IMG/VR virus record: IMGVR_UViG_3300031519_004379
Coordinates: 1-53,472 of that record
Source of the DNA: a virus
Taxonomy: Duplodnaviria > Caudoviricetes
Length of the DNA stretch: 53,472 bases
Direction: 5' to 3' (one strand)
Part shown: positions 1-53,472 of the stretch, in pieces
Layout of the letters: each line of letters starts with the position of its first letter
Numbering within the stretch: the first letter of the stretch is position 1
The notes under the pieces: generated by a model
The model's database searches: none
Told to the model about the DNA's origin: nothing
The model's input: only the letters and a program-made list of their open reading frames with translations
Program-made: the position numbers and the translations under genes

Positions 1-707
1 TCTTCTTTAGCTTGCAATGTTTCACTTGATGTATCGTCAACTGTAAACTGACTATTGAAATTTACTAAGTATGTCCCCGCCGCAGGGGATTTTGTCATTG
101 TGGGAATTATAATAGGATTTTGTGAATCTATCAGAGTCGCGTTAGCGCCAGTAGTTTCTGCATACACAGACACGATTGGTTTTGTAAATTCAAATTTACC
201 ATTCGTTGAATTGTATTGCATATTTAAACCATCTGCAATAGTTGAGCGATTCACATCATCAAGCATACGAAGATTAACTTCACCACCACCGCCTATTGTA
301 GACATTTGCGTTTGTATACGAGTTAGCAACAATTTATAATGGTCATTCATTTGTTCTTGAGTGACAAAGTTAGTATTGCGTAAAGGATCATTCCATCTTT
401 GCGATTCAATGTCTTCTGAAAGATCAGGGTTTGGTTTAGCGCTTCTACCTATTAGATTAGCAGTCATTTGCACAATATCGTTTTCAGATAATTGTTCAAC
501 TTCTACTTCAACAAGTTCTTCTACTATTTCTTTTGGAATATAGTGAGGTGCAGCTTCCCTTAGAAGATTTTTGAGTTCTTCTAATGGGCTAATTTTTGGT
601 AGTATATCTTCTTGAATTTCTTCAACAATCGGTTCAGCAGGCGTAATCTCAAAATTACCGTCTTGTGCTTGCTTAATAAGCTGCTTTAGTTCGTCAATAG
701 CACTCAT
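1..707 (-). CDS. Partial CDS running off the window edge, probable virion structural protein
   Basis: Read manually from ATG at 707 (MSAIDELKQLIK...STIGGGGEVNLRMLDDV...), open to position 1; downstream of late promoter at 954-961. Confidence 0.6.
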   Translation of the reverse strand, partial: MSAIDELKQLIKQAQDGNFEITPAEPIVEEIQEDILPKISPLEELKNLLREAAPHYIPKEIVEELVEVEVEQLSENDIVQMTANLIGRSAKPNPDLSEDIESQRWNDPLRNTNFVTQEQMNDHYKLLLTRIQTQMSTIGGGGEVNLRMLDDVNRSTIADGLNMQYNSTNGKFEFTKPIVSVYAETTGANATLIDSQNPIIIPTMTKSPAAGTYLVNFNSQFTVDDTSSETLQAKE

Positions 708-724
708 CTTTCTGACCTTCCCGA

Positions 725-913
725 TCAACGTTTAGAGATCAAATCTAATCTCCTGTTTAAAATCTTGAGGCATCTTTGTAGGTCTTGATCTTCATTGTGA
801 TTAACACTAGCCCAACCCAAGTTTTGTTTGGGTTGGCTTCTGACCAACTTTTGGCGTTTCTGGTAACGAGCAAATAATCTTATTAGGATTGTAAGCATAA
901 TCTTGTTAACCAT
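725..913 (-). CDS. Small hypothetical protein
   Basis: ORF track 725..952; ATG at 913 preferred because it lies downstream of the late promoter. Confidence 0.35.
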   Translation of the reverse strand: MVNKIMLTILIRLFARYQKRQKLVRSQPKQNLGWASVNHNEDQDLQRCLKILNRRLDLISKR

Positions 914-953
914 TAGCACCCATTTTCGCCTCAATAATGTCATAATATACAAT

Positions 954-961
954 TATTTATA
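954..961 (-). promoter_or_regulatory. T4-type late promoter TATAAATA
   Basis: Exact consensus on minus strand at a gene boundary. Confidence 0.65.
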
Positions 962-1160
962 ACAACCAAGAAACAGCAGCTTTTGCAAAGAAGGGTGGTA
1001 CTGGATTGTCGCCAAACCCCCCTCCTAAATTCATCTTCCTAGCTAGTTGATTGGCTTCTTGTTTGCCAACCCCTAGTTCAATACGGGTTTCATGATAAGA
1101 AGTTTGAGCCACATCGAATTTATTATCCTTGGTATCTGATGATATTACTACATAGCTCAT
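957..1160 (-). CDS. Hypothetical phage protein
   Basis: 67 aa ORF, ATGA overlap with helicase stop; MNLGGGF motif. Confidence 0.65.
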   Translation of the reverse strand: MSYVVISSDTKDNKFDVAQTSYHETRIELGVGKQEANQLARKMNLGGGFGDNPVPPFFAKAAVSWLL

Positions 1161-2605
1161 GTTATGCCTCCTGCCCCAAATAAACTTTTCTTGTTAGAAC
1201 CGCCAAACTTAGTTTTATCAAAGATTGGGTTGTCATCGCTATCATTGAAAGACACAGATGCTCTGGGTGATGAATTCGCAACCGACTGTGCTTGACCAAT
1301 ATTGCTTTGTGCTGAGTCTTCCAGATCATAGATTTGCATCTTGGACCTATCAATACCAACAACGAACCTTCGATAGTAACCAATATCGCCCCACCGATTT
1401 TTCAACTGCTTGAACATAAGCTGACCCAAGCCATCTAATTCTTCAGTTGTAATCAAACCAAGAATACAATCGGCTGTGTGTGTAATACCCATAGACTCAG
1501 AGGTATTAGTAAGATCAACGTCAGAGTTGCCATAACCATCACGGTTGAACTGGGACGATGTGATAATAGCACAATCGAATTCCATAGCCAGACCACGAAT
1601 TTCTTCAGCAATAGACTTCACGAGAGTATATGAGTTTGCAGCCGCCGCACCCTTGATGCGTGACGAAGCGCAGATATTCAAGTAGTCGATCATAATGATG
1701 TCAGGCTTAAATCCACGCTTCATTTTCAATTCATTAAGAAGATGGCGGAAGTGACCAGCATGTGCAGAACCTGTTGGGTATTCCTTGACAATCAACTTGC
1801 CTGTTGTTTTGGAAGTAATCCTGTCCATACGCTTCTTGTAGACGTCTCTGGGCATCAAAGAAACTTCATCAATGGTAACGCCCATCATATTAGCATCGAT
1901 ACGCTCAGAGATGCGTTCCTCAGCCATTTCCATAGTGATGTACATAACGTTCTTGCCCATCATCAAAGCAGATGCAGCGGCATGGCATTTAACCAGTGAT
2001 TTACCACCACCAGTTGTCGCCAATAGAACAGTCATAGACTTACGTGGCAAACCACCTTTGGTGATTTTATTCAGGATTTCAATATCGAATGGGATACGTT
2101 CTTCTTTGCGATGGTAAAAGTCATAACGATCCTCAAAGTCTTCAAGGTAGTCGTGGCCAATCGATGTGTCAAAACTAATCCCCAAGGAATCAGACAGCAT
2201 CTGTGGCAAAGCACCCTTTTCAGTCTCTTTGTCTTCGCCATCAATAACAAGGATAGCCTTGCGAATAGCATTAAATAGATCACGGTCTTGGCAAAACTTT
2301 TCAGTCTCTTTTACTAGCCAATCTGTGTTGGTATCGGGGTCACGCTTGAGGCCATCCAAAGTAGACATCACAGACTTAAACGAATCTTCGTTCATGTCTT
2401 TGCGTTTATCTAAAGAGATTTTGAGAGCTTCAATAGAAGGTGCGCTCTTGTACTCTTCTACGTATTCTGAATAAACACCAAACACCTTTCGAACGCTTTG
2501 GTCTTCGAAGTAATCGGGTTTGATATAAGGATACACACGACGGTAGAATTCATCGTTAAATACTAGGTTGGCCAAGACTGTTGTTTCTATCATCACATTT
2601 TCCAT
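1157..2605 (-). CDS. 41: Replicative DnaB-like helicase (T4 gp41)
   Basis: Walker A ATTGGGKS, YITMEMAEE, VKEYPT, IDYLNI, QLKNRWGD; start probably 2605 or 2593. Confidence 0.95.
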   Translation of the reverse strand: MENVMIETTVLANLVFNDEFYRRVYPYIKPDYFEDQSVRKVFGVYSEYVEEYKSAPSIEALKISLDKRKDMNEDSFKSVMSTLDGLKRDPDTNTDWLVKETEKFCQDRDLFNAIRKAILVIDGEDKETEKGALPQMLSDSLGISFDTSIGHDYLEDFEDRYDFYHRKEERIPFDIEILNKITKGGLPRKSMTVLLATTGGGKSLVKCHAAASALMMGKNVMYITMEMAEERISERIDANMMGVTIDEVSLMPRDVYKKRMDRITSKTTGKLIVKEYPTGSAHAGHFRHLLNELKMKRGFKPDIIMIDYLNICASSRIKGAAAANSYTLVKSIAEEIRGLAMEFDCAIITSSQFNRDGYGNSDVDLTNTSESMGITHTADCILGLITTEELDGLGQLMFKQLKNRWGDIGYYRRFVVGIDRSKMQIYDLEDSAQSNIGQAQSVANSSPRASVSFNDSDDNPIFDKTKFGGSNKKSLFGAGGIT

Positions 2606-2690
2606 ACGGCTAAGTTGAGTTGTGGCGACCAATGAAATTAGCCGCCACCTTAAGATTTATATTATTGCATGATTAGTAGAATGTCAAGAA

Positions 2691-3830
2691 TTAATTACAC
2701 TCGCATGGCTCCATACTGCAATCTTCACAAGGGCCGTTATACTCAGAGTCGTCATCCAACAGATCATCAATGACTTCGGTGATTTTGTCGTCATCACTTC
2801 GCATGATACCACCAGATGCACCGATAGTGTACTCAGCTTTGATATATTTGCTAAAATCTGTCTTCTCAAACATATTCAACCAAAAATCACCATTGTCGTT
2901 GATCTCTTTAGCTCTCATCAACTTCTCTGATAGAACCTCCCCAGTGGAAGGGTCCATTGCCTCATACCAGCCTACTTTAGGTTTACGCAGATAACCACCT
3001 TTTTCTGCAACATCCATAAGGCCAGAATATTTCATGATGCCACCTTCCCAAGATACTGAGATTGGGATTTTGGTTTTCTCTTTGACGTGTCGAGACTTTT
3101 CGATGTTGATGATAAAGTGGTAGCCTTGAATTTCAGTACCAACCTTATCTTGTTGACGCCCAATGATCCAGATTGCATCTGCTGAATAGTAGATGCCTGT
3201 ACCACCTGATACAACGTCCTTAGAGTACATCTCTTGCGTTTTGTAGGTGTGGTTAACCGCAATCAATGGGATGTCTTTAAGGTTCAGGTATGGTGTCACG
3301 ATACGGAACAAAGACTTAATAGCCTTGGCTCTTGACATATCACCAACTGATTTGCCATCCACAGCATCTTGGACTTCTTTCTTGGAAGCAAGGTTACCAA
3401 TGGAATCGATGACAATAATCACTTTATCTGCCTTTTTGATTTCCCCAAGTTGTTTTGTAATATCAAACTTAAGTTCTTCGACATCAGTGATTGGCGTGTG
3501 TGCAACACGATTCATATCAATACCAAAAGACTCAAAATATGCTTGAGGTGTACCAAATTCTGCATCATAAAACAATAATACAGCATCTGGGTTGCGCTTC
3601 ATGTAAGCACCAGCCATTAACAAGGCAAATGCTGATTTGAAGTGCTTGGATGGGCCAGCCAAGATCAAAAGACCCGGAGAAAGCCCACCATCAATACGCC
3701 CCGACAATGCGACGTTAATCATCGGTACTGGTGTCGGAGCCATGTCTTTTTTGCCGTAGACTTTGGATTCCAAAAGTGGGGCAGTCATTTTGATTGTACT
3801 ATTCTTTACAAGTCGGTCTAGTAGACTCAT
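2691..3830 (-). CDS. uvsX: RecA-like recombinase UvsX
   Basis: AGPSKHFKS, FYDAEFG, IDSIGNLASKKE, VVSGGTG motifs; T4 synteny with gp41. Confidence 0.95.
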   Translation of the reverse strand: MSLLDRLVKNSTIKMTAPLLESKVYGKKDMAPTPVPMINVALSGRIDGGLSPGLLILAGPSKHFKSAFALLMAGAYMKRNPDAVLLFYDAEFGTPQAYFESFGIDMNRVAHTPITDVEELKFDITKQLGEIKKADKVIIVIDSIGNLASKKEVQDAVDGKSVGDMSRAKAIKSLFRIVTPYLNLKDIPLIAVNHTYKTQEMYSKDVVSGGTGIYYSADAIWIIGRQQDKVGTEIQGYHFIINIEKSRHVKEKTKIPISVSWEGGIMKYSGLMDVAEKGGYLRKPKVGWYEAMDPSTGEVLSEKLMRAKEINDNGDFWLNMFEKTDFSKYIKAEYTIGASGGIMRSDDDKITEVIDDLLDDDSEYNGPCEDCSMEPCECN

Positions 3831-4157
3831 TTATTTCCCCTCTACAATGGATGCAAGTTTTGACTTATAGGCCTCAATCTTAGCTACACGATCAGGCCAA
3901 TAAATTGTCGATTTCTCAGAATTCTTGCAAAGATTATCCAAGAATGGAGTTACTGATTTGAACAGTAGTTCTAGACGATATTCAAGATCGTCAGCCGCGA
4001 GTTTAGCATCCACTAGTTGGTCTTCTAGTGTCTGCTTCTCGCTGCTAACTTTCTGAATAGTTTCTTCGGCTTCAGCACTTTTTGCTTGAAGTTCTTCATC
4101 AATAAAGCTGAAGCCGAAGTCGAAATCTAAAACCTCTTCATAGGTTTTATTAGCCAT
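3831..4157 (-). CDS. Conserved hypothetical T4-like phage protein
   Basis: MANKTYEEVLDFDFGFSF...PFLDNLCKN...IYWPDR; ATG at 4157 overlaps gp32 end. Confidence 0.75.
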   Translation of the reverse strand: MANKTYEEVLDFDFGFSFIDEELQAKSAEAEETIQKVSSEKQTLEDQLVDAKLAADDLEYRLELLFKSVTPFLDNLCKNSEKSTIYWPDRVAKIEAYKSKLASIVEGK

Positions 4158-5088
4158 TCGCAAGTTCCTTGAAGATGTCAAGGTCATCATCATCATCGTC
4201 ATCACCCATGGACATAGATGGTGCTGATGCTGTGCTTTCTGGCATAACCCTGAGTGTTGGCTCAGGTGCAGACTTGGAAGAATTACCAAAGCTGCTCATG
4301 TCAATATCATCATCCTCTGCCCGTGATGGTGAAGAAGCTTCTTCGCCAAGAGCAAGAACACGATATAGTTTTGCTTTCAACTCGTTATAATCTTTGAAGT
4401 TCTTTGGATCGACAAGTTCTTGCAACTTGTGCTGTTGGTTCCAGATAGCTTCAATAGCTGCGTCATCTTGTGAGAGTGGCGAAGGGCCATCAAACTCAGA
4501 TTTGTCGTAGTTAGGGTAACCTTCCACTTTACGAATTTTCAAACGGAAGTTAGCACCTTCCCAGAAATCAAATGGGTTACGTGCAACCTCATCTTCAAAC
4601 TGTGGGTTCATAAGGTCATTCAATTTGTCAAAGATTTTCTTCCCAAAAGAATACATGAAGACTTTGCCTTCATTATCAGGGTTGGCAGTGTCTTGTACAA
4701 CAAGAATGTTGGCGATGTACTTGAGGCGACGTTTTTGCTTACGAGCAATTTCTTTGTCAGACTCAACCCCAGAATTCCACAACTTGCTGTTGTATTCTGA
4801 AACTGGATCGTCTTTATCAATCGTAGTGAGTGAGTTTTCGATATACCACAGACCTGTTGGGCCTTGGAAACCGTGATCCCAGACACGAACGAAAGGCATA
4901 TCTTCACCATTAGTTGCTGGCAAGAAACGAATAATAGCAAAACCGTTACCCGCTTTGTCGCGTGTAGGCTTCCAGTTCTTACCTTCGTTGGGGTCTGAAT
5001 AACTCTTAGTTTGAATCTTTTCAAGCTGTGAGTTGAGTTTGCTCAATGAGCTTGCTCGATTGTTTTTAAGTGCGGCGAAATCTACCAT
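4150..5088 (-). CDS. 32: Single-stranded DNA-binding protein (T4 gp32)
   Basis: DKAGNGFAIIRFLP, WYIENSLTT, FGKKIFDK, GANFRLKIR, acidic C-terminal tail. Confidence 0.95.
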   Translation of the reverse strand: MVDFAALKNNRASSLSKLNSQLEKIQTKSYSDPNEGKNWKPTRDKAGNGFAIIRFLPATNGEDMPFVRVWDHGFQGPTGLWYIENSLTTIDKDDPVSEYNSKLWNSGVESDKEIARKQKRRLKYIANILVVQDTANPDNEGKVFMYSFGKKIFDKLNDLMNPQFEDEVARNPFDFWEGANFRLKIRKVEGYPNYDKSEFDGPSPLSQDDAAIEAIWNQQHKLQELVDPKNFKDYNELKAKLYRVLALGEEASSPSRAEDDDIDMSSFGNSSKSAPEPTLRVMPESTASAPSMSMGDDDDDDDLDIFKELANG

Positions 5089-5161
5089 TTTTATATCTCC
5101 TAATTTTGCGTTATATAGCGTTGTTCATATTGCGATGTATGTTGTGGATTAATCCACCATC

Positions 5162-5169
5162 TATTTATA
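5162..5169 (-). promoter_or_regulatory. T4-type late promoter upstream of gp32
   Basis: TATAAATA on minus strand. Confidence 0.6.
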
Positions 5170-5769
5170 TCAGAAAAATCGCTCTCGAACTAGATTCTTG
5201 AACTTTTTTTCGTCAAACGTCAAGAAAGGTTTGTACTTGCTTGATTTTTTTATTATATCATAAGCTATGATTTTGTCAAGTAAATTCTTCTCCCAGTATG
5301 CAAAAATATTTGCTATGTGTATAAGAATTGTAAATGTCTCAAAAGTTATTTGCTTCCGTAATAATAATGTTATGATAATAGGATGCTGACCGTTTACCGA
5401 AACGAAGTTGGATTGCCAATCATCATTTAGTTGGTTCAGATCATCCTTTACCACTTTTGTCAAAGATTCTTGGATGCGCCGCCATTCTACATAGCGATCA
5501 TGACCTTCCTTCTCTGCAATTTCTCTTATAAAAACTTCTGGCTTGGATATAATGTTAGCCAACAAAATATTCTCATAATCTTCCATACCAGAAACTTTGT
5601 TGAAAAAGAATACATCAGGACGTGTTCGAAAGCTTTTGAATGGAGTATTTAGCTTACCACCCATTTTTATATAATCGTAATTCGTCTTAAAATGCTTTTT
5701 CATAGCAATGTAGTTCATGTAACATTTAAACGATTGCTCGTTAGCAAAGTTCCGTGATGTCCCTATCAT
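5170..5769 (-). CDS. 59: Helicase loader (T4 gp59)
   Basis: Y..MKKHF..NYDY..GK, KYKPFL motifs; order 33-59-32 as in T4. Confidence 0.85.
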   Translation of the reverse strand: MIGTSRNFANEQSFKCYMNYIAMKKHFKTNYDYIKMGGKLNTPFKSFRTRPDVFFFNKVSGMEDYENILLANIISKPEVFIREIAEKEGHDRYVEWRRIQESLTKVVKDDLNQLNDDWQSNFVSVNGQHPIIITLLLRKQITFETFTILIHIANIFAYWEKNLLDKIIAYDIIKKSSKYKPFLTFDEKKFKNLVRERFF

Positions 5770-5992
5770 CTTTTATCACCATTTTCATTTTTACTGCCTC
5801 TGATCTTACTTTTTCTTTTAAGATAGAGGACTTCTTTACTATATCAGCTACTGCTTCAATTTCCAAGTCGTTTTTTCTTGCATATTCAAGTAAAGCGTCA
5901 ACATAGTTGACACCGTTAGATAACATATAAGATATTTCATGATGTACTTTTTCTGGTGTTCTTGGCGAAATCGTTGGTTGTTGTTTATCCAT
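5741..5992 (-). CDS. 33: Late transcription coactivator (T4 gp33)
   Basis: NYVDALLEY...EIE.VA.....LKEKVRSEA pattern and synteny. Confidence 0.8.
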   Translation of the reverse strand: MDKQQPTISPRTPEKVHHEISYMLSNGVNYVDALLEYARKNDLEIEAVADIVKKSSILKEKVRSEAVKMKMVIKDDRDITELC

Positions 5993-6335
5993 TGAGGGTT
6001 TTTACACCAGATACCCAGTTCTGCGCAGCAGACTCAGCCCAAACTATTCCCTTGCCCTCATAAAGTTCTTCTTGGATAAATTCTTCGTTGATAAACATCC
6101 TACACCCTGATCCGTTTTGGGTGGCAAAATATTCAGCACGAAGAGTTTGCCCTGCCTTCTCTACAATAATATTATCTCCATTATCCATATTGTTTTCCTT
6201 AATATTTGAAGTTGCTTTAACCTGACCACAGCTTGTGCAATGATCTACAGTCACCTTGAAGGAATGGCCCTCAAAAGTTATATATTCTATACCTCTCAAT
6301 ATATTGACATTACCACAGCATCCGCTGAATGTCAA
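5985..6335 (-). CDS. Hypothetical protein (alternative start 6188)
   Basis: ORF track; AESAAQNWVSG C-terminal motif; N-terminal Cys-rich part uncertain. Confidence 0.55.
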   Translation of the reverse strand: MTFSGCCGNVNILRGIEYITFEGHSFKVTVDHCTSCGQVKATSNIKENNMDNGDNIIVEKAGQTLRAEYFATQNGSGCRMFINEEFIQEELYEGKGIVWAESAAQNWVSGVKTLNG

Positions 6336-6337
6336 TT

Positions 6338-7024
6338 TTATTTCTCCTCAAAAAGAATGTCGTTGACGTAATTTTCTTTGTCTTCTTCTGAAATACCCAT
6401 GGCAAGAATAGACCTGTGTAGGTGAGGATTCATCTTTTGATTAGCGCAATATTTATTCAGTATTGGAAGCGTATCACGGTTTGATACATATGCGTTCTCT
6501 TCCAAGTTTGTCATGTAATAGTCTACTAGGTCGTTAGTAATATCCATAAATTGATCTAATTCGTGACCATCTCGAATGTTGCCAACTGCAAGCATATCAT
6601 CTGAAAAGATTTCTTTAGCCCATGTTGGCAACTCACGAGGTTTATTCCATTCGAGACCCTTTACCATGACTTTCATATAGTCGCTGTATGGATGGTCATA
6701 GCCATGTAGAGGCGAAAAATCCATGAATGAACCTGTGATTTTATTAGGCCCAGCAACGATATCAAATCCTAAGATTGGAAGTTCAACCCCAACCTTAGGA
6801 AATACGTTGATGTGCATCAACCACAATGATTTTACGTCTGCTGGTTGGATAGTCTTTAAGTGACATTTACCAATAGTTTCAGATTCCCAAAACGTATCAG
6901 TCCAACCCTCAAACTGCCAATCATCCCTATATTTGGGATTGTCGTACCTAGTAAAATGATTATCAAATTGTGCAGCTAAGCTTTCCGCGTAATCATTCAA
7001 CCTATCCCAAAGTGGAGTGCTCAT
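6338..7024 (-). CDS. pcyX: Ferredoxin-dependent bilin reductase, PcyA/PcyX family
   Basis: LMHINVFP, LPILGFDIVAG, FMDFSP, RELPTWAKEIFS, YC.NQKMNPH motifs; downstream of heme oxygenase. Confidence 0.85.
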   Translation of the reverse strand: MSTPLWDRLNDYAESLAAQFDNHFTRYDNPKYRDDWQFEGWTDTFWESETIGKCHLKTIQPADVKSLWLMHINVFPKVGVELPILGFDIVAGPNKITGSFMDFSPLHGYDHPYSDYMKVMVKGLEWNKPRELPTWAKEIFSDDMLAVGNIRDGHELDQFMDITNDLVDYYMTNLEENAYVSNRDTLPILNKYCANQKMNPHLHRSILAMGISEEDKENYVNDILFEEK

Positions 7025-7191
7025 TTATTCTTCTTCCTCAATCTACGAAGTTTGTTGTGTTCGTTTGTCGTTCGCGTCTCTCGAACTGCCTTGAGGTCTG
7101 TTCGCCTTTGCCTTGCCTCATTACTCTTGTGTAATCGCAACGCCTTTACTTTTGGCTTAAGGTTAATTTCTTCTAATGCTTCTTCTTGCAT
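7021..7191 (-). CDS. Small basic hypothetical protein (56 aa)
   Basis: Read manually: MQEEALEEINLKPKVKALRLHK...RRLRKKNK; ATGA overlap with pcyX; GGAGG upstream. Confidence 0.6.
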   Translation of the reverse strand: MQEEALEEINLKPKVKALRLHKSNEARQRRTDLKAVRETRTTNEHNKLRRLRKKNK

Positions 7192-7257
7192 TGTGGGACC
7201 TCCTTATATACAGTTTATAGTTTTCATTGTATAACAAAAAGAGAGAATTGTCAATGT

Positions 7258-7800
7258 TTACTTGGACAACTCATCAAATAATTCAGACGCAAAGTCAAAG
7301 CATCGCTTAGCTTCATCTGCCATACCGTCGTGCAATAATTCTCTAAATTCCGCAATCAACACCTTGGTGTCGCCTTCGAATTCATACATAACACCAGCGC
7401 CCGGAGTTTTTGCTTTGATGATTTGACCGCCATGCAATTCACCAAAATGACGAACGTACATGTGAGCTAGTAGCCCATCATTATCGTCTGCATCAGACAA
7501 TCCTTGCATGTGTGATATACATCTGCCCACTGATTCAGGATAATGGTCGATGTCGTCAAACCCATAAATTTCACCCAGTTCCTCAATGTCTTTTAGGATA
7601 CGTGGGGCGCGATAGATTGCATTTAGATTTGGTGGGATGATTGCAAGTTTTTCCAGCATCTCATATACGATATACTGACAATTAAGAAATTTGTAATATG
7701 TGAAAGGATCAATGCCACCACTAATTAGTTGCTTTGCAAACTTTCTGCGTTCAGCGGCCTGATGGTGCGCCCAAGTAAGTTTTTTCAATTCCATAGTCAT
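7258..7800 (-). CDS. hemO: Heme oxygenase
   Basis: LKKLTWAHHQAAE (proximal His) and LLAHMYVRHFGELHGGQII (distal helix). Confidence 0.9.
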   Translation of the reverse strand: MTMELKKLTWAHHQAAERRKFAKQLISGGIDPFTYYKFLNCQYIVYEMLEKLAIIPPNLNAIYRAPRILKDIEELGEIYGFDDIDHYPESVGRCISHMQGLSDADDNDGLLAHMYVRHFGELHGGQIIKAKTPGAGVMYEFEGDTKVLIAEFRELLHDGMADEAKRCFDFASELFDELSK

Positions 7801-7834
7801 TATATAGCCCTCACTAATGTTATTACCTCATAGT

Positions 7835-7842
7835 TATTTATA
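7835..7842 (-). promoter_or_regulatory. T4-type late promoter upstream of hemO
   Basis: TATAAATA on minus strand, 35 nt before ATG. Confidence 0.65.
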
Positions 7843-7849
7843 ACGAAAT

Positions 7850-7880
7850 AAAAAAGGGAGAACCCGAAAGCTCTCCCTTA
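7850..7880 (-). terminator. Rho-independent terminator after porin
   Basis: AAGGGAGAG...TTCTCCCTT stem followed by T-run on minus strand. Confidence 0.7.
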
Positions 7881-7911
7881 GATCGAACGGCGTATAGCCA
7901 GTCCCGTTTAT

Positions 7912-8706
7912 TTAGAATGCAAAAGCCAGTGTAAGTTTTGGGCTTACTACTTCAGTATTCATGTCGTAGTTCACAGCGCCTTCTAGGCTAAAATCTGTGC
8001 CGATTGTGTAGGATGCACCAACATTTTGTGTTAGATCATCTTTGTCACCATTCAGGTAAGCAGTCATACCCATTACAGTTGCATCTACCTCAAACGAAGT
8101 TGTTTTGCTTAGAGAACCGTAGGATACTGCACCACCAAGACGAACACCGTCTAGCATTCCTGCCGTGTCTGCACGACCAGCAACAACCCACTCATCCGAA
8201 TCTACGTTAAAGTCGGCTGCACCAGTCACATCAGCAATTAGGATATATGTGCTATAGGCGACTTGTACGTTTTCAAGATCAGTGATATCAGTTTCAACAG
8301 CATCAAAACCTAGTGCGACAGTTGCGCCCATTGCAGAGACTTGCAAGCTTGTACCCATTGCTGGCTCTTCGATTGTATCTCCGCTTTCAGTGGAAATCCA
8401 AATGTTATCTTGGTTGCCGAAAGACAACATAGTATTATTAACTGTAGTACCAACGTTCCATTCGTCGAGTGCCAAATCATTGGCAGAGTCAACAACAAAG
8501 TTTAGACTGCCAAAAGCATTTCCAGCGTCAGCAGCAACGTCAAGATCAAAAGATGTAGTTGCTCCGTATTTGTTGGTTGTGCCAGTTTCGGAAATCACAG
8601 TTTCGACTTTACCCCCAATTGCCAAGTAAGGCAAGAGTGTTTGTTCAGCTTGTGCAGTTCCTGTTAGTGCTACCAATACGGCTGCAATTGTCACTAGTTT
8701 ATTCAT
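7912..8706 (-). CDS. Outer-membrane porin, alphaproteobacterial type
   Basis: Signal peptide MNKLVTIAAVLVALTGTAQA, alternating beta-strand pattern, terminal Phe (LTLAFAF). Confidence 0.7.
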   Translation of the reverse strand: MNKLVTIAAVLVALTGTAQAEQTLLPYLAIGGKVETVISETGTTNKYGATTSFDLDVAADAGNAFGSLNFVVDSANDLALDEWNVGTTVNNTMLSFGNQDNIWISTESGDTIEEPAMGTSLQVSAMGATVALGFDAVETDITDLENVQVAYSTYILIADVTGAADFNVDSDEWVVAGRADTAGMLDGVRLGGAVSYGSLSKTTSFEVDATVMGMTAYLNGDKDDLTQNVGASYTIGTDFSLEGAVNYDMNTEVVSPKLTLAFAF

Positions 8707-8734
8707 TACATCTTTTCCTTTAATTATTAAAATT

Positions 8735-9045
8735 GTGTGCCACTTTTCTGTTGCTAGGTAAGTGGCCAACCCCCTGTGTTTACGCTGCTAGAGCGAAACC
8801 AGATGGTGCATAGTTATTGTTTGCACTTGTAGTTTTTGACCAATTACGCAGTCACCCGATAAACTCCACTTTCACTTTCACACCTGTCGATCCTATTTCC
8901 ACCCCATCATAAGTTCTTAGATTATTTCTCAGAATAAAAAGTAACACCCAACGGTGTAAATGCCCAACGGCCTAAGAACTTATGGTGGAGTGGTTGGGTA
9001 CTGCCCCCAAGTCCAGAATGTGTCCACGTTGCTTCAACGTTTACA
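8735..9045 (-). ncRNA. ssrA: Two-piece (circularly permuted) tmRNA, tag ANNNYAPSGFALAA
   Basis: Acceptor piece ...GGGGGCAGTACCCAACCACTCCACCA (CCA ends 8983) precedes coding piece GGGGTGGAAATAGGATCGAC (starts 8905); G3-U70 pair; tag frame 8824-8780; outer ends approximate. Confidence 0.92.
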
Positions 9046-9048
9046 AGT

Positions 9049-9078
9049 TATATATAACACAAAAAGGCCAGATGTCAA
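9049..9078 (-). promoter_or_regulatory. Sigma70-like promoter for tmRNA
   Basis: TTGACA at 9078-9073 followed by TATATAA -10-like element. Confidence 0.55.
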
Positions 9079-9134
9079 TCATCCAGCCTAATTGATTATT
9101 TTTGTGTGATATATTTGTCAGACTATCACGTTTC

Positions 9135-10094
9135 TTAATAGCCGTTTGGAACTAGAACATAGTGGATCATTAAAACGATGCCCAATGATGCTGCTAGACC
9201 AACCATCATTTTCAAGAAGTCTTTACCAATCAATGGGAACACTGTCTTGAACTTTGCCTTGCCTGTGTAACTAGCCATCGCCAATTCACGACCACATAGC
9301 AAACCTACGAATACCCAAGTTGTACTCATTGGAATGTCATTCAACTCTTTAAAGAAGAATAGTATTGCCCAGTACACAAGGTCAATGATCGTGGCTGATC
9401 GAACGTAGCGAGTATTGTGTTTCTCTACCACGATTTGTTGAATTTTACCCCCACCTTCGCGAAACATAAAACCAAGGCCAATTACGAACACTGCCGTAAT
9501 CATAAGCATTAGTGGCACATCTAGCTCTCTTGGAAGAAACACGGCAATATTAGCCATGTCATGCGATAACCAAGTGAACCACAGGAAGCCCGTAGTGACC
9601 CACTGAGCAACGCGCCAGTAAGTCTTATGCTTTTCTTTAACAGGCTTCGCTTCGTCCAGCAGACGGCTTACCACGAGCCAGATGACGTATGCTGCTACCG
9701 CTGCCACTGCGTAACCCATCATAGACTTCATCAACATCTTTTCAAGCACGAATGTACTTGCGAAAGCTGATAGAACTAGGAATGAGGTCGATACAGGGAC
9801 GCCAAAGCGTGTGAGACCCAACAAGACTGCTGGGGCCAATGCATGATACCATTTTACTTCTTGAAACGGAATTTTATTCAAACGGCCATAACTAATGTCA
9901 CCGCCATTCATGTACCATCCATACCATAGGGTGTAGATTAGGACAGCAGATGCAGCGAACCACATTGTTTTCCAATTAAACTTTTCGTTGTTTGATGCGA
10001 TCCATGTACCTAGTGTTTGTACTGAATCGTTTGCTATTACAGCATAGGCGGCGAATACAAATCCTACCACCATCCATAGCGTTAGTGCGTCCAT
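9135..10094 (-). CDS. Multi-pass membrane transporter, PiT/PHO4-like
   Basis: About 9 TM segments; IANDSVQTLG, PVSTS, SHDMAN, PMSTT match the duplicated PiT signature. Confidence 0.6.
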   Translation of the reverse strand: MDALTLWMVVGFVFAAYAVIANDSVQTLGTWIASNNEKFNWKTMWFAASAVLIYTLWYGWYMNGGDISYGRLNKIPFQEVKWYHALAPAVLLGLTRFGVPVSTSFLVLSAFASTFVLEKMLMKSMMGYAVAAVAAYVIWLVVSRLLDEAKPVKEKHKTYWRVAQWVTTGFLWFTWLSHDMANIAVFLPRELDVPLMLMITAVFVIGLGFMFREGGGKIQQIVVEKHNTRYVRSATIIDLVYWAILFFFKELNDIPMSTTWVFVGLLCGRELAMASYTGKAKFKTVFPLIGKDFLKMMVGLAASLGIVLMIHYVLVPNGY

Positions 10095-10172
10095 TTTTTT
10101 CTCCTTTTGCTTGACGGCTTTACCCCGTCGCTCACATTGGAAGGAACCAGAATAGTCCCTTCGAACCTTTAT

Positions 10173-10793
10173 TTAGTCCCACAAATTTTCAAAATATTTT
10201 CCAAACAGTTTAAATCCGTTTGTCATACGTTTTTGATGTGCTTCTTTGGCTGTACGGTCTTCCCATGCAAGCTTCACCCCAAATTGTTCTTCAGGGGCTT
10301 CATCATACTGGTAGTAATCGCTTTCCCAATCATCACGGCACTTTTGTTCAAATGCCCAGATCATTTCGTCTAGAACCCAATCCCAACGAAGAAAGTGATT
10401 AGCGTCTGTGTCCCACTCATTTTCTTTTGGAGGAGCAGATGTTGATTTGAGTTCTTTAGGCACATCAACATCGTCTACAATAGGAGCGCCGTGTTTAGTA
10501 GCATTTAACTGTACTAGCATAGGCAGGATGACAGGAGCAAGTGTATGATCCATACTCCAAGTATCCCAACGATCAATGTGTACTTTAACTTTCTGTGTGC
10601 GCCTATCATACCACAACCAGTTAAATACGTTGTAAACCTTTTGCACACCTTCATCAATGGTTTCCCATACATAGTCTTCGTATTCTTGTGGCTCAGGCCA
10701 ATTTACATAATCCTTACCATATTTCTTATTCATATGGTTGCTGTGAATATTGCATATCAACCTGTTTGGATAATTTCCAATTTTTACTTTCAT
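10173..10793 (-). CDS. Conserved hypothetical phage protein
   Basis: 206 aa; WDTWSMDHTLA, RWDWVLDEMIWAF, LFGKYFENLWD. Confidence 0.8.
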   Translation of the reverse strand: MKVKIGNYPNRLICNIHSNHMNKKYGKDYVNWPEPQEYEDYVWETIDEGVQKVYNVFNWLWYDRRTQKVKVHIDRWDTWSMDHTLAPVILPMLVQLNATKHGAPIVDDVDVPKELKSTSAPPKENEWDTDANHFLRWDWVLDEMIWAFEQKCRDDWESDYYQYDEAPEEQFGVKLAWEDRTAKEAHQKRMTNGFKLFGKYFENLWD

Positions 10794-10981
10794 TTGTTCT
10801 TCTCCAGAGATTCCATCGTATAGAACTTGTCTAATGTGCCTTCATGGATTTTGTGGTTGTTTTTTGAACCAATCTTCTGCGTGTTCCAGTGTCTATTTCC
10901 AGACGCTCTGTTTACCAATACGATGACTGAGGTGGATAATTTTGACTTTAGCCTCATTCCCTTTCGATAACTTTTAATCAT
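10790..10981 (-). CDS. Small hypothetical protein
   Basis: ORF with ATGA overlaps on both sides. Confidence 0.6.
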   Translation of the reverse strand: MIKSYRKGMRLKSKLSTSVIVLVNRASGNRHWNTQKIGSKNNHKIHEGTLDKFYTMESLEKNK

Positions 10982-11005
10982 TTGTTCTTCTCCAGAGATT
11001 CCATC
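10790..11005. repeat. 28-bp perfect direct repeat (10790-10817 and 10978-11005)
   Basis: tcatttgttcttctccagagattccatc occurs twice; both genes end MESLEKNK. Confidence 0.9.
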
Positions 11006-11295
11006 ATAAGTTCTAAGCTGTGTTTAGCTTGTTCAATACGACTACGTAACCTCTCCTCATTCTCAGCCACGTTTTTCTCCCAATCCGCAACTGCCCTCTC
11101 TCTTTTACTGAATTCATTCAGCTTGGCGTAATAGGCGTTCTCTGAGGTCTTATAAATCTTGCGTATCTTTTCAATAGTCTCGCAAGCCTCCTTCAGCATC
11201 TTAGCTTCTTTGACCTTGCCCCTTTCTACAAGCCATGTGCCATCTTCCGCTACATAGTGCTGACGGATACGGGCCTCAATTAGTTTGTCACTCAT
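10978..11295 (-). CDS. Hypothetical coiled-coil protein
   Basis: 105 aa ORF, ATGA-coupled. Confidence 0.6.
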   Translation of the reverse strand: MSDKLIEARIRQHYVAEDGTWLVERGKVKEAKMLKEACETIEKIRKIYKTSENAYYAKLNEFSKRERAVADWEKNVAENEERLRSRIEQAKHSLELMMESLEKNK

Positions 11296-11864
11296 TTAAT
11301 AATCCAATCCATGTTCATCCAGTCTGTATCTTCTGGCATCATCTCAACTTTGTTGCCATGCAGTTCCTGAAGCTGATCCCAGATATGGGCATTGTTCATT
11401 CTCAGCGTGTAAGAACCTTTGCAACAACGATATCGAGACCCACTAGAACCATAGAAGTAGTAGTAGAATGCTTCGTCCTCTTCTACCTTTGTAATGCCAC
11501 TGTTCATACGCCAACTGTCGCCATCTAAGTAACCGCCAGATGTTCCAACAAGAAGGCGATAGTGAGGATCATCGCCTTTCATCTTGATAACGACCCAGTT
11601 GTCGCAGGTATATTCAAACATTTGCATCCCTAATACCAAGCTGCGTTCTTGTGCTGTTAGTTTCTTACCATTTAAGTACCAACACTTATCCCCATTAGCA
11701 TCCTCAACCGCTGGACCATCCTCACGATGGAGTTTACCATTTAAGTACCACCTCTTATCTCCATCAGCATACTCAATAGCTGGACCATCCTCACGATGGA
11801 ACTTACCGTTTAAGTACCAACACTTAGTGCCATCAGTGTCTACTTCTACTTTATATTCACTCAT
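11292..11864 (-). CDS. MORN-like repeat protein (WYLNGKLHREDGPA) fused to a conserved phage domain
   Basis: About 2.5 tandem 22-aa repeats, then MFEYTCDNWVVIK...GGYLDGDSWRMNSGI. Confidence 0.7.
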   Translation of the reverse strand: MSEYKVEVDTDGTKCWYLNGKFHREDGPAIEYADGDKRWYLNGKLHREDGPAVEDANGDKCWYLNGKKLTAQERSLVLGMQMFEYTCDNWVVIKMKGDDPHYRLLVGTSGGYLDGDSWRMNSGITKVEEDEAFYYYFYGSSGSRYRCCKGSYTLRMNNAHIWDQLQELHGNKVEMMPEDTDWMNMDWIIK

Positions 11865-12113
11865 AGTCTTTCACCCCATATCTCTCAATGTCCATCAACA
11901 TCGCTTCTAACATCCACTTGATGTCTTCTTTGTCCTCACTCTGGATGCTTAAGGGTTCTACAGTGTAGCTAGACCTGTAGTTCTTATGCACTCCATACCA
12001 GACGTTGCCATTAGGCTTCTTGTGCCGCATCAGTTGATAGTGCCAACTCATTCTGTTTCTGCTTCCCATTTAATCTTGATAACGACCCAGTTGTCGCAAG
12101 TATATTCAAACAT
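11581..12113. repeat. 41-bp direct repeat with one mismatch (11581-11621 and 12073-12113)
   Basis: atcttgataacgacccagttgtcgcaRgtatattcaaacat occurs twice. Confidence 0.9.
11857..12069 (-). CDS. Hypothetical protein
   Basis: 70 aa ORF; MSWHYQLMRH start also possible. Confidence 0.55.
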   Translation of the reverse strand: MGSRNRMSWHYQLMRHKKPNGNVWYGVHKNYRSSYTVEPLSIQSEDKEDIKWMLEAMLMDIERYGVKDYE

Positions 12114-12202
12114 AATCTAATCCTAAGTGACTAAGTATGCAACAATCGCAACTGTTACTATGAGGGTCATGATGGTTGACACCATATTGATAATAAATTG
12201 CT

Positions 12203-12424
12203 TCATTTTTCTTCTGTGACCAAAAAGTATCGGGAAAATGTTTTTTTGTCTTTCGTTTCCGATACCGCTTCAATCCTGTATCCATCATCCTTCAAAAAGC
12301 CAACGTAAGCCGCTAACCTAGTAATTCCGTACTCACTAATTGCTTCCCATGAAGTCATGCCATTTGTTGCATTTTCTAGGTGGTTTAGAACTTGTAGTTT
12401 TTGTGAAAGTTTTGGTTGTACCAT
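12203..12424 (-). CDS. Small winged helix-turn-helix protein
   Basis: SQKLQVLNHL...MTSWEAISEYGITRLAAYV..LK..GY.I; GGAG upstream of ATG 12424. Confidence 0.7.
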   Translation of the reverse strand: MVQPKLSQKLQVLNHLENATNGMTSWEAISEYGITRLAAYVGFLKDDGYRIEAVSETKDKKTFSRYFLVTEEK

Positions 12425-12497
12425 TTCTTTATCTCCATTATGGTTAATTTCCCTTCCATAATATGCCAAGTGGCATTCGTTGTCAACATTTATTTTA

Positions 12498-12719
12498 TTA
12501 TAACATATACTGCCTTATCCATTCTTTCAGTTCGTGGACGGTTTCTGCGTCTTCGAATGACTGGTCTTTATCCTCCGCTTCGGTTGTCTCACGGTCATAT
12601 GCTTCAGTAGCTTTCCGTTCAGACTCGACTGCTCCGCAGGTTGGGCAGATGCTGCTCGACATCGGGTTGGTGTGCTGTTCGCCACATTCACGGCACGGCT
12701 TGTGAGTTCTGTTGGTCAT
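12498..12719 (-). CDS. Small zinc-ribbon protein
   Basis: CRECG...CPTCG; TTGACA promoter upstream. Confidence 0.6.
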   Translation of the reverse strand: MTNRTHKPCRECGEQHTNPMSSSICPTCGAVESERKATEAYDRETTEAEDKDQSFEDAETVHELKEWIRQYML

Positions 12720-12808
12720 AGGTAATCTTCTTTCTGAGATGGCTACATTGTTTTTTGTAACTTCTGTAGTACGCTGATGATTGCTCAATGTCAACATTTA
12801 TTTTTATC

Positions 12809-12863
12809 TTGACATTGTTCTGTGGTCGTGTATAATAGGCTTATGCCTTATGATATATAAATA
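12809..12863 (+). promoter_or_regulatory. Tandem sigma70 promoter (TTGACA-N16-TATAAT) and T4 late promoter (TATAAATA 12856-12863)
   Basis: Exact consensus elements before the P450 operon. Confidence 0.7.
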
Positions 12864-12897
12864 GATTCAAACATAGTATTATTAAGGATAATAAATT

Positions 12898-13200
12898 ATG
12901 ACAACTCAAACCGTAGTTATCACACCATCAACAGAAATGTCTTCTTCTGCTAGTATTGATTATATCGCAAGTCTACTTCCAACAGCAGTTATAAATCATC
13001 TTGCAACAACTGCTGGCGTGACAAGAACAGTATCAACTTCATCCAATGGTAACACACATACAATTGTTACAACTTGGTCAGATGACACCGATAAAGAAAC
13101 GTTTAAAACATTGATGGCTGATGTGTCTTCTGGGGTCATATCTACTCTAGAAAGTGAAGGATGGGCTATCTCATTTACACCATTAACTGCTGATCTATAA
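12898..13200 (+). CDS. Thr/Ser-rich hypothetical protein, first gene of the enzyme operon
   Basis: AAGGA RBS, 100 aa. Confidence 0.7.
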   Translation: MTTQTVVITPSTEMSSSASIDYIASLLPTAVINHLATTAGVTRTVSTSSNGNTHTIVTTWSDDTDKETFKTLMADVSSGVISTLESEGWAISFTPLTADL

Positions 13201-13224
13201 CACACTCCCAATATAGGGTATATT

Positions 13225-14472
13225 ATGAGAAAAAATGACTTTGAAATTGTTAACCCCAATTTTCTATATCAAATGGACGAACACATTACCTTTTGTTTTG
13301 AAAATGAACCAAGGGGGTTCTTTTGGCATCCAATATATAAACACTGGATAATCTTCTCAATGGACAAGCTTAAAGAAGCTTCCAAAATGAATGAAGAATT
13401 TAGTTTAGCAAAAACATCACCAGCGCCTTTTGACCCAACACCATTAGGTGGTATATGGAGAGCAGGATATGCTCTTACACTTAGGGAAGGCCCACACCAC
13501 CATATTGCAAAGAAAGAAAGTTTGAATTGGGCTAAAAGACGTTCTAGCTTTATGATCGACACTTTAAAGTCGAACGTAGACAAATGGCTTGGTACTATAC
13601 AAAAAGGCAAACCGTTTATGTCATATGATGTTATTGGTAGAATTGTTACTGATACACAGATTCAAACCATCGAATTTCCTTGGGGTAAATTAGACGTAAC
13701 CGAAGATTTTGTAAAAGATGGGTTTCACGAATGGATGCGCCCCGGTGGTGTGTTCTCTAATTTCAACCCAGACTTTGACTATGATAAGCCAGTTGCTGAG
13801 ACCACAGAGTTTTACGGCATGTTTGCGCGTATTGTTGATGATGCCATTAAACATTATCACACAGAAGGTGTTGATGAAGATACGATGATTAACATGACAA
13901 AGAACCTAAGTGACAAGCAATGGGAATACAATGACAACCCCCACAGAATGGCATACATGTTCATTCAATCATTATGGACTGTCGTAATACCAACATTTGC
14001 TTTGAGTATGTACCAAAACCTTGTAATGAATCTTGCTATGTATCCAGATATAACAAAAAGAATAAAGGCAGATAGAACCCTCGTTTCAAAGTTTGCGCGG
14101 GAGAGTATGAGACTTGCCCCACTTAAAGGTGGTGTTCGTGACATTACGGAAGACTTGGATTACCATGGGTATAAGTTCGACAAGAATGGTCGTATCCTTC
14201 TGTATACATACGGTGCTAATCGTGACCCAAAATACTTCAAGAACCCATTAGAGTTTAGTTTGGAAAGAGATGACGAACCGCTTCCAGTAACTCTTGCTTA
14301 CGGGCCGCATCATTGCACTGGCGACTTCCTTGTCAAGCATTTTCTTGAGATGATTACTAATAGTTTGCTTGATAGGTTCGACAACTTTGAGATTACAAAA
14401 CAACCAGAATTGTTGCCAGCTATGTTTGGATCAACTACGGTGTATAAAGATTTGGGACTTGTTTTCTCATGA
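13225..14472 (+). CDS. Cytochrome P450
   Basis: ExxR (RESMR), GANRDP.YF.NPLEF..ER, heme-ligand loop AYGPHHCTG; 415 aa. Confidence 0.9.
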   Translation: MRKNDFEIVNPNFLYQMDEHITFCFENEPRGFFWHPIYKHWIIFSMDKLKEASKMNEEFSLAKTSPAPFDPTPLGGIWRAGYALTLREGPHHHIAKKESLNWAKRRSSFMIDTLKSNVDKWLGTIQKGKPFMSYDVIGRIVTDTQIQTIEFPWGKLDVTEDFVKDGFHEWMRPGGVFSNFNPDFDYDKPVAETTEFYGMFARIVDDAIKHYHTEGVDEDTMINMTKNLSDKQWEYNDNPHRMAYMFIQSLWTVVIPTFALSMYQNLVMNLAMYPDITKRIKADRTLVSKFARESMRLAPLKGGVRDITEDLDYHGYKFDKNGRILLYTYGANRDPKYFKNPLEFSLERDDEPLPVTLAYGPHHCTGDFLVKHFLEMITNSLLDRFDNFEITKQPELLPAMFGSTTVYKDLGLVFS

Positions 14473-14978
14473 TAGAAAATAAAGTTCTTTATGAGGTTTC
14501 TCCTGAGCTTTCTGCATTCATAGAAGAGTGCGGGAAGCTTGGGTATAAAAACAATAGTTCTTTAGATGCTATGAATTTCCAAAAAACTTTAGATGAAGGT
14601 GGTGCGTGGTTTGCAACTTATGTAGACGATAAAATTGTAGGCCTAAGTGGTGTACATAAATTTAGAGATGGTTACCGTGCATTATATAGAGGTTGTCAAC
14701 TATACTCACGATCTGGTGGGTTAAGTAAAAACCATATGAACTGTTGGATGTTTTATTATCACTTGCCAATGGCAATTTATTGTACAAATGGTCCTATATA
14801 CATTACTACTAATACGAGCAATGACGCAAGTGGTAAAATGTTGCGATTGGATAAATTATACCATATTTTAGCTAAAAAAACAATAGTAAAACATGTTAGC
14901 ACAGAAGAATTGTTTGGGGTCGAACAAAATATTTGGCTGTTACACGAAGAAAATTATATAAAGGCAAGAGGTGGTTAG
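14469..14978 (+). CDS. Hypothetical protein, possible GNAT-fold acyltransferase
   Basis: WFATYVDDKIVGLSGVH beta-hairpin is GNAT-like; ATGA-coupled. Confidence 0.45.
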   Translation: MIENKVLYEVSPELSAFIEECGKLGYKNNSSLDAMNFQKTLDEGGAWFATYVDDKIVGLSGVHKFRDGYRALYRGCQLYSRSGGLSKNHMNCWMFYYHLPMAIYCTNGPIYITTNTSNDASGKMLRLDKLYHILAKKTIVKHVSTEELFGVEQNIWLLHEENYIKARGG

Positions 14979-16170
14979 AATGATGAAGATTGCTGTATTA
15001 GGTGCTGGTAGTGCTGGTGTGCTAACCGCAGGTTGCATCCTCAAAGACTTTAGAAATAGAGGCATTGATCTTGAGCTTACTCATGTTTATGATTCAAGCA
15101 AACCAATTCTTGGTGTGGGGGAAAGCACGACATCAGAAGTAACCTTTGCTATCGGCCAAGCATTTAACTTCATTTTTGCAACTGAAGCTGCTGAGCTAAA
15201 GAGTACCACAAAATACGGTACGCACTATATCGATTGGAGAGAGAAAGACATCATCTTCCCATTTCAGTCAGGGTATCATGCTATCCACTTTGATGCAAAA
15301 GACTTTGTGAAAATGGGGTTTGAAAGACTGAATAAGATATACGAAAACTATACAACACTTGATGGTAATGTAGAATCTCTACTTCAGCATAAAGAAGATT
15401 ACACCAACGAACATGTTGCCCAACTGTTTATAGATGGAAAATATTATGAATTTGATTATGTGATTGACTGTCGTGGCAGGCCTGTTGATTTTACTGATTA
15501 TGAAGAATGTAATTTAGTTCTTAATTCTGCTTTGGTATACGATGATCCTAAACCATCTGACTTTGGATTTACTCGCCATGTTGCCCACAAATATGGTTGG
15601 ATGTTTGTGATCCCACTACAACACAGAACATCACATGGATTTCTTTATAATAATGAATTTTGTACACGCAAAGAAGCAGAAGAAGAGCTTATTCGTATCA
15701 CAGATGCAACAGACGATGACAGAGGTGGGTTTAGAACGTTTGATTTGAAACCATACTATTGTAGAAAAACTGTAGATGGTCGAGTGATTAAGAATGGCAA
15801 TCGCGCTGTGTTCTTTGAACCTATGAGTGCTAATTCTCTGTATATGGCAATCAAAAACATACAAATCTTTTCGGAATATATTAGAGGCGAAACCTCACAA
15901 GAAAGAGCGAATGAGTTGTGCATACTTAATTATCGTGCCGTCGAAGACTTGATTAACTTAATATATCACGGTGGGTCTATCTACGAAAACAAGTTTTGGG
16001 ATTGGGCAAAACAAACATCTTCTGCGCGTTTAGAGGCAACTGATGTTTTGAAAAGATACGTCGCAGGCCAAGACGATGAGATGTTCAAGACCATTACTGA
16101 AAGGTTTATGGGGCATCACGTACTTCGATATGTTGACAAAGAATTTGGGTTTGGGTATTTTCATGATTAG
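14971..16170 (+). CDS. Flavin-dependent tryptophan-halogenase-family protein
   Basis: GAGSAG, GVGEST, TTKYG, IDCRG, GWMFVIPL, FFEPMSA. Confidence 0.85.
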   Translation: MVRMMKIAVLGAGSAGVLTAGCILKDFRNRGIDLELTHVYDSSKPILGVGESTTSEVTFAIGQAFNFIFATEAAELKSTTKYGTHYIDWREKDIIFPFQSGYHAIHFDAKDFVKMGFERLNKIYENYTTLDGNVESLLQHKEDYTNEHVAQLFIDGKYYEFDYVIDCRGRPVDFTDYEECNLVLNSALVYDDPKPSDFGFTRHVAHKYGWMFVIPLQHRTSHGFLYNNEFCTRKEAEEELIRITDATDDDRGGFRTFDLKPYYCRKTVDGRVIKNGNRAVFFEPMSANSLYMAIKNIQIFSEYIRGETSQERANELCILNYRAVEDLINLIYHGGSIYENKFWDWAKQTSSARLEATDVLKRYVAGQDDEMFKTITERFMGHHVLRYVDKEFGFGYFHD

Positions 16171-16927
16171 GCAGTTTTATGATGATTATGACAACAAATA
16201 TTTCACTGATGTTATGGAGAATGGCAAGGTAATCCACACGTCAGGGTCAAGTGGCAAACCAAAGGCAATCAAGCAAACCCCAGAGAAAATATCAACAGAC
16301 GCTATCATAGCTTGTATTGTCCAGCGGATCAATCAGTCTAGTATAATATACACTTGTCTAAGCCCAGAACGTGCGGGTGGGTTGTTTGCCCAAACTATCC
16401 CTGCACTAATGGTAGGTGCAACTGTTGATCTAGTGAAGTTCAACCCATACACTTATGTGCGAAATGTATCTAAATACACACATAGCCACTTGACACCAAA
16501 ACAAGCCAAAGCCGTAATGAACACGAAAGGGTTTGATACTCTTGATCTAAATGGGCATGTCTTCTTAATTGGGTCTGAACCAGTTACTTACGATATCATA
16601 GAAACTTTTATTGAAAGAGGGGCGGAAGTCATACTGATATGGGGTATGAGTGAAATCGGTCCTAACACTATTATGCATAGACTTGTAAATATGGCTGAGG
16701 TAGCGAAAGTCAAAGCAATAACACCTTCTGGATCAGTTTTGCTTGGGAACATTATCAACTGCGATGTAAAAATTATGGATAATAATTGCTTGTGGGTTAA
16801 AGGTGAGACGTGTGTTTACGACGATTGGTTCAATACAAAAGATCAGGTAAAGATGGTGGACGGAATATTATTTTACACAGGTAGAGATGGCACTCCTGTA
16901 GATTTTAACAAACCTCGTAAAGGGTAA
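16163..16927 (+). CDS. Compact AMP-binding (ANL-family) adenylation enzyme
   Basis: HTSGSSGKPK, WGMSE, WFNTKD, FYTGR motifs; N- and C-terminal portions reduced. Confidence 0.75.
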   Translation: MIRQFYDDYDNKYFTDVMENGKVIHTSGSSGKPKAIKQTPEKISTDAIIACIVQRINQSSIIYTCLSPERAGGLFAQTIPALMVGATVDLVKFNPYTYVRNVSKYTHSHLTPKQAKAVMNTKGFDTLDLNGHVFLIGSEPVTYDIIETFIERGAEVILIWGMSEIGPNTIMHRLVNMAEVAKVKAITPSGSVLLGNIINCDVKIMDNNCLWVKGETCVYDDWFNTKDQVKMVDGILFYTGRDGTPVDFNKPRKG

Positions 16928-16929
16928 AT

Positions 16930-18981
16930 ATGACATACGATATTATAATTATGACCGAAGGCAGCGATCCCGTTTTTAATGTAGCAAGGGCTGTGGGTGG
17001 TTATAAAATTGCGTCGTTTTTACGAAACCAAGGTTATTCTGTTTTTGTATTAAATAACTTTACCCATTTTATGCAGAAGGGTAACATAAAGGAAATTCTT
17101 GATAAACTCATCGGTGACAACACACTATGGGTTGGGTTTAGCTCTTCTCTATTCATGAGAAAAAGTAAGGATGTTTATAATAAACGCCATACTCGTGATA
17201 GTGCAAGACAAAACATTCTTTGGCGCTGGCCTATCAGCGATGAAGAAGTCAAGGATATGACTGATTATATTAGGAACAAAGGTGTAAAAACTGTTTATGG
17301 GGGTATGATGACCTACTATCGCGCATCTGAAGTGCGTGAAAGTATAGATTACTTTGTTGTTGGTATGGGAGAACACCCTGCACTTCACATCACAGAACAC
17401 TTAAAAAATAACACACCTTTAAATTATAATAAAGAATATGGTGACTACCCATACGTTATCGATTACGATCAGAAAGGTGCGTTGTTTGACTTTAGGAATG
17501 AACGCGTAAACTACGTGCCAGAAGACTTCTGGAATGCTGAGGATGGCATGGGCATTGAGTTTGGTCGGGGCTGTATCTTTAAATGCAAATTCTGTGCCTA
17601 CCCTCTTATTGGCAAGAAGAAAGGTGACAACACGTTTCTTAGAGATAAAGAATGCATCAAGGCTGAACTACAACAGAACTATGATCTATACGGCACAACA
17701 AAATACGTTATCATTGATGACACCTTCAATGAACAGACTGTAAAACTTAGGGCTATCGCAGAAGCTATTGAGGAACTTGCTTTACCAGAGAAATTACAGT
17801 TTTCTTCTTTCATACGCATTGACCTTGTTGCTGCATTTCCAGAACAACTAGATTTGCTCAAAAGAATTAACGTGTGTGCTTGGTTCTTGGGGGTCGAGTC
17901 TTTGAATTATGATTCTGCTAGGTCCATTGGCAAAGGTTGCCCCAAAGAAAAAGTTTTCGATACAATAGAAAAGGCTAAGGAATACTTTGGTGGTTCTTTA
18001 AGCATATATGGTAGTTTCATAGCTGGATTGCCTCACGACAACAGAGAAACAATGGATGTATGGACTAAAGAACTTTTCGAACGGAAAGACTTGTTTGATG
18101 CATATTCGTTTAGTCCTTTAGAACTTGGCACGGCCTCTGAGCTTTCAAAGCGAAAAGAATACTTTGGATATACTATCGATGTACAGTCCAATATGGAAAA
18201 CAAATGGTCTAACCAATACTGGACAAGTGATGAAGTGGTTGAGTACGTGAAAGACTTACAAGAAGGTTATTTTGATGATATTAAAGTATCCACATTCTTC
18301 TTGATATTTTACCAGTGTCTTGGGTTTGAGTTTGAAGAGCTAAGAAAGATGACGTTCACTGAGTTGTTTACTAACCCGAAGATAAAAAGAAGAGCGCGTC
18401 AATATTTACACAAGAGTTACTACTCTAAGGTTGAAAAATTTCTTGGGGTTTTAAAAAGCGAACCCAACGTGAAGTACATGACTAATTTAGCAGTCAAGAA
18501 AGAATTGAAAGATGCTTTGATAGCAGAGTTTCATGAGAATGAGCATCGATCTAAAGCATTCACTGCTTCTAGTGAAACGGAAACAAAAACACTTGAGATG
18601 TTGCAAGTTGTACGAAGAGACGATATGGAAGACTGTGATATTGCTAATGAATTGGCATGGCAAGTTGCATCAGTTATTGGGTGTGAAGTATTCCCCCGAT
18701 ACTACAAGCAAGAAGCAGGTAGCCATCTAGCCGCCCATCGTGACCATGGCACAGCAACTGCTATAAATATAATCTTGAACGGTTCTGGGCCAATTACGTG
18801 GGATGAAGATATCGACGTATACTATGAATGTGCTCTATTAAACGTTCAGGAAATGCACAGCGTGTATTCGGATGATGATAGGATATTCCTTAAATTAGCA
18901 ATATTCGATAAGAGTTACGATGAAGTATTAAAAGCGATTGAAGGCAAAGAAGGAAAGGTTTTTGACATTGACTTATTATGA
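16930..18981 (+). CDS. B12-binding-type radical SAM protein with C-terminal 2OG-Fe(II)/cupin-like domain
   Basis: GRGCIFKCKFC, IIDDTFN, LGVESL, FIAGLP; C-terminal AHRDH...MHSV...RIFLK. Confidence 0.85.
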   Translation: MTYDIIIMTEGSDPVFNVARAVGGYKIASFLRNQGYSVFVLNNFTHFMQKGNIKEILDKLIGDNTLWVGFSSSLFMRKSKDVYNKRHTRDSARQNILWRWPISDEEVKDMTDYIRNKGVKTVYGGMMTYYRASEVRESIDYFVVGMGEHPALHITEHLKNNTPLNYNKEYGDYPYVIDYDQKGALFDFRNERVNYVPEDFWNAEDGMGIEFGRGCIFKCKFCAYPLIGKKKGDNTFLRDKECIKAELQQNYDLYGTTKYVIIDDTFNEQTVKLRAIAEAIEELALPEKLQFSSFIRIDLVAAFPEQLDLLKRINVCAWFLGVESLNYDSARSIGKGCPKEKVFDTIEKAKEYFGGSLSIYGSFIAGLPHDNRETMDVWTKELFERKDLFDAYSFSPLELGTASELSKRKEYFGYTIDVQSNMENKWSNQYWTSDEVVEYVKDLQEGYFDDIKVSTFFLIFYQCLGFEFEELRKMTFTELFTNPKIKRRARQYLHKSYYSKVEKFLGVLKSEPNVKYMTNLAVKKELKDALIAEFHENEHRSKAFTASSETETKTLEMLQVVRRDDMEDCDIANELAWQVASVIGCEVFPRYYKQEAGSHLAAHRDHGTATAINIILNGSGPITWDEDIDVYYECALLNVQEMHSVYSDDDRIFLKLAIFDKSYDEVLKAIEGKEGKVFDIDLL

Positions 18982-19540
18982 TACAGTAGACTTACCTCAG
19001 ACCGAAGGTCTATTAGAAGAAATAGACAAATTAAATTTAGAGTGGTTCCAACCTTCCAATCCAAATAGCGCTCAACAGATATGTCTAAATGCCGCACCGG
19101 GGTATACAGATGATTATAGCTTTGGTGCTGGATACTTCGCAGATAAAGGCAATTCAGACTTCTTCATTAGGCTCACACCACAAGGAGATGAGCGTATACC
19201 AATGTCGCCCAAGTCTGTGTATGATTGGGAATTGTGTGATGTGTTTAGAGGAACCTCACTTGGTTACATGTATATGGCAATAGAGACAAAATACAATGTT
19301 GGTAGAGTAAGGCTTTTGAAATCAAAACCATACACTTGTATGAACTGGCACATAGACCCGATCCCAAGATTGCACTATCCAATACAAACAGACGAAGCTT
19401 GTTTAATGATTATTGACAAAGAATTGCATCATTTGCCATTAAATACATGGACATTTGCGCATACAGATAAAGGAAACCACACTGCTTTGAACGCAAGCCA
19501 AATAGACCGCATACATTTAGTGGCTGATATATTACCATGA
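18938..19540 (+). CDS. 2OG-Fe(II) oxygenase, aspartyl beta-hydroxylase-like
   Basis: GRVRLL, WHID, RLHYPIQT, HTALNAS..DRIHLV. Confidence 0.75.
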   Translation: MKAKKERFLTLTYYDTVDLPQTEGLLEEIDKLNLEWFQPSNPNSAQQICLNAAPGYTDDYSFGAGYFADKGNSDFFIRLTPQGDERIPMSPKSVYDWELCDVFRGTSLGYMYMAIETKYNVGRVRLLKSKPYTCMNWHIDPIPRLHYPIQTDEACLMIIDKELHHLPLNTWTFAHTDKGNHTALNASQIDRIHLVADILP

Positions 19541-19725
19541 CAGAATTATTTGTTGTTCAATATGTGCTTGTAACTATACTTGCGATTATTGTAACTGAAA
19601 ATTTTGTACCGACAACGCAACCTTGGAATTGGAAAACGGCGCATAAAATAGAAAGATATATGGCTTGTTGTATTCCAATTTACAGAGAAGTGATTATGAT
19701 AATCATATTATGGAACAAGAAATGA
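19537..19725 (+). CDS. Small membrane protein
   Basis: ATGA overlaps at both ends; hydrophobic segments. Confidence 0.5.
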   Translation: MTELFVVQYVLVTILAIIVTENFVPTTQPWNWKTAHKIERYMACCIPIYREVIMIIILWNKK

Positions 19726-20336
19726 AATTTAGAAAAACAAATACATATTCTTTATTTGAACAGTGTGTACCTGATTACAGTTGGCAAAGTGTATTAGACT
19801 TTGGTGGTAATAGGGGGAACTTGTTAGATGGTGATATTAATGCTAAAAAGTATACGTGCCTTGATATTAGTAAAGAAGGATTAGACGCTCTGCCTGATGG
19901 TGTTAAGCGTATTCATTGGAACAGACACCACTCTTACTACAACTCTAATGGCAATCTGCACGAACCGTTTCCAAAAATACCGTGGCACGATATAGTATTT
20001 GCGAATAGTGTGTTTACACATCATACATTAGATGAGGCTCTTTATTGCATACACCACCTATCAAAATACACAAATAGGATTGTATTCACTTACATAGACC
20101 CAACTAATGATACTTTCTTGGAGAAGTTTCGAGAAAAGTATTACGATCTGAGATTTGAAGGTGGAAATGTTTCATATACACAAGATGAGAAGGGTATTCT
20201 TTGGAGTGCGTTTGATACTGAACATTTAAAAAGCTACTTAGATTTTCATCACATAAATACAGGAACCACAGATTGGTTTAACTACATGGACATTGAAGTA
20301 CGTCCACCTACAGCTTTTGGGGCTTTTGGATATTGA
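19722..20336 (+). CDS. Class I SAM-dependent methyltransferase
   Basis: VLDFGGNRGNL, YTCLDIS, DIVFANSVFTH. Confidence 0.8.
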   Translation: MKFRKTNTYSLFEQCVPDYSWQSVLDFGGNRGNLLDGDINAKKYTCLDISKEGLDALPDGVKRIHWNRHHSYYNSNGNLHEPFPKIPWHDIVFANSVFTHHTLDEALYCIHHLSKYTNRIVFTYIDPTNDTFLEKFREKYYDLRFEGGNVSYTQDEKGILWSAFDTEHLKSYLDFHHINTGTTDWFNYMDIEVRPPTAFGAFGY

Positions 20337-20980
20337 ACTTAATAATTCCAAGTAAAGTAATACTTATGCTTAGTGGAGGTTTAGACTCGGCAATACTTTT
20401 ATATTGTATTTGCAAGTATTATCCTAAAACTACAGTAATAACTGCGACAGGACGAAACATTTATTCGCCTTTTGACGCAGAAAAAGCAAAAGATATTTTA
20501 ATTTTTTTGCATAATACTTTTCCAAATAATAATATAATTAAGAGTTACGAATATGATCTTGATATAAAAAATAAAGTATGGTTGGAAAAGGCTAGGGATT
20601 TTAAAAACACTCGATTTGATACTGTTGAGAGTTTTTCTCAACATCTCCAGCAAGTTGATAAATTAGGTAGTATTAAATATGAAACGAATGTATACGATTT
20701 TATTAATGGAACAACCGCCAATCCTCCAATCAATATTCATGGACACCAAACAGCAAGATCAGGAAATGACTTGCCAGAAATACTCAACACTGGTAAAGAT
20801 ACAAAAATGTATATGCCTTGGGCTAATAAAGATAAAAAATACATAGCAAAAATCTATGAAGATGAAAATTTATTAGATAGTCTTTTTAAATTAACACGAT
20901 CTTGTGTAGATGCGAATCTGTTACAATGTAATGAATGTTTTTGGTGTTTAGAACGGGCGTGGGGATTTTTGGATAAATAA
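20333..20980 (+). CDS. QueC-like PP-loop ATPase
   Basis: LSGGLDS, LTRSC, CNECFWCLER.W. Confidence 0.75.
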   Translation: MNLIIPSKVILMLSGGLDSAILLYCICKYYPKTTVITATGRNIYSPFDAEKAKDILIFLHNTFPNNNIIKSYEYDLDIKNKVWLEKARDFKNTRFDTVESFSQHLQQVDKLGSIKYETNVYDFINGTTANPPINIHGHQTARSGNDLPEILNTGKDTKMYMPWANKDKKYIAKIYEDENLLDSLFKLTRSCVDANLLQCNECFWCLERAWGFLDK

Positions 20981-21008
20981 ACGAGTAACATCATATCAGG
21001 AGAACAAT

Positions 21009-21290
21009 ATGAAATTTGGCAACTTAGGCCGATATGGCTATTTAATTAATACTGAACACCTCGAAGAAGTTCGTTCTGGATATTTCCAACACATGTGGTT
21101 TGCTATAAAACTAAGTACCTTTGGCTTAGTCAATGCAATTACTGGATACACTCATGCGTTTATTCCGTTTTTGTTTCCCAACACTCCACACAGAATTACC
21201 TTAAGACAGGTTGAGTTAGCAGAAGAACTCATTGCTGAACTCAGGGGTGTAATCGAACGAGAAGATGCTGAAAAGGTTTCAAAAAAGTAA
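21009..21290 (+). CDS. Hypothetical protein
   Basis: AGGAG RBS; HLEEV..GYFQHM.FA...HAFIPFLF motif. Confidence 0.65.
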   Translation: MKFGNLGRYGYLINTEHLEEVRSGYFQHMWFAIKLSTFGLVNAITGYTHAFIPFLFPNTPHRITLRQVELAEELIAELRGVIEREDAEKVSKK

Positions 21291-22988
21291 ACCAAAGTTT
21301 TTAGAAATCATGTGAACCATTACGGTATTGTGTTCTGCAATTGCGGCTATTAGTTCGTACTTGCTCTTCTTGTGCATCATACTACCTTCCGTAAAGGCTT
21401 CAAGAGACTCGCTCATGTGTTTGAGATGCCATGTCTCTGATAGCCTATCGACTGGCACACCATTCATTTTGACTTTGAACGACATAATTGTTTCGTTATC
21501 ATAGCCAAACGAATCTTGGATTTGTGATGGGTATATCGAGTTTTCCTTTAGGTCTGTCATAACATCCAACACATCATGTATGTCAGAAAAGTACCCAAGT
21601 TTTTCCATCACTTTTCTACTCGCCATCATAATGCCAGTGTTGAACACATAGTTATCTGGTTCCATATCTTCCTCTGCCAACATCGCATGAGTATTCCAGT
21701 ATTTCGCCTCTGGTGATCTAAAGTCTTTGTCGTAATTCTTGAGGTATCTAGTGTCCCATAATTTTACGCCTGAGTCTTCAGCATTAGATGCGTCACAACA
21801 CAAGCAATGCTCAGCCTTTAGGTAGTTGAAGGCGTCAGTGTCACACGTAAAGTAAACGTCATAATCTACATACATCACCAAATCATAGTGATGAGTAAGC
21901 TTGTCTAGTAGGTGTACCTTGTATAGGTTAACCACATCATATTCTGATAGTTGTGGGAACTTGGCAAAAAACTTTTCATATTCTGCGTCTCTCGTAAAAT
22001 GCAGATAATTTGCACCAATAGATTTAGCGTAATCAGCGTGGTTTTGATACAGCCTGTCACTGTAATTAGCCAACCGTTCTTGGGTTCGCTTACTCTTATT
22101 GACAGGATCGTCTTTTGGGCCACGAGGGTTGTCTAGTCTTTCATCTGGTATCTCAATATATATTGAGAAAATTGCTTTCGTTTTATCGTTGAAGAAAACG
22201 TTAAACTTCTTGCCGATAATATGAGCTATCTCAATATTATCCCAATCCAATGGGGTTGGCTTCTCGCTGATGATACTATGCCATCTTTGGTCCATCACAA
22301 CGTATGGGATGCTTTCAGTCTCAAGTATATAAGAAAAGATAGACTCGTTGTTTGGATAGTAATACATTCTTAGGAATTTGAACTGGTCGTTGTCTATACC
22401 GTGTACGCGCAATGAATTGATCTTATCAATGATGTTCGGCAGTCTCTCAATAAACTTTATTTGTTTAATATGCTCTGCTTTAGCCACCATGATACCAGTG
22501 TTCATGACATGACAATCTTTGCCACCCAGCAAATCTTTGGTGATGTGATACTTCAATGTGGGGCTACGATTGCCAATACTTTCAAACATAACACCTTCTA
22601 TGTCGGTACTGGTAACCTTATCGGTTTGTGTTTGGATGTGGATGCCTTGCTCTAAATCTAGTTCATCAAACACATTCTTTTCAGTGTTGAATACCACATC
22701 CATATCAACATACATAACTTCATCATAATCTTCTGCCAACTCTGCCATGAGGTGGTGCTTATATAAATTAACTTTTGTGAATTCTAATCCAGCATCAACA
22801 TCAAAATTGCCCATAGTATTATAAAACAAAATAAACTTTACACCAATTAAACTATTGGCGTATTCTTCTTTGTTGGCAAGCAACCTATCAAAATATTCAT
22901 TGACCTGTTCAGTGGCGTAATGGTTCATACTCCATTTGTCATTTTCTTTTTCAATGTCATCGTATGTTGTAAAAATTACTCGCTTCAT
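21279..22988 (-). CDS. Tandem-duplicated GT-A glycosyltransferase-like protein
   Basis: Two copies of VNLYK..L...YD.VMYVDxDV and (M/F)NTGIM...NE. Confidence 0.75.
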   Translation of the reverse strand: MKRVIFTTYDDIEKENDKWSMNHYATEQVNEYFDRLLANKEEYANSLIGVKFILFYNTMGNFDVDAGLEFTKVNLYKHHLMAELAEDYDEVMYVDMDVVFNTEKNVFDELDLEQGIHIQTQTDKVTSTDIEGVMFESIGNRSPTLKYHITKDLLGGKDCHVMNTGIMVAKAEHIKQIKFIERLPNIIDKINSLRVHGIDNDQFKFLRMYYYPNNESIFSYILETESIPYVVMDQRWHSIISEKPTPLDWDNIEIAHIIGKKFNVFFNDKTKAIFSIYIEIPDERLDNPRGPKDDPVNKSKRTQERLANYSDRLYQNHADYAKSIGANYLHFTRDAEYEKFFAKFPQLSEYDVVNLYKVHLLDKLTHHYDLVMYVDYDVYFTCDTDAFNYLKAEHCLCCDASNAEDSGVKLWDTRYLKNYDKDFRSPEAKYWNTHAMLAEEDMEPDNYVFNTGIMMASRKVMEKLGYFSDIHDVLDVMTDLKENSIYPSQIQDSFGYDNETIMSFKVKMNGVPVDRLSETWHLKHMSESLEAFTEGSMMHKKSKYELIAAIAEHNTVMVHMISKNFGLLF

Positions 22989-23650
22989 AGACCAATCACC
23001 ATATATCTGTCACATTCCTCATTGACTTTCTTTTCACCTTTCCACAAAACCACAGCCAAGTCCAACGACTCAACAAACTCATCTAAGCTATTGTGTGTAT
23101 TGATATGGCTCTGAATAGAGTGGTAATTATTACTTTGAAAACAAATCATAGTCTCGCGAGTCTTCGCGCCAAGCATCAACCGTATGTCATCTGGTTCCAT
23201 ATGCTCACAACTTGTATTGATAATAAGTTGGTACGCATCAGCCCTTGTGAAGAAGTAGTCTAAGGCATCGTCAGTGATAGCATAATTGTTTTTATAGTCG
23301 TCATTACCAGCTTGTAGTGCGTATGAATACTGCAAACATAGTGGGTCTGTGTCAACGCTCCAAATATTGATATCATTATCTATCTTTTGGCGAAGTAACA
23401 TTCCATTCATGCCGTACCATCCACCAAGGATAACTATGTCTCTTAGAGGATTGTACTCAAATTGCTCATCAGTGAGAAAAGGAACTAGGGTATCAACAAG
23501 CCACTGCTTGCTATTTAATTGCGTTTCGTTGACAGAGTTCATAATGTCGTAGCTTCTATACAAATCTACGTCTTTATTGTATTGCGATTCTCTGTAAATA
23601 TCTTCACATGCGTTTAATGCATTTTTATAGATTGTTTCTAGGTAGCTCAT
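22985..23650 (-). CDS. SAM-dependent methyltransferase-like protein
   Basis: SKQWL, ILGGWYG, INTSCEHM, QSNNY, RYMVIG. Confidence 0.7.
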   Translation of the reverse strand: MSYLETIYKNALNACEDIYRESQYNKDVDLYRSYDIMNSVNETQLNSKQWLVDTLVPFLTDEQFEYNPLRDIVILGGWYGMNGMLLRQKIDNDINIWSVDTDPLCLQYSYALQAGNDDYKNNYAITDDALDYFFTRADAYQLIINTSCEHMEPDDIRLMLGAKTRETMICFQSNNYHSIQSHINTHNSLDEFVESLDLAVVLWKGEKKVNEECDRYMVIGL

Positions 23651-24233
23651 ATTTCATTCCATTATACATATCAATTGGCGCTTCCATAAAATCGTTAGCA
23701 ACGCTGTTCACAAGACCATGATCGAAAGTGTTAAACTCCAACCCTTCATGGACTAAAAATCTATCTATACCTTTATACTTACGCATAAAGTAATCTTTGT
23801 TGGACATGAAGTGATCCCATATGTGGGTTTGTTCACCAGCAGTCCATGTGATTATCGAACTATTTATATGAACATCATAAGCATGTGGAGCCATGTATAG
23901 ATCGTCTTTCCAATAGTCTTTAAGGATAGTCAACCCATTCCATGTTAGAAGGGAGCTTGGGTCAGACTTAATATCCATATCAAGATCGAAAAACAGGCAC
24001 TTGCCTTTTACAGGGAAGTCAGCACTAAACATAGCAAGCTTGTTCCACCAAAATCTAAGTGTCGGCTTCGAAAAGCATGGGATAGTTTCAATCTCAACAC
24101 CGATAGGGTCTTCGGTATAACAAAAATACTCAGCCATAGGAAAATATTCCTTAAGCTGATCTCTTAATCTATTTACATGTTCGGGGCTATACTTATCACC
24201 GTGCTTTACAAATATGATATTATCTGGCTTCAT
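23625..24233 (-). CDS. Glycosyltransferase (GT-A)
   Basis: KHGDKYS..HVN.L, WWNKL, LFFDLD, NSSI, GID. Confidence 0.75.
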   Translation of the reverse strand: MKPDNIIFVKHGDKYSPEHVNRLRDQLKEYFPMAEYFCYTEDPIGVEIETIPCFSKPTLRFWWNKLAMFSADFPVKGKCLFFDLDMDIKSDPSSLLTWNGLTILKDYWKDDLYMAPHAYDVHINSSIITWTAGEQTHIWDHFMSNKDYFMRKYKGIDRFLVHEGLEFNTFDHGLVNSVANDFMEAPIDMYNGMKYELPRNNL

Positions 24234-25290
24234 TAATATTACCTCCAAACTCGTCATAAAACTTAATTGGTGTTCCATCAACAGAATCTAAGCACCAATT
24301 TTCTATTTGGATAATTAAGTGTTCTGCAACTGTATAATTTCTATAACCAGTAACAGTTTTTAATTCATCATTTAAATATTGAATAATCAATTGAATTTCT
24401 TTTGTCGGCATATGTTTAATAGTAACGTGCGACGGATACAAAATAGTGTTGTACCAAAGGTTGCATTCGTGTTTTTCGGTAAATCGCACAAACTCTATCA
24501 TCTCATCCCAGTTCATATTCATAGGATTAACCATAATAGATAATGATCGTTTGTTAATATGACAGTAATTTTTAAATATTTTAAAATATTTCATCAGCGT
24601 TTTAAAAGAACCGTTTACTCTAATCTTTTCGTAGCGCTTTTCAATTAAACTATCAATGCTAATATTTAAATGTATATTACATTTATCCAAAATACCTTGC
24701 ACACGTTTATTATAAACCGTACCATTGGTGGCGATGTTTACTCTTAACTGTGGATTTATTTCCGCGACTATATCTAATAGATTTAATAAAATCTTTTGTG
24801 CAAAAGGCTCTCCGCCATTTACTCTAAGTTCAGTAAGGTGAGGAATAAACTCTCGCATTTGATCTAGGAATGTATCATCAAAAATTTGTGGCAATGGTGG
24901 AAGGTTATCTCTGTTTTTACGAATACCACTGCTAAGATTGCCATTACACATAATACATTCAAGATTACATTGATTGCTTAATTCTATTTCCATCATAGAT
25001 GGCATATCGTTTACAGGAAACTTTTGATATGCTTTTGCTAAAGGCCATACATTATTATCAATATCTTTTTCACATTCTTTGCATCTATTTAGAAATTGGT
25101 TTTGTTTTAAAGCATCTCTGTATTTTTGAAAGTGTTCACCACGCCATATATCCATAAGCGATCTGTCTTTACTCCATTTGTCGCAGAGACCGGGGAGCTT
25201 CCAACAAGGAGAAACATTTCCTTGAAGTGTGATATACATATTGTTGAATGGCGCGTTGCAAGCCGTGCCTTTGCCGTATTTTTTTACCAT
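24220..25290 (-). CDS. Radical SAM protein with N-terminal SPASM/twitch domain
   Basis: CNAPF..PC; SNQCNLECIMC; GGEPF; TNGT; SIDS. Confidence 0.85.
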   Translation of the reverse strand: MVKKYGKGTACNAPFNNMYITLQGNVSPCWKLPGLCDKWSKDRSLMDIWRGEHFQKYRDALKQNQFLNRCKECEKDIDNNVWPLAKAYQKFPVNDMPSMMEIELSNQCNLECIMCNGNLSSGIRKNRDNLPPLPQIFDDTFLDQMREFIPHLTELRVNGGEPFAQKILLNLLDIVAEINPQLRVNIATNGTVYNKRVQGILDKCNIHLNISIDSLIEKRYEKIRVNGSFKTLMKYFKIFKNYCHINKRSLSIMVNPMNMNWDEMIEFVRFTEKHECNLWYNTILYPSHVTIKHMPTKEIQLIIQYLNDELKTVTGYRNYTVAEHLIIQIENWCLDSVDGTPIKFYDEFGGNINEAR

Positions 25291-26384
25291 AATAAAATTT
25301 CAGCCCAATCTTCAAATATTTCTTTAAAAGATTCTTTTCTTATTTTATCTAAAGATTTTGTTTTTTGATGAAACTCTAAGAGTCTATGATCTTCTTTAGT
25401 GTCCATGAATCTTATCACTTGTTTATATTCATCCCCTAATTTAATTTTAACTTCATTTTTAACATCGTTAGGCAAAAACTGAATATTTAAATATTTTGGT
25501 TCATGCAAAAACCCATTTGCCACAATAATGTCGTTTTGATTAGCCCAGCTATCTAAATCTTCTAAATGGTAAATATTAAAGTTGTTGATGGTTCTATATA
25601 ACTGAATTTTAAATTCGGGGTAATTACTTTTCATAGATAAGATATTAGTTTTAATTTTATTCCAATCAGAGTTGCCTCTTTGATATTCTAATCTATCACC
25701 AGTGTCGTCTATGCTTAGCGCAATATCTGTTTTTTTAAAACTAAGCATTTTGTCCATTAAAGAAGGATTGTAAAACATCCCATTAGTAGTAATTTTTAAA
25801 TATATGTTCTTGCAATATTCTGTACAGGAAATCAGTTCTATTAATTTTTTATTTTCAGAACTAAAAAATGGCTCACCACCAGTTAATTCTAAATATGATA
25901 TATTAGGCAGAATCTTTTCAAAGAAAACTTTTTCGTTATCTGTTTCTATAATTTTATTAGTTATATGATATGGGTCGAGGTTTCCTTGCTCCTTGGCTAT
26001 AGAGCTTGAAGCTTGGGGGCCGCACATTCTACATTTAAGATTGCACACATTAGATAATTTTAAATCTATTAACTGTGGAAGTGGTGTTTCTAAATCATAA
26101 TCTAAATCCCATATATCACTATATTTTTGCCGAAAACTTTTTACACCAACCGCTTCTTCTTTCCAACACCAGTTGCATTCTGAAGGCTCTTCTCCATCTA
26201 AAAAAGCTTGACGCAAAGCTTTGATTTCTTTTCCATTATACAATTCGTCAAGTGTACCATCTTTCATCCAAGGCATCTTGTATTTAATTTGTCGGTCAGG
26301 TTGTTCATATCTACAGCATGGTCTGATAGACCCATTAACATCTGTAGATATTCCAATCCATGGAGCGATACATAATCTACTCAT
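25284..26384 (-). CDS. Radical SAM protein with N-terminal twitch domain
   Basis: CIAPW..RPCC, CNWCW; SNVCNLKCRMC; GGEPF; LSIDD. Confidence 0.85.
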   Translation of the reverse strand: MSRLCIAPWIGISTDVNGSIRPCCRYEQPDRQIKYKMPWMKDGTLDELYNGKEIKALRQAFLDGEEPSECNWCWKEEAVGVKSFRQKYSDIWDLDYDLETPLPQLIDLKLSNVCNLKCRMCGPQASSSIAKEQGNLDPYHITNKIIETDNEKVFFEKILPNISYLELTGGEPFFSSENKKLIELISCTEYCKNIYLKITTNGMFYNPSLMDKMLSFKKTDIALSIDDTGDRLEYQRGNSDWNKIKTNILSMKSNYPEFKIQLYRTINNFNIYHLEDLDSWANQNDIIVANGFLHEPKYLNIQFLPNDVKNEVKIKLGDEYKQVIRFMDTKEDHRLLEFHQKTKSLDKIRKESFKEIFEDWAEILLW

Positions 26385-26733
26385 CGTTGAGCTTTTTAGA
26401 ACACATTAACATGCACAATCTATGAGGCTCGTCTGTGTCCCAAGATTCTGGCAAAGTTTTAGTGTACCATTCATGATTTAAAACTTCCATAATAGAGTTA
26501 TTTTCTAAATTTAATTCTTTTTGGTGTTTGTAATAAGATTGCATAACTGGGTGTGTTATATCATCAACCCCTTTTTTTAATATTGCGGGGTCGTTGTACT
26601 TATCAGTAACTTTAAACTTATATCCTTGATTGCCAAGATAACAACACGGATATACTTGCTTATCTGGGTTGATAAGTATTTTATTCATGTTCGCCCATCT
26701 ACATTCTATGTTGTTTTTATTTTGCATCTGCAT
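26377..26733 (-). CDS. Stand-alone SPASM-like Cys domain
   Basis: IECRW, VYPCCYL, CMLMC. Confidence 0.65.
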   Translation of the reverse strand: MQMQNKNNIECRWANMNKILINPDKQVYPCCYLGNQGYKFKVTDKYNDPAILKKGVDDITHPVMQSYYKHQKELNLENNSIMEVLNHEWYTKTLPESWDTDEPHRLCMLMCSKKLNDE

Positions 26734-27532
26734 CCTTTGGAGTCCACAATCCCCGCTTTACATGTTTATAACCAGTTTTTTTGTACCAATTATGATCTCT
26801 AATTGGACCAGCTTTACCACCTGAGTCAGTGAATAAAGTATTATCTTTGACAGTTACTTCTTCTAAAATTGCTTCATTTCCATTTTCGTCTACAAAAACC
26901 TGTTTTCCATTTTTATGAAATCTATTAGAAGGCTGTACTAAATTTCCTGTCATTCCTAATTCATTATAGCACATATCTAGTATTTTATCAAGGTAGTCTT
27001 CATTATGTTTAAACGCAATGACATGCGCAAAAGCATTTCCCCCAGCAGCAGTAAAACATTGAATATGAGATTTTAGCTTTTCAAAATCTACTTTGCGGCG
27101 ATAATTTGAATGCATTTCTTGATTAATACCTTCGACGTCAAATATAACTTGAAGTCTTTTGCTATCTAGTAATCCAACATTCCACCAAAACTCATCATCT
27201 CGCATACCGCCGTTTGTATTGATTTGAATATTTGCTGTCGAGTTATCTAATATGTATTTAAGTATTTTGTATATGTCTTTTGCCATAAATGGGTCGCCCC
27301 ACGTACCGCAAATTTCAAACCTACCAATTAGATGCATATCCCCAACACTAAATGTAGTTTGAAATTCTTCGAGTGTCCATTGAACTAATGGTAGCCAGTC
27401 AACTTTATCTAATCCGTTTGGATTTGTCCTATGACACTGTGGGCATCCTGCGTTACAATAAGTTGATAGGTCAACCCACACATTTAAGCATTTGCTTTCA
27501 TACAATTCTTTATATGGAACTATGCATTTCAT
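26717..27532 (-). CDS. Radical SAM protein
   Basis: STYCNAGCPQCHR, CGTWGDP, NTNGG, FKHNE. Confidence 0.85.
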   Translation of the reverse strand: MKCIVPYKELYESKCLNVWVDLSTYCNAGCPQCHRTNPNGLDKVDWLPLVQWTLEEFQTTFSVGDMHLIGRFEICGTWGDPFMAKDIYKILKYILDNSTANIQINTNGGMRDDEFWWNVGLLDSKRLQVIFDVEGINQEMHSNYRRKVDFEKLKSHIQCFTAAGGNAFAHVIAFKHNEDYLDKILDMCYNELGMTGNLVQPSNRFHKNGKQVFVDENGNEAILEEVTVKDNTLFTDSGGKAGPIRDHNWYKKTGYKHVKRGLWTPKDADAK

Positions 27533-28145
27533 AATTAAACAACTCTTTCGCTTCTGTATAATTCGTCGCAAGCTTTTTATAATTTAAATTATTTGGGCCT
27601 ACGGGGGTTTCATACGTCGTGTTAAAATATTTCTTTAGTTTATTTATAGTCAAGTCTTCATAAAGAAATGTGTGATGAACATCTAACCTTTTGATAAAGT
27701 TGAAGTCAGTTTTCCATTTATTACAAAAATGTTTTATCTCGTAAGTTCTTATATGAAAAGAATTTAATTCTATAAAATTAACATCTGGAAAACGATGCGA
27801 AGATTTCCAATTGCAAGCATCTTGATAAGAATTACTTAAAAAGGCATCCCACGGGTTTCGGTCAATTGTAAGAATTTTGTAACCTTCAAGATACTCGAAT
27901 AAATGTTCTTCGTATCCTTCAGAAATTATTTTATATGGAAAAATTTTAGTTGTAAAATGAATATCTTGCTTTTTGTAATATTGTAAAAATTGAAACCTTT
28001 CTTCAGTTGTCAATCCTTTTATCAATTCACTGTTTGTTTTATTTAAAAATATTTCGTGAAACCCAAACCTGTCGTGGTGGTTTAAAGCGTAATCATTAAG
28101 CAATGAGGAGCCAGTACGATGACTAGCTACAACCTGATATGTCAT
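27510..28145 (-). CDS. Sulfotransferase-like protein
   Basis: PAPS-binding SHRTGSSLL, RNPWDAFLS, YEDL. Confidence 0.65.
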   Translation of the reverse strand: MTYQVVASHRTGSSLLNDYALNHHDRFGFHEIFLNKTNSELIKGLTTEERFQFLQYYKKQDIHFTTKIFPYKIISEGYEEHLFEYLEGYKILTIDRNPWDAFLSNSYQDACNWKSSHRFPDVNFIELNSFHIRTYEIKHFCNKWKTDFNFIKRLDVHHTFLYEDLTINKLKKYFNTTYETPVGPNNLNYKKLATNYTEAKELFNYEMHSSI

Positions 28146-28751
28146 TTAGATAAGCGTGTCTATAATCGCCATAGCCTCTGTGATACGAGTTGCTTTTCGG
28201 ATAGTTGATTTAACTTTCTTGTCAGCAGCTTTGACTACATCTTGTTCTAATGCCCAAAGTTTAAACTTGAACAGTTCTTCTTTGTTTTGGTTGTTGTCCC
28301 TGATGTAATCATACAAAGCATGGTCAACTTTATTTGTTTTAGTTTTAACATCTTGGTCAAGACTTAAAAGCGTTTTCTCTTTAATTAAAAGCGTTCTCTC
28401 AGTCTTCTCTTTAGTTTTGTTCAACTCAGCATTATCTTTTTCGAGTTGCGCTTTTTGGTCCATCATATGCTTCATGCCCAGCATCTCTTCAGCTAAGGCT
28501 TGCGCTTGTGCATTAACCAAACTACCAAAGACTTTAGCGTGTTCTCTCTTGTATTTGGCCGTCTCTTCAATAAGCTTCAATTCGTCGTAACCTTCAGCAA
28601 CCAAATCTTTGTATTCTTGTGCTTCTGGATCAACTTGCATGATGTGCTTGAGTTTCATATCTTGATCTTCGTCTGTGTACACAATTTCAATTACTGAATA
28701 GTCTTCTGACATGTAATAAGCTGTGTTGATCTTCCCTGAAAAGTATGCCAT
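28146..28751 (-). CDS. Hypothetical coiled-coil protein
   Basis: GGAG RBS; LFKFKL..LEQ..VK...K..IRKA motif. Confidence 0.7.
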   Translation of the reverse strand: MAYFSGKINTAYYMSEDYSVIEIVYTDEDQDMKLKHIMQVDPEAQEYKDLVAEGYDELKLIEETAKYKREHAKVFGSLVNAQAQALAEEMLGMKHMMDQKAQLEKDNAELNKTKEKTERTLLIKEKTLLSLDQDVKTKTNKVDHALYDYIRDNNQNKEELFKFKLWALEQDVVKAADKKVKSTIRKATRITEAMAIIDTLI

Positions 28752-28762
28752 AATATTGCTCC

Positions 28763-29740
28763 TTAATATAATTCTAAGCGTAAGTTATATGTGTTTAGCG
28801 CTGCTGGCGTCCCGTTTGGAAACTCCTGTGTGCGATAATCAGATGTACTTACAAATCTTTGTGTATAACCAGATGCGGATGCGCCAGAAAGGTATGTATC
28901 TGCCATGCCTGTACCCATTGTACCACCACCCCCATTGAGGGAATAACGCAATCTCGACGCAACATCACCAGAAGTGATTGCGTGGTATCTCATATGAGGC
29001 AGTAGAAGAGCATCAAATTGTGCTGCTGTATATTGTCTAATAGTACCATCTGACGGTTCGTAATACATAGGTAGCGCTGTGGATGGGTAGCTTGGTGCAG
29101 ATGGTGTGTTCTTAAACAAATAGTAGTTTGTTACTGTGGTTGGTTGGTCCAGCGTCTCAGCTATGCCAGCCGACGTGTAGGCCGCTGCATTTGCTCTTGT
29201 GTCAATAAAAACTGGCGTAGGGCTAACAAGCGTTGCACCTGCCCTAGATGTTGCAGTATGGATGAAATAAGTGCCAGCTTGCCCCGCCGCCGATCCACCC
29301 GCCGCCATCTGTGTTAATGCTCCAAGAATGAAGTTATCAAAAAACGAAGTTGGGTCCATAGCCTGCAAGTTGTTAGTAATATCCATCGTCATCAACGGAT
29401 AAGTCAATTCATCAGTATTATCAGGCAACGTTACTGCCGTATTGTCAACTGTTTGTGTGATTGTAGCGTAGCCAGTTGATATGGTTGTGATGTCAGGCGT
29501 AGCGGCTGCTGTGGCAAACCCACCTTGGGCTGCTGTGGTAGATGTACTAGCACCAGCAGCTTTTCTAGTGTCAACCATGTTACCCAAAGAGCCACCCGAT
29601 CCAACTACAGACAGGGTAACATTGGTGTTTGTTGAATATAGATATGCAGCACGATTATAAATCGCTGTAAAATCTTCAGGGGCTATTTCAGCCAATCCCA
29701 CAGGGGAAAGGCCGTCAAGCGAAATTCCAAGTAGGGCCAT
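28763..29740 (-). CDS. Probable virion structural (tail/fibre-associated) protein
   Basis: Ala/Thr/Gly-rich 325 aa, DYRTQEFPNG motif, under a late promoter. Confidence 0.6.
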   Translation of the reverse strand: MALLGISLDGLSPVGLAEIAPEDFTAIYNRAAYLYSTNTNVTLSVVGSGGSLGNMVDTRKAAGASTSTTAAQGGFATAAATPDITTISTGYATITQTVDNTAVTLPDNTDELTYPLMTMDITNNLQAMDPTSFFDNFILGALTQMAAGGSAAGQAGTYFIHTATSRAGATLVSPTPVFIDTRANAAAYTSAGIAETLDQPTTVTNYYLFKNTPSAPSYPSTALPMYYEPSDGTIRQYTAAQFDALLLPHMRYHAITSGDVASRLRYSLNGGGGTMGTGMADTYLSGASASGYTQRFVSTSDYRTQEFPNGTPAALNTYNLRLELY

Positions 29741-29743
29741 TTT

Positions 29744-29935
29744 TTAGACCGCTATGCCACAGTGAAATTCTCTTACTTGAGTGCCAGCGGAATCGTAAAT
29801 TCTCAAGACGTTGTTTTGTGCAGCAATTGCTGCATTCACTGTTGCTTGCGTTGTACCATCCATCGTTGCGATAGCTTGTAGTTCTAGTGCGTTAGTGACA
29901 ACCGTAGTTGCTGCTACTTTAATGGCCATGTTCAT
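29744..29935 (-). CDS. Small probable structural protein
   Basis: MAIKV.. start, AGGAG RBS, first gene after late promoter. Confidence 0.6.
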   Translation of the reverse strand: MNMAIKVAATTVVTNALELQAIATMDGTTQATVNAAIAAQNNVLRIYDSAGTQVREFHCGIAV

Positions 29936-29965
29936 CTCCTTTGCTAATTTGACTAGGCATTGTTT

Positions 29966-29973
29966 TATTTATA
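29966..29973 (-). promoter_or_regulatory. T4-type late promoter
   Basis: TATAAATA on minus strand. Confidence 0.65.
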
Positions 29974-30039
29974 ATAAATAAGACTACTGTTTGATTTTTT
30001 TTTTATTATGGCACATTTTATTATAATAGGAGAAAAAAC

Positions 30040-30372
30040 ATGGTTAAGAAAACAATTGACGCTGATGCAATTGCAGGTATGGATACCAATGGCGATGGCC
30101 ATATTTCCAAGGCCGAAATGGAGATGGCGTTAGAATTCAAAAGAAAAGAAATGGAAGACCAAGACGCGCAAAGAGATGCAATGCGCAAAATGACTTGGTT
30201 CGCTCTAATGGGCATGTTACTATATCCATTTGCTATTGTATTAACATCATTCCTTGGGCTAGACTCAGCAGCAAACATCGTTGGCGATATCGCACCTACA
30301 TATTTTGTAGCTATTTCAGCTTTGGTGGCGGCATTCTTTGGTGCAGACGCCTTGAAGAAAAGAGCAACTTAA
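30040..30372 (+). CDS. EF-hand-containing small membrane protein
   Basis: DTNGDGHISKAE canonical EF loop; two C-terminal TM helices; AGGAG RBS. Confidence 0.7.
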   Translation: MVKKTIDADAIAGMDTNGDGHISKAEMEMALEFKRKEMEDQDAQRDAMRKMTWFALMGMLLYPFAIVLTSFLGLDSAANIVGDIAPTYFVAISALVAAFFGADALKKRAT

Positions 30373-30374
30373 AT

Positions 30375-30412
30375 AAAAAATAGGGAGATGAAATTAATCA
30401 ACTCCCTATTTT
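30375..30412. terminator. Probable bidirectional terminator
   Basis: aaaatagggag...ctccctatttt inverted repeat. Confidence 0.7.
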
Positions 30413-30546
30413 CAACCCCGAAAGGTTCTCTCTTGCTAGGCCACGTTGGCAATCCGAGTCTTACTCAGCGATTAGTAGGACCCATTATTGGGCCGTGGTT
30501 TCCTATTCTATCTACTATTACATCATAGCAAACGATTCTTATGTTG

Positions 30547-30840
30547 TCAACGGTAAACTCGACTCATTTTTAAGTTCCACTTCTCAAGTACAGGCAAGCC
30601 AAACTCATCTTCGTCTACAGCCACATAAGCGACAGTTTTCTTGACTATCCCATAACGATAATTATTCATGCCCACGGCATTGTGAGAGACCCAAATCAAA
30701 TGAGGAAATTCCCATTCATCAGTCATTTCTTCTTTGTTTGCACTGTATTCAAAAAGGTGGTCAGAGTCTTTCTCGTAAAAACATCCAAGTATGGAACTGT
30801 CACCGTAAGTGAAGCCAACTGAGTCTGGTGCAAAAGCCAT
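30547..30840 (-). CDS. Hypothetical phage protein
   Basis: 97 aa; RYGIVKKTVAYVAVDE...EKW. Confidence 0.65.
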   Translation of the reverse strand: MAFAPDSVGFTYGDSSILGCFYEKDSDHLFEYSANKEEMTDEWEFPHLIWVSHNAVGMNNYRYGIVKKTVAYVAVDEDEFGLPVLEKWNLKMSRVYR

Positions 30841-30919
30841 GGCGAACCCTTTCGAGGTTTAATGTATGTTACACTCTATTAATAGAATCAAAAAAGGGGG
30901 CTGTCAACCCCCTAATTTA

Positions 30920-31309
30920 TTAAGCAGACATTAAAAGATCATATTGGGCAACTGGCGGAACTGTTCCAATTTCGTCAAAGCCAACAGAACCACACACCCA
31001 AACGATGCCGTTGCCATCAACAATGATGTCGCCTACTGAAAGTGAAGACTTACGACCCAACCGTTCGATTGCTGACTCAGGGCCAATGTTGCTGATCTCA
31101 AAAACATGCTCAAGATCGTTGGCAGTGATGTTTGCTACATGAGAGTAGTAGCCTTGCGCTAGGGCATCAGCGGCAATTTCAGAAGCGTTCGAACCGTCAA
31201 AGTCCATCATCAGTTTCATTTTGGCGCTGTAAGCTGGCACAGTTTCATCATTGTTAACTGCATCAATTTGGGCGTCTGTCAGTTGAATTTGGTAAATGTT
31301 GTAGATCAT
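30920..31309 (-). CDS. YodL-like domain protein
   Basis: IYQIQ, LEHVFEISN, SSLSVGDII, VGF. Confidence 0.6.
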   Translation of the reverse strand: MIYNIYQIQLTDAQIDAVNNDETVPAYSAKMKLMMDFDGSNASEIAADALAQGYYSHVANITANDLEHVFEISNIGPESAIERLGRKSSLSVGDIIVDGNGIVWVCGSVGFDEIGTVPPVAQYDLLMSA

Positions 31310-31405
31310 TTCGTTTCGCTTTCTTATCTAATTCTCTTTACTCTTACTGTATAGAGAATCATTAAAGCATAGTCAACAACAAAATGATCTTAAAACAAAA
31401 ATAAT

Positions 31406-31660
31406 TTATTCATCCTGATATGCAGGTGGATACTCCGTAACAACATCAGTAGCGTTAACTAGGCAGGTAATATTTAAAGAGAACCCGTTCGCTCCCAAGT
31501 CATGTACGTAAATATGACCTGCATCACCATCGGTGTCCACGGCATAATACACACCTTCATTAGATGCATTAATATGCACCCATTCAGCAGATACTAGAAC
31601 AGTATCTGAATCTTGTTCTACGATCATTTGCTGTAGTTCTTCTAACGTAAAATTATCCAT
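31406..31660 (-). CDS. Hypothetical protein
   Basis: 84 aa, TAATG-coupled to the nuclease. Confidence 0.55.
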   Translation of the reverse strand: MDNFTLEELQQMIVEQDSDTVLVSAEWVHINASNEGVYYAVDTDGDAGHIYVHDLGANGFSLNITCLVNATDVVTEYPPAYQDE

Positions 31661-32130
31661 TAATCCTTACCTTCCATTAATTTAACAGCTTCTTCATACG
31701 CTTCTTTAGAAACCACGCCTTCAGCCAATAGCTTTGCTCTGTTTACCATGTGTGCTGCTTGGGTGTCTTCTTTCGAACCACCAAAGTACGGTACACAATG
31801 ACCTTCTTCTGACATAATTTCTGTAATCGGTCTGCCATCTTCAGAAATGAAGTCACCTAGAATACGGCCAAATTTGCCCTTCATATCTTCGCCGTCTTTG
31901 GCAATCTGAGTTTTCAAGATGCAAGTTTCACCAAGCAGTTCCTGTAGCCTGTTTTTTGCCGCCTTGCCAAATACTTTCTCAACTTTGTCACTAGTACGAG
32001 ACTCTGGTGTGTCGATACCCATGATACGAACCCGCTCATCAGCCAACACAACCCCAAACCCTAGTTCGATGTCGCAATCAACAGTATCGCCGTCTACTAC
32101 TCTATTAATCTTTGCTCTGTATTCATACAT
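31660..32130 (-). CDS. Thermonuclease (SNase-like)
   Basis: RVVDGDTVD, RIMGIDTPE, GKFGRILG. Confidence 0.85.
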   Translation of the reverse strand: MYEYRAKINRVVDGDTVDCDIELGFGVVLADERVRIMGIDTPESRTSDKVEKVFGKAAKNRLQELLGETCILKTQIAKDGEDMKGKFGRILGDFISEDGRPITEIMSEEGHCVPYFGGSKEDTQAAHMVNRAKLLAEGVVSKEAYEEAVKLMEGKD

Positions 32131-32173
32131 GTCACAGTATCCTTTTTTATTTTCTGCGTTCAGAGTTATTTAT

Positions 32174-32181
32174 TATAAATA
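32174..32181 (+). promoter_or_regulatory. T4-type late promoter for the curli operon
   Basis: TATAAATA followed by AAGGAG and ATG 32199. Confidence 0.7.
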
Positions 32182-32198
32182 GCAAGAAGGAGTTATCT

Positions 32199-32477
32199 AT
32201 GGACTTTTTATCATTAGTCGGTGAAGTGGGCTTTCCCATCGCAGGTGCGCTTGCGGCGGGTCTTTTCGTGTTCATAACACTAAAGTTTATTCTTGCTAGT
32301 GTGACAGATTCCGTTAATTCCTTGAAGAATATTATGAAGGGTTTGGACAATAGAGTTCAGACTATGAATAATGACTTAGTGAAAATTGATGCCCTACTTA
32401 GTTATGTACTGAACGTCAAGCCTAATATCGACAGAATTGCAGCTAACGAAGGCAAGGATGATGCAAGGAGAGATTGA
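32199..32477 (+). CDS. Small membrane/coiled-coil protein (GFPI motif)
   Basis: VGFPIAG TM helix; DNRVQTMNND; paralog of 32953. Confidence 0.7.
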   Translation: MDFLSLVGEVGFPIAGALAAGLFVFITLKFILASVTDSVNSLKNIMKGLDNRVQTMNNDLVKIDALLSYVLNVKPNIDRIAANEGKDDARRD

Positions 32478-32728
32478 ATATGTGGAAAGATTTAATATTA
32501 GTTAAATTTGAGAACGGGTTTCGCATTCTTAATAACAAAGACTCAGAAGATAAGTTCTTTGTGATTGATGAAGTAGAGCTTAAGGTTGGTGATGAATTTA
32601 GAATAGGGCCTAACGGATATTTTGAACATATTGGTAATGTGAATAAAACAATCGAAGAAATAGTTGATAGATCAGAACTAGTAGCTGATAGATCATATGC
32701 TTCTATACTGTATGGTGATGACAAATGA
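32474..32728 (+). CDS. Hypothetical protein
   Basis: Coupled ORF; KVGDEFRIGPNGYF resembles the next gene. Confidence 0.55.
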   Translation: MNMWKDLILVKFENGFRILNNKDSEDKFFVIDEVELKVGDEFRIGPNGYFEHIGNVNKTIEEIVDRSELVADRSYASILYGDDK

Positions 32729-32949
32729 TATGGATGGATTACACTATAAACCAAGCTGGCGAAAACTTTACTGTATCAGGTGACTGGAAAGGTGAAGTGA
32801 TGGGCTGGCCAAAGAATGAAGACGGCACACACGCAAAAGAAAGTGTGCTTTATAGGCCGGGAGATGTTTTTCGTGTAAACGAAGATGGTTGGTTTATGAA
32901 GATTGATGGCGAAGATTGGCCGAAAGAAGAAGATGACAACAAGGACTAA
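32725..32949 (+). CDS. Hypothetical protein
   Basis: ATGA-coupled; RPGDVFRVNEDGWF. Confidence 0.55.
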   Translation: MIWMDYTINQAGENFTVSGDWKGEVMGWPKNEDGTHAKESVLYRPGDVFRVNEDGWFMKIDGEDWPKEEDDNKD

Positions 32950-32952
32950 AAA

Positions 32953-33321
32953 ATGGATTTTGATCTAGCCCAAGCAATTAGTGACTATGGTTTTCCAATC
33001 ATAGCAGCTTGTGGTATGGGCTATTTCATTTACTTTATATGGCAGTGGGTTACTGAGACTATCGACCCAGTTATAGGTGAGGCCATGTTCACGTTAATCA
33101 AACTGGTTGATCGTGTACGAATGCTTGATAATGACATGATAAGATTAAACACAAAACTCTCTATGGTTTTAGAATACAGAGCTAAGTTAAATCCCCAACG
33201 TGAGGATGAATTACATAGGTTGGTAGCTGAATACAAAGGGCAGAGTTCTGGGTTTAATTCAACAGGACAGGCAGATAATGAAACAGATAATTCTCATAGC
33301 AATAGCGATAGCGCTAACTAG
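32953..33321 (+). CDS. Small membrane/coiled-coil protein (GFPI motif)
   Basis: YGFPIIA TM; DRVRMLDND. Confidence 0.7.
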   Translation: MDFDLAQAISDYGFPIIAACGMGYFIYFIWQWVTETIDPVIGEAMFTLIKLVDRVRMLDNDMIRLNTKLSMVLEYRAKLNPQREDELHRLVAEYKGQSSGFNSTGQADNETDNSHSNSDSAN

Positions 33322-33751
33322 CCCAACTAATGCAAGTGAATTGCAGTGGGGCTTCAAGAACCCATCCTTCAGTGGACAAGGGTGGTCTACTCATGTGCTT
33401 AGTGTAGAGCAGCTTGGGTTTAACAGAAGAAAAGAAATACAAGATGAAATTGATGCAGAAGCAGACCGTATAGAACGTGAGCTAGAAAACTCAACACTCA
33501 ACAAGTTTATGAGAAACGTCGAGTCAAGAATATACGCCACAATTTCAAAACAATTAGTTGACTCGATGTTTGCGGATTGTACAGACTCTACTGGTGTTAC
33601 TTGCTCTACAAGTGGAACAGCCGAAATAGAAGGCTCTGAAATAGCTTGGTCTAAGGATACAGTAACAGGACAAATAACGCTAACCATAACAGCAGATGAT
33701 GGCTCTACCACTACTATTACCATTCCCGGACTTGGGGAGTTTAACTTCTGA
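33278..33751 (+). CDS. csgF: Curli assembly protein CsgF-like
   Basis: Signal peptide; SELQWGFKNPSFSG; immediately before csgG. Confidence 0.85.
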   Translation: MKQIILIAIAIALTSPTNASELQWGFKNPSFSGQGWSTHVLSVEQLGFNRRKEIQDEIDAEADRIERELENSTLNKFMRNVESRIYATISKQLVDSMFADCTDSTGVTCSTSGTAEIEGSEIAWSKDTVTGQITLTITADDGSTTTITIPGLGEFNF

Positions 33752-34572
33752 TGAAAATTATTTTGGCACTTGGCATGATTGTTGCATTAAGCGGTTGTGC
33801 CACACAAAGAAGCTTGGAGACTTTATCTGAGGTCAACACTTCGCCAATAAACCAGCCTAGCCCTATTGAGGACAGGCTTCTAAACGTACCACCACTTGAT
33901 GGCGATATTATTCCTATTGCGCTATATGAATTTCAGGACTTCACTGGGCAAAGAAAACCGGGGGATGGGGTTGCTAATTTATCTAGTGCAGTAACTCAGG
34001 GATCAGCAGCATGGGTGATACAAGCATTGCAAGATGTTGGTGATGAAGGTTGGTTTCAGGTAATCGAACGTGTTGGTATGGACAATCTTATCAAAGAGCG
34101 TCAGTTGATTAGAAATACGCGAGAGTTATACGAAAAAGATACAGAGGGTGGCCCACAACCACTTCAGCCATTGATATTCGCAGGGCTGATACTGGAAGGT
34201 GGAATTGTTGGTTATGACAGCAACACAGCCGTAGGTGGTGCTGGTGCTAGGTTTATGGGGCTTGGTATTTCTACGGAGTATAGAATAGACACCGTAACAG
34301 TGGTCATGCGTTTAGTAAGTGTGGCTTCAGGTAAAGTGTTGATTAGTATCGCTACAGAAAAGACTGTGGCTAGTTATCGTTCTGGTGCAGATGTATTTAA
34401 ATTCTTGGACTTAGGCACGAACGCGATTGAAATAGAGAATGGGTATTCTGTGAACGAACCAGTCAACTATGCAGTAAGGGCTGCTATTGAGCAAGGTGTC
34501 ATAGAATTAGTTTATGAGGGTGTAGAGAAAGAACTGTGGAATTTCAAAGAGGAAGAAGAAACAAATGATTAA
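33751..34572 (+). CDS. csgG: Curli secretion channel CsgG lipoprotein
   Basis: Lipobox LSGC; YEFQDFTGQRKP, SSAVTQG, WFQVIER, KERQLIR, EGGIVGYDSN, GGAGAR, NEP. Confidence 0.95.
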   Translation: MKIILALGMIVALSGCATQRSLETLSEVNTSPINQPSPIEDRLLNVPPLDGDIIPIALYEFQDFTGQRKPGDGVANLSSAVTQGSAAWVIQALQDVGDEGWFQVIERVGMDNLIKERQLIRNTRELYEKDTEGGPQPLQPLIFAGLILEGGIVGYDSNTAVGGAGARFMGLGISTEYRIDTVTVVMRLVSVASGKVLISIATEKTVASYRSGADVFKFLDLGTNAIEIENGYSVNEPVNYAVRAAIEQGVIELVYEGVEKELWNFKEEEETND

Positions 34573-35284
34573 TAAGAAACTCATATATGTGGTTTCGTCT
34601 ATTTTAATTATGACATCAAGCGCTTGGGCGAACGACATCTACATAACGCAGACAGGCGACAATCTTGACTTGGACATTGTTCAGGACGGTCAAGACAACC
34701 AATTTGGTAACTCCACTACTGGTGTAACTTTAGAAGGTGATAGTATGACTTTTTCTGTCACTCAAACAGGTAACTTCAATACGATAGCTGCAACTATAAA
34801 GGGTAACAACTACACTGGTATGTGGACATTCACAGGAGATACCAACACAGTAGACCTACTATGTGACAGCACGGCAGGCTTGAATTGTGAAGACGCAACT
34901 CTCAACATCACCACAACAGGCGATGATAACAACTTTAAATTCTATGTTGGTGAAGTAGCCGATTCAGATACACTGGTTGCAAACTATACCATAACTGGCG
35001 ACAATTCTGATTTTCAAACTGACATTGACGGTATCAACGCAACAGTCACGTTGGCAGCAGACAACTCAAGCAGTTTAAGTGCTGCAAGTGTTAATGGTGA
35101 CGAAGGTAACTATGTTGATATTGACGTTGTTGGTAATGGTGACATCAATGGCAACTTGATTGATCTAACTATTATTGGTGGTGGTTCAGTTTACAACATA
35201 AGCCAATCAGGAATTTATGACAACTCAATTTCAGCAACATTCACAGGTGACGGACAAAATGTCGATATTACGCAGAGCGATTAA
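34565..35284 (+). CDS. Curlin-repeat secreted protein
   Basis: Signal peptide; repeated (I/V)xQxGxxN units. Confidence 0.7.
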   Translation: MINKKLIYVVSSILIMTSSAWANDIYITQTGDNLDLDIVQDGQDNQFGNSTTGVTLEGDSMTFSVTQTGNFNTIAATIKGNNYTGMWTFTGDTNTVDLLCDSTAGLNCEDATLNITTTGDDNNFKFYVGEVADSDTLVANYTITGDNSDFQTDIDGINATVTLAADNSSSLSAASVNGDEGNYVDIDVVGNGDINGNLIDLTIIGGGSVYNISQSGIYDNSISATFTGDGQNVDITQSD

Positions 35285-36417
35285 TGCAATCGCATTATAT
35301 CATAAAGATTGCCATGTTGATTTGTGCAATCACGATACCTACATCCACTTATGGAGATGCAGGTAAAATACAAGACTTCAATGGCAGTGGTGCTATTGAA
35401 AGAGGAAATGAAGTAATTGATGGGGGCATGGGTGTTGGCGTTGAGTCAATGGATACTGCAATCACCGAAATGGGCAGTATGCGTATCGAATTTATCGATG
35501 ATACGTTAGTAGACCTCAAGGCACACACCCGTCTCCTGATAGATGATTTTGTTTATGATCCAAATGCACGTACTGGCGCATTAAGTATCAGAGCCACTAT
35601 AGGCACGGTAAGATATGCCTCAGGGCAGATAGCACATAATAGCAGACGAAATGTAAACATCTCAACACCAGCAGCAACTATTGGTGTTCGTGGTACAGAC
35701 TTCATAATGGTCGTTGATGAAGCTGGTGGCACTATGGTAACATTGTTGCCAAGTTGTGATGTTGGCGGTAGTTGCGTTGTTGGTGAAATATCAGTGGAGA
35801 CGGATGTGGGGTTTGTTATTATGAACCAAGCATTCCAAGCTACCATGGTCAGAAGCTCATTTAGTAGGCCTCTGCCACCTAGAATACTCGACCTAAGTGA
35901 ACGTGACATCACGAACCTTCTGATATTAAGAGAACGTACACCATATGATGAAGCGCCACCAATGGAAGGCGAAACAATTGGGAAAGCAGATGTACTTGAT
36001 ATTGATTTCTTGGATTTTGATGCACTAGATTCTGATGCGCTTGTGGATAGTATCGAAGATATTTGGAACACTGATTTAAAACCCGCAGACTACTACTTTG
36101 AAGAACTGCTGAGTGACATATTGGATCAATTGAGTTTGGCTTTAGCAGAACGCTTAAAATCAGAATTAGATAAACAGAACGTAGAATTTTTCAATGTAAG
36201 GCTGTATGGCTACGACCCAACAACACGCATTACATTGGAGATGGAAGAGCCTAACTATTATTTCAATAGAACAGATGAATCGCTAGAGCATACGGTAGAT
36301 TTGTATCTAAATAATAATTACGGTTACACTATAAATTTGGAGCAACAGAACGGTGCAATATACGATTTCCGTCTTGGTGTTGGCAATAACAATATTGACA
36401 TTCGCCAATACCAGTAA
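35284..36417 (+). CDS. FecR-domain secreted protein
   Basis: Signal peptide; IEFIDDT, LIDDFVYDP, TPAATIGVRGTDF. Confidence 0.8.
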   Translation: MQSHYIIKIAMLICAITIPTSTYGDAGKIQDFNGSGAIERGNEVIDGGMGVGVESMDTAITEMGSMRIEFIDDTLVDLKAHTRLLIDDFVYDPNARTGALSIRATIGTVRYASGQIAHNSRRNVNISTPAATIGVRGTDFIMVVDEAGGTMVTLLPSCDVGGSCVVGEISVETDVGFVIMNQAFQATMVRSSFSRPLPPRILDLSERDITNLLILRERTPYDEAPPMEGETIGKADVLDIDFLDFDALDSDALVDSIEDIWNTDLKPADYYFEELLSDILDQLSLALAERLKSELDKQNVEFFNVRLYGYDPTTRITLEMEEPNYYFNRTDESLEHTVDLYLNNNYGYTINLEQQNGAIYDFRLGVGNNNIDIRQYQ

Positions 36418-37234
36418 CGCCAACGAAGTTTTGGTAGATCAGAGTGGGGGAAACTTTGTTCTTTCCATTACGCAAATTGGTGAAGACAACAGCGCTGGCG
36501 TTTACATATATGGCGATAACAATAACATTACGCAATACCAAGAAGGTAATTTTAATGGCATTGGTGGCACAGGTGTTGCCCTTGGCAGCAACAACACACT
36601 AACGTTTATACAGACAGGCCAATACAACCAATTTGAAGGTAGAATGTCTGGTGACAACAACGTGGGTGAATTCTTCCAAGGCGGTACTGGGGAGAGTGGC
36701 CACATCGGCATTACACTAGATGGCGATGGAAACAATGTCAGGGTTTATCAAGGTAAGCGACAAGACGGTGGTATGGATGCTGTAGAAGGTGGAGATCACG
36801 AAGCGTTCTGGACTGTTACTGGTAGCAACAATGTAGTAGGTAGCTATCAAACAGACAATGCTGAAAATTGTTGTGTTTCGGCTCATCATACAGCAAACAT
36901 TGTCGTTGGTGACCTTAATAATGTCGTTGTTAGACAACAAAGCAATGGCGCACACATGGGGTTTGTTGAAGTACAAGGCAACAACAACAATGTTGACTTA
37001 ACTCAAACAGGTAATGGAAGTAAGTTTACTGATATAGTGCTTACTGGTGATGGACACAGCACAACAAACTTCCAAGGAGGTGGGGGCGCACATAGTCTTG
37101 AGCTTAACTTATACAACGGAGGTGGTGCATACAATGTGAATACAAACCAAACCAGTAGTATTAATCAATCATACACTCTTACTGGCGCATGCACTAATCC
37201 AGCAGGTTGCGGGATAACAATTACTCAACAATAA
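36353..37234 (+). CDS. Curlin-repeat secreted protein (CsgA/B-like)
   Basis: Signal peptide; many QxGxxN repeats, Gly/Asn/Gln rich. Confidence 0.75.
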   Translation: MQYTISVLVLAITILTFANTSNANEVLVDQSGGNFVLSITQIGEDNSAGVYIYGDNNNITQYQEGNFNGIGGTGVALGSNNTLTFIQTGQYNQFEGRMSGDNNVGEFFQGGTGESGHIGITLDGDGNNVRVYQGKRQDGGMDAVEGGDHEAFWTVTGSNNVVGSYQTDNAENCCVSAHHTANIVVGDLNNVVVRQQSNGAHMGFVEVQGNNNNVDLTQTGNGSKFTDIVLTGDGHSTTNFQGGGGAHSLELNLYNGGGAYNVNTNQTSSINQSYTLTGACTNPAGCGITITQQ

Positions 37235-37243
37235 GGAACAAAA

Positions 37244-37588
37244 ATGGATATTATTTGGGCATTGGCCTTTTCATCACATTTAGGAATGAAAGGTGGTTTC
37301 AACGAAGTACACCCACATGTTAGAGTAGTCAACGATGATAAGATAGCAGGAGCATACTATAACAGCGAAAGTCGTTTGAGTTTGTATGCTGGATATAGAT
37401 ACGAACTCAACAACGTAGGCGCTGAACTTGCATTAGTAACAGGATACAACGATAAAGTAGTTCCATATATAAGAGTTACCTACGATTTTAACGATAACAT
37501 TAGAGCATATGCTGCACCAGCTAAATACAGTAGTGAAGTGGGTGACGATATCGGCATAGTTATTGGATTTGAAATGATGATTAAGTAA
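37244..37588 (+). CDS. Small outer-membrane beta-barrel-like protein
   Basis: NEVHP, GAYYNS..RLSLYAG, LVTGY motifs. Confidence 0.55.
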   Translation: MDIIWALAFSSHLGMKGGFNEVHPHVRVVNDDKIAGAYYNSESRLSLYAGYRYELNNVGAELALVTGYNDKVVPYIRVTYDFNDNIRAYAAPAKYSSEVGDDIGIVIGFEMMIK

Positions 37589-37614
37589 AAGCATTATCTC
37601 AGGGGGCAATAATA

Positions 37615-39402
37615 ATGAGATCACTATTAATAAGCAGCGTATTAGCTGCACTTCTAAGTACAACTGCAATAGCAGGTAACGTAATAATAGAAAACGAATA
37701 TGTAAAAGCTGGTGTAAATGAAACATCAGGCACATTTGGTAGTGGCGGTAATACACGCCCGGGATTACAATACGACAGCACAGGAACCAGCACATTCCCA
37801 GCAGACAGCGCACAAGGAGATTACTTAACTCCCGGTTCTCCCTTTGACGGATTTACCGTAAATGTTGATGGAACTGCATACACTAACAATAACGGTGGGG
37901 CAAGTGCCATTGCTGGCAACGGGTGGACAGGAACACCTACAACAAACAGTGCAACGTGGAGTGGCGGCGTGTCAAGTGTATTTGATATTACCAACACATA
38001 CAGCTTGCCAAGTGGTCAAGAATACATTGACATCACAACTGCCATTACAGCACAGACAGCCATTACTACACTGAGGTTTGGGCGCTTTATCGATCCAGAC
38101 GCAATGCCAGAAACAGGCGATACAAGTGCAACAGACAACGTACTAGGCTACGGAACTATTCCAGCAGCACATGTTGTGTTCTCAGAAGCAACAGTAAGTC
38201 GTTATGCTCTAGGACTTTATTCGACAGACAGTAACGTTGGTGCTGGCATTAGTAGTAGATGGAGTACAGACCCTAATGACTACGCAACAGGTGGCGATTA
38301 TGCAGTAGGCAATGGCGACCATACTATTGGACTAGGATGGGAATGGACTGGCTTAACAGCAGGCGATATTGTAACTGCAAGTTATGCTTACATCTTTGGA
38401 CCAAGTGCATTTGACGCAGCTACAAGTGCTATTACTGGTGGAGCAGGTGGTGGCGTTGACATTACCACAGGCGCACTAGAAGACGTAGGTAGTGCTACAG
38501 ACGCAGCAAGTGGCCCTACAGTAGTAGGTAGTGCTAGTTCAACTGTAACAACACACGCAGCAACAGAAACAGCTACAACACAAACTATTGCTCGTTCAAC
38601 ACTAACTTCAACGTGGGATGTATACAGTGATGCAAGTTTGGGAACGCCTGTAGTTGTAACAACTGATCCGGGCAGTTTTGTAGGCAGCATCAATCAAATA
38701 AACAATACACAAACAATGCAAAATATGTCAACTCGTGGATTAGACTTTGACAGCGTAACTATTGTGAACAGCAATGCATCTAACGGCAAAACAAGTGGCT
38801 TTGTTATAGGTAATGCAAAAGAGCTTGACAACGGTACAACTGTTGGTGCAGGCATTGGACGTTTAGCAACCAACACAACCAACGCAGACGGCAGTGCAGA
38901 TGCAAGTTCAACTATCCTTAACCTAAACGGTGATAAGAAAGTACAAGGCGGAACTGTTAGTGTTGACCTAACACACGGTATGATGGATTTAACAACCACA
39001 AGAACTATTGGCGACTTTGCTAACGCAGGTACAACATCAGGAACAGATACATCAGTGGGCATACGTTTTATTGCTGATGGTGAGAAGGTTCGTCCAGTAG
39101 TTGGTTACACAAGAGGACGCACAACAGTTGGCGGTTACACAGAAACTGGTTCAATCCAAAGCGCAAGAACAGTAGCAGACACTACTGACTACTATGGCTA
39201 TGCTACAATCGGCGCACAAGTTACACTAGCTTCGGGTCTTGATGTACAAGCACTACGTCACACAGACGGAGTTAATGTACTGTCACTAGATTTTGATAAA
39301 GAATGGGGTGAAAATAAATCTTTTAACTTAGGCGTAAATCGTACACTCAGTGACTTGGGCAACTCTACTAGCATTAGTGCTGGCATACAGATCAAGTTTT
39401 AA
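37615..39402 (+). CDS. Autotransporter-like outer-membrane protein
   Basis: Signal peptide, Thr/Gly-rich passenger, C-terminal beta strands (GYTETGS), terminal Phe. Confidence 0.65.
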   Translation: MRSLLISSVLAALLSTTAIAGNVIIENEYVKAGVNETSGTFGSGGNTRPGLQYDSTGTSTFPADSAQGDYLTPGSPFDGFTVNVDGTAYTNNNGGASAIAGNGWTGTPTTNSATWSGGVSSVFDITNTYSLPSGQEYIDITTAITAQTAITTLRFGRFIDPDAMPETGDTSATDNVLGYGTIPAAHVVFSEATVSRYALGLYSTDSNVGAGISSRWSTDPNDYATGGDYAVGNGDHTIGLGWEWTGLTAGDIVTASYAYIFGPSAFDAATSAITGGAGGGVDITTGALEDVGSATDAASGPTVVGSASSTVTTHAATETATTQTIARSTLTSTWDVYSDASLGTPVVVTTDPGSFVGSINQINNTQTMQNMSTRGLDFDSVTIVNSNASNGKTSGFVIGNAKELDNGTTVGAGIGRLATNTTNADGSADASSTILNLNGDKKVQGGTVSVDLTHGMMDLTTTRTIGDFANAGTTSGTDTSVGIRFIADGEKVRPVVGYTRGRTTVGGYTETGSIQSARTVADTTDYYGYATIGAQVTLASGLDVQALRHTDGVNVLSLDFDKEWGENKSFNLGVNRTLSDLGNSTSISAGIQIKF

Positions 39403-39500
39403 TGATAACGTTATTGCCCACAGGTGTGTTTTCACATCTGTGGGTAAACCAACAAATACACAACAGTGATAAATACATCATACTGTAGAGGAAAAGATAA

Positions 39501-41555
39501 ATGCGGAAGATATTATTTTCACCAATTTGGAGTGTAATGATACTTGGTATGTTTGCTTGGTTGTACGTATCCAACCCAGCATTTATAGAAAGTCTTCGCT
39601 TACGTTATTTCGATCAGCTAATTATAAGCCAAGAAGTTGTTCCGAATAACATATACACAGTTAATATTGATGAGACAACATTAAATGAATATGGGCAGTG
39701 GCCATTTCCGCGTGGAGACTATGGTACGATAATCGAAGACCTGTATAATCGTGGTGCTGGACTTGTGGTGTTTAATGTTTTGATGAGTGAGGAAGATAGG
39801 TCTGGTGAAGACGACTTACTTGCATTAACCTTGCAAAACTACCCTGTCATAGTGACAATGCTAGGTACTGAGGAGAATAAAAATGAGCCAATTAATCCGG
39901 GAGCCGCTATTATTAATAGCGATTATATGTATGTTATCCCAAGCGTACTTGGCATTACAGCTAACGTCGATGTCATTGAGTCTAATGCAGTTGGGTCAGG
40001 AATCATCAACACCTTCCCAGAAATAGATGGTGTTACTAGACGCGCACCGTTAGTTTTTGAGAGTGGTGGTACTTTATACCCAAACGTCACAATGGAAGTG
40101 TTGCGAATTCTTGCAGGAGACCCAAGTTTCCAAATTAAATTGTCACCCCTTGGAGTGGATAAATTAAGAATACCACAGTTTGGTATCATCCCAACTAACG
40201 AGGCTGGCGAAGTGTGGATCGATTGGTCGCAAGGATACGAGTCAGTAAGCCTTTCTAATCTACCAGATGACTTTATGGGTGCTGTTGTATTCATAGGTCC
40301 GACAGCTTCAGGTATCACCCAACCAGTAGCAACAGCAATAGGTTCTGTATTTCCGCATGAGATACAAGCCGCGATGCTAGGAACAGTATTCAACGAAAGC
40401 AATATAACAAGAGACGCTGATGCAAAGGCATGGGGCGAACTAGCTGTCTTGGTAGGCGCTGGGCTTATTATAATTGGATTATCTTATTGGACTTTCATAG
40501 GTCTTGGTGTTTTTGTAATGACAATCACTGGACTTATAGGGGGTTCTATCTATGTCTTCAATACTTCGAATATTCTTATTGATGGCGCTACCATTGCTGC
40601 TATGCTCTTGCTCGTTGGTCTTGTACAGTATGTACTCAGGTTCGTAGATGAGTTTCTTCAGAAGCAAGCCATAAAGAAACAATTTGCTGGTTATGCTTCA
40701 CCAGAAGTTGTCAAGATGCTACAAGAGAACCCTGCACTTATCAAAGAGGGTGTCAAGAAAGAAGTCTCTATTGTGTTCAGTGATCTACGTGGGTTTACCC
40801 CATTAGGCGAAAGCTTTGGTGATGATGTTAAGGGATTGACACAGATCATGAATGGTTATATGGACGCTATCACAAAACCTGTTTTAGAATCAAACGGTAT
40901 GATTATCAAATACATTGGTGACGCATCAATGCATATACATAATGCACCGATAGAAGATTTAAATCATCCCAAAACAGGAGTACAGACATGTCTAGATATG
41001 CTCAAAGCGGTGGAGAAATTCAATGAAGATACCATCAGACCTGCTGGCCGTCCTCCTGTTGGCATGGGGGCTGGTATTAATACTGGTTTGGGGTATATTG
41101 GTGAGATGGGATCAACCGCCCGACACTCCTACGATATCCTTGGAGACGCAGTTTCTACAGCAGCAAGACTAGAGAGTGCGTGTAAGAGTTATGGTGTCCT
41201 ATTAATTGTAGGACCTTCCACTTATGCAGCAACCAAAGATGAATTCTTCTATTTAAAACTTGATGACTTGGCTGTTAAAGGCAAGACGATTGGGCTTGAC
41301 ATATACACAGTGTTGGATTTGAGCGCCATGGATAGGGCGCATAATTCTGCAAACGCAATGAGCCATGCCTACATGCACACGAAGTACAAAGCTAAAGGAT
41401 TTAATGAAGCAATCGCTATGTGCAAAGAACTGAAAGGATGTTTTGATGGCCAAATGGATGGATATTACGATATTTGGATTGAACGTTGCAATTACATGGC
41501 AACCCAAGACCTCCCAGAAGAATGGGACGGAATTTTCAGAGCAACGTCTAAGTGA
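39501..41555 (+). CDS. CHASE2-domain class III adenylate/guanylate cyclase
   Basis: GQWPFPR, DGVTRR (CHASE2); 3 TMs; FSDLRGFT, KYIGDA, GAGINTG, GDAVSTAARLE, VKGK. Confidence 0.92.
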   Translation: MRKILFSPIWSVMILGMFAWLYVSNPAFIESLRLRYFDQLIISQEVVPNNIYTVNIDETTLNEYGQWPFPRGDYGTIIEDLYNRGAGLVVFNVLMSEEDRSGEDDLLALTLQNYPVIVTMLGTEENKNEPINPGAAIINSDYMYVIPSVLGITANVDVIESNAVGSGIINTFPEIDGVTRRAPLVFESGGTLYPNVTMEVLRILAGDPSFQIKLSPLGVDKLRIPQFGIIPTNEAGEVWIDWSQGYESVSLSNLPDDFMGAVVFIGPTASGITQPVATAIGSVFPHEIQAAMLGTVFNESNITRDADAKAWGELAVLVGAGLIIIGLSYWTFIGLGVFVMTITGLIGGSIYVFNTSNILIDGATIAAMLLLVGLVQYVLRFVDEFLQKQAIKKQFAGYASPEVVKMLQENPALIKEGVKKEVSIVFSDLRGFTPLGESFGDDVKGLTQIMNGYMDAITKPVLESNGMIIKYIGDASMHIHNAPIEDLNHPKTGVQTCLDMLKAVEKFNEDTIRPAGRPPVGMGAGINTGLGYIGEMGSTARHSYDILGDAVSTAARLESACKSYGVLLIVGPSTYAATKDEFFYLKLDDLAVKGKTIGLDIYTVLDLSAMDRAHNSANAMSHAYMHTKYKAKGFNEAIAMCKELKGCFDGQMDGYYDIWIERCNYMATQDLPEEWDGIFRATSK

Positions 41556-41813
41556 TTTTGGAACAGAACTTAATGAAAAGGTTAATGATCTCAGAAGAAG
41601 AATTGTCCGAATGCAAAAACGAATTGAATACTTCGGGGTCGATAGTGATACGACACCAAGACCTATCTCTAAAGAAAGAGAAAAGGTGGAACCCAGTTTA
41701 CATGACGGCGGGGGGAGTCCCAAACCCAGAGTATCGACAGAAGATGCTTCGGCCCCAACACCTGCTCTAACAAACGCAGAAATATTAAAAGCAAAATTAA
41801 TGGCGAGGAAAAA

Positions 41814-42548
41814 ATGACAAAATATATAGAAAACTGCCACAAGATGGCGCTCTTAGCACAGTACGCATACTTAGATAAAAAAGAAGCCAAACCTGCAATG
41901 CGTAAACTTGGATATACAACCCATGGGTTTATTGAGAATGATGGTGCGCAAGTGCATATAGTTACGAACAGAGATGAGGTAGTTGTCTGTTTTAGAGGCA
42001 CAGAACCAAAAGAATTTACTGACATTAAAGCAGATTTAAACGCACTACCAGATCGTGCATTCAACGGTAGTGGTTTCGTTCATAATGGGTTTCAAATGGA
42101 AGTTGATAAAGTTTGGGATAAAATTACTAAATACCTAGAAGGCAATACTAAAAACAAAAATCTTTTCATCACTGGCCACTCATTAGGTGGGGCAATGGCC
42201 ACAATAGCAACCAGCAGACTTAAGGGTGTAACCGCTTTATATACCTATGGGTCTCCTAGAGTAGGAACCCGTAAATTTGTTACATCTTTCAACGTCCCTC
42301 ATTTTCGCCACGTTAACAACAATGATTTGGTCACTAGCGTACCACCATCTTTCTTCGGATACAAACATCACAGTGATTCCAGATACATTAATTATTACGG
42401 AAACATTAGACCCCTTACCCGTTGGCAACGTATTAAAGATCAGTGGCGTGGTCGGTGGAGAGCGTTAAAAAAGGGAATGCCATTCGACGGTGCATACGAT
42501 CACGGAATACAGCACTACTGCAAATACACGGAGATTAATGATGATTGA
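41814..42548 (+). CDS. Class 3 lipase
   Basis: FRGTE, VHNGF, TGHSLGG, YGSPRVG, DLVTSVP. Confidence 0.9.
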   Translation: MTKYIENCHKMALLAQYAYLDKKEAKPAMRKLGYTTHGFIENDGAQVHIVTNRDEVVVCFRGTEPKEFTDIKADLNALPDRAFNGSGFVHNGFQMEVDKVWDKITKYLEGNTKNKNLFITGHSLGGAMATIATSRLKGVTALYTYGSPRVGTRKFVTSFNVPHFRHVNNNDLVTSVPPSFFGYKHHSDSRYINYYGNIRPLTRWQRIKDQWRGRWRALKKGMPFDGAYDHGIQHYCKYTEINDD

Positions 42549-42840
42549 TATGATACAACAAATGGCGAGTGATCGTCTATGGATATACACAGCATTGGGT
42601 GGTTCTGTATTAGGAGCTATCTTCGTGGCATACATAAGTACGACACGCATTGGTCTTTGGGGTTATGCAAAGGTAGACAACGCAATTGATTTCCTTGTAG
42701 CGCGTTGGGGTTGGACTTGGTTGGAGCAACCAGAAGATGCTTGGCGCAAGAAGTACCCAAAGATAACAGCTAAGATCGACGAAATTGAAAAAAGACTTGA
42801 CGCAGTTGAGCCAAAAAAACTAGGTGGTAAAAAGAAATGA
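42541..42840 (+). CDS. Hypothetical membrane protein
   Basis: One TM; WRKKYPKI motif; start approximate. Confidence 0.6.
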   Translation: MIDMIQQMASDRLWIYTALGGSVLGAIFVAYISTTRIGLWGYAKVDNAIDFLVARWGWTWLEQPEDAWRKKYPKITAKIDEIEKRLDAVEPKKLGGKKK

Positions 42841-43121
42841 AAGTATCAGTGACGGAAAACGCCAAGCAGTATCTAGCGAAAGCAGGCAAGCCAAACGTAT
42901 CACTAGCTGTTAAAGGTGGTGGATGTTCAGGGTTTCAATATGAATGGGGTGTAACTGATAAAGAACCAACAGTTGAAAATCTATGGCTTGATCCAATGGC
43001 GGAGATGTTTATTTTAGGGTGTACTATTGACTATGTTGAAGAACTAGGTGGGTCGTACCTAAAAGTAGTCAACCCAAATGCAACAGCATCCTGTGGGTGT
43101 GGCGAAAGTTTTGGGGTTTAA
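42837..43121 (+). CDS. iscA: HesB/IscA Fe-S cluster carrier
   Basis: GGGCSGFQY and NPNATASCGCGESF. Confidence 0.9.
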   Translation: MKVSVTENAKQYLAKAGKPNVSLAVKGGGCSGFQYEWGVTDKEPTVENLWLDPMAEMFILGCTIDYVEELGGSYLKVVNPNATASCGCGESFGV

Positions 43122-43241
43122 CTAGACACCAAAAACGACCGGGCCTTCGGTTATATAATAGGAGATGGCTGTTTTTGGTGTCTTGACAATGTTTGTTTGA
43201 TTTGCTATAAAGCGTTATCAAAACAAATAAAGGAATAACAA

Positions 43242-43589
43242 ATGCATGTTGAAGTATATTACAATCTTCATAAGAACCTGTTCTCCGTCCGTCATAAGGG
43301 CAGAGTCATAATGCACACATATGATATTCATATCATGAACCCAACCTATGTTGTTCGTCCTGCTGGACGTGCGAAGGTGATTGCAGAAGGCAAGAAGAAT
43401 GTTCACGCATTCATTCGTGGTGAGATGTGCGAAGAAATATTTGGGTTGGATGGCGGAACATCTGTTACTTACAACCCATACAAGTACAATAGCTTTGTGA
43501 ATAAATCTACAGAAGCGCCAATATATCAAAGCAAGGTAGCAGTGCTACACAAGCCAGATCAAGGCGCACCAACAATAACTGCTTATTAA
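43242..43589 (+). CDS. Conserved hypothetical phage protein
   Basis: VYYNLHK..FSV, KNVHAF, YNPYK; TTGACA/TATAAA promoter at 43183-43211. Confidence 0.75.
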   Translation: MHVEVYYNLHKNLFSVRHKGRVIMHTYDIHIMNPTYVVRPAGRAKVIAEGKKNVHAFIRGEMCEEIFGLDGGTSVTYNPYKYNSFVNKSTEAPIYQSKVAVLHKPDQGAPTITAY

Positions 43590-43599
43590 GGAGAAAGAT

Positions 43600-43758
43600 A
43601 TGAAATGGATAATGAAAAAAATTGGAGAGCGTTCTAGCCTAGACGGCATTGTAATGCTTGCTGGTGGCGCTGCTGTCATCGTGTTTGGACCATTGACGCA
43701 AATCATAGCATATGGTGCTATCGCTTATGGTTTATATACTATTTGGCGTAAAGACTAA
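43600..43758 (+). CDS. Small two-TM membrane protein (52 aa)
   Basis: Read manually: MKWIMKKIGERSSLDG...YGLYTIWRKD; AAGGAG RBS. Confidence 0.6.
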   Translation: MKWIMKKIGERSSLDGIVMLAGGAAVIVFGPLTQIIAYGAIAYGLYTIWRKD

Positions 43759-44312
43759 TCAATAAAATCATCCAAGGTGTTGCCAACGTCTTTGCGTTTT
43801 GACAACATCTTGGGGTTATTGGCCCAATAGATTGTGTTTGGTGGTAGGATGCCGTGCATAAACCATGCGTTACCAAAATGAGGTGCGCCACCACCAGTAA
43901 AATCTACCCTGTGATTATACACCAGTGTAGACATGCCATAATCCATAAACATTTGTCCACGCTTTCCGCCTTGGAAAGATGCCACTGGCAAGAACAAAGC
44001 AAATGGTTTTTTCAATGAATAGCAATGCTCAATGAACTTATCTTTTAGGCTGTATGGTGGGTTTGTAATAATACCATCATAAACATCATCACTTGTACAA
44101 TCAAAGAAGTTCTTTCCTTGACTGCCAACCATGTTGTATCCATGCTTATGGAACCCTTCAATTACGTTAGAAGATATGCCACTTGTAGCCTCATAATAAG
44201 TTTTACTCTTGTCAAGATATTCAAGAAGAGGTATAACTTGATCTGCTGGTGTGTAGCATTCATCACTCTCAGCATTTCGTGATGTGCGTTTAATCATTTC
44301 AAGGTTTGACAA
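43755..44312 (-). CDS. DNA amino-methyltransferase-like protein
   Basis: DECYTP, IITNPPYS, KPFALFLP. Confidence 0.75.
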   Translation of the reverse strand: MSNLEMIKRTSRNAESDECYTPADQVIPLLEYLDKSKTYYEATSGISSNVIEGFHKHGYNMVGSQGKNFFDCTSDDVYDGIITNPPYSLKDKFIEHCYSLKKPFALFLPVASFQGGKRGQMFMDYGMSTLVYNHRVDFTGGGAPHFGNAWFMHGILPPNTIYWANNPKMLSKRKDVGNTLDDFID

Positions 44313-44366
44313 TATAAGTCCTTCATATTACTGTTAACACAGATTATAACATAGTAAGCCCAGATG

Positions 44367-45113
44367 TCAATAATAAACCACACTCATTTTAATGGGGTTT
44401 TCGCCATGGGCATAAGCTGCAACGGATGTACTACAATCACCCTGAAGACCCATAAGCAACGAACGTTCTAGATCAGATTGACGATGGGTTAAATCGTGGT
44501 CAGCTTGTTTGACTATGATCTTGGTGTTAATGTCAGTTTTTCTGCATTGCAAAGCGATAGTTCCTTGGCCAACTGCTGGTATAATTGGCAACCTATCGTA
44601 TGTTCTTGAAATGCCAAGTGCTTGTAAACCAGCTTCTGCTAATACAATGGCGTCGTATTCACCAGCATCAAGTTTGGCTAGGCGAGTGTCGATGTTTCCT
44701 CTGATATGCTTAATCTTTACATTACGATCAGCATATAGTTCTTGGAGTTGAGAGGTGCGTCTGGGGCTACTTGTTCCCAAAACAAACCCATCAAAAACAT
44801 TTCCAATGATTACGTCGTGATGTGAGTTGCGTTTTAATGTCGCCACCACTTCAAGATCAGGGTGTTCAAAGTCGCCGGGCATGTCTTTCAGGCTATGTAC
44901 TGCTACGTCAATTTCGCCTGCATTCAAAGCTGTTTCTAAAGCAGAACAGAAAACTCCCTTGCCGCCAATCATATGTACTGGAACGTCAGGATTCAAATCG
45001 CCCAATGTTTTGATAATAACTATTTCGATATCACACGGCAACGCCTTTCTTGCCATCTCAGCATATGCTAGTGCTAACTCGCTACCTCTTACACCGACCC
45101 GCATTATGTCCAC
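44367..45113 (-). CDS. hemC: Hydroxymethylbilane synthase (short form)
   Basis: GVRGSELAL, GGKGVF, AVHSLKDMP, GTSSPRR, IRGNIDTRL, PAVGQG, cofactor Cys in GDC. Confidence 0.92.
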   Translation of the reverse strand: MDIMRVGVRGSELALAYAEMARKALPCDIEIVIIKTLGDLNPDVPVHMIGGKGVFCSALETALNAGEIDVAVHSLKDMPGDFEHPDLEVVATLKRNSHHDVIIGNVFDGFVLGTSSPRRTSQLQELYADRNVKIKHIRGNIDTRLAKLDAGEYDAIVLAEAGLQALGISRTYDRLPIIPAVGQGTIALQCRKTDINTKIIVKQADHDLTHRQSDLERSLLMGLQGDCSTSVAAYAHGENPIKMSVVYY

Positions 45114-45889
45114 CTCACTGTTGGGGGAAGGCTCATTAAAATTGCATCCATATTACCCCCTGTTTTAAAGCCAAAACGCGTACCCCTGTCGTACAACAAA
45201 TTAAACTCTACATATCGACCACGTTTAATTTCTAACGTGTCCCTGTCTGCTTTAGTGTATGGAGTATCACCATAGTGTTGAGTTATGTGACTAACCAAAT
45301 CTTTGAAGGTTCGACCAACATCTTTAACAAAATCAAAGTCCATATCTTTTGGATCGTGGTACTCAAAGAAAATACCACCAACACCGCGTGTTTCTTTACG
45401 GTGTGGTAAATAGAAATACTCATCACACGCTTTGCTGAATTTTGGATAATATTCTGGGTTGTAATAATCACAGATGTTTGCTATGGTGTCGTGGTATGCT
45501 TCTTTATCGAATGACATGCACGGTGTGATGTCCATACCCCCGCCAAACCACTCCTTAGTGCTTGTCTGTAGGTATCGCGTGTTGAAATGCATTGCAGGTA
45601 CGTGAGGGTTCTTAGGATGGAGTACAACGCTTATACCCGTGGCACTATATCGGTTGTGTTCCTCAGTGCCCGGTATTTCATGTGCAAACTCAGGACTAAA
45701 TTCAGAATTGATCTTACTAAAGTTTACAGTTCCCTTTTCGAACACATCTCCATATATTGTCTTGTGGCATTGGGTCCAGCCTTCTTTAGCTGAACCCTCA
45801 TGACTTATCATTTTGCAATCTAGAGTTTCTATAGTGTCACAAATTTCATCTTGGAGGGTTTTGAACCACTCACTATAATCATCAAACAT
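45104..45889 (-). CDS. hemF: Oxygen-dependent coproporphyrinogen III oxidase
   Basis: FEKGTVNFS, HPKNPHVPAMHFNTR, WFGGG, RGVGGIFF, RGRYVEFNLLYDRGT.FG. Confidence 0.95.
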   Translation of the reverse strand: MFDDYSEWFKTLQDEICDTIETLDCKMISHEGSAKEGWTQCHKTIYGDVFEKGTVNFSKINSEFSPEFAHEIPGTEEHNRYSATGISVVLHPKNPHVPAMHFNTRYLQTSTKEWFGGGMDITPCMSFDKEAYHDTIANICDYYNPEYYPKFSKACDEYFYLPHRKETRGVGGIFFEYHDPKDMDFDFVKDVGRTFKDLVSHITQHYGDTPYTKADRDTLEIKRGRYVEFNLLYDRGTRFGFKTGGNMDAILMSLPPTVRWT

Positions 45890-46866
45890 TAACTAAATTT
45901 ACTCCTCACTTGTTCAATAAAATGGGTTACGTGTTTGGTTGGCGTAGTTTTATGTATGCCATGGCCCAACCCACAAACCCACCCAGTGGTATCAACATCT
46001 TTGATGCTCTCAAGCCACTTGTCTAATTCGTAATAATATAGCTTTGTGTCTAGCAGCATATGATGTTCATCAAAGTTACCTTGGACGAACCCATTCGTAT
46101 TTGTTTTTAAAGTCGTTACCAAGTCTTGATTAGAGTCGATGCCAATCCCACACCAATTCATTTTCTTTACTTTTGGCAGACTGCCTTTAGGCAAATCACG
46201 GCTATAGTATCCCACATTACCAATATCAGAAAGCTGTTGAAGCATGGGTAGGTATGTCTTTTCATAATAGGGTTTGCTTACGTTGCCAAGCCCACTATCA
46301 AAAATCATCACTACTTCAGCACCTGCTAGTTTCTGTGCTCTTATACTTCTGGCCATCAATGGAATGATAACCTCATTGAGATACATAGTTTTGAATTTAG
46401 TAGATACTTTATTTGTACCCAAAGCATAATTGAGTACACTCCAAGGACCACCAATAAACCCAATCAGGCTTTTACCAAATGGCAGTTTGGCGCGTGTTGC
46501 CTCTATGGCATTTTGTTGAAATGCAATATGTTCCATTGCTTTTTCAAAGTCAGAGTGATCCCGCCAATTTTCTTCATTGAGGTGAAACTCGAACTTGGGT
46601 GCTGGATCGAAGGTCAATGGAAGTCCAAGACCCTCAAGATGCCAAAGGATGTCGCTAAACAAAATAGCAACATCAAAATCAAATTCTTTAATAGGTAGCA
46701 TAGCAACTTGTGCTGCTATTTGTGGAAGCTTGCACATCTGTTGAAAATTGTATGTTTCTTTCAATTCCATATAAGACGGCTGATACCTACCAGCTTGTCG
46801 CATCATCCAAATAGGAGGACACGACTGTTCTACACGGTTAATAGCGTTGGAAAATTTGGTGTTCAT
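45889..46866 (-). CDS. hemE: Uroporphyrinogen decarboxylase
   Basis: PPIWMMRQAGRY, AILFSDIL, IGFIGGPW, VQGNFD, LGHGI. Confidence 0.95.
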   Translation of the reverse strand: MNTKFSNAINRVEQSCPPIWMMRQAGRYQPSYMELKETYNFQQMCKLPQIAAQVAMLPIKEFDFDVAILFSDILWHLEGLGLPLTFDPAPKFEFHLNEENWRDHSDFEKAMEHIAFQQNAIEATRAKLPFGKSLIGFIGGPWSVLNYALGTNKVSTKFKTMYLNEVIIPLMARSIRAQKLAGAEVVMIFDSGLGNVSKPYYEKTYLPMLQQLSDIGNVGYYSRDLPKGSLPKVKKMNWCGIGIDSNQDLVTTLKTNTNGFVQGNFDEHHMLLDTKLYYYELDKWLESIKDVDTTGWVCGLGHGIHKTTPTKHVTHFIEQVRSKFS

Positions 46867-46896
46867 GAGAATACTTTTTGGTTGTTAAAAAGTTAT

Positions 46897-47124
46897 TTAT
46901 GCCCCAATCAACGTACCCAGATGAGCCAGAGCTTTTGACCGCGCTTTCATCTCTTTCATTGTCATAACAGCGATTTGGGGCATAAAGGAAACATTCTTAC
47001 GATTGCTATAAACATCATACAAACCGTTTTCATTGTCGATTACGGTGTATTCAGTGCCACGCGCTTCAAACGAATAGGCGTTTTTGTTGTAGTCAGTGAC
47101 GGTTGTGTTTACGATCAAGGTCAT
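46897..47124 (-). CDS. Small early hypothetical protein
   Basis: ATG 47124 downstream of the conserved early promoter. Confidence 0.55.
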   Translation of the reverse strand: MTLIVNTTVTDYNKNAYSFEARGTEYTVIDNENGLYDVYSNRKNVSFMPQIAVMTMKEMKARSKALAHLGTLIGA

Positions 47125-47193
47125 GTTTTCAACTTTCTCTATATTCTCTTTACTATTAATGTATAGAGAATCAAACAAAGTATGTCAACCTTT

Positions 47194-47430
47194 TTATTTG
47201 GTATCTGTTTGCAATGCTTCAAGGGCAGCGACACGCTGGATAAGATGATGAAGGGCGGCAGCTAATACTGTTGTTCCCTCCATGTGCGATATTTCCGTAC
47301 AAGGTATTTCGACCATTGACCCGTCTCCCAAGGTTAGTTGGAACTCAGTAATCTTAGTCGGCTCTGCTATGCTGAATGTGCTGTTAGTGTTTAGGGTTTC
47401 TGAAGTGACGTTGCTGACGTAGCCGTTCAT
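47194..47430 (-). CDS. Hypothetical protein
   Basis: 78 aa ORF with AAGGA RBS. Confidence 0.5.
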   Translation of the reverse strand: MNGYVSNVTSETLNTNSTFSIAEPTKITEFQLTLGDGSMVEIPCTEISHMEGTTVLAAALHHLIQRVAALEALQTDTK

Positions 47431-47442
47431 TAGTTAGTATCC

Positions 47443-47631
47443 TTATCCAAATTCTATTACTTCCATTGTGTAAGCCATCCTATGGTGGCCCTGTGAAATG
47501 CCAAAGTTTAATGCGTCTTGTTCGTTATCAAAGGGGCCGTGATAGGCTACCCTCTTGAAAGAGAACACATTCCCATCGTGGTCATAATCATCAACAAACC
47601 TATCCTTCTGGATAACGTGTAAGTAGTACAT
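47443..47631 (-). CDS. Hypothetical protein
   Basis: 62 aa; HGPFDNEQDA motif. Confidence 0.5.
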   Translation of the reverse strand: MYYLHVIQKDRFVDDYDHDGNVFSFKRVAYHGPFDNEQDALNFGISQGHHRMAYTMEVIEFG

Positions 47632-47651
47632 TGTATTCCAACCTTTTTATT

Positions 47652-47735
47652 TGGTATCAGTTGAGGAATCGAACCTCACGACTAGATGGTATGACGCCTG
47701 ATAATACCTTGTTAGTCTGCAAACCTGCACCGACA
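47652..47735 (-). ncRNA. tRNA-like RNA with expanded anticodon arm
   Basis: T-arm TGAGG-TTCGATT-CCTCA, 3' ACTGATACCA, 5' TGTCGGT; GACTA...TAGTC stem with oversized interior. Confidence 0.5.
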
Positions 47736-47906
47736 TATTAGCAGGATAAAGTGGCTATACACCAAAGGAGAGCCTGTTAAGGTTGTCCTTTGTCCCTAAG
47801 TCCCTTGGCAGCGATCAACCTGCCTCACCGTGTAAACATTCACGGTTCCCTTCATTATCCCTAGCACGAAGCTGTATATGGGTGAAGGTGGACTAAGCTT
47901 TAATCT

Positions 47907-47994
47907 TGGCAGAGAGACGGGGATTCGAACCCCGGGAACCTTGCGGTTCGGTAGTTTTCAAGACTACTAGTTTCAACCACTCACTCACCTCTCC
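47907..47994 (-). tRNA. tRNA-Ser(UGA)
   Basis: Cloverleaf, anticodon arm GTAGT-CTTGAAA-ACTAC, long variable arm, CCA. Confidence 0.95.
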
Positions 47995-48068
47995 GTTACT
48001 GAGCCGCAGGAGTTGGCTCGAATGTCGTCTAGCATTACCACGGGCGTCCCTCGTATCTAGATCAAACT

Positions 48069-48142
48069 TGGCGAGGGTGCAGAGAGTCGAACTCTGGCTT
48101 GCGGTTTTGGAGACCACCGTGCTACCGTAACACTTCACCGAC
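48069..48142 (-). tRNA. tRNA-Trp(CCA) with mismatched acceptor stem
   Basis: GTGGT-CTCCAAA-ACCGC anticodon arm, TTCGACT loop, CCA end. Confidence 0.8.
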
Positions 48143-48149
48143 GTTTATC

Positions 48150-48452
48150 TTATGGCGCTAAGCTAACCATCTCTGCTGCAAATGTTTCAAAAAGAACTTC
48201 TTCAGCAATGTTGTCTTTAACGATACAAGGCGCGAAATTGTTGTGTGTTGGGTTTGTATCGATATGGTAAGTTCCGTCTTCATTCCGATTTACGGAAACT
48301 TTTTTGTTATCAGAAGTGTAAGTCCACAAGTGCAAATCAAGACCGTTCTTGGTGCTCCAACTAGAGACCCGTCCGTAATCAGTATGGTCAAACCCTTGGG
48401 CTTTCATCAATTCGTTGATCTGTGTGCCGACATTTCTCATTGTGATTCTCAT
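48150..48452 (-). CDS. Small early hypothetical protein
   Basis: 100 aa, preceded by the conserved early promoter. Confidence 0.6.
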   Translation of the reverse strand: MRITMRNVGTQINELMKAQGFDHTDYGRVSSWSTKNGLDLHLWTYTSDNKKVSVNRNEDGTYHIDTNPTHNNFAPCIVKDNIAEEVLFETFAAEMVSLAP

Positions 48453-48519
48453 TTTCTTTGTTGTTACTCATACTGTATAGAATCAAAACATAGTAGTGTC
48501 AACAGTTAATTTAAAAAAA

Positions 48520-48595
48520 TGGCTCCTCTTGTTGGACTCGAACCAACGACACACGGATTAACAGTCCGATGCTCTACCAACTGAGCTAAAGAGGA
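48520..48595 (-). tRNA. tRNA-Asn(GUU)
   Basis: TCCTCTT/AAGAGGA acceptor, CTGTTAA loop, CCA. Confidence 0.95.
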
Positions 48596-48601
48596 ATATA
48601 G

Positions 48602-48734
48602 TTTCTGTTTTATATATGTTACGGTTGGAATCGAACCAACATAATCCCCTTTCCTGTAACGTACCGGGTTCATTAGCGCCAGCCAGACTGTGTTACTTTC
48701 CTCGCAGTCCTACATAACATATATAAAACAGAAA
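48602..48734 (-). ncRNA. Structured RNA: about 22-bp closing stem plus tRNA T-arm
   Basis: TTTCTGTTTTATATATGTTATG pairs with CGTAACATATATAAAACAGAAA; GTTGG-TTCGATT-CCAAC inside. Confidence 0.55.
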
Positions 48735-48749
48735 TATGGCTAGTTAATA

Positions 48750-48856
48750 AGATTGTGGGTGGAGTTGAACCAAGCAAGACTAATTGCTCTTTACCCTATT
48801 AAACACTGTAGTCATGCCTTTACCTCTGGCCAGTGCTTTTCAAACCGTTACAACCT
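48750..48856 (-). ncRNA. Degenerate tRNA-like RNA
   Basis: AGGTTGT/ACAATCT terminal stem; TGG-TTCAACT-CCA T-loop; no CCA tail. Confidence 0.35.
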
Positions 48857-48898
48857 AATAAACTATCCACCGTTTCTTGCCGATGTTTCTTGCCGATG

Positions 48899-48974
48899 TG
48901 GTGCTGCAACGAGGATTCGAACCCCGGACATCTTCATTACAAGTGAAGCGCTCTACCAACTGAGCTATTGCAGC
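48899..48974 (-). tRNA. tRNA-Thr(UGU)
   Basis: CTTCA-CTTGTAA-TGAAG anticodon arm, CCA. Confidence 0.95.
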
Positions 48975-48985
48975 GTTATTTTGTT

Positions 48986-49069
48986 TGGTACGAGTAAAAG
49001 GACTTGAACCTTCACGCCTTGCGGCACTAGAACCTAAATCTAGCGTGTCTACCATTCCACCATACTCGC
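48986..49069 (-). tRNA. tRNA-Leu(UAG)
   Basis: CTAGA-TTTAGGT-TCTAG anticodon arm, variable arm, CCA. Confidence 0.95.
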
Positions 49070-49109
49070 TTACTTAAAACAACATAACATCAAACGGTTG
49101 AAATGTCAA

Positions 49110-49511
49110 TCAATAATTGATAAATTTATCAGGACTTTTGAAGTTTTTCTTGCGCATGATTGTTTTCATAACAACATCGAACTCATCGTTCTTTGCGTCA
49201 TACTTAACAGCCACAGGAATATTCAAATCTTTTTGGATGTCTTTGAGAACAGCTTCAGCACCAGCAACACCCTTGAGTGACTTGCCTTGTTTTGCGTAAA
49301 CTTTCTTGATGAACTCAGCCAATTCCTTGAGTGTGATGCAGGGCGTGTTGCGCTCATCGCTCATCCGATCACCAAAGTGACGCGTGAAGTTGAAGTCGAT
49401 GTTATACTTCTTGAAAAGTTGATCTACAATTTTCTCGAACTGTTTGATCTGTTGCATACCAATTAAATCGCATGAAGATGCTTCTGTGATATGTTGCTTA
49501 AATGATTTCAT
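49110..49511 (-). CDS. Hypothetical protein with capsid-targeting-like N-terminus
   Basis: MKSFKQHITE; FTRHFGDRMSDERN, KTIMRKKNF. Confidence 0.7.
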   Translation of the reverse strand: MKSFKQHITEASSCDLIGMQQIKQFEKIVDQLFKKYNIDFNFTRHFGDRMSDERNTPCITLKELAEFIKKVYAKQGKSLKGVAGAEAVLKDIQKDLNIPVAVKYDAKNDEFDVVMKTIMRKKNFKSPDKFINY

Positions 49512-49514
49512 GTG

Positions 49515-50276
49515 CTATCTCCCTTGAATGGCCTTAAATAGGTCACCCCTGTTATTTTTAAGATGTCCCGAAATTTCAGCAAAAACGTGTGGCTCAACAA
49601 GTGAACCTAAGTTTCGCGTAATCCCTTTAGTGGTCCGACTTACCTTTTTTGTGTGGTGTAAATTTGTCGGGACCATACCAGCCAATATTATTTTGTATGG
49701 TACATAATCTCTTGCGTCCAATGCATCAAAATCTGCTTTGATCTGTGCGCTGTTCTTTTTGGCTGTGGCTTCGCTGTATAATGCCACAGATGCCCTGCTA
49801 TCTTTGTGGACAAACATCACAACGAAATGCCTTTTCAAGTCTTGTGTAAATTCATCTGAAAGTTCAGATTTGTCCATCACCTCAGTTTCTGGGATTGACA
49901 GGTTGAACTTAGTGTTCAATTCTCTGCGCTTAGAGTTGAATACAGGCCCATGTTGGCTGATTTCGTGTACGCCTTGATGGGCAACCCAAACATGAACCAT
50001 CTCATGCAACAAAATCACACTAAAAGCTTCGTCACTTCTTGCATAAAGATTGGAGATTTTTAGATGCTTGATACCAACAATCTTAACAGCGCCTGTGGAA
50101 CGAGTCTTCATAACTGTAATGGAAACTTCACCACCAAGCTTCTTACTCTTATACCAACCAATAGGGAAGTCAGTCGGTAGTTCACCGCCAAAGTATAGGG
50201 TGTTGTAAGCACTATATGCTTTCTTCAAATCAAACTTTGAAGCCGCCTCAGCCAAGTGAGACTTAAACGATTTCAT
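49515..50276 (-). CDS. SprT-like zinc metalloprotease with capsid-targeting-like N-terminus
   Basis: MKSFKSHLAE; YN.LYFGGELP; LLHEMVH; HGPVF. Confidence 0.8.
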   Translation of the reverse strand: MKSFKSHLAEAASKFDLKKAYSAYNTLYFGGELPTDFPIGWYKSKKLGGEVSITVMKTRSTGAVKIVGIKHLKISNLYARSDEAFSVILLHEMVHVWVAHQGVHEISQHGPVFNSKRRELNTKFNLSIPETEVMDKSELSDEFTQDLKRHFVVMFVHKDSRASVALYSEATAKKNSAQIKADFDALDARDYVPYKIILAGMVPTNLHHTKKVSRTTKGITRNLGSLVEPHVFAEISGHLKNNRGDLFKAIQGR

Positions 50277-50875
50277 CTACCTTTTCCTTCAAATTCTTTT
50301 AATTTTACACGAATTGCTGCAATCATTTTTTTCTGAGTGCCAGTCAAAGTTCTATTTTTTTCAAGTTCGTTCATAGTTTCGGTTGTTGCTGTATGGTATT
50401 TTTTCGCCCAAGCAGGACTTCTTGCTGTGGTCAAGTCACTAACGTTGTGCAGACGATCTGCCAATTTAACAACCAATGCCCAATCAGACATACCAGACAT
50501 CTTGTCTTTTAAATATTGGGTCTTGCCCTTTTCTTTGAAGGCAGCGCCCTTTTCATCAGAGGTAAGTTCTTTGACCAAGGACGCAACAAGACCACCAAAC
50601 ATTTTAGTCAAATCTTCTTCTGTGGCGTTAGTATCCTCAATCGTATCATGCAAGTAAGCAGCGCTAATCAATGCTTCAAGGTTATGAGACTTTTTGAATT
50701 CTTTGACGATCTTGGCGACCTCTACAGGATGCGAGATATAAGCAGCACCATCAGAACGCGTTTGTTTTCTATGAGCCTTTGAAGCAAACCTCAATGCTTT
50801 TTGAGATTGTGAGAGAGTAGCACCCTTGGCTTCCACCATGGTTTTCTCTGCAACAAAGTCTTTGAAATTCTTCAT
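50273..50875 (-). CDS. HD-domain (p)ppGpp-hydrolase-like protein (SAH/Mesh1 type)
   Basis: MKNFKDFVAE; AH..Q.R..G..YISHP, AAYLHDTIEDT, VKLADRLHN. Confidence 0.88.
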   Translation of the reverse strand: MKNFKDFVAEKTMVEAKGATLSQSQKALRFASKAHRKQTRSDGAAYISHPVEVAKIVKEFKKSHNLEALISAAYLHDTIEDTNATEEDLTKMFGGLVASLVKELTSDEKGAAFKEKGKTQYLKDKMSGMSDWALVVKLADRLHNVSDLTTARSPAWAKKYHTATTETMNELEKNRTLTGTQKKMIAAIRVKLKEFEGKGR

Positions 50876-50877
50876 AT

Positions 50878-51216
50878 TCATTCCTTATAGAGGTAGAAAT
50901 ATTTATCCGCCCTTTGGCAAGAATATCCCTTAATACTTTTTCCGACTCTTTCGTATATATTCGCACGTTTCTCATCAGCCACGTTAAACATATACCAACT
51001 CTCACGAGAAGACGCAACAATCTCTTGTGTCGCCTTTGCTAATTTTCTGTATAGAGCTACTGGGTTTGGGGTGTCTCCCTCAATAGTGAATACTTTGATG
51101 TATTCGATATCGCCCATCCACTCATCAATGTCGTTCTTGTACATAATGATTTCGTTGCCTTGGTTTTCGACACCATACACGAAACCTTCATGGTCTACTT
51201 CTATTTTTACGTCCAT
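50878..51216 (-). CDS. Hypothetical protein
   Basis: 112 aa; own TTGACA promoter near 51270. Confidence 0.6.
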   Translation of the reverse strand: MDVKIEVDHEGFVYGVENQGNEIIMYKNDIDEWMGDIEYIKVFTIEGDTPNPVALYRKLAKATQEIVASSRESWYMFNVADEKRANIYERVGKSIKGYSCQRADKYFYLYKE

Positions 51217-51273
51217 TACAATTCTCTCGTTTACTTTTAATCAATAAGGTAAACTAAAGGTTATGTCAATAGC

Positions 51274-52149
51274 TTACTTGTTTTTTAACGCCCTGCGTGT
51301 CTTTCTGTCAGTCAGAGAGAAACCAGAGGTTGGTGTGTATTTCGATTTCTGTTTGTCAACATTGATGCCAGCACCGCCACCACGATTATTACCCTTGTCG
51401 AAGGCTCTTTTGCCATGACGCAATAGTGCCTTAACTTCTGGTGTATCTTTCACAGCATCTTCTGCCGATCTAAAATCGTCGTATTGGCCACCAGCAATTT
51501 TCTTAGCTGAATAAAGCTTTTTGGTCATCACTTGAATTTCTGCTGTAACACCGTCAACGTCAACCAAGAAGTGAACGCTACCGTAATATCCAAACGTTTC
51601 ATCACTGCCACGTACCTTAGGTTCGAATTCTCTTACCGTCTTAAACTTCTTAAAAATGTTCTGGGATACAATTCCAACATCTTCTTCAGATGCAACAAGA
51701 ATTGAACCACGAAGCCAATCTGTAATCTTTGCTGGGTTCTTGCCACGAACAACTGTTTTGTCTACGAACGCTTTTAACTTTTTGACGTCAACAAGAATTT
51801 TTGCGCCTTGTGATATGCCCTTCGTAGAACCCTTTAGTCCACTTTCATACTTCTTGAGCCTATCCATTATCAACGGCTCATACTTAGTATAAAGGTCTAG
51901 GATTTTGTCTTTATCGTTTCCACCAGACTGGCCAGAAACTTTTGTGTCAGCCCAAGGTTGGTTTCCGCCGGGCTGTGTTTTTTTCTTTAGCTTTGAAATC
52001 ATTTGATCTGTCAAGCTTTCGTCTAGGTCTAAACCTTCAGAAATAACTTGTTTGAAGATGTTTTCTAGAATTGACTCGATATCATCGAAGTCGCCCCACA
52101 CCACATCTACATCTTTTTGCTCAGCCATAAAAGCTTTGAATGATTTCAT
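51274..52149 (-). CDS. RelA/SpoT-type nucleotidyltransferase (small alarmone synthetase-like)
   Basis: MKSFKAFMAE; VKK...DK, ITDWLRGSI, GYYGSVH, AEIQVMT match RelA_SpoT motifs. Confidence 0.65.
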   Translation of the reverse strand: MKSFKAFMAEQKDVDVVWGDFDDIESILENIFKQVISEGLDLDESLTDQMISKLKKKTQPGGNQPWADTKVSGQSGGNDKDKILDLYTKYEPLIMDRLKKYESGLKGSTKGISQGAKILVDVKKLKAFVDKTVVRGKNPAKITDWLRGSILVASEEDVGIVSQNIFKKFKTVREFEPKVRGSDETFGYYGSVHFLVDVDGVTAEIQVMTKKLYSAKKIAGGQYDDFRSAEDAVKDTPEVKALLRHGKRAFDKGNNRGGGAGINVDKQKSKYTPTSGFSLTDRKTRRALKNK

Positions 52150-52182
52150 CTCATCTCTCCGCGTGTAATTTGCATTTAATCT

Positions 52183-52190
52183 TATTTATA
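52183..52190 (-). promoter_or_regulatory. T4-type late promoter
   Basis: TATAAATA upstream of 52149. Confidence 0.65.
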
Positions 52191-52214
52191 CAAATTACAC
52201 AGTGAGGTAGATAA

Positions 52215-52634
52215 TTAAGCAGCAGAACAAACGTAAGGCTTGTCCCATTGACCGATGTTGATGTTCATGAAGTATGCGCTATCGAAGTAGTCAGTCATGA
52301 CATCATCATTGTTGTAGTAAAGAGTGCCACGCATTGCGCCACGAATTTCTTCAAGAAAGTTGTCAATCGCAGTAGGCTCATCAGTGGTCCGACCACGGTA
52401 GGCATTCTCTTGGTAGTAACCACCGACTACATGGAAGCGATTGCCGTTCCGATCAGAGTATTCTTTGTTACGCTGGTTGGCTTCACTGATAAAGTCGAGA
52501 ACACCTTCTTTGATGTTTACACTCAAAACACTATGATTACGAACAGCAATGGAGCCTTTGACCCCGTACTTTTTCATCACTGCTTTGATAGCTGGGGCAA
52601 GGGCTTTTTTCATTTCTTGGGATACATAGGCCAT
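52215..52634 (-). CDS. Conserved early hypothetical phage protein
   Basis: MAYVSQEMKK..., MTDYFD, IGQWDKPY; early promoter upstream. Confidence 0.75.
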   Translation of the reverse strand: MAYVSQEMKKALAPAIKAVMKKYGVKGSIAVRNHSVLSVNIKEGVLDFISEANQRNKEYSDRNGNRFHVVGGYYQENAYRGRTTDEPTAIDNFLEEIRGAMRGTLYYNNDDVMTDYFDSAYFMNINIGQWDKPYVCSAA

Positions 52635-52703
52635 GAAGGTCTCACTCTCGTTTGTTTCTGATTACTCATACTTTATAGAATCAAAACAAAGTAGAGTCAA
52701 CAC

Positions 52704-53057
52704 TTATTTTTTAAAAACAGCGACAAAACCAAACATTTTTCTTTTATCTTTTTTACGTGGATCAGTATCAACAACCGTTTGGCCATCACGATCTATCACC
52801 AAGACGTGACCAGAGACACGAGCAACAAAAGCGATGATATCAGGCTCAGACGCCGCCAGCTTCGCTACCTTGGCCCTAACAGAGCCTACGGTGGGGGAAC
52901 TGCCCAATTTTGACATACGGCTTCTAACAGCGTAGCCATTGCGTCTCAGGGTATCGTCCCAAACATTCTTGCCAGTACGTTCATTCCAAGTAGTACCTTT
53001 GACCCCAAAGAATTCAAGGGTAGCACTTGCACACGGTGTTTTCACTAGGACTGACAT
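52704..53057 (-). CDS. Hypothetical protein
   Basis: ATG 53057 after GAGAGAATC leader. Confidence 0.6.
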   Translation of the reverse strand: MSVLVKTPCASATLEFFGVKGTTWNERTGKNVWDDTLRRNGYAVRSRMSKLGSSPTVGSVRAKVAKLAASEPDIIAFVARVSGHVLVIDRDGQTVVDTDPRKKDKRKMFGFVAVFKK

Positions 53058-53120
53058 TTGATTCTCTCTTTTTTTGGTTACACGTATTAATAACAAAAAA
53101 GTAGTGGGGTTGTCAACCCC

Positions 53121-53444
53121 TTATTTCAGATTCCGTGGACCAGTCCAACAGACTGAGAAGTTGCCAGTCACGATATTGCCCCGTGCTGAGTTACGCGTTG
53201 GAGTGGAATGACCAGCAGGTTTCAGGATATCACCCCGAATAAACTTGGCATCGTCATCAGTGTTCACAACGAAACCCCACACACCGCCACCCCGATTTAG
53301 GATTTTGATATATTTCTTTCCTACCGTGTAGGTAAGGTTTTCGTTAAACTCTTCGATCATTTTGGCGCGAACGTCAGTTGGCTTTCCGAAGCCAGCGTAT
53401 GAACTTTTGATTGCTTCAAGCAAAGATGTCATTTCAGTTTTCAT
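53121..53444 (-). CDS. Conserved hypothetical phage protein
   Basis: GKKYIKI, VWGFV, GDILKPA, ARGNI. Confidence 0.7.
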   Translation of the reverse strand: MKTEMTSLLEAIKSSYAGFGKPTDVRAKMIEEFNENLTYTVGKKYIKILNRGGGVWGFVVNTDDDAKFIRGDILKPAGHSTPTRNSARGNIVTGNFSVCWTGPRNLK

Positions 53445-53472
53445 AACGATTCTCTCTTTTTTCTGATTACTT

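Follow-up and report, generated by a model that had tools for sequence, protein, structure and literature searches.

What does a marine phage do with an ordered run of chemical tailoring enzymes? We studied such a run in an uncultured marine T4-like phage (Duplodnaviria; Caudoviricetes). The window, i.e., the whole stretch of DNA analysed, was IMG/VR record IMGVR_UViG_3300031519_004379 (53,472 nt), and the locus under study was 12809-21290. A preliminary description had reported about ten co-oriented, overlap-coupled genes behind a sigma70 and a T4 late promoter, and proposed that their products make a small molecule or modify a virion protein, a lipid or a DNA base.

Layout and promoters of the locus

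The ORF listing presented 11 co-oriented, mostly overlapping ORFs in the positive strand, in the order given in Table 1, and both promoter motifs were located as described earlier. Gene junctions consist of overlaps of 4 to 44 nt or gaps of no more than 28 nt, an arrangement that suggests translational coupling.

Table 1 Features of the operon and of its neighbour module, in window coordinates
Feature	Position	Strand	Basis
Perfect sigma70-like promoter, TTGACA-16-TATAAT	12809..12836	+	12/12 consensus positions match
T4-type late-promoter-like motif TATAAATA	12856..12863	+	34 nt 5' of o01 start codon
o01, 100-aa ferredoxin-like protein (beta-alpha-alpha-beta, twice), accessory, cluster-specific	12898..13200	+	AF2 pLDDT 90.1
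Cytochrome P450, 415 aa	13225..14472	+	Pfam p450, 44.6 bits (cut-off 22.8)
GNAT-fold acyltransferase-like protein, 169 aa	14469..14978	+	AF2 pLDDT 85, Foldseek
Short flavin-dependent halogenase-like protein, 395 aa from MKIA, accessory	14983..16170 (longest ORF from 14971)	+	Trp_halogenase
Mini-ANL, truncated adenylate-forming core, 254 aa	16163..16927 (longest ORF from 16076)	+	Pfam AMP-binding, 54.1 bits
B12-type (class B-like) radical SAM enzyme (rSAM), 683 aa	16930..18981	+	Radical_SAM, 60.2 bits
AspH/Cpz10-like small cupin (hydroxylase), start codon uncertain	18938..19540	+	Asp_Arg_Hydrox, Cpz10 profile match
62-aa hydrophobic ORF (putative membrane peptide), variable	19537..19725	+	Homologues at same position in 8 of 17 contigs
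SAM-dependent methyltransferase-like protein (MTase)	19710..20336 (longest ORF from 19665)	+	Methyltransf_12, 5e-05
PP-loop ATPase, QueC-like Cys-rich C-terminus, accessory cassette	20333..20980	+	SGGLDS motif
DUF6356 small membrane-type protein, last operon gene	21009..21290	+	Pfam DUF6356, 40.1 bits
Neighbour module	21279..29973	-	Family searches, ORF listing

The sigma70-like promoter was the sole perfect site among 38 promoter-like sites listed for 12300-21800. A strain variant with another upstream flank keeps TTGACA, the 16 nt and TATAAT (loose end at 12827), and no such perfect promoter was found 5' of the first gene in the 12 related loci examined. TATAAATA occurs ten times in the window against 4.2 expected, and the T4-type late motif NATAAATA lies 23-36 nt 5' of the first gene in nine of those 12 loci, a signal consistent with the late activity proposed earlier. 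The lineage of the window has the perfect sigma70-type promoter in addition, and its operon may be expressed beyond the late phase.

Predicted proteins of the operon

Family searches gave Pfam scores above cut-off for p450, Trp_halogenase, AMP-binding, Radical_SAM, QueC and DUF6356, and below it for three other families (see below). The catalytic motifs noticed previously proved invariant in alignments of the P450, rSAM, hydroxylase, halogenase and ANL proteins. In the P450, Cys364 of the YGPHHCTG loop and E293/R296 (ExxR) were conserved throughout 15 sequences; in the I-helix (QSLWT) the Thr is present and the acid missing. Its family comprises about 46 clusters at 58-88% identity (next match, E 4e-13), restricted to metagenomic or viral contigs. 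The closest PDB relatives were P450tol and CYP153-type enzymes (E 1e-19 to 1e-22), the nearest solved ones being alkane or fatty-acid hydroxylases, and weak matches included TxtE, cyclodipeptide-associated and CYP152/153 enzymes. A search for a redox partner found none (ferredoxin families in 0/5 records, all fragments). Viral P450s are known from giant viruses, Ranid herpesvirus 3 and Mycobacterium phage Adler (Lamb et al. 2019, cited in PMC9405906). The operon P450 is likewise a viral orphan, but represents a discrete, metagenome-only family, always in the operon and in marine tailed phages.

The first gene product, o01, had no family in Pfam, NCBIfam or PHROG; its structural neighbours in the Atlas were ABM/Dabb-type proteins (TM 0.54-0.60), and Foldseek against the PDB returned weak generic ferredoxin folds only. 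It was the sole small candidate for a precursor peptide and was rejected as such, being well folded and ferredoxin-like (pLDDT 90). Nine of its ten IMG/VR matches lay directly 5' of the P450 gene and the tenth at a contig end; the gene was present in nine of 17 cluster contigs (dN/dS 0.34-0.47). The 169-aa ORF, left unnamed earlier, is by its predicted structure a GNAT fold. It had no Pfam family and matched many GNAT acetyltransferases (Foldseek probability 1.0, TM 0.44-0.61); its Atlas neighbours were viral N-acetyltransferase-like clusters, and all 17 contigs encoded it.

The halogenase (Pfam, 110.8 bits, 1e-31; phrog_2928, 1.4e-66) has invariant GxGxxG and Lys81, and its PDB matches included VirX1 (6qgm), a related enzyme; the gene was missing from three of 16 assessable contigs. 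The cyanophages S-SSM5 and S-SSM7, also marine myoviruses, carry 'tryptophan halogenase' genes of the same PHROG family and flavin-dependent halogenase fold (34-37% identity). Theirs are single genes, whereas this one lies inside a multi-enzyme operon and encodes a short form in which the WxWxIP motif reads W-M-F-V-I-P (WxFxIP) and Ser replaces the Glu of tryptophan halogenases. The adenylation enzyme of the preliminary description stood as to AMP binding, but not as a full enzyme. The product covers positions 167-374 of the 384 in the AMP-binding profile, aligns with residues 151-311 of a 491-aa CoA synthetase and ends at the hinge, without the whole C-terminal subdomain, which in ANL enzymes normally bears the catalytic Lys. 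TSGSSGxPK, WGMxEIG, W..T.D and GR (A3/A5/A7/A8) are invariant, the start is fixed by stop codons in relatives, and the relatives (18 representative clusters at E<=1e-30) measure mostly 218-345 aa. Matches were CoA ligases acting on small acids.

For the rSAM enzyme, Pfam B12-binding scored below cut-off (17.4 vs 32.1), and the top NCBIfam matches were B12-rSAM families, lipid and hopanoid families included, all under their cut-offs. C215, C219 and C222 (CxxxCxxC) were invariant among 20 diverse relatives, which come in forms of ~505 and ~680 aa; the last ~180 aa is an optional extension with no match in Pfam or PDB. Considered as a second 2OG oxygenase, this extension was rejected (no family; hhalign probability to the hydroxylase, 1.5%), leaving one of the several 2OG-oxygenases described earlier, the AspH/Cpz10-like cupin. 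From its motifs, this cupin is a probable Fe(II)/2OG beta-hydroxylase: H128, D130, H171 and R181 (HxD..H..R, alignment numbering) are invariant, Asp_Arg_Hydrox matched below cut-off (E 0.0014; 18.9 vs 22.6), and the family profile aligned at 8e-9, across the core, with PDB chain 7v4f. That chain is Cpz10, the Fe(II)/2OG beta-hydroxylase of caprazamycin biosynthesis (PMC9814697). Both are small cupins (~180-200 aa) with matching HxD, second His and RIH motifs; sequence similarity is low, and no other enzyme of the caprazamycin pathway was recognised in the phage operon.

Judging by inspection of its residues, the 62-aa ORF is probably a single-pass membrane peptide (pN 0.12-0.41 vs pS 0.53-0.74); in run X2, the dominant strain either skips 19547-19720 or has other sequence in its place. 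The MTase scored 24.3 against a Methyltransf_12 cut-off of 30, keeps the motif LDFGGNRGNL in relatives and was found in all 15 assessable contigs (pN 0.09-0.37 vs pS 0.50-0.78). The DUF6356 protein was 71-98% identical in 12 of 15 assessable contigs; among the control genomes, the family also matched in Caulobacter vibrioides. The label 'QueC-like' suited the Cys-rich C-terminus of the next-to-last protein (Pfam QueC, 32.9 bits, residues 151-213 only; phrog_1550, 3e-11), but as a whole this is a PP-loop ATPase far under the QueC equivalog cut-off (27.3 vs 150.3 bits). Its presence could point to hypermodification of phage DNA or of a nucleotide, e.g., by 7-deazaguanine-type chemistry. We regard this DNA-base option of the preliminary description as very improbable: the gene, the sole nucleoside-linked family here, is accessory (at this position in the window and one of 17 contigs) and gone in a minor strain variant, where 20332 is joined to 20975, and Pfam and NCBIfam searches recognised no QueD, QueE, FolE or DpdA-type partner in the operon.

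Conservation of the operon and its neighbourhood

The same gene order was found in all 17 IMG/VR contigs retrieved with the P450 (~12 distinct sequence types), and for all 11 ORFs pN (0.03-0.42) was well below pS (0.22-0.87). This confirmed the ordered enzyme operon described earlier; independent shuffling of the genes in relatives, named beforehand as what would speak against it, was not what these contigs presented. Six genes constitute the core (P450, GNAT, mini-ANL, rSAM, hydroxylase and MTase), and the halogenase, PP-loop, o01, DUF6356 and 62-aa membrane ORFs are accessory. Cassette gain and loss was seen at strain level. The P450-containing set does appear exceptional, as had been claimed: the P450 and rSAM had no match among cultured phages, and eight of ten operon proteins had no PHROG family. 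As judged from these sequences, the locus is a functional, phage-specific operon of tailoring enzymes.

One could argue that these are independent auxiliary genes without a common pathway, their order reflecting common descent of a hypervariable island. Distant rSAM relatives (30-37% identity) are indeed solitary in varied contexts, with no neighbour family common to more than 10 of 64 loci, the cyanophage halogenases are single, and cassettes come and go. This explanation is nevertheless hard to credit: order is retained despite saturated synonymous sites (pS 0.7-0.87) and protein identity down to 36-60% while the flanks vary among contigs, neighbouring genes overlap or almost abut, and the P450, GNAT, mini-ANL, o01 and cluster-type rSAM were encountered only together.

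Near-identical DNA was present in metagenomic runs of 10 studies, one possibly the source (so about nine besides). Contigs from RNA libraries (three runs, one study) span much of the operon; per run, 20-26 of the 31-37 placed were at least 99% alike. They include variant sequence 5' of the promoter, and DNA carry-over or read-through is possible.

In the neighbour module lie genes for proteins of 63 aa and 325 aa (m10), the latter fibre-like and rich in Ala, Thr and Gly, and for a coiled-coil protein, radical SAM enzymes of the twitch/SPASM type, a GT8-like glycosyltransferase of 569 aa and two unnamed proteins, one of them MTase-like. The module order is m11-m10-m09, rSAM/SPASM, m03, m02, GT8, with TATAAATA sites at 29966 and 27641. 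It is convergent with the operon in the window and three close contigs, and colinear 5' of o01-P450 in four others. In 14 of 17 contigs at least one module family (GT8-like, m02-like or SPASM-type rSAM) adjoins the P450 core; in the other three the flank is too short to judge. No m10/m11 homologue was found in nine of 17 contigs within the ~10 kb analysed; the six-gene core thus occurs also without these genes nearby. Among cultured phages, m10 matched only in Pelagibacter phage Mosig, where the homologue stands two genes beyond VrlC and the baseplate gene and is followed by sugar-modifying enzymes.

Candidate targets of the operon

Because no scaffold-building enzyme was recognised, the operon would decorate an existing molecule; it probably does so late in infection. 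Proteusin/polytheonamide-type RiPP sets contain B12-rSAM C-methyltransferases, a 2OG hydroxylase and an N-methyltransferase, and peptidyl halogenases are also known. The phage operon has a similar mix of enzyme families, and to that extent the natural-product or RiPP-type cluster proposed earlier held; what speaks against a classical cluster is that no scaffold-forming enzyme, carrier protein, precursor peptide (o01 being a folded protein), protease or transporter was recognised in it by Pfam and NCBIfam searches and the o01 structure. The earlier interpretation is thus partly supported, in that the ordered, phage-conserved enzyme set is real.

The main rival to the reading we favour (see below) is that the operon makes a diffusible small molecule from some common host metabolite (a fatty acid, for example, or an amino acid, aromatic or other), which would act inside the infected cell or once it has lysed. 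The mini-ANL and PP-loop proteins would activate a carboxylate, the GNAT protein would transfer an N-acyl group, the B12-rSAM would C-methylate, and the P450 and Cpz10-like enzymes would hydroxylate, with methylation and optional halogenation as further steps. The mix is typical for natural-product tailoring, Cpz10 is a small-molecule hydroxylase, the weak P450 matches and the small-acid CoA ligases fit, and the core can occur without m10/m11. We still find this route somewhat unlikely, given that no immunity gene was recognised either (Pfam, NCBIfam), the ANL is without its catalytic-Lys subdomain, the conserved signal is a late promoter, and the operon persistently adjoins glycosyltransferase and structural-like genes.

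The operon might instead remodel the host envelope (lipid A, aminolipids or O-antigen), blocking superinfection. The lipid hydroxylases LpxO and OlsC belong to the AspH family, the nearest solved P450 relatives hydroxylate alkanes or fatty acids, some B12-rSAM matches are lipid or hopanoid families, and the operon has two small membrane proteins. The closest comparison is with the hypervariable and host-recognition islands of pelagimyophages and cyanomyophages (Zaragoza-Solas et al. 2020, PMC7029224). Those phages and the one studied here are alike marine T4-like myoviruses, with a tmRNA of alphaproteobacterial type, haem genes and a curli operon, and on both sides the islands abound in GT8 glycosyltransferases and radical SAM cassettes and include an Asp/Asn beta-hydroxylase; the window and pelagimyophages also have a cyclase-like protein in common. 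For the GT8-rich islands of pelagimyophages, a role of this kind against superinfection has been proposed, the cited article naming O-chain modification. The main text of that article never uses 'P450' or 'halogenase', both present in the window operon, and describes its islands as poorly syntenic, whereas the operon keeps a strict order of 6 to 10 genes; the window helicase reaches no more than 51-54% identity with cultured phages. Envelope remodelling seems improbable, since superinfection exclusion is usually early and the conserved motif late-type, a flavin halogenase on lipids or sugars would be unusual, and no lipid or sugar-nucleotide biosynthesis gene was found in the operon (Pfam, NCBIfam).

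Our best, still tentative, reading is that a protein or glycan of the virion surface is tailored late in infection. In its favour are the conserved gene order, the low pN, the invariant catalytic motifs, the late motif of related loci, the tailoring-only content, and the linkage to the neighbour module in two different arrangements. The operon would be transcribed from the T4-type late promoter and act jointly with the glycosyltransferases, twitch/SPASM radical SAM enzymes and MTase-like protein of the adjacent late module, the host supplying redox partners, flavin reductase, cobalamin and 2OG. Together the enzymes would add hydroxyl, methyl (on C or O), acyl and in some cases halogen groups to a virion-surface component, possibly the fibre-like m10 family at the head of the module or its attached glycan. 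Against virion-surface tailoring, carboxylate activation by ANL and PP-loop enzymes would be unusual in protein modification, the nearest solved P450 relatives are alkane or fatty-acid enzymes, and Cpz10, the best characterised hydroxylase relative, acts on a small molecule (PMC9814697); moreover, nine of 17 contigs have no m10/m11 close by, and with a sigma70-type promoter expression may not be late only. If virion-surface tailoring does occur, its outcome would be altered host recognition or virion stability. Cytochrome P450s are rarely seen in phages, and here one forms part of a conserved set of chemical tailoring enzymes.

Operon layout and gene order in related contigs

The operon comprises 11 ORFs on the positive strand, occupying positions 12898-21290, and neighbouring ORFs either overlap by 4 to 44 nt or lie no more than 28 nt apart. 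Pfam searches placed P450, Trp_halogenase, AMP-binding, Radical_SAM, QueC (C-terminal part only) and DUF6356 above the cut-off, and B12-binding, Asp_Arg_Hydrox and Methyltransf_12 below it; only two of ten scanned proteins, the halogenase and the PP-loop protein, belonged to PHROG families. Comparison with relatives led us to revise the start codons of the halogenase (14983), of the ANL gene (16163, giving 254 aa) and of the MTase, which probably starts near 19710. No RNA families were found between 12.8 and 21.3 kb. The two promoters claimed in the preliminary description were both located: a sigma70-like promoter and a T4-type late-promoter-like motif, TATAAATA. A counterpart of the latter, NATAAATA, was present just upstream of the first gene in nine of 12 related loci, and by this motif the operon would be a T4-type late transcription unit. 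Upstream of 12827, other strains have a different sequence, yet TTGACA, 16 nt and TATAAT are still there (four of four runs); the sigma70-like promoter seems to lie at a recombination boundary and to have been retained.

Positions of the operon and other features in the window
Feature	Position	Strand	Remark
Haem oxygenase, ferredoxin-dependent bilin reductase and haem genes HemC, HemF, HemE	44367-46866, 6338-7800	-	
Permuted tmRNA, alphaproteobacterial type	8736-9082	-	114.7 bits; tag peptide ANNNYAPSGFALAA
Sigma70-like promoter TTGACA-16-TATAAT	12809-12836		matches 12/12 consensus positions
T4-type late motif TATAAATA	12856-12863		just upstream of first gene
Radical SAM cassette	24220-27571	-	two proteins with N-terminal twitch/SPASM-type domain
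63-aa and 325-aa proteins	28763-29935	-	behind TATAAATA site
Curli-like module	33751-37234	+	CsgG 3e-46, then proteins with weak curlin-repeat matches
Adenylate/guanylate-cyclase-like protein	39501-41555	+	common to Melnitz and HTVC008M
Class-3 lipase	41814-42548	+	
tRNA cluster (five): Ser-TGA, Trp-CCA, Asn-GTT, Thr-TGT, Leu-TAG	47907-49069	-	
Weak RelA/SpoT-like match	51274-52149	-	

With the P450 as query, 17 contigs were recovered from IMG/VR (74-91% identity, about 12 distinct sequence types), and the comparison covers these; two more contigs turned up with a cluster-type rSAM, rSAM being the radical SAM enzyme of the operon. The gene order of the window was kept in all 17; this synteny, together with the 11 ORFs and their Pfam families, bears out the ordered set of tailoring enzymes proposed earlier for 12809-21290. 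The gene for a GNAT-fold protein was present in 17/17 contigs and, among the assessable ones, those for the mini-ANL (a truncated AMP-binding enzyme) and the rSAM in 16/16 each, the hydroxylase in 15/16, the MTase in 15/15, the halogenase in 13/16 and DUF6356 in 12/15, followed by o01, the first operon gene (9/17), and by the PP-loop gene at its window position (1/17). Non-synonymous change was far below synonymous change in every ORF, with synonymous sites saturated; against the closest relative examined, the P450 gave pN 0.06 and pS 0.71, and the rSAM pN 0.05 and pS 0.70. The fastest-evolving ORF was o01 (dN/dS 0.34-0.47), whose homologues occurred in ten IMG/VR contigs, directly upstream of the P450 in nine and at the contig end in the tenth. 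Beside this fixed order and constraint, we regard it as quite improbable that the genes are unrelated and held together by descent. Relatives of the rSAM are encoded by at least 554 stretches of IMG/VR; of the listed ones, those beyond the cluster are 29-37% identical, and the distant ones (L036-L101) are mostly lone genes in varied contexts: within the stretch fetched, 11 of 66 distant loci had a halogenase-like gene and one to four had any given other operon family, and in the search for a conserved partner of the wider family no neighbour family was common to more than 10 of 64 loci.

Near-identical sequence was found in runs of ten studies, comprising marine and brine metagenomes, one of which may be the source sample. 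In one run, X2, a 6.6-kb contig spanned 12834-19414 with 11 differences. Contigs from RNA libraries (three runs of one study) covered much of the operon, for instance where the ANL and rSAM genes join and from the MTase through to DUF6356, and 20-26 of 31-37 per run were at least 99% alike. The operon sequence is therefore present in RNA libraries; transcription is not thereby proven, because the variant sequence that precedes the promoter is in the same contigs too. RNA depth at 27.8-31 kb was 3-5 times that of the operon and the DNA run was flat, a weak hint, contig depth being unsuited to gene ranking. The dominant X2 strain had 24227-27515 (the radical SAM cassette) and 19547-19720 (a small ORF) skipped or replaced, and a minor strain variant was without 20332-20975 (the PP-loop gene); these strain variants show cassette behaviour.

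Enzymes encoded by the operon

The P450 scored 44.6 bits against PF00067 (cut-off 22.8), and its haem-thiolate loop Y359-G-P-H-H-C364-T was invariant in 15 sequences, as were E293 and R296 of the ExxR motif. The canonical Phe is replaced by Leu, and the I-helix reads Q-S-L-W-T, with Thr252 kept and Trp at the acid position, so that the typical acid-alcohol pair is absent. The family consists of about 46 clusters (58-88% identity), all metagenomic, the next match being at E 4e-13; the nearest solved relatives, with weak scores, were P450tol and CYP153-type hydroxylases. As putative redox partners, Fer2 and Fer4_15 were found in none of the five other cluster-bearing records, which are fragments (13-39% complete). 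The available portion of PMC9405906 lists giant viruses, one herpesvirus and one mycobacteriophage as the previously known sources of viral P450s, and presents its phage flavodoxin as the first viral redox partner, none having been found before. The product of o01 (100 aa) was modelled as a ferredoxin-like beta-alpha-alpha-beta repeat (pLDDT 90) with ABM/Dabb-type structural neighbours in the Atlas (TM 0.54-0.60) and an invariant C-terminus, GW.I.F.P.TADL. It was dropped as a RiPP precursor because it is confidently folded and missing from 8/17 contigs; it was the only small candidate, and no precursor peptide was found with the operon enzymes in a search covering smaller ORFs non-exhaustively.

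In the halogenase, the FAD-binding GAGSAG (GxGxxG) and K81 were invariant in ten sequences, including a 28%-identical relative. Its WxWxIP motif reads W-M-F-V-I-P (WxFxIP), and it has EPMSANS where a canonical relative has EPLEATS, i.e., Ser at the Glu position of tryptophan halogenases; K81 corresponds to the catalytic Lys of those enzymes, in which the Glu is conserved. Its 395 aa compare with 497-554 aa in the tryptophan halogenases of the PDB, a shortfall of about 130 residues, and no C-terminal substrate module was found. The halogenase genes that occur singly in cyanophages are 34-37% identical to it. The 169-aa ORF had no match in Pfam, and its model adopted a GNAT fold (AF2 pLDDT 85; Foldseek probability 1.0, TM 0.44-0.61 to many GNATs) with a putative CoA-binding loop at low confidence. 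The mini-ANL scored 54.5 bits against PF00501, and TSGSSGxPK, WGMxEIG, W..T.D and GR, which we take to be motifs A3, A5, A7 and A8, were invariant in eight sequences. Only this A3-A8 core is present: the alignment to a 491-aa ligase covers just its residues 151-311, the protein ends at the hinge, and both the N-terminal ~150 residues and the C-terminal subdomain bearing the A10 Lys are missing. Shortness is a family trait, as a profile search of 1.84 billion representatives gave 18 at E<=1e-30, mostly of 218-345 aa, and ten of the best-scoring that were looked up were all metagenomic. Complex prediction for the GNAT and mini-ANL proteins scored 0.00, giving no verdict and evidence neither way.

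The rSAM matched Radical_SAM with 60.2 bits, and C215, C219 and C222 (CxxxCxxC) were invariant in 20 sequences. Its score against PF02310 (B12-binding) was 17.4 (cut-off 32.1), and some relatives carry PF02310 in precomputed annotation; the best NCBIfam models, all of B12-dependent families and all far below their cut-offs, were PhpK, the ladderane lipid rSAM, the MCR Gln methyltransferase, HpnJ and BzaD. Two forms occur in the cluster, of about 505 and 680 aa. The plural 2OG-oxygenases of the preliminary description were reduced to one, since the second, sought in the C-terminal extension of the rSAM, was rejected (hhalign probability 1.5%, HRD motif not invariant); this extension had no match in Pfam or the PDB, and BLASTP gave only a 12-residue patch (E 0.049). 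In the hydroxylase, H128, D130, H171 and R181 (HxD...H plus the 2OG-binding Arg) were invariant in seven sequences and align with Cpz10, a caprazamycin beta-hydroxylase according to the available text of PMC9814697. The protein scored 18.9 against PF05118, below the cut-off of 22.6, and its family profile matched Cpz10 at 8e-9. For the PP-loop protein, the likeness to QueC held for the PP-loop and the C-terminal Cys motif and failed for the full-length QueC equivalog TIGR00364 (27.3 vs 150.3); that the operon serves nucleic-acid modification is highly improbable.

Neighbour module and phage lineage

Downstream of the operon in the window, and convergent with it, lies a module whose genes encode, in order, a 63-aa protein, a 325-aa Ala/Thr/Gly-rich fibre-like protein (m10), a coiled-coil protein and then the radical SAM cassette, so that the coiled-coil protein is followed by three or four radical SAM proteins, two unnamed proteins (one MTase-like) and a 569-aa GT8-like glycosyltransferase. 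One twitch/SPASM radical SAM protein scored 292.6 bits against NF033640 (cut-off 170), and in another member of the cassette the rSAM and SPASM parts are separate ORFs. The module is colinear with the operon in four other contigs, where it sits directly upstream of o01-P450 and forms a single one-direction array of 16-18 kb; at least one module family adjoins the P450 core in 14/17 contigs, the other three having too little flank. Sites of the TATAAATA type also precede the module. A 660-aa homologue of m10 with a long repeat-rich C-terminal extension was found in locus L021 (1225-3207). The one match among cultured phages was in Pelagibacter phage Mosig; there the homologue is two genes after VrlC and the baseplate gene, and sugar-modifying enzymes come next.

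The window (53.5 kb) is a fragment with an estimated completeness of 24% and contains T4-type replication genes for a gp41-like helicase, UvsX, gp32 and gp59. The helicase was at most 54% identical to that of any cultured phage, with top matches in Sinorhizobium, Caulobacter and Methylophilales (Melnitz) phages, and the 684-aa cyclase-like protein matched only Melnitz phages (48%), Pelagibacter phage HTVC008M (35%) and two Acinetobacter phage records (26% over one third of its length). Traits of the cyclase, tmRNA, curli and haem types, with an earlier report of the curli module among them, are described for pelagimyophages in the available text of PMC7029224. The cyclase-like protein, tmRNA, CsgG/curlin and haem genes point to the marine pelagimyophage/Melnitz-like group, with an alphaproteobacterium as the suggested host. 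A search for the Gp23 family was uninformative, with no match anywhere, controls included. The phage encodes haem-synthesis genes as well as a haem enzyme (P450) and a probable cobalamin enzyme. Of the five other cluster-bearing records, all fragments (13-39% complete), only the closest relative had HemE and haem oxygenase, and among these records CsgG, the cyclase-like protein and UvsX were likewise found only there. Judged by CheckV completeness, the full genomes of the other cluster-bearing phages would measure about 210-400 kb. CheckV completeness for G001 and G005, the records behind loci L012 and L019, was 23% for 91 kb and 13% for 51 kb, corresponding to genomes near 400 kb, and searches of both fragments for UvsX, CsgG and the cyclase-like protein gave no match; for these reasons, the operon may also be present in a different, larger phage lineage.

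Possible substrates and biological meaning

No scaffold-forming enzyme, carrier protein, precursor peptide, protease or transporter was recognised in the operon, whose content is tailoring enzymes only. From the lack of recognised scaffold enzyme, carrier and precursor it follows that the substrate must already exist. As the best single reading we tentatively favour that a virion-surface protein, or its glycan, is decorated late, because of the late-type motif conserved in 9/12 loci, the repeated occurrence, in two arrangements, beside genes for glycosyltransferases, twitch/SPASM radical SAM enzymes and a fibre-like protein, and the published view of such islands in the pelagimyophage group. 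A diffusible small molecule derived from a host metabolite is also possible and nearly as plausible; points in its favour are the Cpz10-like hydroxylase, the pairing of ANL with GNAT and the fact that the core also occurs with no m10 close by. That the existing substrate belongs to the envelope, which the operon would then remodel, seems rather unlikely. A broader proposal, which we consider somewhat doubtful, is that operon and neighbour module constitute a viral multi-step pathway decorating the virion or making a halogenated molecule released by lysis, with the Hem genes partly serving the P450. Such a pathway would add halogenated, C-methylated, hydroxylated and acylated groups to the fibre-like protein of the virion or its glycan, or alternatively would yield a halogenated small molecule set free at lysis, and HemC, HemE and HemF would partly supply the phage's own P450.

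No published description of the operon was found, including in the available text of PMC11480375 and PMC7029224, whose supplements, outside this scope, may list such genes. The whole region (megablast) and the P450 and rSAM (tblastn) had no match in 50,697 cultured phage records. We regard the operon as an enzyme cassette of a phage auxiliary or hypervariable island, with unusual content and an unusually fixed order. In marine phages, auxiliary genes are for the most part explained as individual enzymes enhancing host metabolism; the present locus is a chemical toolkit of six to ten enzymes, ordered and strongly conserved, and most of its families are absent from cultured phages. Its parts include a P450 family known only from metagenomic or viral contigs, a truncated adenylating-enzyme family, and an rSAM forming a branch of a B12-type radical SAM family that matches at least 554 stretches of viral contigs. 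If the Hem genes feed the P450, the unexplained tetrapyrrole genes of marine phages would acquire a concrete purpose. Finding the substrate would reveal one of two things, virions with extensive chemical decoration or oceanic natural-product synthesis driven by phages, and could also explain the haem biosynthesis genes in some phages.

Follow-up and report, generated by a model that had tools for sequence, protein, structure and literature searches.

The open reading frame at 13225..14472 encodes a genuine cytochrome P450, and this gene leads a conserved operon of enzymes and was not acquired alone. It lies in a window (the whole stretch of 53,472 nucleotides analyzed here) that is a fragment of a roughly 220-kb, uncultured, T4-like marine phage, whose host is probably an alphaproteobacterium. 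The P450 belongs to a previously undescribed family known to date only from uncultured marine T4-like phages. On balance, we favor the reading that the protein is a functional, soluble, class-I-like haem-thiolate P450 performing oxidative tailoring in a phage pathway with the help of host redox partners. The gene and its characteristic motifs are as follows.

13225..14472, + strand: cytochrome P450, predicted soluble and class-I-like, 415 aa, ATG start (Pfam, AlphaFold, Foldseek, hhalign, dN/dS)
14101..14112, + strand: ExxR motif, ESMR (E293/R296), in the K-helix, invariant in 80/80 sequences (translation)
14254-14268, + strand: meander, FSLER, with R348 invariant in 80/80 sequences (translation)
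14293..14322, + strand: haem-binding Cys loop, LAYGPHHCTG, with Cys364 at 14314-14316 and Leu357 in place of the usual Phe
13939..14040, + strand: I-helix, residues 239-272 (model helix H239-272), with VVIPTF at 13981-13998

The identification of the product as a P450 carried by a phage, proposed earlier from the sequence, was confirmed by a Pfam match above threshold, a confident fold, and T4-type genes on the same contig. The match to PF00067 (E 1.1e-11) scored 44.6 bits (gathering score, 22.8) and spanned residues 283-388 only, that is, the C-terminal third of the protein. When the family was compared with 50 ordinary P450s by hhalign, the probability was 100, with an E-value of 1.2e-50 over 395 columns. 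Structure prediction, which had been suggested as a check, was performed with AlphaFold and gave a P450 fold with pLDDT of 89.5 and pTM of 0.90. A Foldseek search of the PDB with this model returned at least 500 P450 matches, the best of them (TM 0.72-0.80) to the bacterial enzymes P450tol, CYP153A, the XplA haem domain, CYP134A1, and P450BioI. The nearest folds are those of class I monooxygenases. The translated protein contains two Cys residues in all, one of which is Cys364.

The conserved motifs were analyzed in an alignment of 80 sequences, 50 of them ordinary P450s. E293, R296, N332, R348, and C364 were invariant, and H92, R305, G360, H362, and G366 were conserved in at least 90% of the sequences. 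The E-R-R triad, formed by the ExxR motif and the meander Arg, is therefore present in 80/80 sequences, as is the Cys of the F-x-x-G-x-R/H-x-C-x-G loop, and the three motifs named in the sequence-only reading are all in place. The conservation of E293, R296, R348, and C364 suggests that the phage P450 binds haem, and the enzyme would also be expected to use O2. Leu357, located seven residues ahead of Cys364, is found in the main family, and Phe occupies this position in at least 90% of the 50 ordinary P450s. This residue is a second deviation from the canonical P450, beyond that in the I-helix.

The acid-alcohol motif A/G-G-x-D/E-T is typical of P450s, though not universal. In the phage protein, VVIPTF stands in place of this motif, in the SLWTVVIPT region (residues 249-257), and the earlier observation that the I-helix lacks the acid-alcohol pair held in three alignment registers. 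HMMER placed AGHDT of PDB 7v40 over VVIPT, and in the register given by MAFFT and hhalign the acid position is T257 and the Thr position is F258. The registers are one residue apart, so the alcohol position is either T257 or F258, and a Thr is found there in the HMMER register only. No acidic residue occupies the acid-alcohol site in the HMMER, MAFFT, or hhalign register. The segment MFIQSLWTVVIPTF of the I-helix is nearly unchanged across 28 close family members aligned with MAFFT, and Pro256 is conserved in the family. Since VVIPTF, with its conserved Pro256, offers no acidic residue, proton delivery to the bound oxygen would not proceed through the textbook acid-alcohol relay. It would have to be assisted by the substrate or by water, or else the enzyme would carry out coupling-type chemistry.

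The same I-helix could also be taken, as it was in the sequence-only reading, to indicate a peroxide-driven or oxygen-independent P450, that is, an H2O2 peroxygenase or an enzyme rearranging an already oxygenated substrate, which would need no partner. An enzyme of this kind would suit a phage, and both the lack of an acid in any register and the conserved Pro256 fit it. In CYP152 peroxygenases, an Arg-Pro pair at the corresponding I-helix site binds the substrate carboxylate. The phage protein, however, has no Arg beside Pro256, which is preceded by V254 and I255. Its score against the NCBIfam CYP152 model NF053744 was 37.9 bits at a cut-off of 600, which is below the scores of the equally sub-threshold TxtE model TIGR04458 (45.6 bits, cut-off 500) and the cyclodipeptide-synthase-associated P450 model TIGR04538 (46.2 bits, cut-off 500). 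Moreover, class I monooxygenases that depend on partners are the closest enzymes in both sequence and fold, and several P450s without the acid-alcohol pair (EryF, CYP158A2, CYP121, and CYP134A1) are nevertheless O2- and ferredoxin-dependent.

The search for redox partners bears on the same question. As noticed before, no ferredoxin is visible in the window: searches with Fer2, Fer4_15, and flavodoxin families were empty. Ferredoxins and flavodoxins were also absent from related fragments, namely four records searched with all of these families and a fifth (locus L004) searched with Fer2 and Fer4_15 only. This absence would agree with a partner-free enzyme, but the completeness of these records is just 23-39%, and a ferredoxin may lie elsewhere in the phage. 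The same phage carries a haem oxygenase and a ferredoxin-dependent bilin reductase, which makes reliance on host ferredoxin plausible for the P450 as well. Uroporphyrinogen decarboxylase is also found among the haem-related genes of this phage. Taken together, we consider a partner-free enzyme unlikely. In the class-I-like reading that we favor, electrons would be supplied by host ferredoxin and ferredoxin reductase.

The P450 gene is followed by a series of genes on the same strand. The features of this region, listed from the predicted promoter onwards, are given below.

12809..12837, + strand: predicted sigma-70-type promoter match, TTGACA/TATAAT (12/12 consensus), in the intergenic region between divergent genes, upstream of the operon
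12898..13200, + strand: o100, ORF upstream of the P450 for a small protein without Cys, possibly of an ABM/Dabb-like alpha+beta fold
14469..14978, + strand: o169, GNAT-fold acyltransferase-like protein (model and Foldseek), start overlapping the P450 stop (ATGA)
14971..16170, + strand: flavin-dependent halogenase-like protein, 399 aa (Pfam Trp_halogenase, E 1e-31; phrog_2928, E 1.4e-66)
16163..16927, + strand: cut-down adenylate-forming (AMP-binding) enzyme (Pfam AMP-binding, E 1.5e-14)
16930..18981, + strand: B12-binding radical SAM enzyme, 683 aa, with a long C-terminal extension (Pfam Radical_SAM, E 3.7e-16)
18938..19540, + strand: o200, weak likeness to Asp/Arg-hydroxylase (cupin) proteins (Pfam PF05118, E 0.0014, below the gathering score)
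19537..19725, + strand: small hydrophobic 62-aa predicted ORF, start overlapping the o200 stop
19665..20336, + strand: methyltransferase-like protein (Pfam Methyltransf_12, E 5.3e-5, below the gathering score)
20333..20980, + strand: PP-loop ATPase with a QueC-like C-terminus (Pfam QueC, E 5.9e-8; phrog_1550)

The conservation of this block was determined in 30 non-redundant loci, with the informative loci for each gene as the denominator. The GNAT-fold gene was immediately downstream of the P450 gene in 29/29 loci, and an ATG or GTG overlapped the P450 TGA (as ATGA or GTGA) in 30/30, which suggests that the two genes are translationally coupled. The o169 model had pLDDT of 86.1 and matched acetyltransferases in Foldseek with an E-value of 1e-6 and TM of 0.5-0.6; no sequence family was matched in Pfam, PHROG, or NCBIfam. 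A complex prediction for the P450 and the GNAT-fold protein scored below the mark. The halogenase-like gene was present in 25/28 loci, and its product matched Trp halogenases of the PDB at E about 1e-12, the matched chains being longer (497-551 aa). The adenylating enzyme was found in 28/28 loci. Its likely start is 16163 (254 aa), which overlaps the halogenase stop, while the longest ORF begins at 16076. The AMP-binding match covered only positions 167-374 of the 384 in the profile, and NCBIfam matches were far under their cut-offs. The radical SAM gene was present in 22/22 loci, and its product also gave a weak Pfam B12-binding match and matched NCBIfam B12-rSAM methyltransferase families below their cut-offs. 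The cupin-like o200 and the methyltransferase-like gene each occurred in 15/16 loci. The 62-aa ORF is missing in a strain variant, as contigs of runs X14 and X16 skip 19547-19720. The position of the PP-loop ATPase gene varies, and in some loci it lies upstream of the P450 gene. The block contains no recognizable carrier protein, NRPS, PKS, or cyclodipeptide synthase, and no recognizable precursor peptide.

The promoter match at 12809 is the sole 12/12 consensus match in 12400-21400. The overall number of promoter-like sites showed no excess (36 versus 32.4 +/- 5.5 in shuffles), so a function of this promoter is only presumed. RNA-library contigs at least 99% identical to the window cover 12844-14250 and most of the operon; they come from four runs of two samples in one study. 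They also span genes of the opposite strand and extend upstream past the promoter with unlike sequence, so they may reflect DNA carry-over.

It could be argued that the P450 is a stand-alone auxiliary metabolic gene acting on a host lipid, a sterol-like compound, or a xenobiotic, and that the gene order is accidental. Phage islands do gather unrelated genes, the nearest folds include the alkane/fatty-acid hydroxylases CYP153A and P450BioI, and the upstream neighbor is variable: o100 was directly upstream in 18/28 non-redundant loci (39-51% identity) and is thus not a constant member of the operon. The o100 protein belongs to no Pfam, PHROG, or NCBIfam family, and the lead to its fold is a structural match in the Atlas with TM of 0.54-0.60. 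Given this variable neighbor and the absence of the halogenase gene from 3/28 loci, the operon is not rigid. Against an accidental order stand the stop/start overlap of the P450 and GNAT-fold genes in every non-redundant locus and the downstream gene order, which is kept although synonymous sites are saturated. In addition, no locus with the P450 outside the enzyme block was found among the family loci. We therefore regard a stand-alone function as quite improbable. In the preferred reading, the conserved P450 is the first enzyme encoded in an operon-like block that has a consensus sigma-70 promoter match ahead of it and runs in the order P450, GNAT-fold acyltransferase, halogenase (where present), cut-down adenylating enzyme, B12 radical SAM enzyme, cupin-like protein, and methyltransferase.

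Strong purifying selection acts on the P450 family. The 415-codon frame was intact in all 12 loci examined of the 17 found in IMG/VR; pN was 0.06-0.18 and pS 0.63-0.87 in these 12 loci, and dN/dS was 0.03-0.06 in the four pairs with estimable dS. The family consists of 44 clusters with 64-88% identity, all environmental, on contigs of up to 223 kb, and near-identical DNA was present in runs from 10 studies. One member, MDB4348978.1, bears the deposited name 'cytochrome P450 [bacterium]'. Only four of 1.84 billion representatives reached E<=1e-30: P0026 (74% identical), which represents the family of the window P450 itself, a 36% relative, and two fragments. The 36% relative (P0159), an unnamed metagenomic protein, is the best match outside the 50% cluster of the phage P450, and it was not found among the viral and metagenome contigs searched. 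Members of the P0159 cluster sit on contigs of 19.7 and 59 kb.

Other full-length matches had about 21% identity or less. Solved P450s were 14-19% identical, no close identity to an ordinary bacterial CYP family was seen, and all NCBIfam P450 models gave at most 46.2 bits at cut-offs of at least 343. No named CYP member with at least 40% identity was found among the PDB, the NCBIfam models, and the 1.84 billion representatives. By the 40% rule, identity below this value outside the protein's own family indicates a new CYP family, as the sequence-only reading had proposed; we consider this a fair reading of the sequences compared, the CYP nomenclature database being outside the comparison.

Relatives among known phages and bacteria were also searched for. 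No PHROGs family matched the P450, and tblastn against 50,697 deposited phage records gave nothing at E<=1e-5 and three weak matches (E 2e-3) when opened to E<=1. An ordinary P450 (P0164) used as a query recovered one record of this collection at E<=1e-3. Neither query recovered phage Adler, which shows that the sensitivity of this approach is low. No relatives turned up when 185,579 species genomes were scanned by pattern. We found no description of the family in the literature, although supplementary files may list the gene; 'P450' occurs neither in the tetrapyrrole-phage paper PMC11480375 nor in the main text of PMC7029224. The earlier statement that phage P450s are rare agrees with these searches and with the accessible text of a 2022 paper, PMC9405906, in which Mycobacterium phage Adler is the only phage named as having one.

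The window is an IMG/VR virus record (IMGVR_UViG_3300031519_004379), estimated to be 24% complete, and the contig carries a T4-type replication and recombination module as known from Straboviridae/Kyanoviridae-related phages. It comprises a DnaB-like helicase (phrog_19, E 4.6e-126), a UvsX-like recombinase (phrog_97, E 5.2e-85), a gp32-type SSB (phrog_224, E 5.5e-116), and a gp59 gene. The best DNA match of the window is Phage C48C1 (Kyanoviridae), and family members occur on contigs of 217-223 kb. No structural genes were found within the window, and no tail-fibre gene was identified there. The enzyme block is flanked by the replication module and a curli-type operon. According to the accessible text of PMC7029224, the host recognition cluster belongs to the structural module, with VrlC on one side and gp14 on the other, and the position of the block matches the other hypervariable region described there; we thus rejected the block as a host recognition cluster. 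A mis-binned bacterial fragment with an ordinary CYP, or a dead haem-binding or structural relic, is very improbable and largely refuted: the bacterial label of MDB4348978.1, the Pfam match confined to the C-terminal third, and the two deviating motifs speak for it, but the T4-type genes of this virus record, the family members on contigs above 200 kb, the species-genome scan without relatives, the invariant E293, R296, R348, and C364, and the low dN/dS stand against it.

The most likely role of the P450 would be a single step of oxidative tailoring during infection, either a hydroxylation or an oxidative coupling. Its substrate may be a small molecule or an appended group that the neighboring enzymes acylate, halogenate, and methylate. 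A more specific proposal, which we put forward tentatively and with considerable doubt, is that the P450 opens or closes a phage pathway to a halogenated, C-methylated, and acylated aromatic compound or appendage in marine alphaproteobacteria. The acid-free, Pro-containing I-helix would then reflect not simple hydroxylation but coupling or rearrangement (C-C, C-N, or C-O bond formation) on a substrate resembling indole or phenol that the halogenase would also use. If true, a lytic phage lineage, one widespread in marine metagenomes, would for the first time have a native P450-dependent pathway of natural-product type.

Phage-encoded P450s are close to unknown, the accessible text of PMC9405906 giving one mycobacteriophage example. 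What differs here is the scale: an entire P450 family under strong selection recurs in marine phages, at 30 or more distinct loci, and is tied to a conserved set of genes for a halogenase, a radical-SAM enzyme, adenylation, acyl transfer, and methyl transfer. Should this block produce or attach a compound, secondary-metabolite-style chemistry would be extended to T4-like phages. P450 enzymology would gain a compact (415 aa) soluble scaffold with the unusual VVIPTF I-helix and Leu in place of the redox-tuning Phe. The haem oxygenase, bilin reductase, and uroporphyrinogen decarboxylase of the same phage raise the question of whether the phage manages the haem supply for its own haem enzyme.

Among known systems, P450tol of Rhodococcus coprophilus (class I, PDB 7v40/7v41) is the best sequence match with a solved structure (phmmer E 8e-20, residues 68-401) and has the best Foldseek E-value (1.3e-17, TM 0.72-0.74). 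Both proteins have the soluble single-domain fold, the ExxR motif, and the Cys loop, but they are only 18-19% identical, AGHDTT of P450tol faces VVIPTF of the phage enzyme, and P450tol is a bacterial chromosomal enzyme outside any such operon. The highest structural similarity (TM 0.77-0.80) was found for the CYP153A alkane/fatty-acid hydroxylases (PDB 5fyf, 8hge, 8hgt), with a sequence E-value of about 1e-15, 18-19% identity, and no gene context in common. The I-helix of CYP153A enzymes is canonical, and a dedicated ferredoxin and ferredoxin reductase serve as their partners. The XplA haem domain (PDB 2wiy) and CYP134A1/CypX (PDB 7ow9, 3nc3) were among the top fold matches as well (TM 0.75-0.76, 14-16% identity). 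Both lack the acid-alcohol pair, with Pro taking the place of the Thr in CYP134A1, so they are the best functional analogies for a Pro-containing I-helix. XplA is fused to a flavodoxin and CypX lies beside a cyclodipeptide synthase, whereas the phage P450 has neither partner; neither a cyclodipeptide synthase nor an NOS partner was among the Pfam matches of the neighboring genes.

In the viral structure library, the 18 matches at E<=0.001 were 10-17% identical to the phage P450. The best of them was UniProt A0A6J5NCR8, 'CypX cytochrome P450 [uncultured Caudovirales phage]' (E 6.5e-15, TM 0.71). Other viral P450s are those of Mycobacterium phage Adler and of the giant viruses described by Lamb et al. 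2019, as cited in PMC9405906. These proteins, A0A6J5NCR8, and the phage P450 are all encoded by viruses, and none is known to have a virus-encoded redox partner. The family described here differs in being widespread in marine metagenomes and in belonging to a conserved multi-enzyme operon, of a kind that the accessible text of PMC9405906 does not describe for other viral P450s.

The P450 gene was found in the ORF listing of the window at positions 13225-14472 on the + strand; it begins with ATG and codes for a protein of 415 amino acids. Pfam assigned PF00067 (p450) to this ORF with an E-value of 1.1e-11; the score of 44.6 bits exceeds the gathering score, which is 22.8. The hit was restricted to residues 283-388, which indicates a very divergent member of the P450s. 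The sequence-only reading had reported an ExxR motif, a meander, a haem-Cys loop and the stretch SLWTVVIPT, and translation located all of them.

Motifs in the translated P450 (residue numbering of the 415-aa protein)
residues 249-257, I-helix stretch SLWTVVIPT
residues 293-296, ExxR motif, ESMR
R348, meander FSLER
Cys364, Cys loop LAYGPHHCTG

An alignment of 80 sequences was prepared from 30 family rows (the window included; two are distant relatives) and 50 ordinary P450s. Residues E293, R296, N332, R348 and C364 were invariant in it, and H92, R305, G360, H362 and G366 were conserved in at least 90% of the sequences. The P450 has only two cysteines, and the conserved one is Cys364. Seven residues ahead of it lies Leu357, where at least 90% of the ordinary P450s have Phe; besides the I-helix, this is the second deviation from the canonical motifs.

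The canonical A/G-G-x-D/E-T motif was missing from the I-helix, as had been claimed, with no Asp or Glu in the HMMER, MAFFT or hhalign register. The register shifts by one residue between alignment methods. HMMER, whether run pairwise or from the family profile, placed the AGHDT of 7v40 over V253-V254-I255-P256-T257, and MAFFT placed A-G-x-E-T over V254-I255-P256-T257-F258. In hhalign, I255 was an insertion, T257 took the acid position and F258 the Thr position. A hydroxyl residue stands at the alcohol position solely in the HMMER register. The MFIQSLWTVVIPTF stretch is nearly constant in 28 close family members, and the two distant relatives, P0159 and P0162, have VIPNF and LIPNEF; the conserved I-helix element is thus a Pro-containing V-I-P-[TN]-F. 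Most likely, the P450 is a working haem-thiolate enzyme, in which proton delivery would be non-canonical. Peroxygenase or rearrangement chemistry, suggested in the sequence-only reading, is possible, and nothing specific was found in its favour.

On this reading of the P450, the electrons would be supplied by the host. Searches for Fer2 and Fer4_15 found neither in the window, where the earlier reading had likewise seen no ferredoxin, nor in four related fragments; flavodoxin was not found in the window or in three of those fragments (records 23-39% complete). A passage of PMC9405906 (2022) states that no virus-encoded redox partner of P450 had been found. Three tetrapyrrole genes share the phage with the P450, itself a haem enzyme.

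Tetrapyrrole genes in the window
6338-7024, - strand, ferredoxin-dependent bilin reductase
7258-7800, - strand, haem oxygenase
45889-46866, - strand, uroporphyrinogen decarboxylase

Judged by the haem oxygenase and the bilin reductase, the phage already depends on ferredoxin chemistry, which makes the use of a host ferredoxin by the P450 plausible.

Among 46 related loci, the P450 ORF was called in 43 (ORF calling and blastp), and the rest (L044, L045 and L047) carry truncated copies. Thirty loci were non-redundant by P450 DNA. In all 30, an ATG or GTG overlaps the TGA stop of the P450 gene, and a 169-aa gene follows downstream in 29/29 of those with enough sequence. No sequence family was found for its product in Pfam, PHROG or NCBIfam; its predicted model (pLDDT 86.1) matched GNAT acetyltransferases (Foldseek E about 1e-6, TM 0.5-0.6). 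Next comes a gene similar to flavin-dependent halogenases (Pfam E 1e-31; PDB Trp halogenases, E about 1e-12), present in 25 of 28 loci. The three non-redundant loci without it (L015, L016 and L042, with duplicates L014, L035 and L036) have the adenylating enzyme gene directly after the GNAT-fold gene. That cut-down AMP-binding enzyme was present in 28/28 loci; its match spans only profile positions 167-374 of 384, and its start is probably at 16163, giving 254 aa. A B12-type radical SAM enzyme of 683 aa was present in 22/22 loci, while the genes for a weakly cupin-like or Asp/Arg-hydroxylase-like protein and for a methyltransferase-like protein were each found in 15/16. The gene upstream of the P450 is variable: it codes for a 100-aa Cys-free protein in 18 of 28 loci and elsewhere for a QueC-like or another protein. 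The divergent intergenic region ahead of the block holds a 12/12 match to the sigma-70 consensus, the sole one in a 9-kb stretch. Within the operon, contigs of two public sequencing runs (X14 and X16) skip 172 bases at 19547-19720, most of a 62-aa hydrophobic ORF (19537-19725), and represent a strain variant without this ORF.

It is most likely that the P450 would carry out one oxidative step on a substrate handled by its operon partners. The other role considered, that of a stand-alone AMG, is disfavoured because the translational coupling of the P450 gene is invariant.

On one side of the block lies the replication module, on the other a curli-type operon (CsgG E 3.2e-46); its neighbours also include a gene for a two-domain GT8 glycosyltransferase and arrayed SPASM radical-SAM genes.

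Features around the block and RNA genes of the window
8736-9082, - strand, permuted tmRNA of alphaproteobacterial type (Rfam RF01849, 114.7 bits)
21279-22988, two-domain GT8 glycosyltransferase
24220-27571, - strand, radical-SAM/SPASM run adjoining the GT8 glycosyltransferase
33751-37234, + strand, curli-type secretion set: CsgG, two weak curlin-repeat proteins and a FecR-domain protein
47907-49069, - strand, five tRNA genes: Ser-TGA, Trp-CCA, Asn-GTT, Thr-TGT and Leu-TAG

In the radical-SAM/SPASM run, two proteins of 356 and 366 aa, both SPASM plus radical SAM, are followed by a 118-aa ORF whose weak SPASM match falls slightly under the Pfam threshold, and then by a 284-aa radical SAM protein; the GC content of the run is 31-33% versus about 40% elsewhere. 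Something similar to the curli-type set is described for pelagimyophages in PMC7029224. A 684-aa fusion of a CHASE2 sensor with an adenylate/guanylate cyclase domain is encoded at 39501-41555 (+ strand) and matches phrog_35576 end to end.

The window is an entire IMG/VR record of 53,472 bases with a completeness estimate of 24%, from which a genome size of nearly 220 kb follows; contigs of 217-223 kb carry proteins of the P450's own 90% cluster. It encodes a DnaB-like helicase, a UvsX-like recombinase and a gp32-type SSB (PHROG E 1e-85 to 1e-126), as well as gp59. At the DNA level, the replication module matches T4-like phages best, namely Phage C48C1 (Kyanoviridae), Caulobacter phage Cr30 and the Sinorhizobium phiM12 group. 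The type of the tmRNA, for which ARAGORN gave the tag peptide ANNNYAPSGFALAA, points to an alphaproteobacterial host. Selection was assessed by comparing the gene with 12 of 17 IMG/VR loci, five being left out as duplicates or near-duplicates. The 415-codon frame was intact in 12/12; pS was 0.63-0.87 (saturated in 8 pairs) versus pN of 0.06-0.18, and dN/dS was 0.03-0.06 in the four pairs with estimable dS. The P450 gene is functional. That it is a bacterial or dead-gene artefact can practically be ruled out; the phage P450 is genuine and moderately surprising.

Marine and brine metagenomes of 10 studies yielded near-identical DNA, in 20 public runs. Contigs at least 99% identical over the P450, e.g., 12844-14250, were present in four metatranscriptomic libraries made from two samples of a single study. 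These contigs also span opposite-strand genes and extend upstream of the promoter, so they are no proof of P450 transcription.

A word-indexed search returned 44 clusters, all environmental, 64-88% identical to the P450 and nearly all exactly 415 aa long. Past them, the matches dropped sharply to at most 36% identity, and only a few of them reached beyond about the last third. In some sources, family members carry the automatic annotation 'cytochrome P450'; the deposited title of one of them, MDB4348978.1, reads 'cytochrome P450 [bacterium]'. An exhaustive search of 1.84 billion representatives gave 5,079 proteins at E<=0.001 and four at E<=1e-30: P0026, which represents the window's own family (74% identical), the full-length relative P0159 (36%) and two fragments. 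P0162 came next (21% identity, E 4.5e-23), and ordinary P450s ranked below it, matching the C-terminal third alone. With its nearest outside relative 36% identical, the phage P450 would form a new CYP family, as proposed earlier, under the 40% identity rule applied to sequence and structure database matches. NCBIfam P450 subfamily models scored at most 46.2 bits on it versus cut-offs of 343-850. No match at E<=1e-5 was found by tblastn in 50,697 deposited phage genomes (three weak matches, E 2e-3), and a scan of 185,579 species genomes, whose sensitivity was limited by the use of just two patterns, confirmed no relative. A literature search yielded no description of this family, and 'P450' has 0 occurrences in the main texts of PMC11480375 and PMC7029224, both on such phages.

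The N-terminus, as read from the sequence, has no hydrophobic anchor, so the enzyme is predicted to be a soluble, bacterial class-I-like P450. Comparison of the family profile with that of the 50 ordinary P450s (probability 100, E 1.2e-50) covered 395 columns, and the homology is therefore full-length and not just C-terminal. The AlphaFold2 model built from the 80-sequence alignment (mean pLDDT 89.5, pTM 0.90) has the P450 fold, and its I-helix is unbroken over residues 239-272. A P450 among phages is known from Mycobacterium phage Adler, according to a passage of PMC9405906 (2022), and the one other phage P450 in the viral structure library, A0A6J5NCR8, is 14% identical to ours. Top Foldseek matches in the PDB were exclusively P450s, all 14-19% identical: P450tol (7v41/7v40; E about 1e-17, TM 0.72-0.74), CYP153A (TM 0.77-0.80), the XplA haem domain, a CYP134A1 orthologue, P450BioI and CYP116B46.
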